In this document: positions 1 to 64,000 of the stretch, piece by piece
Numbering within the stretch: position 1 is the first letter of the stretch
Layout: each line of letters opens with the position of its first letter
Source of the DNA: Phallusia mammillata
Taxonomy: Eukaryota
Assembly (NCBI GenBank): GCA_965637545.1
Contig: OZ281498.1
Location: 20,708,001-20,772,000 of the forward strand
DNA: 64,000 nucleotides
Direction: 5' to 3'
Notes under the pieces: model-generated
Seen by the model: the letters and a program-made list of their open reading frames with translations, nothing else
Databases searched by the model: none
Told to the model about the DNA's origin: nothing
Made by a program: the position numbers and the translations under genes

Positions 1-10500: not shown

Positions 10501-13462
10501 TGACGTCGTAGTTGTCGGCGTCGTCATAGGTGTTGCTGACGTCGTGGGTGCTGGCGTCGTCATAGGTTCTGCTGACGTCATAGGTTCTGCCATCGTCATG
10601 GGTTCTGCTGACGTCGTAGGTTCTGCTGACGTCATGGGTTCGGCTGACGTCATAGGTTCTATTGTCGTCATAAGTGCTTCTGCGGTGGTTGGTTCCATCG
10701 TAGTGGCTGCATCAGTTGCTGGTACCGTGGTATTTGTTGGGTCTACCGCAACAGAAGTGGTGGTTGCTGGTTCTGAAGTGGTATCTGACTGGTTTGCGGC
10801 GGTAGTTGGTGTTTCTATTGTTGTTGCCACTGTCGCATTAACAGCTAAGACGCAAAAACAAGGTTTGGTTTGGATAACTATGTACGGATCTGTGCATAAG
10901 TTTAATGATACATGGTAACTGATGTGGCCCTTTATATCACTGATTATGCTGGCATGAGCATTTGCTAAATCGTTTGAACAATAAAGCATGTCGGTTTTTA
11001 CGTCTATTTACGTCTAACCGTTATTTTTGCCATTAAGGTTTGATTTGGTTTTGAAATTGAGCTGCTAAAAAAAACGAAAAAAATACTGTTTCAGATTATA
11101 TCTGGCTTTATTTTGACGTAGCTATTTTTAAACCAAAAACTTTGTTTTCATGAAGTGTGTTGCATTTTGTTAGCATTATTTAATCATTTGTACTTTTGTG
11201 AACATGCGCTACAGTCTGTTTCACCAGATAAGCGCATATTTACCTGTTGTTGTTGCGGCGGCTGTTGTATTTGTGCTGGATGTGGCATTTGTCGTTGTCT
11301 CGTTACCTTAAAAAAACGATAAGCAAAATCAACCGTTGTACACAGTAGTTTCACAGAATATGTATCGCACCAAATGCTTATGGCATCCTCAGTCCCTGTG
11401 AGCGAATACAACACACATATGAAACGAACGCTTCTAGAAACTTTTTACTTTCTCGGTCAAGATTTTGCCAGCGTTCGACGAAATTGTTTTCCCACAACAC
11501 ACGTGTTAATTGATGCGTAACGGCGGGTCTAAGTTCCACATGAATAACTACTGTTTCGAATAATTACTTGCCACGAAAACTCGAGTCGTCTGTCATGTTC
11601 CAAGATCGTGTTAAAGTGGCTTTTTGGCTCGGTTACGGTGTGTCCTAATAGTCACACAGAAGAACGGCTATTGTTTTAGTTAAACAAAACGAAAGTTATA
11701 TTCCCCACCTTTATGAGCTAATGACACACTGTTAAAATACGCTTTAAATTATTACACAAAATTTGCTAACATACTCGACTGATCGTTTAATCAATGTAAT
11801 AAAGTAGCTTACGCATCAAAACGTTGTATACTATTTCACACAAATAATCGAATTTCACTTCAAACGTGTATATCTCCCGGCCCTATGATTTTGCGATAAC
11901 AAAACGCACAGCAAGGCACCTATATGCAGGTTTCAAAAATTATGCGTTAGTCAAAATAATGAAGCAACATTATCAATCGAATTTGGAGGCTTGATTTTAA
12001 ACTTTAACTTTTGCCTTCGAAGTAAACCCCAAAATGCATGGCATATTCAATAAGCGAAGCCCTAAAAAATGTACATCAAAAACCCTCAATTCCGTGTTTT
12101 ATTAACTAAAGTTCATCGGTAATGTTTTTATTAGATTTTGTTGCATAATTTGCTGCAGCTAAAAGTTAAAAAATCAGTTGTTGTTCCTATCCTGTTTCAC
12201 TTATTGTTTTTTAATGTTGTTATTCATCTTTTGCTTTGCCCGAATTTAAGGTTTTAAAAGAGACATATTAAGAGTTTATTTGAAATGCATTGGTGCGGAT
12301 CAAAGCCGATGTTGTAGTCAATACACAACCCATCAACAGCATGCAATTAACACAGGAACCATGAAGTGTTTAAGTGCCCCTTCAAAATCTTTCGGTTCGT
12401 GGCATTAAACCAACACTGACACAAAATAAAAACCAATGCTAGCTGCTCCAAAATGCTTTTACACGTCCTTTCTAGAACCTTTCTCACTGGGTTCGTTATT
12501 TCAAACATGCGGGTGCGTCTGTAAAAAGGGCGTTTCCATTTATTGATAGAAGTCCAACTCTGATTTTGGAACCGTAATGACCTAAGGGCGTTACTCCGGA
12601 ATTCGTGAAAACGTGACGCTAAATTTGGTTCCGGCGCCGATGTAGGGATAGGGCAGTCCAAATATAATCGTTTGATGTTTATCTAAGGATCACCGTCTCC
12701 ACTTACACCCATCTTTTGGGGTTTGATCACACTCTGGTCGCTAAGTTTGCGTCTTCGTAAACTTCGTTTCACTAATGGGTCATTTGTGTGTTTTAGCATG
12801 GAAATAAGTGTTTAAACATAATTCACTGGTCAAGCAGAGTTATCGACCAAATCAAGTCATGTCTGTTGATGGTTGGTAACAGAGTTTTGTCACTCACAAC
12901 TAAAATAGGTTGCAAAATATGTAGAATACCCGATTATGGAACCTTTCACCAGAAAAGAGGGGTGTCATACTGTCATGGGTTAATTATAAACGCGTCCAGG
13001 CCAACCTTGTGCGGTAAAAAGGCGAACTTGCTTGTTGTTGGTGTAAAATCGGTTTGCAAAAAAGATTTATGTTTTGTTTATTTACCTATTAACACCGGAA
13101 CACATATCCCGTTTACGCGTTGTTACTTGTCCTAAAGATAATCAACAATATGGTATAAATACAAGATCTTACATTGAAAATGTTACGGCAACAGCTAGTA
13201 CCGTCATTCGAAAACAAATGTATGAAATAAAATACGTAATTTTGTTTACAATTTAGGCCAGCGTATACTTCACAACTTATCATGTACTTCGATTGTGTGT
13301 ATCAATCAAACCTTTTGAAATCTCACTTTGATAATTTCCAGACAAACGTGATGATAGACACAAAAATAACACTCAGTTTATCCACTTACCCTGGGCTCGA
13401 ACAGCTGAAAACAGGCACAAAGCCATGAGACAAATCCAGCAAATCCTAATCGGTAGTTCCAT
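7040..13462 (-). CDS. Type I transmembrane mucin-like glycoprotein, ~598 aa, 7 coding exons
   Basis: complement(join(7040-7567,7985-8095,8695-9093,9429-9539,10333-10844,11244-11306,13390-13462)). All junctions GT-AG and phase-consistent; 1797 nt. Signal peptide MELPIRICWICLMALCLFSAVRA, Thr/Pro-rich region, two ~137-aa repeats, TM IGLIVGCVVGGLVLLAIIAAVAYYLY, basic stop-transfer SRSKK, ~45-aa cytoplasmic tail. Many N-x-S/T sites. Extra phase-1 exons between 11306 and 13390 cannot be excluded. Confidence 0.85.
7985..8095 (-). CDS. Mucin-like gene exon 6
   Basis: 111 nt, phase 0-0, AVREALKQSASNNNVNAAELFDGVEQFVKNQTIELVN; donor GTGAGT. Confidence 0.85.
8199..8390. mobile_element. ~160-bp insertion with a perfect 38-bp hairpin, flanked by 16-bp direct repeats; same family as 54865-55288
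   Basis: Arms 8213-8250 and 8265-8302 are exact reverse complements (14-nt loop); catctatgtggactaa at 8199-8214 and 8375-8390; arm and tail sequence clearly homologous to 54865-54917 and 55163-55283. Confidence 0.75.
8695..9093 (-). CDS. Mucin-like gene exon 5
   Basis: 399 nt, phase 0-0, MFASSTSGEILG...SCTKLLAAGGSNENC...VSSIIE; paralogous to the start of exon 7. Confidence 0.9.
9429..9539 (-). CDS. Mucin-like gene exon 4
   Basis: 111 nt, phase 0-0, EVETAFSRSNTNSNVNTTLFFDGVLQYVMNQTEQVIE; paralogous to exon 6. Confidence 0.85.
9916..10121. mobile_element. Degenerate MITE-like element
   Basis: catcagtgcagctggtgac at 9916 versus gtcaacagctgcactgatg ending 10121 (inverted); a similar left end cagtgtagctggtgacaag recurs at ~34260. 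No TSD found. Confidence 0.45.
10333..10844 (-). CDS. Mucin-like gene exon 3 (Thr/Pro-rich PTS region)
   Basis: 512 nt, phase 1-0, within ORF 10294-10989; ends PAPLMVSSIIT. Confidence 0.9.
10490..10677 (-). repeat. Coding 18-bp minisatellite (EPMTSA-type hexapeptide, ~9-10 units)
   Basis: Units such as GAACCTATGACGTCAGCA giving EPMTSA EPMTSA EPTTSA EPMTMA EPMTSA EPMTTP APTTSA TPMTTP. Confidence 0.9.
11244..11306 (-). CDS. Mucin-like gene exon 2
   Basis: 63 nt, phase 1-1, GNETTTNATSSTNTTAAATTT; ttttttaAG acceptor, GTAAAT donor. Confidence 0.75.
13390..13462 (-). CDS. Mucin-like gene exon 1 (signal peptide)
   Basis: ATG at 13462; MELPIRICWICLMALCLFSAVRAQ + G, donor GTAAGT, phase 1. Confidence 0.75.
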
Positions 13463-16400
13463 AATCTTTCACGGGCTCCCACAATGGCGCTTGTTACATG
13501 CACGACTTGGTACCCAGTTGTGACTCCAAAATAACTACCGACGATTTGAAGTGAACAAAATCGTTTAACGTTGTTTCAGCTATTGAAGCTGTTTCTTAAT
13601 ACTGATGTTAAACCTAAGCATAGCAAGACACAATATATTTTATATGTACGAAGGCACAACATAGAAAGATTACGCGTTTCTTTGAAAAAAAACTACGGCT
13701 CTTATGATACCATGAGCACAATCACAAAATTTAGGAGGTAAATCTTTGGTTCTTTCGCACTAAAGAAATTTTTTGGACAGAACACGTATAATTCATAAAC
13801 TACATAACTACGTTTCATTGGTTGACCAAGCGTCTTAGGCCTCAACTAAATCATCAATGCAAAACAAAACGCAAGGCGACGCAATAACTAAAACGCAACG
13901 ACGTTTCGACATCGAGACTGCCATAATCGTGTTATTTTAAAGCAGTGAAAGTGACAGTAAAACTCTATTATTTACTGTTGCGAATAACAATCGTAATGAC
14001 GAAACCGTCGACGTGGTTCGTTCCATTGCATTGACTTGTGTTTCGCAATTTTACAGACCGTGAACTGTGTAGCTTCCGTCCATTTAGAACTGTTTTAGGA
14101 ACATTGACATGCATACACTCAACCATAAACATACAGGTGTTGTTTGCGCAAAATAATAGATAGTTTGTCATTAAAGGCTGTGTCATTAAGCATTAGTATT
14201 CTAATACTCTTCGCAACCTGTTTTCAAAATACTCTTTCTGCGTCTAAGCAACAGGCTTCTACGTGTAAATCGGTGACCATATAACGAAACTGCATCATTT
14301 TGTATGCAGAAACTTTCTTTGAAAAAAACTTATGTATGTGTTTGTAAGTCTTTAATGGCACGTTTACCTCATAATTTAGCCTATACCCTTCAGTTTTTTG
14401 TTTTCTTTTGTACAAGTTTTAGAAACATTTACTTCAGCTGTGTCTCTCTATGAATAACTTCATGACTTTGCACGCTCCACAACAACAAGCATAACCGACA
14501 GTTAGATTTGCCTTTTTCCTGCACTCAGGCTTCACTTCTGCAAACCGTAGGCTATTCGAAGCGTGAAACCCCGTTAATGCCCCCGCAACTGCAGTGTTGA
14601 CATACCCGTTTCCATGACAAATTTCACGTCGACAAGGTGCGGCGCGGCGGTTTTGTTCTTGCAACATGGGCCAAAAGGGGTAAAAGTAGTAAAATAGCGT
14701 ATCAGGGGCCACAGTGGGGGTTACTCGTTTTTAAAATGCCGGAGAAAACGTGATACCTCTGTATTTTGTATACACATGTAAAAGAATGACAATATTGTAA
14801 CTTTACTGTATATTCCACAGATTTTGTGTTGTTTTTTATATCAGACCTAAATATGTGTTTACGAAATTTACTAAAATCTTAACAGGGTGACACATATGAT
14901 TAACATGTACTAGGTTCAAGTGGTATATGACCGATACAAATCTCTCTCGATTTCAACAGCTTCGTGTTCTTAATTTGAGTCAAAAGCACAGTAGAAGATA
15001 GACAGATCCTGTAAAGTGTAAACTCATTTGTATTTACCGAATTCTTGGATGAGTGAGATATTTTTACCCCTCAAATTAACTCCGTAGCGGCTTAAATAAT
15101 CTCTATTTTAGCTGTTTGTTTTTTCTAAAATACTCTAGTGGTTTTTTAAGTACAAGGACACACAAAAAAGTGTTTAGCGAACTGTTTAGCGGCAAAGGTT
15201 GTATCTGGGCGGGCTGCAAGTTGGTTATTATGCGCGGGCGCTCTTGTGTGACGACATAATCGACAGGGCGTGTTTTCATTCATTTAATCGCGGCGAATTT
15301 TTTGTCCTACTTACTTCGGTACGTGGGTGTGAACAGATTTCCCAACCTTTGCGTGTCAAGGAGATCATAATTATATCACAATGATTCCTAGATCATAATT
15401 ATATCTTTTCAATGTAGTTAGAAATTGTTTACAGGAGTAGTTTTCTACATATGCACTCCTGATGCAATTAAATGATACGAAGCCTTGATTGAGGTGCCAA
15501 AATACGTCTAAATACGGTCTTATGTTTAGAATCGATAATGATAGTCTATTTTTATTGTCTATCCTTAAACCAAAACAACTTGTGATAATGCAAGCACAAC
15601 TAATATAAAGGGCAATCATTACAGCAAATCAAATGACTGGGCGGATCGAGCATAAAATCTTAAAGTATTCTGTTTTTACTACCGTAATAGCGGAAACCTA
15701 GCTTCGTTCAGAGCTAAATGCTCGGAGTGACTTTGTGATGTCATGTTATCTCAAAACGACGCCTCATTGGGGTCTCTGACCTACGCTGTATGTTCAAAAC
15801 CATTTGACACATTACAACTAAGTCAAGTTTTAATGACTGGTGAAGTCTCAACTTGTGTACAAACCTGCGATGATATAACTTACCTACAATCTCAAACTGG
15901 ATTTCTGTTACCTCACGACTAATGACATGTAACTCATTAAACCCAAGCCCCAAATACAGCGTAACTTCCTTATACCACCTCAGCAATTTGCAGTCTCTAA
16001 GTCTAATCAAAGTTGTTTAAATCTTGACCTGCCTTGAAAATACTGAAAACTGAATCTGCTTTTTCTGGCATTACAAACTTTGGACAAAGTAAGCTTTACC
16101 CATAGGGGTCCAATTAGTCTTGTATATATCCCTCTTTAAAGGGTAAAATGGGTGAAGCGACTGTTGGCTACCGGTGGGGCGAATCGGACGCTCACAACGC
16201 AATCGGACCGAAACGGGGTCTGTGTGGTTTTCCTGTTAGTCACGTGTTGATATACGTGGATGTGACGAAGAAAATGTTTTTGGAAAGACTCGAAACATAT
16301 ACTTGCTAGCATTATAAACTTTTCGACATCCTGTTTTAATCAAGGCATTGAAACGCGCCCAGGTTAGTGTGAGTGATGTGCGTCTCATTTGGACTTTGTA

Positions 16401-16894
16401 CAACTTATCTTCTATTAAGTAAATAATGATTTTGCGAAATTAGTCAAGAAAATCAATCTTTTTTTCTGAGGTAACTCGTCCCAGATTAGGGAATTCATAA
16501 ACTCTTCAAAACAGTGCGCAACTTTCACGTTTCAAGCATAAATCGAGTTTACGCGATGTAGCATGGAATTGCAGCACGGACCCCAACGGGACAACGAAAC
16601 CCACTTTAATAATCACTGCCAGTTTAAACGTATGGCAACCTCGTCGAATTACTGTATGGTTTCCTAAACACGGTTATTATTTAAATTTATGTTTATAATC
16701 AATGTGATTGCACCTTATGCTTAAGAAAATACACCCAAGATGGGATTAGAACTGTAAACCTTACATACGGAATGCGTTTGCATCGATAAACAATAATTCT
16801 GCTTTTTTATCAAAAACGTTGAAACCAAACAGTAAGAACCGAATTAGGCAAGTTTTATTGCGAAACAGATCAATAGTATTGCAGTACAATATCA

Positions 16895-17341
16895 CTAAGA
16901 AAAATTCACAGTGTGGTTGGTGCGAAGTAATGGCATTAAATGGCAAATCTCAGTTCGCGAAGACGTCCGCTTTCGTTTTGCTTTTCGCTTTCGCGTCGGC
17001 ACCGGGCAGTCGAGCGTATCCGTCAATGACGTCACAGACGCGTGACACGCATGGCTGACCACGCCGCTCGGATAATTGCAAAGCGAAGAAGCGTTTATGG
17101 TCCCTTCGTCCAGCGCTAACAGCGCGGTTGCATCTTGTTTTCCGTGGAAAATTCCAGAATGTTTTGCTTGTTTCTTGTCACGTGATCTGGCCTGCTGTTG
17201 CCTGCAGCTGGTTTGGGCTTTTTCGCGTCGCCTCAGTGATTTTTCTAGAAGCTTTTCGGCTTGTTTACTGTAGAACTCTAAATCGTCCAAATCGCTTTCC
17301 TTCAGTCGGTATTCTTCGCGTTTTTGACGACGTCGGTTCAT
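16895..17341 (-). CDS. Orphan basic ORF, 148 aa, unknown function
   Basis: True ATG at 17341 with an in-frame stop 12 nt upstream, just after a ttgtttgcAG acceptor; GC-richer than flanks; Lys/Arg clusters (RRRQKR, RKRKAKRKR); AATAAA ~45 nt after the stop. No family recognised. Confidence 0.45.
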   Translation of the reverse strand: MNRRRQKREEYRLKESDLDDLEFYSKQAEKLLEKSLRRREKAQTSCRQQQARSRDKKQAKHSGIFHGKQDATALLALDEGTINASSLCNYPSGVVSHACHASVTSLTDTLDCPVPTRKRKAKRKRTSSRTEICHLMPLLRTNHTVNFS

Positions 17342-20208
17342 CCTTTCAGTTTACTGCAAACAACCACAAATTGCTATAAATTATAAAAGGCAACGAATCG
17401 TAGTGCGAAGTATAAATTACAGGAAAAAACAAAAAATAAAGGCAGACTAAAGGCTTAAAAAGTTGAAAAATACGTATTGATTGAATTGTTATGACTGTAC
17501 CATTCTGTTACGTTTGTTGTTATGGTTGAATGGTACGGTGACCATGGCAAAGGGATTAGGCATAAAATATCGGAAATGCATGGACAGCGAACATCACTTA
17601 AGTCAGCGCAGTAAAGTATATTTCGCTTTTTTTTCATCAAACAGTTTGTCATCAATGCCCACACAGTGATAATTAAACTATCAAACCCAGACTCGTCTTC
17701 AATAATTTAGTTTTTTAAGAACAAATCCTTGGCGGGTCGGGGGTTTGATTTTTAATAAAAAGTAAAACTATACAAAAGGCTAACCATGCTTGGGTATCGG
17801 GTGTCAGGCTGAACGTGTCAACACCTTTAAACGTCTGGACACGAAGCTTGGTCCCGTTTGTTTGTTTAAAATGCCAAGCCCCGGCAAAAAAATAAACATT
17901 CACTAAAAACGTCAGTTTTGACATTTTCTGTAAAAATTGTTTTATGAACGTGCTTTTCACACATTTTAAATGCTGTGATTTGTTGTTAACGTCACTCACT
18001 GAACCTCGAGTCGAAATAGTTTTTAATTTAGTTTTGAGCTATTTAGTTTCCAAGCACTCATGCCCTGGTTCTTGACGTTGTTATTCAGAAACGTCTTTGA
18101 ACATTCCTGGTTTCCATAAATACAACTCAAGTTTTCAAATGCTTGCTCATCAAAAATTCCCCACACGAATTTTTGAACTCCCTACTTTGTCAAGCTAACT
18201 TAAATCAATCTACGCTTATATAGGCCTATAATAAACTAAATATCTTATAATTTTGTTCTCCTTTAACTGTGGTTATCTCTGTTTTTTTAGTGTGTTTTAG
18301 TAACGAGCCAAGTCGATATAGTCCACTGCATGTGCAAACATGTTGCGATTCAATATTATGTTGTTCACAAACACTTTCTCAGGAAGTTCAAAAACAGATT
18401 CAACAATTTTGTGCCAAGTAAACTGTAGCAAAATGTATTATCAGTTTGAGCCCTCCTGAATATACTCGTTTGTCAAGTAATTAACTATACCTAAATTCAC
18501 AATAATTTCAATCTTTATTGTTGAACAACATAACGTACCTTTTAACAAATAAAGTTATAGCAGATGTCCAAAATTTAACACGATACAGAATTCCAAACCC
18601 AGTTCTTTGTATCAACTAAAGCAAGCCTCCGCCAAATTAGAGTCTTACTTTTTAAAAAAACGATTCAAACCATTTATATACTCGCCCAAATCATGTCATC
18701 ACAACAAACGTTATATGTTATTGTGTAGTTTTTAAATTGCGCGCTTCAAAGGCCATAAGTGTGCTTCAAATCAAAAACCATCGAGTACTTGTTTAAAAAA
18801 TACGGCACACGACTTGATGACGCAGACTGCCTGTGGCTGTTGCTATGGTAATGCGTTGTTGTCGTTGCTAGTGGTAACACAAGGGTTTGGCTGGGCAATG
18901 GGTCGTGCAATTCCGGAGAGGTTCAGTGTTGGGTGGTTTAGGAATTGTTTGTTGTTTGGATCGTGTAACATGGGGATGGGCGCCTGTGTTGGGGGCAAAA
19001 CAGTTTACCAGTGGTTCTTAGAACTATTATAGTCAAACCATATTTAAACCTCAAATTGGAACAGAAGACAAAAACAATTCACAAGTTATCAAAAGTAACA
19101 CCAACATGGAGCAAAGACAAACTATGACAACACATCAAATGAATTTAATCATAAAATTACTGCCAAAGAACTGGTGTATAAAGAATACATCGTGCAGACG
19201 TTTCAACAATCTATGTTGTCATCATCAGTGCAGAGGTGAAAAAAGGGACTTTTGGGGGGTAAACTTGGGTTGACATTTACCTTTAATATTTTTTTTGCCA
19301 TGAAACGTTTGTAAATCTTTCAGAGGGATAATGAGTGACGAACAAATATGAAATCTGTGATTGATGGGAATTTGAGCTGGTATTTGCGCTGCGTAAACTC
19401 ATTGCGTTAAAACATTTTTTGAGGTCCTAATTATGTTTCCATGTTTTACGGTTACGGTTTTTACGGAGAATTACACAACCGAGGAATGTTTACTCCAAGC
19501 CCTTGTGCAGTAGGAGCTTTGTGTAAATTCTTTGCAATGTTAGCAGGGCATATAATAGTATTGACTTTCAGGTTAACCAGTGTACGACAACTAACAAAAG
19601 GAATCAAAAGATCATTAAAAATACTAATCTCCATGACGTGTTTCTGATCACAGTGTTTTACGCTAAGCATAAAATAGATATCACTGATATACAGTTTAAC
19701 TTGCAGTGACAAATGAAGTAACCGTCTGCGCCATCTTTTTATCACAGATCCAGGTATTCGGCTGATCGGACTGGTGGCTAATATACCAATCCGTTAACTT
19801 TTCGGTTTTAGTTGAAAGAACGTTTTCCCAGATTAAATTTTCATTCTTGTAACGCGTATACTGGTTGGAAAATCTATAGCTGTATTGTATGACAGGATTT
19901 GTTGATTTGACTTTGAATGATAGTTTAATCGGCTTGACATTTAATGCTTGACAAAATTTGTTTAGTTTCTCATTTCAAACTCAGTCTACCGTTAAAAAGT
20001 CGTGCCATCTTTGTACATTCATCCCTGAATGGATTTTGGCAATTGAATTTCAACCAAACATGTTAAAAAAACGAACCAACAAGTGTTGCCGGTTCTAAAC
20101 GTTGGAACTAATAAATCTATAAAAGGGACCGGCGCTACCAAATGGAAACTACTGCTATAGTCTGAGACCTTAAAAAGATTCAAAATTTTGGAATATTTTT
20201 TTTTATTT

Positions 20209-21417
20209 TCAAGTGGGCGGTTGACCATCCAACCGAAAAATATCCTCCCCGACTACAAAATACAAAACGGCTACCACGGCAACCAGACGGGCAGCAATGT
20301 CAGCTAGTGACGTCACGGCTTGCGCCGCCATGCGTGATGTTGAGCTCGCTAGGCTCGTAGAGGAAGATGACGTCACTGCTGACGCGGTTGACGGGGAATG
20401 CTTGATTTTTCCCCACATTTGCGAGAGTACCCCTGTGACCGGAAACTGAAAGAGTGAGTGCGAGGAATTCCTGAAAGTGAATCGATTGATTAAAATTGAT
20501 TAGTATTAAAGTTTAGACTTATCTTTTTTGACCTCAGCAAATACCGTCCATTTTTGGTGTTTTGTTAAATAGCTGACTCTGTGTTACGAGTCAACAGAAA
20601 TTCGTTGTTCAACAGAATGTAAACTTTGGTAATTCCAAAGTCATCCACTATTTATTTTAGATTTGTACATTTCACGTTAGTAATACTAATGTTATTACTG
20701 TAATAGGCACCTTCAGTATCTTATTACATGGAGGATAAAGTCTTATCAAACTTTACAGTCTGCATCTATCACAAGTTTAAAATAAGACAACGATATAAAA
20801 GTGCTTTGTAAGGAAGCGATCATTTTAAAATACAATACATTTTTCGACGGTTAAGACTCCACAGACCGCGCTTGGATTACCTCTCTTCCTTTTCTTCTTG
20901 TTTGTGATGAATATTTTCCAAGTGATGACTGCAGGCACAACATCCGTTTATAAATGGGCAATCGTCTGGAAAATACTCGGTTTTAAAACTTCTAAGAAAA
21001 CGTTTATTTTTAAAGTCAACAATAACACCTACCACTGGGATAAATAACACCTACCACTGGGATAAAAAGTTTAAATTGGACAACAAGGTTTTCGAAAGAT
21101 TAACGTCGACACAGCTTCCAACCTATTTTATATCGACACGAGTTTTCAGTATGCCCCAAATACTATTCCACAACTACTTACGTTGCTTAGACGATTAATA
21201 CTGTTATAGGTTCAAAGCTTTTTTCAATGTATTTTGAGCTGCATAAAGCTGGTTACCTAACCGGCTAAAAACTGATTCTTTTATTCTTATACAGGTTCAA
21301 GAATTTCGTTTGTAGATTTGAAAGTGTTACCTTTCTTTGCATTGTCATGATATCCTCGTCCTTGGTTTATCTTGAAGTATGGAGTGCTACATCTGCTTGC
21401 AGGTGTAAGTATTGTAT
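20209..21417 (-). other. Candidate additional 3' exons of the giant gene (21331-21417, 20881-20965, 20209-20445)
   Basis: Each has a pyrimidine-rich AG acceptor; the first two have GT donors and open frames. Joining to 21642 gives a phase-consistent chain ending ...QPRQQ stop. Not supported by homology. Confidence 0.35.
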
Positions 21418-21627
21418 CTAAAAATCGGAAAACTGTTCATGCATTTCGTGCATAATGTCAAGATGTAGAAGCAACTTGTTAAACATTTTGTAATCTTAAA
21501 AACTTAAACTAATTTTTGAAAGAAATTTTGATATTTTTATTTTTAAAAACAGTCGTGCTTTTAATGTAAGTCTAGACTAAAATCCTAAAAAGCCGAGCAT
21601 CAACGTTTTTTTGAAAAAAATACGGTG

Positions 21628-22695
21628 TCATTGTTTCGCACCTTTGTGATTGTTCCAAGTTTCTTCATTCCTGTAACCTTGACGTGCATTATTCAAGGGC
21701 ATGCCTGTCAAAAAGTTCACCACTGTTTGCGAGTCCCCACCAGAGCCTTCATCCGACAAATGTTTGTTGATGTGATTTCTATGGTGCCGCTCTTCAATTG
21801 TTGGTTTTTCTGCGAACTGCAGCCGAATGTCCGGCGTTTTTGCGTTTCTCCATTTCGGCTTTGAAACGACACGAGCTTCTGGAAACCTTTTGTTGAACGC
21901 CACGTCATGCTGACGTAAATGTGAAGGCGGACACGTCATATTTCGCGCTTTTTTTGCTTGGAACCGTTCTCGGCGTGCTAAAATTGCTGAATCATCAAGA
22001 GATTTTCTTTCTTGTTTAAGGCGGTGCCTCCTTGATCCAGATTGGTTTTGGTGTCTAAAGCGTGAATCAGTATTTTCGAAGCGACCAAGCGGCCTAGAGT
22101 AAACGTCTTTATTGACCTTTGGCCTAATTCCAGGTTCGTGATGCATTGGTTCCAATTTCTGAACATTTTTACGTCGAGATCTGACTCCGATTTCTTGGAC
22201 AGCTTCTGGTTCCACATGGCTTGGAATTTGATCTATGAAGTCGTAAGTGCTGAAACCATGTCTGCGTCGCCCAACTGTGATCATAGTGTCTATTGGGTAT
22301 TTTTGATCGAAATCAGGTTCTTGTGGTGGAAAATCAATCCTTTGCATTTCGTTTTCACTATTACCGTCATCCACTTGTGATGTTAGAAATTCAGCCAACC
22401 GAGGACCAGCGTTTTCCCGCGTTTGGTCACGCCTTGGTATCTCGTCATAATCAGAAGACGATTCCGGGAGATTTCCTCGTTCGACGAAGATTTTGGTTTT
22501 CGGTTTTTCAAACTTTGATGAAGGAGTTGGGCAACTTTTTTCCAAAGCTCGGGTTTTTACTGTCTTGTGATTAGTGCTAGGCACTGCGTAAATGTGATTG
22601 AAAGTTGTTTCTGCTTCGTTAAGGGAAGTTCGATCAGGAGATGTTTTGACCTCCATTATTTGTGTGTTACCTCCTCCAACTGTTGATTGATTTAC
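21628..22695 (-). CDS. Giant gene terminal (or penultimate) exon
   Basis: cttctttttcAG acceptor, phase 0, in frame with the 342-aa ORF, stop TGA at 21630-21628; a possible internal donor at 21641. Confidence 0.75.
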   Translation of the reverse strand, partial: VNQSTVGGGNTQIMEVKTSPDRTSLNEAETTFNHIYAVPSTNHKTVKTRALEKSCPTPSSKFEKPKTKIFVERGNLPESSSDYDEIPRRDQTRENAGPRLAEFLTSQVDDGNSENEMQRIDFPPQEPDFDQKYPIDTMITVGRRRHGFSTYDFIDQIPSHVEPEAVQEIGVRSRRKNVQKLEPMHHEPGIRPKVNKDVYSRPLGRFENTDSRFRHQNQSGSRRHRLKQERKSLDDSAILARRERFQAKKARNMTCPPSHLRQHDVAFNKRFPEARVVSKPKWRNAKTPDIRLQFAEKPTIEERHHRNHINKHLSDEGSGGDSQTVVNFLTGMPLNNARQGYRNEETWNNHKGAKQ

Positions 22696-25600
22696 CTGAA
22701 AAAGAAGTCGATTCCATTTATTTTCAGTTTTAAATACTTACACTAACGTTTTTTGTTTTCAAACTGCAATAACTGTGTGGTAAGTTTAATGTACTTGGGT
22801 GTTATCTCGTTGTTTGATTAAGCTGGTTTAAAACTGAGTGACTGATAATGCTCGGAGAATTTGATCCAACTTTTTTATTATTCATCCAACCAACATTTTG
22901 TTAAAATTTTTAAACTTTGGTTGAATCTTACCAGCAACATGTTTAACCAAGTCATGTTTTTTTAGTTGGCTCTAACTGTCTTAAAAGATTACCTACTTTT
23001 GTCACTTATAAAGTCCAAGTAAAAGTTGCAAGTAGGCCCGGGATTATGTTCAAATAAAACAGGCTTGATTTGGACCTCACTTCAGACTTGGCTTTATTTG
23101 TGCCGCAGTTTCATCTACTTTCGAACCTAGTTTTGGTTCAAAAATGTTTGGGCTCGGTCGGGTTTTGGGCTTTTTCTTTCGAATTCGGGCCGGTTCTGGT
23201 CCTAGCTATTGGCCCGCTTGCAACTGTAGGTAAAGGAAATACATGCTTTTGTTGAATGTTGTTATCACAAAAGCCACTAAACTTGGTGTTGCAGATTTAA
23301 AAACCTAGTAAATTAAACCGGAAAACCCCCCAAACACAAAACATCAAACCATTGCTTACCTCACAAGTAATGTCTTCAAAATAGTCTCTCAGCACTGGAA
23401 CAGTCAGTTGGATCGACTCGTTTTCTTGTCTCGTTCTTTCATGCGCCGATTCGAGTTTAACAGTTCTCGGAGACACAATAATCTCTCCTCTATCTCTTAC
23501 TATATGTTGTGTTCCCGCGTTGACTTGTGGGCGGCTATTTTGTAGGTGTTTGTCGGTAGGTGCTGAGAAAAAAATACGCAATACTACTTAAGCAGTGTGT
23601 GGGATTTTTGGCATGATTTTGTGGTACAATAGTATGTGATGTAATAATTGGCATTATGGACGTAACAATGTTTGTTTTATGAATTGTATTTGTTTGATAT
23701 GTGCAGTTATAGGGCGGCAACCAAACTGATGAAATGATTAATGGAATGGTTTTAACAACGGCTGGTTGTAAACGAATTTCTGATCAATCTTTTCTGTTAG
23801 TTAAAAGTAATTTTATAGGTATTTCTACAGATGGGAAATTTCGGGTCTTATCAAGTCGAGGAGTATTATAAAAGTGGATGAAGTAGGAAATTTGATTTTC
23901 ATAAATTTGAAGGTTTTAGATTGACCAGCTAAATAAAAGGAGATGAATAAGTACTTGGTCGGATGCGTGCCACTACAGCCAGTTGAAAGCGAATCGATTT
24001 TTTTCTCAAAGAACTAATCTTCAAAGCACAATACTATTTATAGAGCTACAAAAACGTTAACCTTACGTGGCCGTGGTGAAAACAATGGTAATCTGTAATC
24101 TTCACCCATTGCAAGTTCTTCGTTAGTTTCAGTGATTTGTTTTGGACGTGGGCTTTTCTCGGTTCTGGGACTGCAGCAAGGTACATCATATATATGCGTC
24201 AGGTTTGTGTCTTCTTTCCCATTAACACAGGACTCAACGGCTGTTGAAGATGGTTCACTGCCGATCTTGTTTGAACTCTCAGTTCTACCCTCAGCCGAGG
24301 CATCCAAACTTCGCTTTGATCGGTTAAAACTCGAGCGAGGCTGTGGGATCGGGCGTTTTCGGAAGGTTTTAAATCCATTTGGACCACAACTGGGCCTGGG
24401 CGCTGACCCTCGTTTTCCTTTTTTGCTAATTTTGTGCTTTGTACTGTGATGTTTAGTAACAACCTCAGGTTCCTCCACAAATTCTTGAGAACTATCTTCA
24501 GTTTCTGTTAAGGTTAATTCGCTATCGTCCATAGATGACTCAAATCTGACCTTGAATTGGTGCTTCCGTTGTTGAGGGTAGGGATGATACCTTTTCCATC
24601 TTTTATATGGATTTACACTTTTGCAGAGTTTACTTCCACAACATGCATTGCGGAAATTGCGCGATCGGCAACAGTGGTGATTACGGCTGTGACAGGACGA
24701 GCCAGTATCTGTATCAGTGTCCACATGTCTTCTCCACCTTCTTGACTCGTTTTCTGCTGCAAGTTCGTTAAATCGTTTGGAAACCGTCGGGACCCTAGGA
24801 TAGTTTTCGGATGAATATAAACCTCTCAAAAACACTGGGTATTCAGATACAGTATTACGTTCTTGAGTTTTCTTGTCTTCGATGCTGTCTTGAGTTTTTA
24901 AGCTAAACACTTCGGTTCTTAGCAGATTTACTGCTTCTAACAACTTCAACTGAATCTCAGTGTTACCTGTATCAGCTACGCTTTCTCTGGCCTCACCTGG
25001 CGGTTTAAAATCAGACACCATTTTCTCAAACTGTGCTAGACTTGTTTGAATCTCAGCAAGACTGCTACTGATTTCAGCGCAGAACCGCTCACTTGAGTCC
25101 TGCTGTTTTGGCATGGGCAATATATTAGAAGTGTCAAATCCTGCGTCTTCTGCCCAGCTTACAACACGCCGTAACTCGGTATTAAGCTCGTCTACTAAGT
25201 CTTTAACTCCATCAGGAGTCTCCTGCTCTTCATTTGCGTCATCTTCGCCGCCAGATTTGCTGGATAATTCATTTTCAGTGTCTATGTCTGAATAACCACA
25301 AGTAGCTTTGGGGTCCTCAACTGTCTCACTCTTGGTGATGCTTGAGTCAGAAAGCTTCCAAATAACTTTCATCGTACCTTCACTATGCTTGCCACCACAT
25401 GTATTTTGATTTACTTTATCCTTAATAGTTAAAGAGCGAAACACCTCCTTATCTTTTACTGGTGACATTGCGCGTCTGTCATAGGAGGATGTATGCGAAA
25501 CACCGAAACTTTGTTTCTCTGTGCTTTCGTGGTCTTGTACGTACAAATAAGCTGATGTTGTAGCATCTACATCAGCTGATGGCCGTGTCTTAAACTCTCC

Positions 25601-28600
25601 GCGGCAAGACAGCTTGGCTCCAATCCGTTTTCCGACAGAATCAGCGACTGAGTTACGATCAATAGAACTATTTTCCACCTTTCTCTCCCTCATTCCTATT
25701 GTAATGTTCTTATCGTTACAGCTAGATTTGGTCATGGACTCTTGCTGTCGTTGCTCCCAATCTTTTCCCACAATGCAATAGCGCCGCAAGGACATCTGTG
25801 ATTGGCTGTCACAGCTCGCGTCTATGCTCGTGTCTACCAGCTCTATTTCGGGTAGCTGTGTCTTGTTTTCGTGTGGTCTAGACGCTTGCTTTGAACCACT
25901 TGGCCCTACTGATGGCACTAGAGCCACGTCGTTATCCTTATAAGTATCTGCGCTTTGGTTCTCTTCACTGGAAACTGGACAATTTGAAGCAAAGCTTTCT
26001 GTATGTTGACTGTCAGTAGTTATGCATTGATTTGAAGTTGCATCAGATACAGAAGGTACAGAAGTTTCCATGTCACTTTCGTAGTTAATCGACAAAAGAT
26101 CTAAAGCAGTTCCCTGGCTTTCGCAATTTCTGCTAGAGCTACATGGTACAACACGCAAGACAACATAATCGCTTTCATCGCTGGTAGACCCTATGCCTGC
26201 TGAAGGATTAGGTCCTGTGGGTTCAGGAGTCTCAAAAAACGCTCTTCCTGGCTGTTCGTCCGTGATTTCAACGCTCCCCTGATTAGATGGACGGTTTCTT
26301 GCTATGTTGCCAAACTTTTCTACCAATGATTCTGGTACAGACCCGAAAACCATGCTACTTTGGCTTTCAGGTAAACGATGAGTTTCTTCGGTTGGTTTGC
26401 TATTAATAACTCCTGCCGATGGATGAGGCGAACTTGGTGAATATCTTTTGCTCTTTCGAGGAGAATGAACTGTTGAAGAACTGGGTGGATAACCTTTGCT
26501 TGGTCCAGGCTCGTCGCATGAACTGAAATAAAAAACAAAACATTGTAATTCGGGAAAAACCTGCTGGCCTATAGATGAGTTATATAAGGATGAATAATGA
26601 GATGATTTTTGTTAGTTTTACAAAGTTTAAAATAGTTTATCTGTGACTTTATTTTGTTGAAATAAGTGTCCCACGATAATATAGCAGACCATACAAGATC
26701 GGACTAGGTTTGACTTTACTTAGGCCTACCATACGTCCTCTTTTTGGAGGACATGTTCTCATTTTTAACAAAAACCAAGTTGTCCTCCAAAGACAAGAGA
26801 AAAAATGCCCAAATGTCCTCCTTTTAAAAGAACTTCTGATTTATCAAATACATATGTGACAATTGTAAAGACTACAGGTTTTACGTTTTTTGAAAGTACA
26901 AGCTTATTTTAATGTTGTGATGTGATAAACGTTAAACTTTATCCAAACTATTGTATACCGTCTAATTTCTATAGCTTTTATTTTTAGGGGGCCTTAGAGT
27001 ATTTTTATATGTTATTTTCAAAATTTTGTCCTCCTTTTTGGGGATGGAAATATGGCCTACTTTACTTGCTTCATTATGTTTACCTGTCCGTTTCACTCGA
27101 AGCAGAAGGAGATGTCCTTTTTTCCAACTTCATCACATAATAATCCGAGCTCCTATCTGATGAGGACAAGGAACTTGTACTGGACTTCCAATGCTCCAGG
27201 TAATCATCATCAAATGTCACGCTCTTCCGTCTTCTGGTCTTTACTCCCTGCTTTAGAAGTTTGTGAAAAAAGCGCTTAATGGTCTTTGGTAACTTCCGCT
27301 TGGGAAACATCATACTAGAAGATGAAAACTCCTTTGATTCCGACTGTCTTCTGCGCCTTGCTCCAAACATCTTTCTTATTTTTGAGACGTTGCTTTTTTG
27401 ATTGATGTTGGTGTCAGGAGCACGCCTGGATGTAGATGGAGTTTGAGCAAGCTCTTCCTCCAAGGTTTCTCCCATACTACTGCTTTCTTCTCCACTTGAA
27501 GAGACAGCGTCTCTTACTTCATCTTCCTGGGCCTCCGATGAGGAAGAACTGCTTTTGCTTTTTAATGAAGACCTTTTATAAGAGACAGTGGAAGATATTG
27601 ACAAACTTTTCCGACTGCCTGATGTTTGTGTGCCAGAAGATACAACCGTTGTTACTAATTCATGTTGTTTCAAACCTGATTTGACAAATCTATGAACAGA
27701 TGCCTTGGTTGGAATCAGCCGTTTTCGGTTCAAACCAGTCGCCAAGTCTTTGCCGACCAACTCATCCGAGATTGAAACTTGACAAACCATCTTATACACA
27801 ATGAAAGCGACGTCTTCGTCAAACTCGGCTTCAAATCCCCGTGAAACTGGTAACATTTTTTGTAAGCTTTGAGCCTCATTATTCAACATCTCAATTAAAT
27901 GGTTTAGGCTCTTGATTTTTGCTCCCGAAGCAATACGTGCTGATTCAGCAGCGTCCTGTAATTTCCCTGCGCCTTTTGTTTTTACCTTTTTAAGGGCAGC
28001 CAGCTTTGTTGGAAGACTTGTGTACTTCACAGTGGGAAAGTCGTCTTCGTCAAACGAATCTAAATAGTCGTCTATTCCTTCAGCAGTTGAAATACTCGAG
28101 GGTGGAGCTGGAATTTTGCAACTCTCAATTTTTTTGTATTTTCCAGCGCTTTTGTCAGGGCATGAGGCTTGTTGAGCGTTTGATTCAGGAGCTGTCGGTT
28201 CCTCAGGGGCTGGTGGAGGTTTTACAGATTTTTTTGTGCTATTTGCAATGTAATTTTCTATAATGCGTAACCTCCTGGCGTCTTTAATACACTGATCGGA
28301 ATACGTTCTGGCGCCAAACTCCACCGCCGTAACGCCAATCTCGGTGGTTAAAAATCCCTCATAAAGTTCTTCCGTCTTTACATCCAGAAGCGAAGTATCT
28401 ATAGCCTCCTCAGTCATGTAACGACTGATCCCTAACACAAGGGCTTTAAGGGAAAACTGTTCACAATAATTGCCGACCTCTTCCTCGTTGTGTTTTGTAA
28501 AGTGGCGTACATACAGATTTTTGCCTTCGTAACAAGCGAAGTCTACTACTCGGGAAGCCAACGGCTTCAAGGTCCGATCGGCGTAATGGTCTGGAAAGAA

Positions 28601-31600
28601 GGGAGTAAAGCGCTTTGTTCTGATGGGACATTCTTGGCATAAGGGTTTAGCTCCCGGTGGTCCAATTACGGGATCATATACATTTAAATTGCGTGTTTTC
28701 ATTAAATCTTTGACGTCTTTCAAGGTCACCTCATTAGTGCCTTCAGGATCATAAACCACGTCCATACCCTTACAGTGTCTATGGCCATCCTTAGTGCATT
28801 TGATGTCAAGACAGTCAACGTCAGTGCATGCTTTTCGTTTAGTACTAGCCTGTGTGTATTTTAGACTCATCGGTATTTCATTCTTACCAATGGCGTGTTT
28901 TCCTTTCGCCAAAGCCGGCTGATTTCCGACAACTTCCCGGTCTCGGCATTGGAAAGACCGCAGAACTATACCATCACCACGCAAGTACATTATAGTCGCC
29001 TTCTCTTCCAGTTCCTTTTTCCGTTGGAGGCGGTCCTGATCATCTTTGTTGCCTAGCAACTGCTGGTCAGTTTCGTCGCTACTTTGAGAGCTTTTTTCTG
29101 AGCTCAATTCGGTTACAGTGGAGCGGTCAAACCACGTGGTCAGCTGCGAAACGTTTGTGGACGAAAAATCCATTGCTCCCAGCTTCAGCAATCCCTTTGG
29201 AAACTTTGTGTGTTTAGTTCGCACTTTGTCACCAAAGACATCAAGTTCGGAAGAAACGATTGACGGCAAAGATTGGCTACTATTCCGGCTAACTTTGGAT
29301 TTATCTGTCGTGGGGTTCTGACCGTGGATGTTGGACAACAGTTTGACTGATTTTAATTTTGAAGGTAGTTCACTCGAAGTAGAAGGGATAATATGTTGCT
29401 GTGCATCAAAAAACTTCATAAGTTTTGAGGCATCTTCGGTCGAAGTTTTGCTGGTTAAGGACGTTATGTTTTCTGTGGGTTGTGACCTGCTTAAACTTAT
29501 CGACCCGGGAAACCCAGGTACTTCCCGGTTTTTACGTAAGTTGGTGGGGACGTTCCCACTTCTGGGAGTTGCCTTTTCCGATTTTCCTTCTTTTTGGATC
29601 CGGTCGTTCTCAGTGGCGATGTCTGATTTTATGTTTAAGTTTGGTGGAACATCATAAATTGCTTCGGATTGATCTTCAGTAATTGCTGTTAAGCTGCTAC
29701 TATAGTTTGAAGATCTATTTGTAACATTTGAACCGGCATTAGTGCCTGACATCGTTGCTGAAGTCTCGCTGGCACTTGAAGGGTCCGTACCAGACCATAA
29801 CGAGACTTGGTTACTGGTCCCCGTGTTTCCAGACTTAACCACTGTCGTTCCAGTTGCTGTATCACTGTCGGTTACTGATTCACCTTCGCTTGCAACTTCA
29901 TCATAACCGTATGAGTTTTCTGAAGATCTTCTAGTAGAAGCTGAAAGTGAAGACGCTGGTTGGGGTCCGGTTCGAATCCAGGGAACTGCAGAAGTATTTT
30001 GACTTCTGCGAAATCTTCTGCCAATAACAACTTGAGATCTACTGCCTGAAGGTTTTAAACCAACGTTTCTTTGGATCTTCTTGTGACTTCTTATAGTGTG
30101 TCTGCTTTGTGTTCCGTTTTGGGATTCCAGAGATAGGCTTTTACGCATACCTAATCTTCTCTCTGTGCTAATTTCCCGGTCGTATATAGGCAAAGATCTT
30201 GATTGTCCTTTAGTGAGCCAGTATTCTGAGTTTCTTCCAATAGCAGCCTGCGAAAGTCGATTCAACACCCTATGTAGGTTTGAACTGGATTCGCTGTGTC
30301 TCTCTGGTGCGCTCCTATTCGCTGAACTTTTTTTACCCTCCATGCAGTCGGCGGCCAATGGGAGTGAGAATGTGACGTTTCTCGGAGTTCGGTCTCCACT
30401 GGCGACGTCAGCTGCAAGGCGGTTCTCCCTTCCGCGTCTACCAATATGCACTAAACTTTTGGGACCTTTCTTTACTCGTTTTGGTATAAAGCCTGCACTG
30501 GGAGGTGGAGCGCCTGAAATATGCTCCGATAATGCCGAGGTGACGTCACCGGAATCGTAATCGGAGCGCGTGACGTCACCGGACCCGTACGCAGAATGTG
30601 TGAGGTCATTACTGTCGTATGTAGAGGGAGTGATATCACTGGGGACGTCACTGGGAAAGGTTAGTGATCCTGTAAGGTTATCCGGTTTTGATGCATTGTC
30701 TGTGACGTCATCAGACATCGGTGCTGAGTGTATGACATCACCAATGTTGAGTAGAGAGTAGATATGTTCATTCGGAGTGTGAGTACTACGTTTTGGTGAA
30801 AGAGGCGTGTTTTTACGCATATTTGTATCTTCATTTTGTGACAAAGAAGTGATGGACAATGGTTCAGTCCATCTTAACCCAAAATCATAGGCTTGCTTCG
30901 TTGACGAGTTCGTGACTTTCGGGTTTTGGGATTTAGTATCCAATTTATCAGTTTTCCCTGGCATAAAACCGTATTTTTCTTTTAGCATTGACTTTTTCTT
31001 ATCTGAAGTCTGATGCAGCCTAAACGCCTCGGAGTTGTCGGAAAGGCTTGGTAGCAAATCGTAGATTGGTTTAGGTGATGGTTCTTTTTCTTTTAAACGT
31101 TTAAACTTCTCATTCGCCCCTGAATTGTTTGACTTGATTGGTATTGGATCATAAAATCTAACTTGAGCTGGACTACCATTCTTGAAGATTTCCATATCAT
31201 CAGAGCTAGGAACTTCATCGTAAATGTGATCGCTAACTTCAGGGGCAACTGACTTTTTTGCTCGTTCAGTTGCGCCGATTTTCACCCACCCTTGTACCAC
31301 GTCTGAGAGCTTGCGATAGAATGAACTGTTGGTGCTTCTTACTGTCTTAACTGACCTGCAGTTGTGTAAATAACTGCTGTACCAGCTACCAGTCGACGAT
31401 AGACCCAAACTACTAGCGCGGGAAGGCCGACGAAGTAGTCGCATACCGTCTTTCATGTTTCCCATCTCCTGATTCGTTGCTTTACGGTTAAGCAGTTGGT
31501 TAAAAGTAAAATCATCCTTAGGGGCGATTTGGGGTTTCTTGACGGGAAACTCCACTTCTCCTCGTCGCCATTTTTTAAGATTCTCATTGATGTCATGCAG

Positions 31601-34600
31601 CATGTCGATTCGAAGTAATTTAAGCTTCTCGGCAAGCTTTCTGTCCTCGCTGAAAGGGTTTTCTCGCTCGCTTGGAATCCTCATGAGAAAGTTGCCACGA
31701 GCGCCACCCTGTGGAGTTCTAACTTTCCGTTTTCGACCAATCACAACTTGATCCTGGTTCGTTTTAAAACGAGAAAATTCAAACGATTTTTCATCGGATG
31801 ACAAAATCGACCCTTGAACTTCCATAGCGGAGTCCACTTCCAACGGCGCCATGTTATGCATTGAAAATAACTCCTGTTCTGAGAGCTTACGCTTCTTTGC
31901 TAAATTCTGCCTGAAATTAGTTGCCAAGCGTTTTATTTTGCCGCCAACTTTTAAGCTCATTCTTCTTATTCGATGCTGCGCAAATTGTTCAGGTTGGCTT
32001 GTTTTTACAATGTTTTGACCCTCGCCATATGCACCAGGTTTTGGCAATTGTTCCAGTGGTGGTTTATCAACCATAAAAGGTGGAAGAGATAAAGCAGAGT
32101 CTCCTGAACCGAAGAGTTGGGTGTCGTTGGTGTCTCGTTTGTCGGGTTTGCTTCGCTGGTGTAGTTTTCCAAGTATAACGGCTTTCCTGAAAACAATACA
32201 AGATGAATTTTTATGTTTAGATGTACATTTGATCAGCAAACAGTCTGACGTTAAGTGAAAGAACAACGTTGTAACCTGGACTTGCGAAAATTATTACCTA
32301 GGGGTAAGGACGCAAAAGCATTCCGTAGAATCTGGGGTATCATTTAAAATCACTAAGAACTTGCACCTAAAGCCTTGATTTAAACAAGTATTTTTAAATA
32401 GAGTAATTTTAATGTAAATCGAAAATATATTCTAGTTGCAACTTGCACAATTTTCGTCAAAAATCATTTTGTTCCATAATTCAGTGTTTTGTAGATACCC
32501 TTTTAAATAAACTAATAAAATATTTGGTTATAACAAAATATACAGGCAAACCCCCCCCCACATACTTGTACGTGCCGTCATCGTTATGTAGTTTTCCAAC
32601 CAACACAATGTGGTCTTCAACTGGTACTCCGCGGCCCACTGACGTCATAAATTGATGACCTCCCAAGGTGTCTGGCGCGTCGAGTGGGCGGACCGCTTCC
32701 TCATAATTCTGTTTGATATCAATCGGTTTCCGTTTCTGTGTTTCCAAAAATAATTTAGTGTGATAATTATTTCACCAAATGCAACTGCTTCAACTCATAA
32801 TACTTTTAGTAAATTCCCATCCCCGCCACCAAAACTACTTTCGTAAGATATGCCTAATATTTTTACTTTAAACTATTCTATTCTGTGGAAAATTCAGTAA
32901 GTGAAAAATGTAAGTCCAATATTACCATTACTTATTTTTCGCAGCTTAAATTTTATAACATTTTTACGTTAATTTTGATGTTTAACAAAGGACGTTTTTC
33001 ATTTACCGGTTGAAATTCGACTCTTCCGGCGTTCTTATGTTCACTTGACGACCCAAGGAGTTTCACGTTGCCCCGAAACTTTCCTGCAGCCTTTCTTGCA
33101 CGCCTTACCATGTTTGAAGGTCCTACCACAGCACTGTCCGATGGATGTTTTACTACTGGTACCTCAGTTTCTCCAGCACGAATATCAGGTTGACTTTCCG
33201 GCGAAATAACGTTACCTTCAAGCAAATGTTCGAACCTTTGTTGTTACCAGTATTAGATTTTTCCATTATAGTATGTTTAAGTCATAAACTTTTGTATATT
33301 TTTTAGTGTGTAGCCTATAATCTTGAGTTGAGTTGAGTTTATTTCTATGGCCGAGCAAATCAAAGTGCATTAACCCGACAGAGACAATCACCAAACCTAA
33401 CAACCATTAAAGAACTGCACAACGTTAACAAGCACCTGTAAGTACACCTTTATTTTAACAGTGAAAATACAACTACATTCTCCAAGATTTTAATAATAGA
33501 TTCTTTACTTGTAGGACCATAAACCGTAGGACAATTTCCGCGAGTTCTTCTATTTCAAGGGTCGGCAACCTTTTTTGCACTGCGGACCGTTTTTGAAAGT
33601 GAAATTTTATCGCGGACCAGTCTTCAAAAAACTACAAATATTTTCCAATGAAAACGCCAAAAATTGTTTATCATCCCTGGGATACATGGACAAAATGTTT
33701 TAAAGCATTTAACCTGAAAAAATATACGGCCCGGTAACCAACTCCTCGCGGACCGGTACCGGTCCGTGGACCGGCGGTTGCCGACCGCTGTTCTATTTAA
33801 CCAAATTTAAAACATTTTTTTAGAAACAAAATGCCGCTTCAAGTTGTTTGACGTATAGTTTTCAACGCATTAAAACAAAAATTGTGATACCTTCGTCTAA
33901 TCCAGAAAATTTGGTAATTTTTCTAGATTTCGGTTCCGAAACACCAGTATGACTTCTTCCTGTGTGTCGCAGTAACGGTGGCATAATCTTTTCCACATTT
34001 TCGCGGGTTTCCTTTGTCCTCTTTACTTCCATCAACATATCAGAAGCTCTTCTTCCAACGGCGTCTTTTCCCGCTTTAGAAATTCGTAGTTTGTTCAATG
34101 ATTCGTTTGATTTGATCCCAGGCGGTGAATTTGTTCTAGGATCACAGTAAAATGGTACACCTTTCATTTCAGCAAAGTAATACAAAAACATCAAGCCAAT
34201 AAATGATAACTAGCCTAAGCTGCAGACAGTGCACACAGTTCGATTTGTAAGTTTTCGTTCAGTGTAGCTGGTGACAAGACATGGGTCGTATTGGCCCGTA
34301 TAGCCATCTTCATTAAAGTAACTCTTTCAAAAGAGATGCCAAGTATTACCTTTTAACATAGTTTAACAAAATCAAGTGTTGTGTTTTCCTGTTTCTAACT
34401 TGACCATTGTTAGAAAAATGTAACCTATAATCCCGAAAAAAAAAAACATTTCCCAATTTAGACTATTTAATAAAGCAACATTCAATCTGTACTGGGACGA
34501 TGTGATGCAAAATCTGTGTGCAATCAATTTAGCCTAAATATGTGTTCGGCCGTTAAAACGCAAACACAAATTTTGCTTTTCTTATAGCAGTGGTTCTCAA

Positions 34601-35791
34601 AGTATGGGTCGCGACCCAAACATGGGTCGCATAGGGTAAAAAAATGGGTCGCGCACACAATAGCCTTCCCACTATACTGTTTCGCACATGGCGATTGTAA
34701 CGTCATAGCACGGAAAATAATAGGATAAGTTAATCTTGCTATAACTGAACTTGGCCATGTGACAGTTAGCGTTAGAGTATGAGTAAGTATTCGTACAAGG
34801 AAATAAATACATTTTTTGTTGTTCGAGGCTTGGGTCGTGAGGTGTTTATAAAACTCAGATTTGGGTCGCGTTCAAAAACGTTTAAGAACCACTGTCTTAT
34901 AGGCAAATAAAAAGTCAAGTTACAAAGTATCACATTTTAGTACCTGAATTTATTCTTTTTATATTCCTTATAATATTGTTCCAGTCCCGTTGTCGATGTC
35001 GCCATACAATTCGGAAAAGATTCGCTTGAGGTCTCAGAGTCGCTAAGATTACGTTTTGCTCCTTTCCATTCTGGTTCAAACATTGGTTTGGTTCCGTCAA
35101 ACAGTTGAATCGAAGACGCAGCCCAATTTGGTAAACAATTCTTGGAAAAGTCTTCTGGACGTTTTGACTTTTGACCAAACTTTGATTTTATGAGAAGATC
35201 AGTTTCGCTACGTGCCTTTACTCTGTTGGTATGTAACGCCAAAGACCCCTTTCTTTCACGTTGAGCCATTTTGCCAGGTAGCTTGTTTGTAATATCAGTC
35301 GAATCTGGTTTCTTCAAATCCGTATTCACTGTAGACGTGTATACCGTTTCACTTTTTGATTTTGTCCCGTTTGAATACGTGTACAACGTTTCACTACTTT
35401 TTGAAGCATTGTTGGAAGTCTTGCTGTTAGTTTCTGCGGTTTTACTAGAATATACATCCTTCAGGCTCTTTCCAGTAACTTTGGGGACTAACGAAGGTGT
35501 AGATTGTGAAAGAAACTTGTTAGGCGTTCCACTAAACCTCAATTTTCTTCTTCTTTTCAAACTTCTTGGTGTAAGTTTCTCCTTTGCGGAGTATTTTCCG
35601 TAACTCGAAGAAGATGAAGAACTTAGAACATTCTGATATAAAGACGATCGCTTTTTGTAAACTTTTCGTTTGGTTCTGGTATTTTTATCACTCAAAATAG
35701 TCGGTAAGTCACGAATGGTTCCCGTTTTGTCCGACATTTTAAATTTTAGCCCTTCAATAAATTGCAAAAAAATGTCTACAATTTTCCCCAT
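21628..35791 (-). CDS. Giant low-complexity, largely disordered protein (~3,160 aa from 34160; ~3,440 aa if the 34944-35791 exon is joined)
   Basis: Phase-consistent GT-AG chain complement(join(21628-22695,23360-23562,24067-26522,27084-32186,32566-32735,33007-33215,33891-34160)) links all large minus-strand ORFs. Exon 34944-35791 (ATG 35791) ends in phase 2 while 34160 starts in phase 1, so an unplaced small exon or a separate gene is required. No family recognised. Confidence 0.7.
23021..23228. mobile_element. Degenerate, internally deleted relative of the 5360-5783 MITE
   Basis: agttgcaag...ggcccgcttgcaact termini and ttcgggcc motifs; no clean TSD. Confidence 0.6.
23360..23562 (-). CDS. 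Giant gene exon
   Basis: 203 nt, phase 1-0; ttttttctcAG acceptor, GAG/GTAAGC donor. Confidence 0.75.
24067..26522 (-). CDS. Giant gene 2,456-bp exon
   Basis: Acceptor ttttttatttcAG, reads in frame into the 771-aa ORF; donor GTAAGG; phase 2-1. Confidence 0.8.
26722..27058. mobile_element. hAT-type MITE with tgtcctc(c)tttt subterminal repeats
   Basis: Flanked by the direct repeat actttactt (26713-26721, 27059-27067); imperfect TIR aggcctaccata / tatggcct; about four gtcctc repeats; ends ~25 bp from the mega-exon donor. Confidence 0.7.
27084..32186 (-). CDS. Giant gene 5,103-bp mega-exon
   Basis: Within the 1728-aa ORF; acceptor ttgttttcAG at 32187-32188, donor CAG/GTAAAC at 27083; phase 2-2. 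Confidence 0.85.
32566..32735 (-). CDS. Giant gene exon
   Basis: 170 nt, phase 0-2, KRKPIDIKQNYEE...DDGTYK; donor GTATGT. Confidence 0.7.
33007..33215 (-). CDS. Giant gene exon
   Basis: 209 nt, phase 1-0, GNVISPESQPD...VEFQP; donor GTAAAT. Confidence 0.65.
33556..33790. mobile_element. hAT-type MITE (235 bp)
   Basis: TIR caagggtcggcaacc / ggttgccgaccgctg (13/15); perfect 8-bp TSD ttctattt; (g)cggacc(g) repeats. Confidence 0.9.
33891..34160 (-). CDS. Giant gene exon
   Basis: 270 nt, phase 1-1, GVPFYCDPRTNSPPG...SGLDE; donor GTATCA. Confidence 0.65.
34588..34894. mobile_element. hAT-type MITE (307 bp)
   Basis: TIR cagtggttctcaaa / tttaagaaccactg; perfect 8-bp TSD tcttatag; repeated tgggtcgc motifs. 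Confidence 0.92.
34944..35791 (-). CDS. Giant gene putative first coding exon (Ser/Lys-rich)
   Basis: ORF 34937-35791; donor TTCAG/GTACTA at 34943. It could instead be a stand-alone 284-aa ORF. Confidence 0.65.
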
Positions 35792-36127
35792 TGTTACAAA
35801 ATAATTTTACATTGTTGGCAAACAAACGTCACGGTTTAGTGATTTTGTTGCGTGCGTGTTTTGTTGGTAAACTTTGCAAATATTTTCAACACAAAAATGA
35901 TCGTATCTGACTTATTTTGAGGTGCGCAATGAAATAAATACATAAAATCTGTAATGTATTCTTCAAGCTGTAAACCATTTGAGTTTCCAACCCGAACTTT
36001 TAGTATCAAATCTACTTTAATATTTTTTATTTGCTGTAGTCTGGAAACGCATTTAGGAAAGAAGTACATTTTTCGCAGCCCCATTTGGTTTCTGTTTGTT
36101 AACTAGCAAACTGACAGTTGTTTGAAT
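35792..36127. promoter_or_regulatory. Putative bidirectional promoter/5' UTR interval (giant gene and COG5 head-to-head)
   Basis: 336 bp between divergent ATGs at 35791 (minus) and 36128 (plus). Positional inference only. Confidence 0.55.
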
Positions 36128-36176
36128 ATGGAGAGTGTGCATTGTGAGGACGTTTTGGACACATTTGCTTCAAATG
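36128..36176 (+). CDS. COG5: COG5 exon 1
   Basis: [16 protein letters not shown] + G, donor GTAAGT, phase 1. Confidence 0.75.
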
Positions 36177-39100
36177 GTAAGTTTGTATTGTTTAAAATCT
36201 TGGTATTTTCAACAATCAGTAGTTAAACAAACCTATAAACTTTAAGTTGTGTTTGGCTCAGGAAAATGATTACCAAAAAGTTACACTGGTGTTTTGGAAA
36301 ATCAAATGTTGTTTACCAGCTTCCTTTGTTTGCAAAAAAATACTTCAAGTACACACTTCTCTACTCTGCTGAAAAACAGTAATCATAAAATAGAATGAGT
36401 TTAATAAGCACATACATTCCACCTAAATGTCTAAGTGTACAAATAGAAGTGATAACCACTTGCAAAACAACCTCTTTTTGACTTGACATACATGACCTAT
36501 GTTTATGCTCTATAAACTCCATGTTTATGTTTGTTACAGATGTGCTTTCAGATTTTCTAAATGATGATTTTGAAGTACAAGAATATGCTACAAATGTCAT
36601 TCAAAGTGCTGCTATATCTCAACGTCTTGCTCAGCTTGTCGATGGAATTAGCATGTTGGACAAAGAACTGCAGTCACAGGTTATTTTCATAATATATAAA
36701 AATTAACGCCTGCATAACTACCAAGCACAACTAATGTATGCATAAAATCTTTGTTTCATAATACATTCTTAAATTTACGCACTATTGATATTACAAAGTC
36801 ATAGGCATGTGAAAGATTGAAAACTGTATATTAACATGCATTTCATCCAAAATAATACAAATCAATTTCAATACTATTCACTGTGTGATGAAAACCCAAA
36901 GCGTTGATGACATGTTTGTAGTTGTATGGTTGGTTTGTAATAGTGTATATATATTGCAGATTGCATCAAGACATGAAGATTTACTTGCACAAGCTACTGG
37001 TATAGAATCTCTTGAGGGTGTTTTGACAATGATGCAGTCCAGAATAAGCTCACTGCAATCAGCAGTAGATAGGTATTCACAATGTTATCACCTCAAGCAA
37101 AAACTTTGTTTGTGAAATTGGATCTTGCCATTTAAGGCTTGAATGCATTATCAGAAATGACTTGATTTAGGCACCTGTTGAAGGTTTGTGTCCCATCGTA
37201 GAATATATTTTCCCGTGCTGAATTATAAACTTGGTATTCAGGCTTGATTTGGCATTATGACCATAGGTTTGGCATACAGTGACTCAATTCAGCGATTAAA
37301 TATAGAATTCAGAGATTAAATACACTGGATTAGGTCAATTATCATAGTTTGGTGTAGAAAAAACAACGTAAGTCTGTTAAGTTTTGTGATATACCTAATA
37401 TAAGCAGTAGAACAATATTTGTATTCATATGATGAAAGTTATCCAATTATGTTTCAGAATTCGAAGCAAAGTTGGTGAACCTTTTCAGAAAATCAGTGCT
37501 CGGACAATACAACTAGGACGATTGCAGGTAAGAAGGTTCATTATTGGAACAATGCAATAAACATTAATGGCAAAATGTTAAAGGGGGTTTAACTGCAGCA
37601 TATTCTACAATTTATTTATGTGATATCCTGTCTGTTCTGCAAACTTTAAAGCATGGTTGCATTATGCTGTTCATTAGCCTTGTTATGGTTTGTAATATCT
37701 TTTATCGTTGGGAAAATAGAACAGCCCAACTGTTACAGAATTATTTTGGTAACCTCGAAATTTAGAGAAAGTTGTTCGGGTGCGAGATCTTTAACGCTAA
37801 ACCTTCCCAACTATCCCGATTGTATTCTAACACTCGAGGCTACCTCCCTAATTCGTAAAACGGTCCAAGACCCTGCACTAACGGCTTATCGCTAAAACCA
37901 ATTGTTACAACGGTGACTTCGCTACTGGCCAAAAATAATATATATTGTAATTAATAAAACCTTTGAAAGGTACTGTTCGATCACGTTACGTCACAGCAAT
38001 AACCACGTTGCACTATAGCAAAACACAATAACAACACAACAGCACCAAAACAATCGCGCACACTTCACCGGGGCCAGGAGAGAACTGCCACACCAAACAC
38101 AAGGAGAAACGACGTCACATGCCTCTAGGAATGTGACCAATCACAATGCGCCACGGGAAATCACTAAAGCGGGGATGCGTTCGAAAAGTTACCGGTGTAA
38201 AAGTACAAATAAAGATATTAAAGTGAAAATGGGTGAAAATGGAACACAAGAAAACAAAAGTAAAAAAACAAGAAGTGAAAGGAATAACGTGAAAATAAAT
38301 ATGGCTAAACAAAACAAACAAACATTATGAAACAAAACAACTAATATATTAATAGGTAAATAAAGTTACAGTGAAAAGCAAGTGCAATAATTAAACATTG
38401 AATCAGCGTATATCAAACGAAATGAACACAGTGAAACACCCATATATCGATAGATAAATAGGTTTACCGTGAAAATCAAGTGCGATAATAAAACAATAAA
38501 TAAGCATATACCAAACTAAGTGAACACAGTGAATAAAATAAACTAAGTGAACACCGGTTCACGTTACACAAGCTGATGTTGCTCAACAATGTACAGTAAT
38601 AAGGTGATAGAAGTGTAATGAAATGTTGTTCATATGGCTGAGGTAGTATTTGTGTGTACAAACAATGTGCAGACAAGGTATATTTCAAATTTTTGTGCGT
38701 ATTATATATTTTTTTTGCTGTTAAAATTACGTAATTTTCGTTTGTCTGTACATGCTTTGTTCCCAACTTTTTTTCTTAAATATTTTTGTCACCAGGTAAC
38801 ATGTGATCTTTTGAGAAGAATCATTCGCATCCAACGCTTAAGTAAGCGACTTCACAGTCAACTTCAAGGGGGAATAAGAGAAATCACCAAAGCTGCTCAG
38901 AGCCTAAGTGAACTAGGTAAGTCGAATATTTTTTTTTTACAATTTTAAAATTCACAGTCAGTTGTTTGTTCAATGAAGCCCATTCTTTATATGGGTCTCT
39001 AATCAACAAATAAATGAATGGTGGTTTTTGTGATCATCTCTGGTGACAAAATAGTTGCGAAAATCCTGCCACATGGTGGCATTGTCGAGTAAAACTTGTT

Positions 39101-42100
39101 TTCCATACATTGTCAATTAAAAAACGGTTTCATTTAGTTTATAACTCTCCATTAAGATTTTACAATACAGATTGTCAGAGGTTTTGAATAATTTTCTTGT
39201 AGCATTTGTCCATCTAAATTTTAACTTTGTGTATGAAAGATTTGTCAACAAAAGTGTAAAAACCAGAAAAAAAACTTGTTTGCAGTTTGTGCTGCTTTAT
39301 TAAAGTCTAGCCAAAACATTCTGTTTTTGTTTTTTACTGTTGTAAATTAAAATAAAATAACGAGTTCAAACCACAGGTTAACTACAATATTTTGTTGCCA
39401 TTTTTGTATTGACATCCAAAAAGGTAAAACTTACGCATCAACAAAAAAACGCCAAAACAGCGCCAAAGGAACACCACAGTGAAAACAAAAAATGAGCGCA
39501 TAAAACACAGTGCTTAGTCCAGCGCACGTGTTCGATTTTCAATGTCAAAATCATGGTCTAATCCTCGAAACGGGGCTGCGTTGTTTGACACTGCGTGACG
39601 GTGAGTAAGCATTAATTATGCAAGCCTATACGATTCGCTGTCGAATTTTAAGAGCATTGCTGCCATTACCATTGATCTAAGACTGCTGTAGAGCGACAAT
39701 TGGGACAATGGATGTGCACAGTTATGTGGTTTTGCCCTATTGGCCTTGACAATTTCAAGATGTGGTCCTGTATATCAAGATCTGTCGTTTTAAACACCTA
39801 GTGTATTTCTTTTGTACATTAGCATTGGAAAACACACTTGGGTGCACAGAAGTTGTTTTTTACGTCGTTTAAGGGTGATAACGACAATATTTTTGCGCAA
39901 AAGTAACAAAATAAAGAGTTTTGTAATGCTAGTGAAGAAATATACAACTTACATAACGACTTTGGCATGGCCGTAACATAGAAGAACTGAAAAACGGCAA
40001 TTTATAAATATGGCGTCAAAATAGGAATTGCAACAAATAACTCAAAAAAATGCTGCGTCGTTTCATTTAAACATGTTCTATTACTGATAAAGTTGACTTA
40101 GTCAGTAATTTTTCGCTTGTGTCATGTCCCGATGAACTGTCGTCATTTGTGTTCATTCTACAAATCTTATCATGGCGTTTACAATGTGCACCAGAGGGTG
40201 AAGCAGTACTCCTTACCCTATCCCGTTGTAAATTTGCTTTGTTTCGACCCCAGGGTGAGCTCCAAATGGCTGAGACCCGAATGCGACCCCGGGAATTGAT
40301 TGGAATTTGGTTTTTACCCCGTTTTGTAGCACACAGCACCTTGAGGTCTTTGCGAATCTTTTCGCGTGAAAAACTGTACAGAAAAGGGTTAAGGGTGCTT
40401 GTAACAGCCGCCAAGGCAAGACTCCATAGGAACGCCGTGTTCCAAATAAAGTCTTCTTCGCATTTGCTTACGGTCGTAAAGCGAAAAGGCATGTTTGTGT
40501 TATTGACAGAGCATTGTACTTTTGAGCAAATGTCCGGCGTTTCGTCATATGTCAATAAAAGGAATTTTGCCACCGGTAGCGCATGGAACGGAATCCAACA
40601 TAACAAAAACGCTAGTAGAATTAGGATGGTCATTTTCCGTAAATGCCTCATTCTTTTCCGTTTTTCCTTCATTTTTGCTGCCACCATCCTCTTCAACGCC
40701 AGCACAACGGTTATAGAAAGCGCTACCGACGCAAAATCGGTCTTGCATTCCGAGAGTTTACGTTGCGCTGCTCCGTTTTTCGGTGCGGAAAGCAATTGTG
40801 CTTGTGATCCAGCGAGACTAGCTTCTTCAACGCTGTTTTGTTTGGAATTTTCCAGCGATTTTGGTGGTGTTTTGTTATAGTTAACGCTCTGCACTATAAT
40901 AGGTGGCGGTTTCTGCTGATTAATATCAGTTGGTTTTATTTCCGCCATGTTAATGTCGCTATCTGGTTTTCCACCCCATTTCCAGCAGGTATGACTGCGC
41001 AGCGTAAAGTTGTTGTTCTTTTTGTTGTTGTTTTGCGCTTTGCCGAACTGCTGGCCACCAATCTTCTTGGCATGTCTGTGAACAAGAAAATACGTTTGTT
41101 TACTATAATTATCCAAGCACGATATGGTTTATTGGGTAGAAGTATTTGGCATCTGCTTTTACACAGAAGTGCACAAATACTGTTTACCTTGGTTTTGTAA
41201 CTTTTTAAAAAAATGTTATGTGGTTAGGTGGAGTATTTGCAGGTTTTTATTGTAATAAATAAATAAAGGTGTAAATTTATTTTTTCTTCTAAACGTTATA
41301 GACAAGCATTTTTTCCCTATTTTGAAACACGGCTTAATAAATACCAATAAATATAAATATCAATAGTAAAAAAAAACATGTGTAAATAAATTTAAAGAAT
41401 TAAGAGTTAAACAAACATGTTTAAAAAAAGAAACAAACATAAATAGACCCTGAGTCGAGATTTTAATATTTACATGTACGCTTAACACTTTACTTTAACC
41501 TACATTTTTGAACTATTCATATCATTGCCACTTTTTCGATTGCTTACATTTATGGTAGTTTTTCAGAAACTAGGGTTTGAACAGGTTCACATTTAACAGT
41601 AACTAATTATATGGCGCTTATCTATCCCAGATACTTTATCTGGGCTACTTAGCCGTCATGACAAATCGTTAGCCACGGTAAACACCTCGTCTCAAGCGTT
41701 CAATCGGTACAGAAATCAATGAAAAATCGACGTGGGGCTAATTGAACCGTAAGCATGAACTGACTTGACCTGTGGTAACCCTTGTCACATGTCAAGGCGG
41801 TGACGTGTCCGTTTCCAGATAACACTGTGATTGCTAACATCCTAAATGTAACAATCCCGCGTTTATGTTGAATATCTTAACAGTTCGTTTCAGTTCGCAA
41901 GACGAGATTGACAAGAAGAGTGAACACTTTCAAGCAGGGGTCACCAACCTTTTTTACAGCGGGCCGGATACTATTAAAATTGATTTGCGAGGGCCACATA
42001 GCTTACAAACCCTAACGTAACGCCGTTCCCAAAACTTACGCTTTTGCAGGACCAGCACGCTACAATCTTACTTAGAGTCTGATAGTGCTACTGTTAAATA

Positions 42101-45100
42101 GTAAAATTGTGTGGAATAATTTTCTCCGCTACTGGCCATACTCATTTATTTCATCACAATTAAAAACGATTTGTATTTGCCTAAAACAAAGAATACATCA
42201 AAACTTTTTTCAATGTAACAAAGCTGCTTTCGGAATGTTTTATGCGTTATGTGAAACTAGTTGAAATTGGTCCTACATGTTGCCAGGGGAATACTTTCGC
42301 AATATATTAACTGTAACTATAAACTCAAGCATATTCTAAGAATAAAGGCCAAATACTTTCTCGGGCTGGATGAAATGACGTTAAGGGTCGTAGTTTGGTT
42401 AGTGGTGACCCCTGCTTTGAGGCAATATTGCGTTTCTAACCTTTTTGGTAATAACACAATCCTGTTTTAAATTTATTAACTCTGTGGACGCCCATGTATA
42501 ATTGCCCCGTTTTTGAAATAAAAAATCTATAAAACTTTGGCATACACCACTTTTAACCTTCGCGCGAGCTTATCAGGAGCGTGCGAACCCCGACTGCATC
42601 AAACCATTCGATAACACGCTTAATTTACTTGTAGCGTTAATTAGGGGTTATCCTACATTTTTGCGGCTTTGGAAAACATTGCGATGGGCGCAACCACTGA
42701 TCCGTTACATTGACTTTTCTGTAAATTTGCGCAACTTGCATAGAATTCAACTATATTTTGTCCATTGTATTTTGATTGACGTGTTTAATGTTTTTCGCCT
42801 TTTAAAAAAGTTATTTTTTGGTCCCTGTATTTCCTTGTGAAAACTTAAATTGTTTCTAAAACGTTCGGTGAGCAATTGTTTTGTGTTTTGAGTTTTCATA
42901 GGTTGGTTGTTGCTTTTGGATGTATTTTTATAGTCTATTAAAACAGAATGTTTCAACCATTATTAATCTGCATTTTCACAAACAGCCACAAATTAATTTT
43001 CTTCCCATTCAATGCAAACGGATAAAAAAAATGACAGTCACACAGGGCAAATGCGTTTATAGCAAGAAAAAGTCACTGAATTTAAGATAAGTTACGGCAG
43101 TATTCAAATTGTCCCAGTAATCGCAATGTTTGCTCCCAGTTGGAGAAAAATGCTGTCTGGTACAACCTCCTTGCTTATAAATAATTCAGTAGGTTTTCCT
43201 AACGGCGAAAAACCATTAAAACATGGTGATTTTTCTTTTTACATTGCCGACTGGCTGTACGACAAAGGCCATAGCGTCAAATTTCAGATGTGGATAATTT
43301 GAATGAACAAAATCTGCGTACTAGCATTTGGAATGACGTCGTAAATGTTTAATTTGCCTTTCATGCGAATCACTCAGCATTTCGTAGACCGTGACATAAT
43401 AATTGCGTGACAATTTTTCTTCACTGTTTTAAGTTGGAATTTTTGACTTTTAAATCAATCCGCTGCGTTAACTTCATCGGATGGAAAATATGGAGGTGCT
43501 ATGTTTAAAGGGGTAAATTATATTTCTATGTTTTTCTTTCAATTTTATGATCTTTACGGTTAGGATTGTATAATTATACACAAGGGCTTCTCACAGCTCT
43601 GCTTAAAAAGGTAGTTAGGGGAACCCGCTCTAACGAACTGATAATGTAATGATCACGCAAAACAATACTGAATCACATAACTCTTAAATAGATTGACTAA
43701 TCTTAAATTCTCTTTACATGAAAGATGAAACAACTGCGTTTGTTAAAACTTTTCTAAAAATGATTTTTTGAAACGATTATTCTTGCGCCTTTATTACATT
43801 TGCAGCTTTGCTCGTTACAACGTTTGTTGAAACGTGCGTAAAAAAGATATTTACTAACTACAATTTCTACTGCAGTTGTGTGTAAACCTTATTTCAATAT
43901 CCATGCCATAAATTTTCAGTAGCCTAAATCTTGCTTTACAATGCTATTACGCAGCACTTTAAAGGGGCAAGAGATAAATTTAAGCAGCCTTTTGCTCAAC
44001 GATTTTATTTTAGGATTGTCTTCAGTCAAGCTTGTCCTATGTTGGCACTGGAACCACTTTTGTACTTTCTTGCCATTAAAGCGGCTTAGATTTCGCCTCC
44101 TGATGCGTAAAAAGGTTTATTTGGTTTCCTTAAACAAGGTTAAATGTGACTTTTGTATGTGCAGTCGAATGGTTTTTAGCCAGCATTTTAATAGTTTGGA
44201 CATGAACACTGTAGCTGCATATCAACGCAACGTTTACGTAAAATCTTAAGTTTTTCTGACATGTAGTAGTTGTATAGTGTTGAAAACCCGTGAGGCAATT
44301 TACTTCGGATTTGGCATTCTTTGGATTCCCCCCCCCCCCCCCCCCCTAAATAACTAAGAATATTTTGTTTTCCTTCCCTTGCTTTTCTAATTTAGGTTTG
44401 ACGAACCTGTATTAAGGGTTTGTCAGATGTCCTTAAAACTTTCTGGCATATGTCAAAATTTAGCGAATTATGGATGTATGTAAGATTAGACTTAGAGTAT
44501 AACGTAATGGCTGGGATTATCCTGTTGTTCACCAATTGTTTTACCCTTGGTTAACAATGTGGTATAAGTTTTAACGATTCAGAAAAAAACTTTCAGTTAC
44601 CTGTAATTCCGTTGGTGAACTGAACGCAGAATCTTCAGGTACACGGTTATAACGAGCACGGCGGCCACAAGAAAAATCGTCACTTGAAAACCGACTTGTA
44701 GAGACAAATCCAGTTTATTTAGTTGGCACAAATTCTTCCAACAATCTGCTGTACAAGTCACTTCCTTAATGTCTCCAATCCTTTTTAAGCTTTCCCCAGA
44801 CAATGAGGACAAGGATATATTCTTTAGGCCTTCATTTTGCTTGTAAACCCCATCATATTTCAACATTGACAGCAATGGTACTATTGTTGTGGACAAGCAA
44901 AGCAACCACATCATCCAAATAGCAACTTGTGGTCTTCGTTTGACGAAAAACCTCTTTGATGGTCGCAGGCTGATGTCACCACGATCCAAGGCTAAAAGTG
45001 CCGTTCCGGTGGCACTTGCAATTGCCAGAAATAGTAGAATGCTTCGGTCAGCAAAACATAAATTGTTTAGGTGCTTTCCAGTGCTTAGAGGCAGCAGTTG

Positions 45101-48100
45101 CGTTGCTATGGTTACAGGAATAGCGACTCCGCAAAGGAGTAGGTCCACCACTGCTAAGTTGACCTGCGAACACGAAAAGTTACAACATTTAATGCATGTG
45201 TTTGTGTTCAATGTACAAATGAAAAAAAAAAGTTGGAAAATAAGAATTCTGTCAGAACACTAGACACGGTCTTTTCAAGCAGTTTGATTAAAATAAAACT
45301 GCCTGAAACACTGCGTGTTATTTATAAGTTTCATTTATAACAAGTGGTGTTATTCATCAGTAGCCCCATGCCCGTCTTGTTTTGATATTATACGAGTTTG
45401 GTACGGGAATCCCTGATGATCGATGAAGCTCTTTCTAATGTACCTAGAAGGGGATTTAAAAAAAAAACTTTATGTCAGTCAGCTGAACCACGCTTGTTTG
45501 GTACATACATTCACTGCTTCGAGCAAGGATATCTACTAAATTTCCAGAAATTTAATCGAACAGGAGTTCCAATTTCCTTTGGGAAATTGAGATTTTCCGC
45601 AGAGGTTTCTTGAGCTCGTCTACTTCCATCTTTTACGGGTTTTAGGAAAACAAACAAAGGGATTTAAAAGAAACTATTCGTTCACGTGGTTTTCACCTCG
45701 GTTCAGCCATTTTATTGAATATAAACTTGTGACCTGAAATCTCAATTTCCCGAGGGAAATTTGGGATTTTCTGCAGGGATTTAATTGTACTTGCTTAGTC
45801 CACTATTTTACAAACAAGAAAAACAACTGAGGAATGGAAATAAAATCCTTGATCTTATGTTAAACTCAGATCATCGAAATTCAAGTACAAAGCAATTGAA
45901 TTTTTGTTGCAGAACCTTAGTTGATTTTGCCCCATGACGCATTGGATTGACAGACGCCTACGTATGTGACGTCATATGTGACGCAAACCTTCAGAAAAAT
46001 GAGTTACGTTTGGCTATTGACATTTTTTGTATCATTATTGGTGAAATTTGGGGGGTTTGTAAAGAAGGTTTTATTGTTTTTGTTCAAGTTTTGCGTTTTT
46101 CTTCACAAATTAGCAATACCCAACAAAACCCACAAGGGGAGTAATTAGGATTAAAAACTACAATAGAATAGGCTTTGTGGTGGAAATAGCTATAACTGTG
46201 AAGAACAATTGACTTTTGAGGACTAAACACACAATCTTATAGCGTCAGTGCCGCTAAAGCAGTGTGTTCGTTCATGCATTCAAAGTGTAGACAAAATTCC
46301 AATCTCAATTAACCTATTTTTGTTTTAAATACACAAATAACAAAACGTAAGGTTTGCCTATAATTTTTTTTTAACAGATTTTCTCTCAGGAATTAGAATT
46401 TTTCTCATAGTGAGCGAAGTTCCTCCCGTTTTAGAACCAATGGTTTAGTCAATTGATCTTTGCTCCTTAATTACGTCTGTAAACTTCCGAGTTTCCTAGA
46501 CCTATTGATCGAGTGGCAAAACCTAATGCGCTTCCTCTTCGTGGGGGAAATGCGAATAACAGATATGGACGGATTAAGTCTGAAACTTCCCTGGGTTTTG
46601 GTAAAACATAATTAGGTGAATTTACCAAGTCAAATTAGGACACCAATGTAGCTGAAGCATAGGGCGTTAAAACAGATAAACGTAGCGGAAATCGTGTATG
46701 TAACCTGTTGTAAAATACTTTTGCAAGCCCATGCATAAAGGTCAACATTAAGTAGATGACTGGTTATTATTGTATATTGATCGATAAACTACCATAAATA
46801 ACAGAATTTATTAACATAATCAGTATTTGTGTTGCGAAAAACTAAGTTCATATCTCTCACGTACCCGAAAAGTTTTTATTCGAACCTGTGGTAAATGATT
46901 TTTAAGCCCTAAATATATTAAAACAAGGTAATACTACCCAAACCGTTTGTTTCGTGTGTTTTTTGCTGCGACAAAAAGAGGTCTGCAAACCTAAGGTCAA
47001 GACTGTAAATCACACAACTGATATACGACCACTTATAGCACTGATAACGGCATGAGCATTTGTCGAAACGTTTCAATAACAAAGTATGTGGTATTTTAAT
47101 TCTATTTGGGCCGTTCTATTCGTCATTAAGCATATGAACAGATCCGTGTATTGTGTTCCATTGTATATCACATATCGTTCAAAACATCAAAAACTAAACT
47201 TACTGTGAATAAATTCCCGGCGTTGTTCAACAAAGTCCTTTTCCGCAAGTACAACATCAGGGTGACAAGGTTGCAAGCCAGACCCGAAACAGCTTCGAGT
47301 GCAAGCAACGCCAGGGGAACGCCCTCGTAGATACGTAGTTGATTGACCCCTTGGGTGGAATGTTCCATAATAGGTGGCTGTGGCTCTACACTGGGGGCGC
47401 CCCTAAACCCTGTGGTGCCGTTTGGGGCACAGTCTTTGCAGAAAACCCGCATAAATTCCATCGTTTTGTGAATTGGTGGCGTGTTTTTGATCAACGTGAT
47501 TGCAACATAGTGTAGGACGTTTTTTTGCAGTTATTAACCGACCCTGTTGTGTTAAAGGAGTCTGTAAAAAAAGGAAAAATTAACAGATATAATTACGACT
47601 ATGGGTAGTCTGTTGCGATTCTCAGTTTGTTTGTTTTTTGACTCGACGTGTAGTGGCGTTTTATTATGCTTGACAATTGCTAATCTTTCACGATTATACA
47701 CAGCGAATTGTCATGTTGTGTTTTTACATTTGGCTAGTAGTGGCAGCTTTCCTTCAAACTTGTTCTGGCGTTTCAATCCTATACTTGCCGGGTAGTCATG
47801 TTTTGCCTTCAAACTCAACTCATGGTAGTGGCGATTTACTTCTATACTCGCCGAGTAGTAGTTAAACTCGGCGTATAGTGGCAGCTGGCGTACAAAACTT
47901 GGCGAGTACTGGCGTTTTACTCTCATTTTTGCCGAGTAGTCATGTTTTCCTTTCAAACTTGGAAAGTAGTGCCGATGTATTCTCGCAAGTAGGGGTGGTT
48001 TTGATTCTAACCCGACAATTTACGCCCATTATACTCTACGGTATTTTCTTTTATACTTGACAATCTGCAACCTTTTGCCTTCTCACTCCTCGTGTTATGT

Positions 48101-51100
48101 AGCTTTCGCACTTATTTGTACACGAATGAACTAAACATAACTGCCACAGAATTGTACATGTCTATAACTTTTTGGGGTCTAATAAAATTTTTTATCAGAG
48201 CCATAAAAGTGCAACGTGCACACTGCGTACAAGCTTATTGATATTCATGCTGTCGTACAAGTTTTGTCCCCGAATTTGCAAGATCTTGGAACATGAACTC
48301 GTACGCAAGACCACAAAAATGTTTGATATTTTAGACATTACTCTAGAACTCTATACCACATATAACGTTGTTACACCTCCCTCTACTCCAAACGCTTTGT
48401 GGCACTAAACCGCTGACTCGGCTCGTAAAACAGCAAAATCGCGTTTCTTAGTCAACATTCAAGCAAGTTTCTTGTTTATCGCCGAATATTGTCCTATAAA
48501 ATTGTTTCAGACGACCTGAAAGTTTTTCTTCATATTGTTTCGACGCAGTTTTTACTTACACGGCCTTGTCCTCTTTAAATTTTAAACATAATTTCATACA
48601 TCGTCACATTTTAAGTCTTTACTGTTCACTGAACAATCTCAGTAACACGAATGTTCTTATTTCCTTGACTTGTTTTTACCGTCACGCCTCAGTACTCACA
48701 CCTAAAGGTGGTCATTCCCAGCGCTTAAGAAAGCGATACACAACTATAACCAAGAACTGTTGCCAAAATTTAACAAACACCGCGCTGCTCGTTTGACTGT
48801 AATCGCTAATCCCCCAAGCGCATTAACCCACCAGTCGCTGGTCTTCCGCGTGGTCACGTGACTTACGGGTTCGATATTGAATCGATTTGTCGCTTGCCGA
48901 GGCGATTAATAACCGGCGCTTTTATCCAGCGCCTGTAATTGCTAGGGAGACCGCTCTGTCGCCTTGCCAATCGATTGTGTTTGTTTTTCCAGATTGCTGT
49001 CCCGACGGTGTTTTGCGATGATTAATTTTGTTGCAAAAACACCTAGATTTAAGTCCGGTCGAATGTTAATTGGTACCCAATCTTAATTGAACCCCGTTCT
49101 GCTAAAGCTATGGATCAAATATAATATATAAAAAAATACATAACGATTTTTTATGCATTCGCAGAATAATTTGGTTAATCGCATAATTAATTATTTGTTT
49201 ACATTGAATTGGTTTAGAGCCAAAGTTAAGGATTTTGGATAATCGCATAAAGCTGCAATCAACTATTATACATTAGCTTACCTATATCGTGACATTGAAC
49301 ATCAAAACGATGTGCTATTTAAAACCAGATAAGTGCATTTCTCCTAATGCATTCCGTTTAAAATAGCATCGGTGGTACCGTTGTTATATTGATCTGATAT
49401 ATATATATATATAAAAAATAAATTTGTAATACGGTTATCTGTTTTCAGAACCGACCCATTAAAATCTATTCCCACAAACAGAGATTTTTACTGCTAGTTT
49501 AGTACAAAACGTATTTAGATTTCCTGTTTGAAACAAACGAAAGCTTACATGTATAAACCAGCTTCAAGGCAAAGTGTATGCGTTAAGCGGCGAATTTGTT
49601 TGCAAATGTCATAAAGAACAACTACGCGCTATGTGAAATCATGTCAGGCCTGTTCAAGGTGCCACACAGAACTTACCAACTCAGTATCCTACCAACATAT
49701 ATTATCATATTTCTAAACAATCCGTTTGCATGCACACAGACAGTTTTATTGTCGTTTTCCTCACTAAAACCACTGTGGTTAATATAGTGGCTTATTATGG
49801 TCTTCCGTCTCTTTTGGCCGCAAGGCGCTTTCAACAACCTAAAGTTCCTGATCTGACAAACAAACCAAATTTATAGCGCTTGTCGATCACTAACGCAGTG
49901 ACCCTGGGCAAGAACGCAACCCGAGTACACGGAACTTCCAAAGTTTGCGTCATAAAACCCTCCTTATAGGTAACAATGATTGCTTCCGAAAACAGAAATT
50001 TTATTGTGTTTTGTTAACCTTCAGCAATCACTGTTTATTTCATCGAGTTACACCAGTTGCAACATATTATTAAAATTTTCTTCAATATAAGTACCCTTTC
50101 TAATAGCAGTGTGTTAATCACTTTAAATACTGCTTATGAACTAATATAAATGTCTTAACTATATGTTGGGCATTCACTAAAACTATTAGGTAAAGAATTA
50201 CATGTCATAATGATATTTAACGTAAGCTTCTTGGCATTTAATAATTAGTAGCTTTTCTATAGACATATTAAAACCCATCAGCTCCTAACAAAAGCTTCGT
50301 TCTTTGTTAGTCTTGTGTTGCATAGGAATTTCTCAGAAAAAAATAACTTTTGCTCCTCAAAGTTTGTTTTATTTGTCAGTAAAAATTAAAAACTAATAAA
50401 AGTGCAAAACATTTACTGAAAACATAATCAATAACATAACTGACTTGTTTCAACCAATTTTGCAAAGTTAGCCAACATTCTAATCATCTACGAAATCTAC
50501 GCTTAATAAAAACCAATCAATTTTTGTCACCTTATTATTGTATAACATTTTTTTTCTAATTGATCAACTTTGATGCGACTTTTTCAAAATCTAGGCCTTT
50601 TGCATTCATGGTTAACAGTTCAAAGTTTACTGTACAAAGCTCGGTTAAATTATTGAACCCGAGCCCGCGAAGTTGTTTAAAAAGCCACTCATCATGTCAA
50701 TCATATCACTGTCGCAATATCTCTATAACACCGGCTATCAATCAACTTTAAAATAGGCAGTCTATATAGTCACTGGAATCATAAACAACGTCCGGCCGTC
50801 GCTTAAGCGCAAAACCGTAGAACCTTGCTCAATTCTAGACAAATATTGGTACTTAGCAAATATACGCAAGTGCTTTTACGTTAGCTGACCTGCCTGGAGA
50901 CTTGAGACCTTCTTAGCGAGCTGAATTTATCGACGTTATAAGCGGAACAGATGTGTTGCCGCAAAACCGCAGTCTGCCCGACCTGAAGCATTTACTTCTG
51001 ATGTGTTAATTAAGGGAATGGTGGCTTTTATTTTTAAATTTACTTTACCCTCCAAAAAGTCATATTCAATTTTTGAGCTCGATTGTGTTCCAGTACTTAC

Positions 51101-54100
51101 GTGTAATTTGTAAAACTACTTTGTATAATAACCACTAGTATACCAAATTTTAAAAAACTATAAATGTGCATCCAAATTCTAATGCTTTTTGAAACAATTT
51201 TTATACAATTGTTGCACTTGGTGACATAGTGCATTCGGAATCGCAGCATTTACCAGTTTACTTGCGCTATGTTACGTCATAATCAACTTGAATGAAGTAC
51301 CAGAAAGCTTCGGTATGCAGAAATTGCTTGCAAATTGGCCGTTTATTAAAATTAAGATGCAATTTTCTACAGGTTACGTAAACATTTTCTATACAATGAA
51401 ACAAGATTGTTTTAAAACCGGATCTTATAAGCGGGTTGCGAGCTAGCTTCGTGCAGGCAACTCTGAAACGACTCACTAAAAGTATTTCTCGGACAACATA
51501 ACAATTCTGTTCATTTTGCTGCATAATTTTCGTTTTTTATAATAGTTTGCAATCAGATAGTTTAAACAGAATTGTTATCCCTATACAACATTCAACTAGT
51601 ATCTAGTTCACGTAAAAATTGTATACCTAAATGTACATTATACTTTTTAACGTTGTGTTGATTCAAGCAACCGTCAAAGTTACATGCCTCGATTATTAGT
51701 TCTTGAGAATATATAGTTTACAATTCCTACTCACCTTTCTGGCTGTTTGTTTAGTATCGCTTACATTTTTTGAAAAATAATCGTAACATGACCTGCAGAT
51801 TTGTCATGGACTCGCCTCAATTCGCAAGCTCTTTCCTTCTGACAGCGCCTTGGCCCAGCGCGTCTAGCGAACTAAAAACCTGTGCGTGTGAAAAAGGTTT
51901 TCTTATCCCAAGTGTTGGTCGCTGCTTCCCTTTTTCGCTTGGCATCTGTGCTGCGGTTTGTCGAAGGTTCGTTTAGGGAAAAAATGCTCTGTATCGTAAC
52001 GCACCAGTTAACGCATACGTCCTGGTGTGTTTCTGATTAACATAGAAACTCCATGTTTAATTATGTTTACTATGTCCAATTTTGCACAGCTGAAGCGTGT
52101 TCTTACGAGATTTCTTTTGACAACCGTGACTTTTACCTATTTTAAGCGCCTTTTTCCTTGCTGTCTTTATGTTGGTTTTATACGCTTTAATCTAGGGGTG
52201 GGCAACCTTTGTCACTGTGGGGCCAAATACAATTGCGATTACATCCCGGGCCGCACCTTTATATCACACAAATGTGATTTTGCTTCGTTGTGTGCCAAAA
52301 ATGCCGTATTACAAGTAAAATTCGCATTTGATTCTAGCAGCATATTGTCAGGTCGCAGAAAAATAGCACCGGGCGAACTAATCTGCTCAAAAAATATAAT
52401 AATTGGTCTCTTTTGCCAGTACATTTGAAATCCCAGTGTCTCTGCGGGCCGCACAACTTCAATCAATGGGCCGCAGGTTGCCACCCCTGCTTTAATCGGT
52501 TTTGTTTAACCATTTAAAAATTAAAAAAAGGCCGACCAAACTGCCAACTTGAAATTTTTCTTGAATGTTACAGTCACATTGCTTGTTGATTTTAACGTTT
52601 AACAAAATGTTCAACAGACAACAGAAACAAAATTTGGAAGTTTGTTGAAAACTTTGGCCATTTTTTGTAAGTCGCCCCGAAAATGTGCTTTCTTTTTGGT
52701 ATGGCTTTGTATTGTAACACACACTGTCTTTATCTGGCAACAGTCTTATGTGAGACTCATTGAAAAATGAAATGAGAACGAGGGATATGCAACTCAAATA
52801 TTAAATTTAACTTGATTAAAAGGTCTGCTCAAACCATCGCTAGACACACGTTAAAAAGAACTAAAAGGTTTGGTAAATTTAGAACCGTCCGCGGGTCGCA
52901 CTCTAATTGGGTTATCTTAGTCTAAGTTTAAGACTGTCCTAACCATAGACCAGCATATTCACAATTAGCTTACATCTCAATCGATAAATCTTTAAATCTG
53001 GGCCTTGTTTGTCATCCTCAAATGTTTTTGTTCGCAATCTCACGTACACAAAAATCCAATCATGTCAATCATATCCTTCTTAAGAATTTTGTACTTGAAT
53101 TTAAGCCCTAATCAAAAAATAATTGATTTTAGCGAAAGGACCTAACATGGTTTCCTAACAATACTGTTGCTAAAAAAATTTGTGTTTTCATTTTAAAAGC
53201 TGTTTTCAGCAACAACGAAAATTTTGCTGAGTCTAATAACCAAACCAATATACCAGTTTGTTCGTGCAGCTATTGCTGTTAAGATATACTATGCAATTCT
53301 TTTTGTATCATTTTTTGCAAACAATGTGTTTATGAAGTTGTGCTTTAACTATAAACATTGTGTGGTAAATTTCAGAGGCTCCGATCAAGTTATAGTCCTA
53401 TTTAAACGGTTTAAACATATGTAAAAATTACCTCTATTTTTGGCCACGTACACGTCTATTTGATTTTGATTGATAAACTGATGATTCAGACGAAAAAAGT
53501 TACAAAAATGCAATATTTTGTGCAAAAATGGCAAAAATGACATAAGAATGATTTAAAATACTGGACTCAAAAACTTTTCCACCACATTTCGCTACCAAAC
53601 GACGTGCTTCTCGTTTTCAAAGGTTTTGCAAATTGGTAAACAGGTCTTTGTACAATGTGACTGCAATATTTTACAGTTTACACATTAATCTTCTTCAGTA
53701 GGCCCCTGTTCTATGTGCCTGATTATCAGACTTGTACAAACAAACTAATCTGCTCCTGGTTTCTAGAATACTTAGTAAAACCTGTTTCGTGCAGGTTTTC
53801 GAAATTAATAACCCAAAAGCTTTATTTTACGACTTGTGTGGTAATAATCCTTGTACCCTGCCTGTTGCTTGGTGGATGAAGACTAATGAGCCTTAAGATT
53901 ATATTTGAACTGATGATCCTTTCAAAGAGAAATTTATATAAATATATACACACACATATATATATATATATTAAAATCGTAAGGACGAACGACTTAACGT
54001 TTTTCATGAACTTGCTCGGTAATACTTAATGGCACAGAATGCTCTAGGATTCAAGTTGATTTTTTGCATGTTTTACTCTAAAAACAAGGATTAACTGCTA

Positions 54101-57100
54101 AAAAGGTGAAAAATGCCCTTTTTCTGCTTCAAAAACTGAGAAATCAAATCGCCTTAACGAAATTTCGAATAATAATAATATTATTTCATGTTGTTTTTCA
54201 CGCCGTATTTTTTTCACACAAAACATGGTATGAGAGCGTGTGGAGGCGATAGGCTTCGGTTCAGGTTGAACATTGTACGCAAGCAAAGTTATTGGACAAG
54301 TCTCATATATTTGCTTCTCAGAAGTTTCTACGCAATAAAAGGTTTACGAGTTAACACACAAGCGCTTCCTCCTTGCTTCTATATCAAAACCATGCTTTGA
54401 GCAAACCCCGTAGGAAATGCCTTTTCGCCACTGTCTTGTATCATAAAATGTCCAAACGATATGTTTCTTCTGGTGCACATATAAAAGTTCGTGGTGGTGG
54501 AACATCTGATGTAAAATCCTTACGCGAAAAACTTAAACTTTAAGAACAATTTTCACAAAATGTGCGACTTCTTGAACAGTCGTATTGCCGTCCATAAACG
54601 AGACTATACTACCTAAAATACTAACAATTGCCCGTTTCCGTTAAATTTATATGGCGTCACAATTCAGTATTATGGTGCAACTGTTGACTCCTGACGTCAT
54701 TGAACAAATTACGACATGTCCCCATTGGACATATATTTCCACACATGAATTTGTCTCGTTATTTGTTGTCTTGTCCTGGCCTCGTTGGTTTGTATTTTCG
54801 TTGTCATGTTTCGCAACACAAAATTGTCTATTGTATACTCAAACAGTACAGAAGTATTTTCGTCAATCGCAGTACGCCAGGCCAATTGGACGCGCCATAC
54901 CGAATCAGCCGGTCACCAAGCACCACCATATGGCATGGCGTAGGCTAGAAAAATCTGGCCTGCGGTGGGATTCGAACCCACGACAGGATTCTTTACGGTA
55001 CGCGCGCTCTACCAACTGAGCTACACAGGCTCAGTTGAGAATTTGCCGAAAGTTAAATCATAAGCACCGTTGCCTACCTCGTATGTTGTACATGTCAGCT
55101 TCGTATGAGGGGATCGCCAGATTGACCAGTATCAGTTAAGATGAACACAAATTCATGACTGACTGATTCGGTATGGCGCATTCATGGGCCTGGCGCACTA
55201 TGATTTATACATAGGTCTGCCGTGATCGCTGGTCTTATTAGACGTTTCAGGGCTGATTCCAGTTATGAATTTATGTTCATCTTAACTGAAGTGTTTTCTT
55301 GTTTTGAAGCGATTTTCAATTCCTACTATCTCACACCGTTGTTGGCCAATGCTTTGATTAAGGAAAACTTCCAACCATTCCTCGAACTTCAGTTAATAAT
55401 AAACCCAGGACCCCATGAAGTTGATTTCAAAGTCGACAAACTTGCTAGACAGCTTTTAGTGCAAAGAAAGTACATTACTTGTTATTATCAACAGTGTAAA
55501 GCGGGAATGTTTTTTGGACGCCTGTAGGTTCTAGTCTTAAAATCTTACAGCTTATCTTTGTATTCAGATTACCTTTCGCAAGGAATTGACTTGAGTGGAA
55601 TCGAGGTGATAGAGAATGACCGGCTGTTTATTCTACGTGCGAAAGACGACGTAAAAGCACAAGCGTCCAAACTTCTCGATCAGGGCATAGCTTCACTGGT
55701 AGGTGGAATTCATACAGTTCAACTGATAACGCAACAGCTTATTCGTGGAATCATAAGTTTTCACAGAAAAGGGGTATAAAGTTAAATTTGTTTTATAAAC
55801 GTAATTCCGAAACCAAACGAGAGCCCTATCCCACTTTCAACTATGGTTCTAAATACCAGCTTAGGAATAAATGTTTTAACGGGGTACTCTTTTGTGGTCT
55901 GGGTAATGATTGTCAAAACGAAACTATTACTTCAAAAATTTACAAAGTAAGGTCTAAGTTAGCAAAATCAAATATGCAGTCGGATTTAAAACCATGTTTG
56001 TGTTTTATTCGCAAATATGTTTTCCTGGTAATCAACTGAGTTTAATTCACAGTATTCAACGCATTTTGGGTTCGTTTACTGAAATAATTCTGAGAAAAAT
56101 CGCCCACCCTAACGTCGATTGACGTCATAATTACTACGCAACAAAGGGTTATATTTGCTCACAGACACAGCAATCAAATTGAACGTTGGTTGAGTGATGT
56201 CTAACCTTTCATTTACTCAGCCATCGATATACCAGACTGAAAAACGTGCCCATACGCAAGATTCCTGTTTTGCGTGGTCAGTAAATATCATTGCCCAAAG
56301 TGGAGTGCAAACGAGCTATATGTACAACGGACCGTAACCGTTGTTTTTATAGTTTAACAGAACATATTTAATAAAGTTTTTTGTATTTGATGTCTGGTTT
56401 TGTACCAGTATGTCTCTCATAGTGTTTCTGTTGGGTAAAAGTTTGTTTTGTGGCCAATACCAATTTGCCGTTATTTACAATTATAAACCGGATTCTATAT
56501 TGGTTTGTTTCTGTAAATTACTTCCATTCCAAATTTAACTGTTTTCTACATTTTCACCACACAAACGAAAACAGTTATATTTTGCAAAACAAGTATTTTT
56601 GGGCCTATACAACAAAAGCTTTATACGTAAGCATTCACCTACTCTGACGTCAGCATTTGTGTTTTGAATGATGCACAATCGACGTACGTTTTTGTGCAGT
56701 AGGCTTAGAATTGGAAACCAACGTTGATGTTTTCATTGTCATTGTCGTACGCACGCATGGACGCGTTTGAAAGGGTAAAAATATCTGCCACTGTTGTGCA
56801 TGACAACATAATTTCTTCCACATGCAGTTGTGCGAGGAAACCGTTTTTGTTGAAAAAGTTTAATGAATCCTTAATTTTGTTGTAGGTCGCCTAAAAAATA
56901 TGCAAGACATAAAACAAAAGATCACAATTGTATAGCAAATATGGAAGAAGCATTTTTTTTAATATAAAGACATTTTTAGACAAAGCTTTGACATATTACA
57001 AGCTTGCCAAATCGGTTTTTTCGCGTGTATTGTATGTTATATTACAAAGTGAAGTCGTGTAGGGCTTTTCGGGTTGCATGGGGTTTTTGAAAAACGCGAA

Positions 57101-60100
57101 TTCAAATTCCGCTACATTTGCGCTGTAATTTCACTTTCCGTTGACAAAAGTACATGTGCACAAGGTGTGTATTAATTTTTGCGTGGAACCTTATATATCG
57201 CAGACCTTTATCGGACGGGCTTGCACTTTCGGGTTTGCCATAAAATTTCGGCACGCTTGGAACAGCAATCAAATGGGTTGTAAACGTAGTTTTACGCAAG
57301 ACAGGTGTATATAACCATTTATGGTTGATATAAATGCATTGTATCACTAAAAATCGCATGAGCATTTGCCGAAACCTTTGAAAATAGTACGTGTCGCTTA
57401 AATCTGGCACATTATACTTTATTATAAAAAAGTATGCAACCTAAATGCTGTTAATTGAATAAAGGTTATGTGGCCCGCTGAGACGATTGAATTTAAAATT
57501 TTGTGTGGCCCGCTACACTATTTTAGTGCGATTTTACTGGTACTCAGTAATCAGTATACACGTGTTTGATACACGCAGTAAAGACAATTGTATAGTATAA
57601 AGACGGGTCCCGCTGCCTTATTAATTATTTTATAGACACTGATTAATAATTGCACGCCGTTTTTGCAGTTACATTCAGGCACTTTATTTTACTTAATCTT
57701 CCAATAATTGATTTCCGATGGGTTTTTCATTTATTTTAATCTCTGTGTATTTGACAAATCTTAATGACGTTTAAGTGTTACAATGAAAAATATTTGATTG
57801 TTTAGATAACTGCTGAATTTGTCGAAAGCTGTTTTCTTGCATCCAAACATGCGGTAACAGATAAAATCAGATTTTTGCGCTATGACGTCAATATCACTAT
57901 TTGCGACGTAAATTTTAAGTGACCAACATGAGTTAGAATTTAATTTGGATTTTAAAATGCCAAAAATCGTTACATATTGTAATATTTATCCAGCTGTCAT
58001 AACGTAACTTGAGCTTTTAGTGACGTCACGTGGGAATAATTTATCAAATCTTACCATTGTGACGTCACTATTAGGCCATGACGTTTTTAGTTTTTTTCAT
58101 TATGACTAAATACAAATTACTCAATAAAAGGCGTTAGTGCACTCGAAAACAAGTCTATCCATCCGGGTTTAATCGCACCCTTACACTTGGAGAGCCACCA
58201 AGATTTGCATGCAGATAAACTTGCACGATGTTATGAATAATTCAACAGCTACATGCTTTAACGCGTTTCGCTGTATGATTGACGTGACCTTGGGTGACCC
58301 GGTGTCACGTGGAAGGTGAAACCGCTATTCCTAAGAGCGTTTTTTCACCACCCCTAATGGCCTTGAAAATGGTTTTAGCGGTTTGGATGCGTAGATTTTT
58401 TTTTGTTTTTTAAGGCCGGTTTAATGACGATTTGGCATACTTGTTTTGAGTAATTATGGTCTATTTTCAATTTAAAAAAAATACTGTAACCCCAAGAACT
58501 CAATAGGTTAACAGGGTTACTTATGTTTATCTGTCGGTTTATTTCCTTCAAGTTTTTGATGTTTACTATTGGCAATGTAAACATGGCTATTTGCAATGTC
58601 ATGTATTGTATGAATACTGCATGTATAATTTACACTTTTAAAACAAACAAATAATTTCTGTTACAGAATCAAACACATACGGCAACTGCCCTTCAAGTGT
58701 ACTTTAACCTCGGCAGTCTGCGTACACCTGTCGATGACGTGGTGATGACGTCACGTGCCGCAGTAAAGAGAAGCATTCGTATGGCGTTGGACACAAACGT
58801 CATCAGTCAAACTTCGAACCCTACACAAGTACCCAAAGGTAAAAAATATAGCAAATGCTTTGGTTTGCGTTTGGGTTGATGCAAGTTTACAACCGCTGTC
58901 ATATTGTTCGTGAATGTGAACTCACTAATGTAGCAGCTGCTAGCATCTGTTATTTCACCAACACGCGTAAGTAAGCTTTTATACCACCACGGGCTAGAAT
59001 CCACAACAAAAACCCAGTGCAATTTCTGGATTTTGCATTGTTTTAGCGCTGGGTTTCAACCGTTCGCCAAGGGGTAAAACAAGTTGTCGTTTAGTTGCTT
59101 AGGGAACAATGGGTCAATTGGTGGTTAGAACTACAAATATTAAATTCGCATTACTACTTAAACAGCAGTCACATAATCGAATTATCGTTTTCACAGGTCC
59201 CGGAAAAGCGGGGGGAATCCCCACACCTGGAAACAGCGCCATGTTTCGTGTCGGCTTGTGGAATAACATGGAGACGCTGATCGACCAGATCACAAGTGTT
59301 TGCAATCAGGTTGGTGTGAGAAAAGATGCCTGTTTGTAACCGTTATCTTAACTCTTAGACTGTAAAATTTTTGTTTAAACTTTTGGCGGTTTTGTTAAAG
59401 AGGTATTGTGTCTTCCTATTCGTCCTCCAAACATACACCTGTATGTAACATATTAACTCAACACCAACGACTTAGCAAGGATCTGTTTATAAGTCGAAAC
59501 AAAGGTCCACATAGACAATAAAACGCCATACTTTATTTTCAAGCCTACGGGTAATCGGAATAAGATCACATTTGCCAGAAGAGCTCTACAAACTTGATAT
59601 TATGCCTGGCAGCAATAGCTTATATATCTACAGGGTAATGTTGCATGCACGTATTGCCCCGTATTTTTATATATTTAGAACCGTGTGAGTATTTAGAAAC
59701 CCAATTAGGCAAATGCTCTTGCCATACTCTGTGATCAGTCATATCTGAGCCTTAATATTTCTCACAAGGTTGAAGCTTGTTCAACACCTTCTTAAAAATT
59801 TCGTATAATTCTTAATCCACCAAACGGGGAAATAAATTCACGGTTGACTGCGCAAATCTTATTCCCAATTTGCTTGAACGTGACTGCAATTACCACTTCA
59901 CCACAAATCGATTCAATTTTTTCTATCAAATTGTGATCAATAATCATCGTGTCATAATGGGACGTGTTTTTGAGTCCACTTTCATCCATTGTGCTAAACC
60001 ATGCCACATGGCGATCCCCTGAAGTGTTTGTGCTCGGATTGTGGATAAACGTCGCAATTTCGAGTTATTGATTTCTTGCTGACAATTTGCTACGTTGATT

Positions 60101-61586
60101 GGGCTGTTTTGAGATTTTTGACCACAGCTATTTGTTTTGTATTAGTCGCGGGTTTGCCATTGCCGATGAAACATATCACACTAAATCTGTGCTTAAAATC
60201 AATAAGATGTACTGCATCTAAAATATTCACGAAATGTTTAAAGCTAATTTGCTGCAAAACAGCACATTAGAATGATGATTAAAACTACATTTTTTCAGCG
60301 TCAATATTCGAGCAGTATTTTTTTTACTAAAATAACAAAATTGGTGTTAAGTTGCACAAAACGTATTCACCCCTGTTGTGTTTCTTTGTATTGGCCCTCG
60401 AATAGTGAAACATACCTTTGATAATTGTCAATTTACATAGCATAGACGAAAAGTAATCACTACAGGCAAAACAGTAATGAATGCGGCACAATAACGAATC
60501 ACGTGACTGTGGAATGTGGGTACGCGATTCACTACATTATAGGAAAGTACACGAATCGTAACACAACTATCTCATTATTCAGACGTTTTCATCAACCTAT
60601 TGTCGTCATAGTGTTGAAAAATCATACGAAAGTTACAAATGGAGGCGGTAGTTGAGGGACAACTCAGACTATACCCACATAATCAATAGTTACATTCTGT
60701 TTGAAAATACCTAACGTGGTTTGAAAAACACTGATTTAATGCTATATGTAAGGGAATAACTTTTCTTCTTTTTGTGAACATTTTTCTTCTAAACCACAGA
60801 GTCGTATATGCGTCTATGAGTGCATGGTTTGGGTAAACCTCAACGAATATAAACTCGTATGTAACACACACATCGACTGTCTACGTTTTGTGTTTCAGAT
60901 GGTTCATTTACACAAGGTGCTGCTGAAAAAACGCGACCCAATCACACACACGCTATTCATAGACGAATTAACAAAGGTAAGTGTCTGTCTTATGTGGTTG
61001 TGTTATTAAACCTTCCCGCATGTTAAGTCACCCCGCCCCTTAAGACGTCACACGTCAATCAAACTTTTCACAGTTAATTTGCATAATTCGCCAGCTCCAT
61101 AGAAGTGGTTGTTATTAAAGTGTAGTTATTAAAATGTAGTGCTTGCGTTGACAGAGTCAGGGCGACTTCAGTTTCGTAAAATCCTTCTGGGAATATCTGA
61201 CTATGACTTTAGATGAAGAACTATCACGAAGTTCACGAGGTGAGTTTTCCTTTGAATATTATTTCGGTTTTCTTACCTTATTTCTCTTTTATCATAATTG
61301 CAGTTCTCACTATTAAAGATAAGGCAATTTAAGGTTATTGCATTGTTGCATCATGACAACTAAAGTGACGTACCCTAATTCAAATCGATTACCTAAAAGA
61401 AACAGAACTTACAAAAGTTGTTGAAAGACAATTTTCATCATTGCATTTGTCACAAATTCGAATTTGTCGATTTTTTTCGCAGCTTCAAATTTCGTCAAGC
61501 AGGCTTTCGAAGGGGAATTTCCGAAGCTGCTACGCCTTTATAACGATTTATGGAGCAAAGTGGAAAGCAATAAAACCATCATACAG
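36128..61586 (+). CDS. COG5: Conserved oligomeric Golgi complex subunit 5, 5' part (11 exons; gene continues beyond the window)
   Basis: join(36128-36176,36540-36679,36960-37072,37458-37527,38796-38916,55568-55698,58667-58838,59197-59309,60899-60976,61155-61239,61483-61586), all GT-AG and phase-consistent. Peptides [80 protein letters not shown] match vertebrate COG5 as I recall it. Confidence 0.97.
36540..36679 (+). CDS. COG5: COG5 exon 2
   Basis: 140 nt; [16 protein letters not shown]...DKELQSQ. Confidence 0.95.
36960..37072 (+). CDS. COG5: COG5 exon 3
   Basis: 113 nt; [38 protein letters not shown]. Confidence 0.95.
37458..37527 (+). CDS. COG5: COG5 exon 4
   Basis: 70 nt; [23 protein letters not shown]. 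Confidence 0.93.
38290..38560. repeat. Degenerate A-rich tandem repeat (~100-bp period) in COG5 intron 4
   Basis: taaa..gtt.ac.gtgaaaa.caagtgc.ataat.aaaca...gaacacagtgaa occurs at ~38355 and ~38452, with shorter partial copies. Confidence 0.6.
38796..38916 (+). CDS. COG5: COG5 exon 5
   Basis: 121 nt; [40 protein letters not shown] + G, donor GTAAGT; opens the 16,651-bp intron 38917-55567. Confidence 0.95.
40067..41075 (-). CDS. GPR22: GPR22-like coding exon 3 (ICL3, TM6, TM7, C-tail)
   Basis: ttttcttgttcacAG acceptor, phase 2; contains CWxP and NPxxY; stop at 40067-40069. Confidence 0.92.
40067..47461 (-). CDS. GPR22: GPR22-like class A orphan GPCR, ~609 aa, 3 coding exons, nested antisense in COG5 intron 5
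   Basis: complement(join(40067-41075,44601-45163,47204-47461)), GT-AG, phases 0 and 2, 1830 nt. TM1 [20 protein letters not shown] (GPR22 LEIVLGLGSNLTVLVLYCMK), TM2 [18 protein letters not shown] (NLHVLDVIICVGCIPLTI), [10 protein letters not shown] (LDRYDISVKP), [10 protein letters not shown] (SVSVIIALRR), FLLCWIP (FLLCWTP), [11 protein letters not shown] (HPLLYAFTRQK). Vertebrate sequence recalled, not searched. Confidence 0.88.
41935..42414. mobile_element. Older hAT-type MITE (480 bp) in GPR22 intron 2
   Basis: TIR caggggtcacca / tggtgacccctg; flanks ctttcaag / ctttgagg (6/8, decayed TSD); gggcc motifs. Confidence 0.75.
44328..44346. repeat. C19 homopolymer
   Basis: 19 consecutive C. Confidence 0.95.
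44601..45163 (-). CDS. GPR22: GPR22-like coding exon 2 (TM2-TM5)
   Basis: 563 nt, phase 0-2; VNLAVVD...[13 protein letters not shown]. Confidence 0.92.
45571..45761. repeat. Inverted repeat pair (~26 bp), possible MITE relic
   Basis: aatttcctttgggaaattgagatttt (45571-45596) versus gaaatctcaatttcccgagggaaatt (45736-45761). Confidence 0.5.
47204..47461 (-). CDS. GPR22: GPR22-like coding exon 1 (N-terminus, TM1)
   Basis: First in-frame ATG at 47461 (in-frame TAA TAA upstream); UTR acceptor tttttttacAG at 47562-47563; donor ACA/GTAAGT. Confidence 0.85.
47740..47990. repeat. Degenerate GAGTAGT-core repeat cluster upstream of the GPR22 coding exon
   Basis: gccgggtagtcatgttttgccttcaaact (47787-47815) versus gccgagtagtcatgttttcctttcaaact (47931-47959), 26/29 identical, plus several more gtagt/agtag cores. 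Confidence 0.65.
51735..52000 (-). other. Candidate non-coding 5' exon of GPR22
   Basis: Perfect minus-strand donor AAAG/GTGAGT at 51734 next to a GC-richer block without a convincing ORF. The 5' boundary is a guess. Confidence 0.35.
52193..52489. mobile_element. hAT-type MITE (297 bp)
   Basis: TIR taggggtgggcaacc / ggttgccacccctg; perfect 8-bp TSD ctttaatc; gggccgca motifs. Confidence 0.9.
54865..55288. mobile_element. Composite repeat with two inverted-repeat pairs enclosing a tRNA-like unit
   Basis: Pair X: 54865-54908 / 55163-55205 (diverged). Pair Y: 55133-55161 / 55260-55288 (27/29). Shares X and the tail with the 8199-8390 insertion. Confidence 0.65.
54957..55030 (-). ncRNA. tRNA-like Pol III unit with unpaired anticodon arm (tRNA pseudogene or SINE head)
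   Basis: GCCTGTGTAGCTCAGTTGGTAGAGCGCGCGTACCGTAAAGAATCCTGTCGTGGGTTCGAATCCCACCGCAGGCC: acceptor GCCTGTG/CGCAGGC, D stem GCTC/GAGC and T stem GTGGG/CCCAC all pair; A and B boxes perfect; no 5-bp anticodon stem in any register I tried; TTTTT follows at 54953-54949. Confidence 0.7.
55568..55698 (+). CDS. COG5: COG5 exon 6
   Basis: 131 nt; [44 protein letters not shown]. Confidence 0.95.
58667..58838 (+). CDS. COG5: COG5 exon 7
   Basis: 172 nt; [18 protein letters not shown]...PTQVPK. Confidence 0.93.
59197..59309 (+). CDS. COG5: COG5 exon 8
   Basis: 113 nt; [38 protein letters not shown]. Confidence 0.93.
60899..60976 (+). CDS. COG5: COG5 exon 9
   Basis: 78 nt; [26 protein letters not shown]. 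Confidence 0.93.
61155..61239 (+). CDS. COG5: COG5 exon 10
   Basis: 85 nt; [28 protein letters not shown], donor GTGAGT. Confidence 0.88.
61483..61586 (+). CDS. COG5: COG5 exon 11
   Basis: 104 nt; [35 protein letters not shown]. Confidence 0.92.
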
Positions 61587-64000
61587 GTTTCTGGTTTTTT
61601 CCGTTATTGTGTTGTAGGAGTATTGACTTTTCAGAGATCAGAAAATTTTGTTTTTTTGTGACGTCATACAATCTTGACGTCAAAACCCGCATTGCACGGT
61701 TGGTTGCGCTCGGATTAAACTTCATAGTTTTTTGGTTTCACCAAGTATATATATTGTTTTGAAGGTTTTTGGTGATTTCGCTTAAAAAATAAAACCTTTG
61801 ATGGTCTCTCGCGGTTTTGAAATCATCAAACTCTTGTTTTTGGAGCCCAGTAATTACACCTGGGTCATTTTGGTGTAGGGACATTGCAATTTATTTTGTT
61901 AATTCTGTGAAAATAAAAATATATTACATGAGATGTAACTGCCATATGCCCATGCGATGATGTTTGAATTGAACCATTGTAGCATTGTTTGTTATTCTTT
62001 GCAAAAAATTTTATCGGATTTTCTTAAGATTTTTTTTTCGCATATAAATCACCTCCCCCTCCAAAAAAAAAGGTTTACGTCAGAATTAATCGCGCAACTA
62101 AACTGACTGAACCGTAAAAAAGTTCTGCACAACTTCTAATCGATGCCATGTCAGTATCAGGATAATACTCCACGTTAAAAAATTCATGTTACTGCCCAAC
62201 CATGCAGCGAGTCATATGTCTTAAAATAAAATGGAAGTGCTGCTGGTGATTTCAGGATCGAAAGGTGCTGAAATATTGATGTTTTGGGCGACATTTTTAC
62301 ACCTGTTTGGATACGGCTTTAGCCTCTGTGTAAAACAAAGCCAAAGTGTTCATTAATGGGTGTCTTGGTTAGAATTTTTTTGACTGACTGAAAATGTATT
62401 AAAAAATCTAATACTTCAAATAGAAATGATTCAGGCCTACGAAGTCTAAATACCTACAACAGTAGAGAAGTGTATGTAGACCAAGGCTCGTATGTTCAAT
62501 AAATGTTTTTTTTACTGATGAAAATGAGATCTGACAACCCTTTGTTTAATTTGCTTGAAAAGAATATTACTTGATTTCTAAAACAGATTTGTTTTTGTTT
62601 ATGACACTTTGACAATGCCAATTTAAAATCCGCATTTTTCCCAAACTTATAAGACTTATATTAAACTTATAAAAAGTAACATTCTTTTTCGGTTTACTTC
62701 CTTACTGGTCACATATTGTTTTCGTACGTCTTTTAATGCCCGACTTTCTCCGTCCGCCCAAGAAAGAATAGTTGAATTTTTTCCCATTTTGCACACATGG
62801 TCAATACCAGCTGCATTTGATCAGTGTAAAATTTGTGCCCAGTTAAACCTACCGAAAACATCCAGGCATTTCCAAAATTAATACACAACGGCTGCTTTTG
62901 TTAATTGATTTGCGCCTAAACCGCTTCATATCCATTTTCTGTGATTGTGTGGAAATTAGGCCTGAAAGTAACACCAAGAAGTAATGATTAAAATCTTTTT
63001 GCTTTGTTGTACGCACATATTGAATCTAGTTCTAGTAATTAATCATGTAGTAGCTAACTAAGCCTGTCACTGTTATTAGGGCATTAAAATGCCTTTTACA
63101 AGCCGTTATGTGGTTTTTTTAAGTAGCTATGCATCAGAACGAATAGTAGCAATTTTGGTACGGCGGGTTTTACTCACTTTGTTATAAGGCCAGTGTTGTA
63201 ACGCTGTAAACCGCTATTTCACAGTTTAACGTAAATCCAAACAATTTCCTTCTTCAAACACTTGAAATCCGAATCCACTTTACAACGTGACTTCAGAATT
63301 TAATCCTGCTAAATTAAAATATGGATTTTAAATCGCTTGTTTATCACCTTTTTTAATTCTCCTTTATGTCGACAGCTCGGTCATTAAATATTAAAATTTT
63401 GGTAATTGCTCATTCCTTTATGTCAACTTGACTGGGATTACGCTTTTTATTACTAAGGGAAATTGCTAATTTACTTTTTCGGTTGATTACATGAAGCTCG
63501 TAATGAAACTCGTTTTAAGCGCACAAGCTTCATAGGCAATGCTGTCATTAGCAAAAAAGGGCAAATTAGAAGAATTTGTAACATTTTCTTGAAAGCCCTT
63601 CATATTTTTATTTCACTTTATTGTGTAATTAATATGAAACAATAATCCGTTTGGCACGCAATTAATTTAAGAGTGGTTAAATGACATTATCGCCAGCACT
63701 TACTTAGAAGCCAGTATATCACGACAAACATTTTATATCCGCTTTGTGTGTTTTAGCCAGCAACTGGCACGTGGTTTCTAAACTTTGTTGTACCGTAGCC
63801 CAAATAGATAGTCGAAATCCATTTGTGGCTGCCAAAGTTTCAAAAATCTACTGTGCGCTCACTATAGAGACTATGAAAGCTTATTCTATTATATAATACA
63901 AGGTATAAATCAAGTTTAAAAAGCCTTATGCTGGGTCATGACCACAGTTTGGAAACCAGCAAGCTAGATAAATTTGTAATTTGTACAAAAGCCGTGAAAT

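Follow-up and report, generated by a model that had tools for sequence, protein, structure and literature searches.

Tyrosine motifs and a conserved helical core in a predicted giant, mostly disordered protein of the tunicate Phallusia mammillata

The closest described counterparts of the tyrosine motifs reported here are found in proteins studied together with Nck. In EPEC Tir, the Nck-binding site at Tyr474 has the sequence EHIYDEVAA (PMC2999339), and a study on nephrin/Nck clustering gives HIYDEVAADP as the phosphotyrosine site sequence from the same protein (PMC4238058). In nephrin, the sequence YDEV is present twice (PMC3237483). Another described docking element is the helix of the AKAPs, represented by the peptides Ht31 (AASRIVDAVI) and AKAP-IS (LAKQIVDNAI) (PMC4526808).

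Here, we present the analysis of a locus in a 64,000-nt stretch of Phallusia mammillata DNA (the window; assembly GCA_965637545.1, contig OZ281498.1, positions 20,708,001 to 20,772,000 of the forward strand), for which a first-pass annotation had proposed a lineage-specific giant phosphotyrosine scaffold for Nck/Crk-actin signalling. The predicted protein is a giant from an unstudied family with a helical core and disordered arms, and we tentatively regard multivalent SH2 docking as its most likely role. The results provide a solid annotation of an uncharacterised yet conserved gene family rather than a surprise. Searches were run exon by exon, and exon translations were pooled only for motif counts and shuffles.

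Gene model and family

A single gene is predicted on the minus strand, which extends over about 14 kb (from about 35791 down to 21628 in window coordinates) and comprises eight coding exons, two of them giant. The predicted product is about 3,400 residues long and is not a membrane protein. The seven ORFs listed in the first-pass annotation (1728, 771, 342, 110, 94, 90 and 88 aa) were all confirmed on the minus strand, and a further minus-strand ORF of 284 aa with an ATG start was found at 34937-35791. The exon model is as follows:

34944..35791, minus strand: exon A, starting with the first ATG at 35791 and directly preceded by an in-frame stop, donor CAG/GTACTA
33891..34135, minus strand: exon B, 81 aa, from the splice model
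33007..33215, minus strand: candidate exon C, borders uncertain (acceptor 33215 or 33170, donor 33007 or 33109)
32566..32735, minus strand: exon D, 56 aa, ending in ...HIVLVGKLHNDDGTYK
27084..32186, minus strand: giant exon E, 5103 nt, 1700 codons
24067..26522, minus strand: exon F, 818 codons, strong splice sites
23360..23562, minus strand: exon G, 67 codons
21628..22695, minus strand: exon H, 355 codons plus TGA

The coding length amounts to 3359 codons plus split codons without exon C and to ~3,420 codons with it. The proposal that the ORFs join into one frame through phase-compatible GT-AG junctions agrees with good signals at A>B, D>E, E>F, F>G and G>H, the last three being strong, but the acceptors at B>C and C>D are weak. 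Exon C is placed in the model because phase compatibility between exons B and D requires it; its counterpart is a weak collinear match in a single other locus (L003, E=2.3). Splice signals suggest this exon as well as the link to exon H, whose acceptor is the best of the region and follows a strong exon G donor. No homologue of exon H was detected in the similarity search of relatives. Its TGA stop (21628-21630) and the AATAAA/ATTAAA poly(A) signals at 21565 and 21541, 60-90 nt downstream, fit a terminal exon.

Of the eight ORF blocks, six (A, B, D, E, F and G) were found to have collinear counterparts in up to four other eukaryotic loci (L001-L004). An exact search of the contig collection with the exon A ORF retrieved no entry. 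The product of exon A (282 aa) is Ser- and Lys-rich, and the nine-residue string CMATSTTGL at the 3′ end of this exon (34982-35008) is conserved in L001. N-myristoylation of the MGK... N-terminus was considered and rejected, as Asp occupies position 6 and L001 does not share the N-terminal sequence. Exon B harbors a conserved basophilic-kinase-type site, GRRASD (34039-34056), and matches L001 (E=1e-8), L003 and L002 in collinear fashion, with match ends that coincide with the predicted exon borders. Exon D shows 59% identity to L001 over 29 aa and also matches L003 and L004; these matches stop at the predicted donor. The homologues of exon E are giant single-ORF exons (P0002-P0008), and the Ciona protein (P0001) matches as well. 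Exon F corresponds in its N-terminal part to the second giant ORF of L001-L004 and has a further match to residues 1463-1830 of P0001, and exon G is 60% identical to P0001 residues 2453-2495, with matches in L002 and L004.

These collinear counterparts, together with a Ciona protein that spans the equivalents of exons E, F and G, argue for one gene of ~3,400 codons. Alternatively, the ORFs could represent two or more separate genes or pseudogenic remnants, so that a 3,400-aa protein would not exist. The weak splice sites of exon C and the lack of a homologue for exon H are in line with such a reading, but we consider it extremely improbable in view of the length of the open frames (1736 and 857 codons, at a G+C content of 37-45%), the order A-B-D-E-F-G kept in other loci, the coverage of E, F and G by one 3075-aa Ciona model and the strong splice signals from exon E to exon H.

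An exhaustive phmmer search of 1.84 billion proteins/representatives revealed only eight related clusters with E values from 4e-64 to 4e-12, namely the Ciona protein (E=4e-64) and seven further clusters (5.9e-39 to 4.2e-12). As far as this search reaches, the proposed restriction to one lineage holds, and only the Ciona protein carries a name. This protein, Ciona intestinalis XP_026693921.1 (“uncharacterized LOC100180955”, 3075 aa, P0001), is a true homologue with 35% identity over the searched part, and its tblastn matches to exons E, F and G are collinear. With significant core similarity and collinear exons, the Phallusia gene belongs to the LOC100180955 family, of which the Ciona gene is the sole named member; a literature search for LOC100180955 found no paper. 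Both proteins share the core, two amphipathic helices and the motif pair IGRR...PR(K)KVTF. In the Ciona model, some 650 residues from the start of exon E are missing, among them the invariant HIYDEV island; they are either truly absent or were left out by an incomplete annotation. The model shows few YD motifs, with YE[VSM][LVP]P-type sites in their place. A word-index search with exon E (length filter 955-3038 aa) gave no match, and one with the core of P0002 returned P0001-P0003 only. The window flanks (COG5 side and mucin side) gave no tblastx match against L001-L006, so synteny is neutral with respect to orthology.

Disordered arms, helical core and non-tyrosine motifs

The protein had been described as giant and disordered, and a charge-hydropathy proxy indeed scored 68-100% of the sequence windows per exon as unfolded. 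No membrane-span-like segment was found across the exons. Pfam scans covered all ORF blocks, the eight relatives, the core alignment and the helix by itself, and no match rose above noise; a KH_12 match in exon F (E=0.11) was dismissed as such. To this extent the first-pass statement that no domain is recognisable stands, but the protein is not domain-free, as a conserved helical core had been overlooked. This core and further conserved short elements are located as follows:

28235..29335, minus strand: conserved core, ~370 aa (tblastn, alignment A1)
28535..28570, minus strand: most conserved helix LKPLASRVVDFA, amphipathic, AKAP-like (Phi-x-x-L-A-x-x-Phi-Phi-x-x-A), with invariant Pro and Ala
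27758..27808, minus strand: second conserved amphipathic helix AFIVYKMVCQVSISDEL, counterparts in P0001-P0005
30368..30385, minus strand: PRNVTF, RVxF-type (PP1-docking-like), preceded by LVHIGRRGRE at 30425-30454
27185..27226, minus strand: conserved island in the exon E tail KSVTFDDDYLEHWK, strict RVxF pattern match (KSVTF)
25679-25708, minus strand: NITIGMRERK, exon F
22255-22284, minus strand: MITVGRRRHG, exon H

The conserved blocks of the core are LLKLGxxD[YF]SSTN..W[WF], [LM]YLRGDG, PSL, FxPFFP plus helix, GI[AS]xY and ARRxxII. Modelling by AlphaFold2 with the nine sequences of alignment A1 gave helices at segment residues 270-303 and 306-390 (pLDDT 70-85), confidence being confined to the helices of the core; a single-sequence model was poor (pLDDT 36). 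No PDB match below E=2 was obtained with Foldseek for the core model, and the profiles A1 and A3 found no sequence match in the PDB at E up to 10. Among the short motifs, IGRxR is conserved. The strict RVxF pattern [HKR][ACHKMNQRSTV]V[CHKNQRST][FW] has two matches in exon E (RNVTF and KSVTF), and the second is kept only partly in relatives: the tails of P0002 and P0004-P0006 follow [VA][TAN]F[DK][DE]xH[LV]xxW[KE]. The N-terminus of the Ciona protein carries the same motif pair as Phallusia (GIGRR... PRKKVTF). Abundant basic clusters (RKRKV, KRRRK) suggest that the protein could be nuclear, a point against the SH2-docking role discussed below.

These elements raise the possibility of an AKAP-like multi-enzyme anchor, in which the helices would dock the dimerisation/docking domain of PKA regulatory subunits (or a related one), the RVxF sites would dock PP1, RRxS sites would be substrates, and the tyrosine motifs would be secondary or non-phosphorylated. 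Helices of AKAPs are amphipathic, span 14-20 residues and have a hydrophobic spacing suited to the RII docking groove; the match was made with a 12-residue AKAP pattern. The best-conserved element of the whole family, the helix L-x-P-L-A-x-x-[ILV]-[IV]-x-x-[AVS], meets this pattern at one conserved position in eight of the nine members, the second amphipathic helix is conserved too, and so are PRNVTF, common to Ciona (PRKKVTF), the KSVTF tail and GRRASD. Furthermore, ASRVVDFA of Phallusia and LAKRIVDFSL of P0008 resemble Ht31 and AKAP-IS (PMC4526808), a likeness of pattern only. On the other hand, the pattern is loose enough for about one match by chance in each protein, and here it includes a proline. 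The helix alone gave no Pfam AKAP or RII-binding match at E up to 10, and the PDB sequence search was empty. In addition, AlphaFold2 sets the helix in a long helix pair, where its hydrophobic face may be buried, and an anchor of this kind would leave the excess of tyrosine motifs unexplained. We therefore regard it as unlikely.

Tyrosine motifs: excess, conservation and candidate function

All ten tyrosine motifs reported in the first-pass annotation translate as described from the minus strand. Together with a conserved island and an array, they are arranged as follows:

31274..31321, minus strand: conserved island FYRKLSDVVQGWVKIG, directly upstream of the invariant tyrosine motif (alignment)
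31205-31228, minus strand: HIYDEVPS, exon E, the putative ancestral motif and first of the motifs
29642..31156, minus strand: tyrosine motif array between N-terminal island and core (FYDPIP, IYDLLP, HIYSLL, IYDREI, YDEVA, IYDVPP)
31139-31156, minus strand: FYDPIP, exon E
31049-31066, minus strand: IYDLLP, exon E
29891-29905, minus strand: YDEVA, exon E
29642-29659, minus strand: IYDVPP, exon E
28742-28756, minus strand: VYDPE, exon E
28667-28681, minus strand: VYDPV, exon E
24179-24196, minus strand: HIYDVP, exon F
22579-22596, minus strand: HIYAVP, exon H
22435-22449, minus strand: YDEIP, exon H

Observed counts were compared with those in composition-preserving shuffles. YD occurs 15 times (4.9 expected), [ILVF]YD eight times (1.0 expected), YDE[VI] three times (0.03 expected) and YDx[VP] five times (0.5 expected), the last count being reached in none of 1000 shuffles; Asp follows 15 of the 76 tyrosines (p=3e-5). 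The strict YDxP motif is also commoner than in shuffled sequence, as had been predicted (2 versus 0.28, p=0.03), and generic Crk-type YxxP shows no excess (5 versus 3.7 expected, p=0.29). The Crk part of the earlier proposal is accordingly weak: Pro at +3 occurs in three motifs only (YDVP twice, YAVP). Most motifs are of the YDxxP or YDE[VI] type and appear to fit the SH2 preferences of Nck or the Src family better than those of Crk. A repeat check ruled out internal DNA repeats as the source of the motifs.

The motifs had been expected to form conserved islands in fast-evolving sequence, which is true for one of them. HIYDEVPS is aligned in all seven comparable relatives with invariant Tyr and Glu, and these are two of only five invariant columns over ~370 N-terminal residues. 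The family consensus of this site is x-H-[IVY]-Y-[DEH]-E-[VI]-x-S; P0003 has SHIYDEVAS, and P0004 and P0005 have HYYHEV and lack the array. The positions of the other nine motifs are not conserved, but P0002, P0006, P0007 and P0008 carry YDE[VI][PA] arrays of their own in the same region of the protein. In P0002, the array consists of four YDE[IV][PA] motifs plus YEMP and YEDI. Motif arrays thus appear to have arisen independently in several relatives.

It is conceivable that the first site alone matters and that the other motifs arose neutrally, as a by-product of rapid change in a disordered protein rich in Asp. This would agree with the lack of positional conservation for nine of the ten motifs in relatives of 25-35% identity and with the absence of a motif excess in P0003, P0004 and P0005. 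Since the composition-preserving shuffles never attain the observed counts, and since P0002, P0007 and P0008 each show an independent expansion of this motif class in the same region, we judge such an origin to be rather unlikely, if somewhat less so than the AKAP-like anchor.

A further alternative is that the motifs act without phosphorylation, as [WFY]xx[LIV] ATG8/LC3-interacting motifs, as YxxPhi adaptor-binding signals or through a structural tyrosine. YDEV, YDEI, YDLL, YDPI and YDPV conform to [Y]xx[LIV] and have acidic residues inside the motif, and the invariant positions are Tyr, Glu and the aliphatic +3 residue. In LC3-interacting motifs, acidic residues or Ser/Thr usually precede the aromatic position, whereas here it is His plus Ile/Val. 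YxxPhi signals operate in the tails of membrane proteins, and a membrane span is absent here. Moreover, Abl/Crk-type sites typically have Pro at +3 or +4, a feature that recurs here, and the motif equals proven Nck ligands across six to seven residues. Roles without phosphorylation are, in our estimate, about as improbable as the AKAP-like anchor.

SH2 docking is a plausible function of the tyrosine motifs, and the protein is probably a docking scaffold because a single invariant HIYDEV motif has been multiplied in Phallusia. The scaffold would consist of a helical core of ~370 residues flanked by long disordered arms bearing conserved short linear motifs. The ancestral H-Phi-Y-[D/E]-E-[V/I] site and the additional copies gained in Phallusia would be phosphorylated by Src- or Abl-type tyrosine kinases, whose substrate preferences are suited by Ile/Val at -1 with acidic residues upstream. 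Once phosphorylated, these sites would recruit proteins with SH2 domains of the Nck, Src-family or Crk type. Phosphorylation, SH2 partners and any actin output are steps that we infer. The earlier proposal of a giant phosphotyrosine scaffold is upheld with regard to one giant, mostly disordered protein and its motif excess, but a purely phosphotyrosine scaffold is too narrow a view because the conserved helical core and other conserved short motifs are also present.

Comparison with known docking systems

If this docking role is correct, tunicates possess a phosphotyrosine scaffold that is both large and multivalent and for which no relationship to Cas, Gab, IRS or nephrin is detectable. The size of its array would change between species around one fixed ancestral site and thus offer a natural system for the evolution of docking-site number.

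The likeness to p130Cas/BCAR1, whose substrate domain is a YxxP array with YDVP, lies in the succession of tyrosine motifs along disordered sequence, and the strings IYDVPP and HIYDVP have a Cas-like form. In contrast, the hallmarks of p130Cas, which are an N-terminal SH3 domain, a serine-rich four-helix bundle and a C-terminal Cas homology domain, are absent from every member of the Phallusia family according to Pfam, and the Phallusia protein shows no p130Cas-like YxxP excess (5 versus 3.7).

AKAP11/AKAP220, SPHKAP and AKAP12 are likewise scaffolds of giant size and mostly disordered sequence, with most of the coding region contained in one or two huge exons. In comparison with AKAPs, the Phallusia protein shows no match to a Pfam family or to AKAP peptides in the PDB, and the resemblance is one of pattern. 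A tunicate-restricted giant hub that joins three docking systems, i.e. helices for PKA or related docking domains, RVxF sites for PP1 and an expandable HIYDEV-type SH2 array, is decidedly unlikely. If it existed, it would be an animal protein bearing the HIYDEV string of EPEC Tir, and a candidate for driving the formation of actin condensates.

Unlike the membrane proteins nephrin and Tir, the Phallusia protein has no membrane span. The six residues HIYDEV are identical between EHIYDEVAA of EPEC Tir, DHIYDEVPS of Phallusia and SHIYDEVAS of P0003, without sequence kinship between the proteins. The occurrence of multiple putative docking sites along a single disordered chain recalls the multivalent nephrin/Nck/N-WASP system (PMC4238058).

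Gene model and counterparts in relatives

The window is eukaryotic DNA with a G+C content of 34-45% and contains eight stop-free blocks on the minus strand between 21628 and 35806, termed A to H in gene order, which include all open reading frames listed in the first-pass annotation. Exons were predicted by a simple scan for splice signals preserving the reading frame.

Stop-free blocks and exons predicted by the splice scan (all on the minus strand)
A: block 34940-35806; predicted exon 35791..34944
B: block 33865-34209; predicted exon 34135..33891
C: block 32956-33243; candidate exon with weak acceptors (33215 or 33170) and donor 33007 or 33109
D: block 32484-32771; predicted exon 32735..32566
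E: block 27083-32290 (1736 codons); predicted exon 32186..27084
F: block 24041-26611 (857 codons); predicted exon 26522..24067
G: block 23300-23587; predicted exon 23562..23360
H: block 21631-22737; predicted exon 22695..21631, then TGA, with poly(A) signals 60-90 nt beyond

The predicted coding length is 3359 codons plus split codons without exon C and ~3,420 with it, which matches the ~3,400-aa protein proposed earlier. Introns A-B and B-C harbor G+C-rich palindromic elements (33732-33783 and about 34600-34900) of the CGGTCCGCG/CGGACCGGT type, plus repeated GCGACCCA / GGGTCGCGACCC strings; these look like small inverted-repeat transposon remnants.

Homology searches were run exon by exon, and exon translations were pooled in scripts solely for motif counts. 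An exhaustive phmmer search with residues 340-1539 of exon E against 1.84 billion representatives detected eight related clusters. The top match is the Ciona intestinalis “uncharacterized protein LOC100180955” (XP_026693921.1, 3075 aa, E=4e-64, 35% identity), which aligns in order to exons E (30223-27731), F (25858-25526) and G (23488-23345). So low an identity to Ciona would agree with an ascidian of a different family. The other seven clusters are single-ORF gene calls on eukaryotic contigs from metagenome and Logan collections and represent giant exons like exon E. Within the reach of this single-sequence search, the earlier description of the protein as lineage-specific holds.

In the fetched genomic loci of relatives, exons A, B, D, E, F and G have collinear counterparts on a single strand, and the matches to exons B and D end at the predicted exon borders. 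The sole counterpart of exon C is a very weak collinear match in one locus (L003). No counterpart of exon H was found in the relatives' loci; its membership is deduced from splice signals and from the Ciona protein extending 575 residues beyond its G-like part. At least exons A to G very probably form one gene, and a reading of the blocks as separate genes is very unlikely. In the relative's locus L006, the 10 kb preceding exon A contained no counterpart of the window's flank on the 35800-38900 side. In the locus of the related exon P0002 (L001), a second giant exon (23351-26090, running past the locus end) consists of one ORF with 2989 codons versus 818 for exon F, so that the size of the disordered arm differs several-fold within the family.

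Conserved core and short motifs

A conserved core of ~370 residues (29335-28235) is apparent from a nine-row alignment (A1).

Conserved blocks of the core
LLKLGxxD[YF]SSTNxSxxxxW[WF]
[LM]YLRGDG
PSL (PSLEDIHC in the related exons P0004-P0007)
FxPFFPxLYEKxxLxPLAxRIVxxAxxEG
GI[AS]xY
ARRxxIIxxYI

AlphaFold2 with this alignment predicted two long helices across the final 120 residues (pLDDT 70-85) and little else; a Foldseek search with the core structure gave no match, and Pfam and PDB sequence searches with the core were empty. By a charge-hydropathy proxy, 68-100% of sequence windows per exon are unfolded, and folded-like ones concentrate on the core. No membrane-span-like segment was found across the predicted exons. 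The helix conserved best across the family, LxPLAxx[ILV][IV]xx[AVS], fits AKAP helix spacing in 8/9 members and resembles the Ht31 and AKAP-IS sequences printed in PMC4526808, as would suit an AKAP-like anchor; this pattern is permissive, however, and the helix is recognized by neither Pfam nor PDB sequence searches. Such an anchor is unlikely.

Further short motifs, including five copies of the basic motif Phi-Phi-I/V-G-[R/M]-x-R
[IV]YKMVC..SIS[DE]EL: second conserved amphipathic helix
PRNVTF: RVxF-type site with HIGRRGRE before it, a pair common to the Ciona N-terminus (GIGRR...PRKKVTF)
KSVTFDDDYLEHWK: conserved tail
GRRASD: conserved short motif, exon B
31721-31750: basic motif QVVIGRKRKV, family-wide as PLxIGRxR with invariant Gly
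30425-30454: basic motif LVHIGRRGRE, ~20 residues ahead of the RVxF site, likewise in Ciona
30005-30034: basic motif QVVIGRRFRR
25679-25708: basic motif NITIGMRERK
22255-22284: basic motif MITVGRRRHG

A hydrophobic-GKLH string occurs twice, back to back over the D/E splice junction (HIVLVGKLH, 32586-32612, at the end of exon D; AVILGKLH, 32160-32185, at the start of exon E), and both strings are conserved in relatives.

Conservation and frequency of the tyrosine motifs

All tyrosine motifs noticed at first pass translate exactly as and where reported. When the N-terminal ~370 residues of exon E are aligned to six relatives (17-25% identical), just five columns are invariant, two of them the Tyr and Glu of the founder motif HIYDEVPS, which is always preceded, at short and variable spacing, by the conserved island FYxKLSxxVxxWV.

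Aligned founder motifs and motif arrays in the window and related exons
Window: DHIYDEVPS
P0002: SNIYDEIPA; array NIYDEIP, RVYDEVP, HDYDEVA, NIYDEIP plus YEMP, YEDI
P0003: SHIYDEVAS
P0004: NHYYHEVSS; ancestral site alone, no further motifs
P0005: HHYYHEVDS; ancestral site alone, no further motifs
P0006: GHVYDEIST; four to six motifs
P0007: EHVYEEVDS; four to six motifs
P0008: four to six motifs

The first motif is thus a strikingly conserved island, whereas the other nine do not keep their positions over this evolutionary distance. In relatives, such motifs multiplied independently within the same region, from the N-terminal island to the core. This distribution is what one would expect of a multivalent short-motif array turning over around a fixed founder site; that every motif except the first site turns over neutrally is rather unlikely.

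Frequencies were compared with those obtained when the pooled exon translations were shuffled 1000-2000 times at constant composition, with YDx[VP] picked in advance as the Nck-type pattern.

Tyrosine motif counts (observed counts reached by no shuffle)
YD: observed 15, expected 4.9
[ILVF]YD: observed 8, expected 1.0
YDx[VP]: observed 5, expected 0.5
YDE[VI]: observed 3, expected 0.03
Y[DE]x[VIP]: observed 8, expected 1.3

The tyrosine motifs are therefore commoner than chance. Asp follows Tyr at +1 in 15/76 cases (background 5.9%, p=3e-5), strict YDxP occurs twice (0.28 expected in shuffles, p=0.03), and the generic Crk-type pattern YxxP is not enriched over shuffles (5 vs 3.7 expected). An origin of the motifs as copies of repeated DNA was ruled out, the sole internal repeat being a 30-nt tandem (30540-30599). 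This tandem encodes YDSGDVT/YGSGDVT, adjoins YDSNDLT and marks a recent expansion, small and local, of a distinct Tyr-Asp/Gly unit within the motif array.

A putative docking scaffold

The protein would most likely act as a large, non-membrane scaffold that displays docking motifs on its disordered arms, and phosphotyrosine-dependent SH2 docking would fit the tyrosine motifs best. The invariant consensus, Y-[D/E]-E-[V/I], is what SH2 domains of Nck and the Src family classically prefer; we regard the docking reading as tentative. The substrate preferences of Src and Abl fit an aliphatic residue at -1, upstream acidic residues and frequent Pro at +3 or +4, and the window motifs have an aliphatic residue at -1, acidic residues upstream and often Pro at +3 or +4. 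Use of the motifs without phosphorylation appears improbable. The first-pass observation is confirmed, and the giant phosphotyrosine scaffold for Nck/Crk-actin signalling proposed with it is partly supported, its Crk-type component being weak.

A relationship to Cas, Gab, IRS or Dok was rejected, since Pfam scans of the exons and of the relatives showed no SH3, PH, PTB or Cas domain; by sequence similarity, membership is established solely for the unnamed LOC100180955 family. The gene is real, conserved and uncharacterized, and it encodes a giant protein whose scaffold function we infer. The founder tyrosine motif is well supported and has undergone a species-specific expansion. The gene is of interest for tunicate cell biology and for the evolution of motif number.

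The family is uncharacterized, yet the protein is of a familiar kind. Over six to seven residues its founder motif agrees with the EPEC Tir Tyr474 site EHIYDEVAA (PMC2999339), a similarity in favor of SH2 docking; HIYDEVAADP served as the Tir phosphotyrosine site in a nephrin/Nck clustering study (PMC4238058), and nephrin has two YDEV occurrences (PMC3237483). Despite having no kinship to nephrin and Tir or to Cas, Gab, IRS and Dok, the window protein may work like them.

Follow-up and report, generated by a model that had tools for sequence, protein, structure and literature searches.

The window, a stretch of 64,000 nt from Phallusia mammillata, contains a GPR22-like receptor gene that lies antisense within a COG5 intron, an arrangement that raises the question of whether it is the one found in vertebrates and, if so, why it has been retained. 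GPR22 is an orphan receptor with ties to heart function, cilia and an osteoarthritis locus, for which Gi/o coupling and constitutive activity have been reported. COG5 is an essential housekeeping gene, its essentiality in tunicates being assumed from other organisms. An earlier note, made from the letters of the window, had proposed that the nesting predates the split between tunicates and vertebrates, and that it reflects a functional link between the two genes.

The window covers the 5' portion of COG5, the 3' part of the gene running past its end. The following features of the host gene were identified.

36128..36176, plus strand: COG5 coding exon 1, encoding [16 protein letters not shown], ending in phase 1; read directly
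36540..36679, plus strand: COG5 exon 2, Pfam COG5_N 1-53, splice sites read, 84% identity to the Ciona exon
36960..37072, plus strand: COG5 exon 3, Pfam COG5_N 52-91, splice sites read, tblastn match
37458..37527, plus strand: COG5 exon 4, splice sites read, tblastn matches to other tunicates
38796..38916, plus strand: COG5 exon 5, ending in ..SLSEL and the first base of an Asp codon, splice site read
38917..55567, plus strand: COG5 intron 5, the host intron, 16,651 nt, GT..AG, phase 1; read directly
55568..55698, plus strand: COG5 exon 6, the last two bases of the Asp codon and YLSQG.., Pfam COG5_C 1-35, tblastn match
58667..58838, plus strand: COG5 exon 7, Pfam COG5_C 36-87; read directly

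The identity of the host gene is indicated by the collinear order of its Pfam matches, with COG5_N 1-53 and 52-91 on upstream exons 2 and 3, and COG5_C 1-35, 36-87 and 155-186 on exons 6, 7 and a later exon downstream. The exons share 48-92% identity with the annotated COG5 genes of Ciona, Clavelina and Styela, and exon 5 in particular is 82-92% identical to the flanking exon at five other tunicate loci. At their 5' ends, the COG5 gene ranges of Ciona and Clavelina contain a match to the peptide of the short first exon, and the presence of this exon makes the host intron number 5. Exon 5 stops at G38916 (..AGT GAA CTA G/GTAAGT) and exon 6 runs from 55568 (/AT TAC CTT TCG CAA GGA), so the bases of the junction place the intron in phase 1, cutting the GAT Asp codon of SLSEL-D-YLSQG. 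The number, phase, interrupted codon and 16.65 kb length given for this intron in the earlier note are therefore correct, the boundaries to the base, and its range of approximately 0.2-3 kb for the remaining COG5 introns is in line with the 363, 280, 385, 1268 and 2968 nt measured for introns 1-4 and 6, respectively.

Within intron 5 lies a single intact class A receptor gene of three coding exons, which splice at canonical sites throughout into 609 codons and one terminal stop.

47204..47461, minus strand: receptor coding exon 1, N-terminus and TM1, ATG at 47461, donor ACA/GTAAGT, phase 0
44601..45163, minus strand: receptor coding exon 2, TM2 to TM5 with the motif [13 protein letters not shown], Pfam 7tm_1, used in the exhaustive search
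40067..41075, minus strand: receptor coding exon 3, third intracellular loop, TM6, TM7, C-tail and stop, Pfam 7tm_1

Exons 2 and 3 match Pfam 7tm_1 at 31.6 and 35.8 bits (cut-off 30.5 bits), and the marks of a rhodopsin-type receptor are all present: N in TM1, D in TM2, CWxP and NPxxY. There are no N letters in the window, and Pfam searches of the remaining open reading frames of intron 5 found no further recognisable genes. The description of a complete antisense GPCR in this intron is thus borne out.

Several observations bear on whether the receptor is a member of the GPR22 family, as had been suggested, or represents a tunicate-specific class A lineage whose likeness to GPR22 is fortuitous or convergent. 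With receptor exon 2 as query, phmmer, run exhaustively over 1.84 billion protein representatives, returned 17 matches at E<=0.001. Tunicate genomes or unnamed exon-sized fragments account for ten of these. Among the seven others, four bear the name GPR22 or GPR22-like, and the remainder, a Silurus protein annotated as uncharacterized and two unnamed fragments, cluster with GPR22-family proteins in trees; no rival class A family was found in this search at that threshold. Against vertebrate GPR22-family proteins, the spliced window protein scores 130.8 bits at best (median 110). By contrast, the highest scores against the full set of solved GPCRs are 32.7 bits for the Ciona orthologue and 34.5 bits for window exon 3, the best solved GPCR trailing the GPR22-family score by 55 to 95 bits. 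The alignment also reveals likeness beyond the generic class A positions, in the motif DR[YG]DIS[VL][RK]P..R after TM3, a basic stretch ahead of TM6, [HN]P.LY.F[TS]R[QE]K after TM7 and D.[TS]..[CL]LT at the C-terminus.

A tunicate-specific origin could be argued from the identity of just 25-27% to vertebrate family members, and from the presence of DRG in place of DRY, the sole departure from the four shared motifs, which is found in all nested tunicate copies. The two introns of the receptor might be taken in the same way, as the coding sequence of GPR22L and allied fish genes is intronless at three of the four loci studied. In the ESM Atlas, a structural comparison of the Ciona orthologue puts the cluster 'G-protein coupled receptor 22' at the top, but two unnamed mollusc clusters rank slightly higher when features are compared. 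Set against the phmmer matches, the score difference, the extended motifs and a location inside COG5, as in vertebrates, chance or convergent resemblance seems extremely improbable, and the assignment of the receptor to the GPR22 family is supported.

For the window receptor, the searches of shared databases were made exon by exon. A word-index search with exon 3 returned one Logan fragment and nothing else, an Atlas search with exon 2 returned generic class A names only, and a PDB search with exon 2 gave no match, with no GPR22 structure being found in that database. The trees comprise family members only, and their vertebrate sequences belong entirely to the subtype termed GPR22L in Sci Rep 2019 (PMC6504862) and to fish-specific clades. 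Mammalian-type GPR22 was absent among the best 120 matches from each of two fish-protein homologue searches, both being filled by the GPR22L type. GPR22L proteins are the closest relatives retrieved for the window protein, sharing the family motifs. Most likely, vertebrate GPR22 and GPR22L together have the tunicate gene as their single pro-orthologue. This gene differs from vertebrate GPR22 in having three coding exons, a length of 609 aa and DRG rather than DRY. The tunicate genes are annotated merely as 'uncharacterized protein'; their recognition as family members makes Ciona a tractable invertebrate chordate model for the ligand and function of GPR22.

The annotated COG5 genes of Ciona, Clavelina and Styela (loci L003, L004 and L005) each span the receptor, which in Ciona is LOC100184969, on the opposite strand. 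In these three genomes, and at the unannotated loci L011/L012 and L013, it is found between the ..SLSEL and YLSQG.. exons. With the window included, the receptor lies wholly within the same COG5 intron, antisense to the host, in six tunicate genomes representing all three ascidian orders. The length of this intron ranges from 4.6 to 17 kb, and both intron positions of the receptor itself are identical in the alignment of all nested tunicate copies. Judging from this shared position, the nest was evidently already in the last common ancestor of ascidians, as would be expected from the earlier note, which had asked for such a survey and argued for an old nest. A tunicate duplicate lying outside COG5 is placed by the tree of family members as sister to the nested copy, on a longer branch.

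In vertebrates the same family is associated with the same host gene, at the human 7q22 osteoarthritis locus and on dog CFA18. As the earlier note had maintained for vertebrates, GPR22 of the dog sits in a COG5 intron (PMC9635648). Human COG5 (NM_006348.3) has a phase-1 intron between c.631 and c.632, cutting Asp211, which is at least 33.9 kb in length (in round figures at least 34 kb, as against 4.6-17 kb for the tunicate host intron). In the human protein, p.S186_K187 anchors the codon numbering, and Asp211 can be equated with the tunicate Asp codon because it lies 25 residues from S186-K187, as far as D lies from SK in window exon 5. The human boundary given in the earlier note, c.538, is c.631 minus 93 nt, i.e. 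numbered from Met32, and so is consistent with the published c.631/c.632. A PDB search with the COG5 exon peptides, made to obtain human residue numbers, did not find a metazoan COG5 chain. The human gene therefore resembles those of tunicates in having an intron at the host codon and phase, and GPR22 may lie in it; a literature search found no source naming which COG5 intron holds GPR22 in human or dog.

One way to account for these data would be that the tunicate and vertebrate nests are independent, a gene of this family having entered a COG5 intron twice or switched between introns. It is in keeping with such a history that the vertebrate host intron was not pinned down by the literature search, that the tunicate duplicate shows that family members can relocate, and that the vertebrate members examined are all outside COG5, unlike the window receptor. 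No COG5 exon was found within 10 kb of the GPR22-family gene at any of four fish loci, where the Betta and Amia genes fall in the GPR22L clade and those of Pseudorasbora and Echeneis in allied fish clades. However, one gene family and one host gene are involved in both groups, and two separate insertions of the former into the latter would be very unlikely. Human GPR22 is antisense to COG5, as is the receptor in tunicates, and human COG5 has a large intron whose position and phase are exactly those of the tunicate host intron. Independent origins are consequently regarded as improbable, and the nest most probably goes back to the ancestor that tunicates and vertebrates share.

The nested pair thus looks to have been kept for more than 500 million years. 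Other anciently conserved nested pairs exist, such as TIMP inside synapsin, which is found from fly to human and likewise consists of a small opposite-strand gene lodged for a very long time in the intron of a larger, conserved host. The genes are different, and the conservation of COG5-GPR22 is shown in tunicates and inferred for vertebrates; the example is new, the kind of arrangement being already known. Its occurrence in one intron across three ascidian orders, together with the human COG5 intron at the same codon and phase, provides a clean rare genomic marker.

The main cause of this retention would appear to be structural. One rearrangement breakpoint close to the receptor should suffice to break COG5, such that the exit of the receptor would need either two breakpoints in one intron or a duplication. 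Regulatory sequences of the receptor dispersed through the intron may strengthen this constraint. The two genes themselves, encoding a seven-helix membrane receptor and a subunit of a Golgi tethering complex, are expected to be independent. We infer that selection against breakpoints in an essential host suffices to explain the persistence of the nest, and is a simpler explanation than coupling. It is judged likely overall that an intact member of the GPR22 family occupies an inherited nest, retained mainly for structural reasons, with the two genes functioning independently.

The functional link advanced in the earlier note would instead have the nest kept by enhancers shared within the intron, or by antisense transcription tuning the partner gene. 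The persistence of a same-intron nest in six tunicate genomes despite heavy tunicate rearrangement, along with the nest in dog, could be seen as favouring such coupling. In the Poodle, GPR22 expression is raised strongly, and that of COG5 slightly, by a retrocopy that has inserted upstream of the receptor gene (PMC9635648), which hints at some shared regulatory environment. Against this, the GPR22L-type genes of Betta, Amia, Pseudorasbora and Echeneis and the tunicate paralogue are all outside COG5, and the members so placed (L006-L009 and L010) keep their open reading frames. That vertebrate and tunicate copies remain intact elsewhere implies that the receptor has no need of its host. The conserved non-coding elements that the earlier note had proposed to look for were not detected either: blastn of intron 5 against the other tunicate loci matched receptor exon 3 only, a null result that is weak evidence because non-coding sequence is saturated at ascidian divergence. 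We know of no biology tying a Golgi tether to a receptor of the GPR22 family. Retention through functional coupling is accordingly unsupported by these data and considered unlikely. The more far-reaching proposal is doubtful; it would make the COG5-GPR22 nest chordate-wide or older and held by genuine cis-regulatory or transcriptional coupling, with the regulatory landscape of the receptor embedded in COG5 and antisense transcription of intron 5 tuning COG5 in receptor-expressing cells. If coupling did operate, part of the human 7q22 osteoarthritis signal would reflect it. The locus offers a natural test of how nested genes persist where gene order is otherwise scrambled, and the relatives outside COG5, both the GPR22L-type genes and the tunicate duplicate, permit a direct comparison of passive with functional retention.

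The gene hosting the receptor is COG5, in which the Pfam matches are all collinear: two exons upstream of the host intron match COG5_N (positions 1-53 and 52-91), and three exons downstream match COG5_C (positions 1-35, 36-87 and 155-186). The intron boundaries in the earlier note proved exact on direct reading, since exon 5 ends at G38916 and the next exon starts at 55568, leaving a phase 1 intron of 16,651 nt that splits the Asp codon of SLSEL-D-YLSQG. The COG5 introns around it range from 280 to 2,968 nt, and the window contains 0 N bases. The note's numbering of this intron as the fifth agrees with the gene structure once a short first coding exon is counted. The features of the nest are as follows.

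36128-36176, plus strand: short COG5 coding exon 1, the peptide of which is also present 5' in the annotated COG5 ranges of Ciona and Clavelina, at their ends
G38916, plus strand: end of COG5 exon 5 (..AGT GAA CTA G, then GTAAGT), read directly
38917..55567, plus strand: host intron, COG5 intron 5, GT..AG
55568, plus strand: start of COG5 exon 6 (AT TAC CTT TCG CAA GGA), read directly
47461..47204, minus strand: receptor coding exon 1, canonical splice sites
45163..44601, minus strand: receptor coding exon 2, canonical splice sites, Pfam 7tm_1
41075..40067, minus strand: receptor coding exon 3, canonical splice sites, Pfam 7tm_1

Splicing the three receptor exons by script gives 609 codons and a single terminal stop. 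From ATG to stop the gene occupies 44% of the host intron, its 3' end lying 1.15 kb from COG5 exon 5. Exons 2 and 3 each score above threshold for 7tm_1, and the protein carries the hallmarks of class A (N in TM1, D in TM2, CWIP and NPFLY), with DRG in place of DRY. The remaining open reading frames in the intron match no Pfam family. A dispersed repeat at 54865-55282, near the 3' end of the intron, recurs elsewhere in the window at 8213-8379 (85-91% identity by blastn). Rfam matches a tRNA within it (54957-55030, minus strand, 47.3 bits) where ARAGORN calls none, and the repeat resembles a tRNA-derived SINE.

Assignment of the receptor to the GPR22 family, as the earlier note proposed, is well supported by sequence comparison. 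An exhaustive phmmer search of 1.84 billion cluster representatives with the exon 2 peptide returned just 17 proteins at E<=0.001, none of them from a class A family other than GPR22. Ten of them come from tunicates or are unnamed fragments the size of an exon, including proteins of Ciona intestinalis (XP_002127820), Clavelina lepadiformis and Styela clava, all annotated 'uncharacterized'. Four of the other seven are vertebrate proteins carrying the name 'G-protein coupled receptor 22' or '22-like', and the last three (an 'uncharacterized' Silurus protein and a pair of unnamed fragments) group with GPR22-family members in trees. The full spliced receptor scores up to 130.8 bits (median 110) against 138 vertebrate family members, whereas against all solved structures, a panel including most well-studied class A receptors, its exon 3 scores no more than 34.5 bits and the Ciona orthologue no more than 32.7 bits. 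The alignment also reveals shared motifs beyond those generic to class A: DR[YG]DIS[VL][RK]P..R after TM3, a basic stretch into TM6 (the tunicate peptide against ALRRAV.RRHRDRRERQRRVFRM), [HN]P.LY.F[TS]R[QE]K at TM7 and helix 8, and a similar C-terminal D.[TS]..[CL]LT. In the ESM Atlas, the top structural match of the Ciona orthologue is a cluster named 'G-protein coupled receptor 22', which takes third place when the ranking is by features. In that language-model feature ranking, this chordate cluster comes just behind two class A clusters from molluscs, both unnamed and 500 and 433 aa long, which may point to relatives of the family among protostomes; the exhaustive exon 2 search at E<=0.001 did not recover them.

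The vertebrate comparison set, placed in unrooted trees of family members alone, comprises the GPR22L subtype and fish-specific clades allied to it; a 2019 survey (PMC6504862) defined GPR22L for gar, fishes, coelacanth, amphibians, reptiles and marsupials. No mammalian-type GPR22 appears among the best 120 matches listed in each homologue list. The simplest reading is that the tunicate gene would be a single pro-orthologue of GPR22 and GPR22L.

The nest is conserved across tunicates. Contig look-ups show that annotated COG5 genes (816-825 aa, with COG5_N and COG5_C) span an opposite-strand receptor orthologue in Ciona, Clavelina and Styela, and in each of them tblastn searches with peptides of the window's COG5 exons locate the receptor between the ..SLSEL and YLSQG.. 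exons, in introns of approximately 6.6, 4.6 and 14.4 kb respectively. Two unannotated tunicate assemblies, ENA ERZ25067590 and JGI 3300027611, have the same nest (host introns of ~10.2 and ~17.3 kb). All nested copies have the same three-exon layout, their exon junctions coinciding in the alignment. As the named species span Phlebobranchia, Aplousobranchia and Stolidobranchia, the nest is older than the ascidian radiation. Gene order may also be shared more widely, between window positions 21628-35791 and Ciona (L003:17412-23032), where after the gene upstream of COG5 comes a very long one encoding 3,939 aa.

Human GPR22 is antisense to COG5. That a vertebrate GPR22 lies inside a COG5 intron is confirmed for a mammal, the dog, by the description of a retrocopy situated 2.8 kb upstream of GPR22 and 'within the intron of COG5' (PMC9635648). 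According to a 2026 preprint, human COG5 exon 6 ends at c.631 (NM_006348.3), codon position 1 of Asp211, which makes the following intron phase 1, with a length of at least 33.9 kb. The variant p.S186_K187delinsL, described in COG5-CDG, lies in a conserved COG5 stretch (PMC3697985), and the split Asp follows the SK of RLSKRL by 25 residues in window exon 5; as 186 + 25 = 211, the human intron would interrupt the same codon in the same phase as the tunicate host intron, assuming no indel in a block 82-92% identical among tunicates. The boundary given in the earlier note, c.538, equals 631 - 93, that is, numbering from Met32, and thus matches the published one. No statement of which COG5 intron contains GPR22 was found in the papers searched; it is fairly probable that the human gene occupies the intron named in the earlier note, and the tunicate and vertebrate nests are likely to be homologous. 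A human COG5 exon also ends at c.417, after codon 139 (PMC13265530), whereas tunicate intron 3 (37072/37458) falls in the equivalent of codon 147, counted back from the S186 anchor on the assumption of no human/tunicate indel. Hence the position of intron 3, unlike that of the Asp211 intron, seems not to be shared.

Family members are also found outside COG5. At four fish loci, in Betta, Amia, Pseudorasbora (a cyprinid-type gene) and Echeneis (a further fish clade), neither an overlapping COG5 gene call nor a COG5 exon within 10 kb was found, and at three of them (L006, L007 and L008) the GPR22L-type coding sequence is free of introns. All tunicate copies share one intron after TM1, in phase 0, and another after TM5, in phase 2; these were either gained early in tunicates or lost in vertebrates, for instance through a retrocopy origin. 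ERZ25067590 carries a second, divergent receptor with the same three exons (L010:7593-11778), which likewise lacks a COG5 exon within 10 kb. This lineage-specific duplicate is sister in the tree to the nested copy of the same assembly (support 99/99), on a branch almost three times longer, and it has DRF where nested copies carry DRG. The same type includes proteins P0009 and P0010. These intact copies imply that the receptor can exit COG5 by duplication and stay intact, which argues against its dependence on the host.

The functional link between COG5 and the receptor put forward in the earlier note is unsupported, blastn of the window intron against the other tunicate loci matching receptor exon 3 alone, a weak test at such divergence. 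The simplest explanation of its retention is probably structural. Any chromosomal break close to the receptor would disrupt the essential host gene, such that the pair could be separated only by rare double breaks inside the intron or by duplications, and interleaved receptor regulatory elements may strengthen this constraint. In the open-access literature, nothing was found linking GPR22 to a tunicate gene or describing conservation of this nest. The nest is a tidy new instance of a type of arrangement already known. The two genes may share a regulatory environment, as hinted at by red Poodles, in which a modest rise in COG5 accompanies strong induction of GPR22 (PMC9635648).
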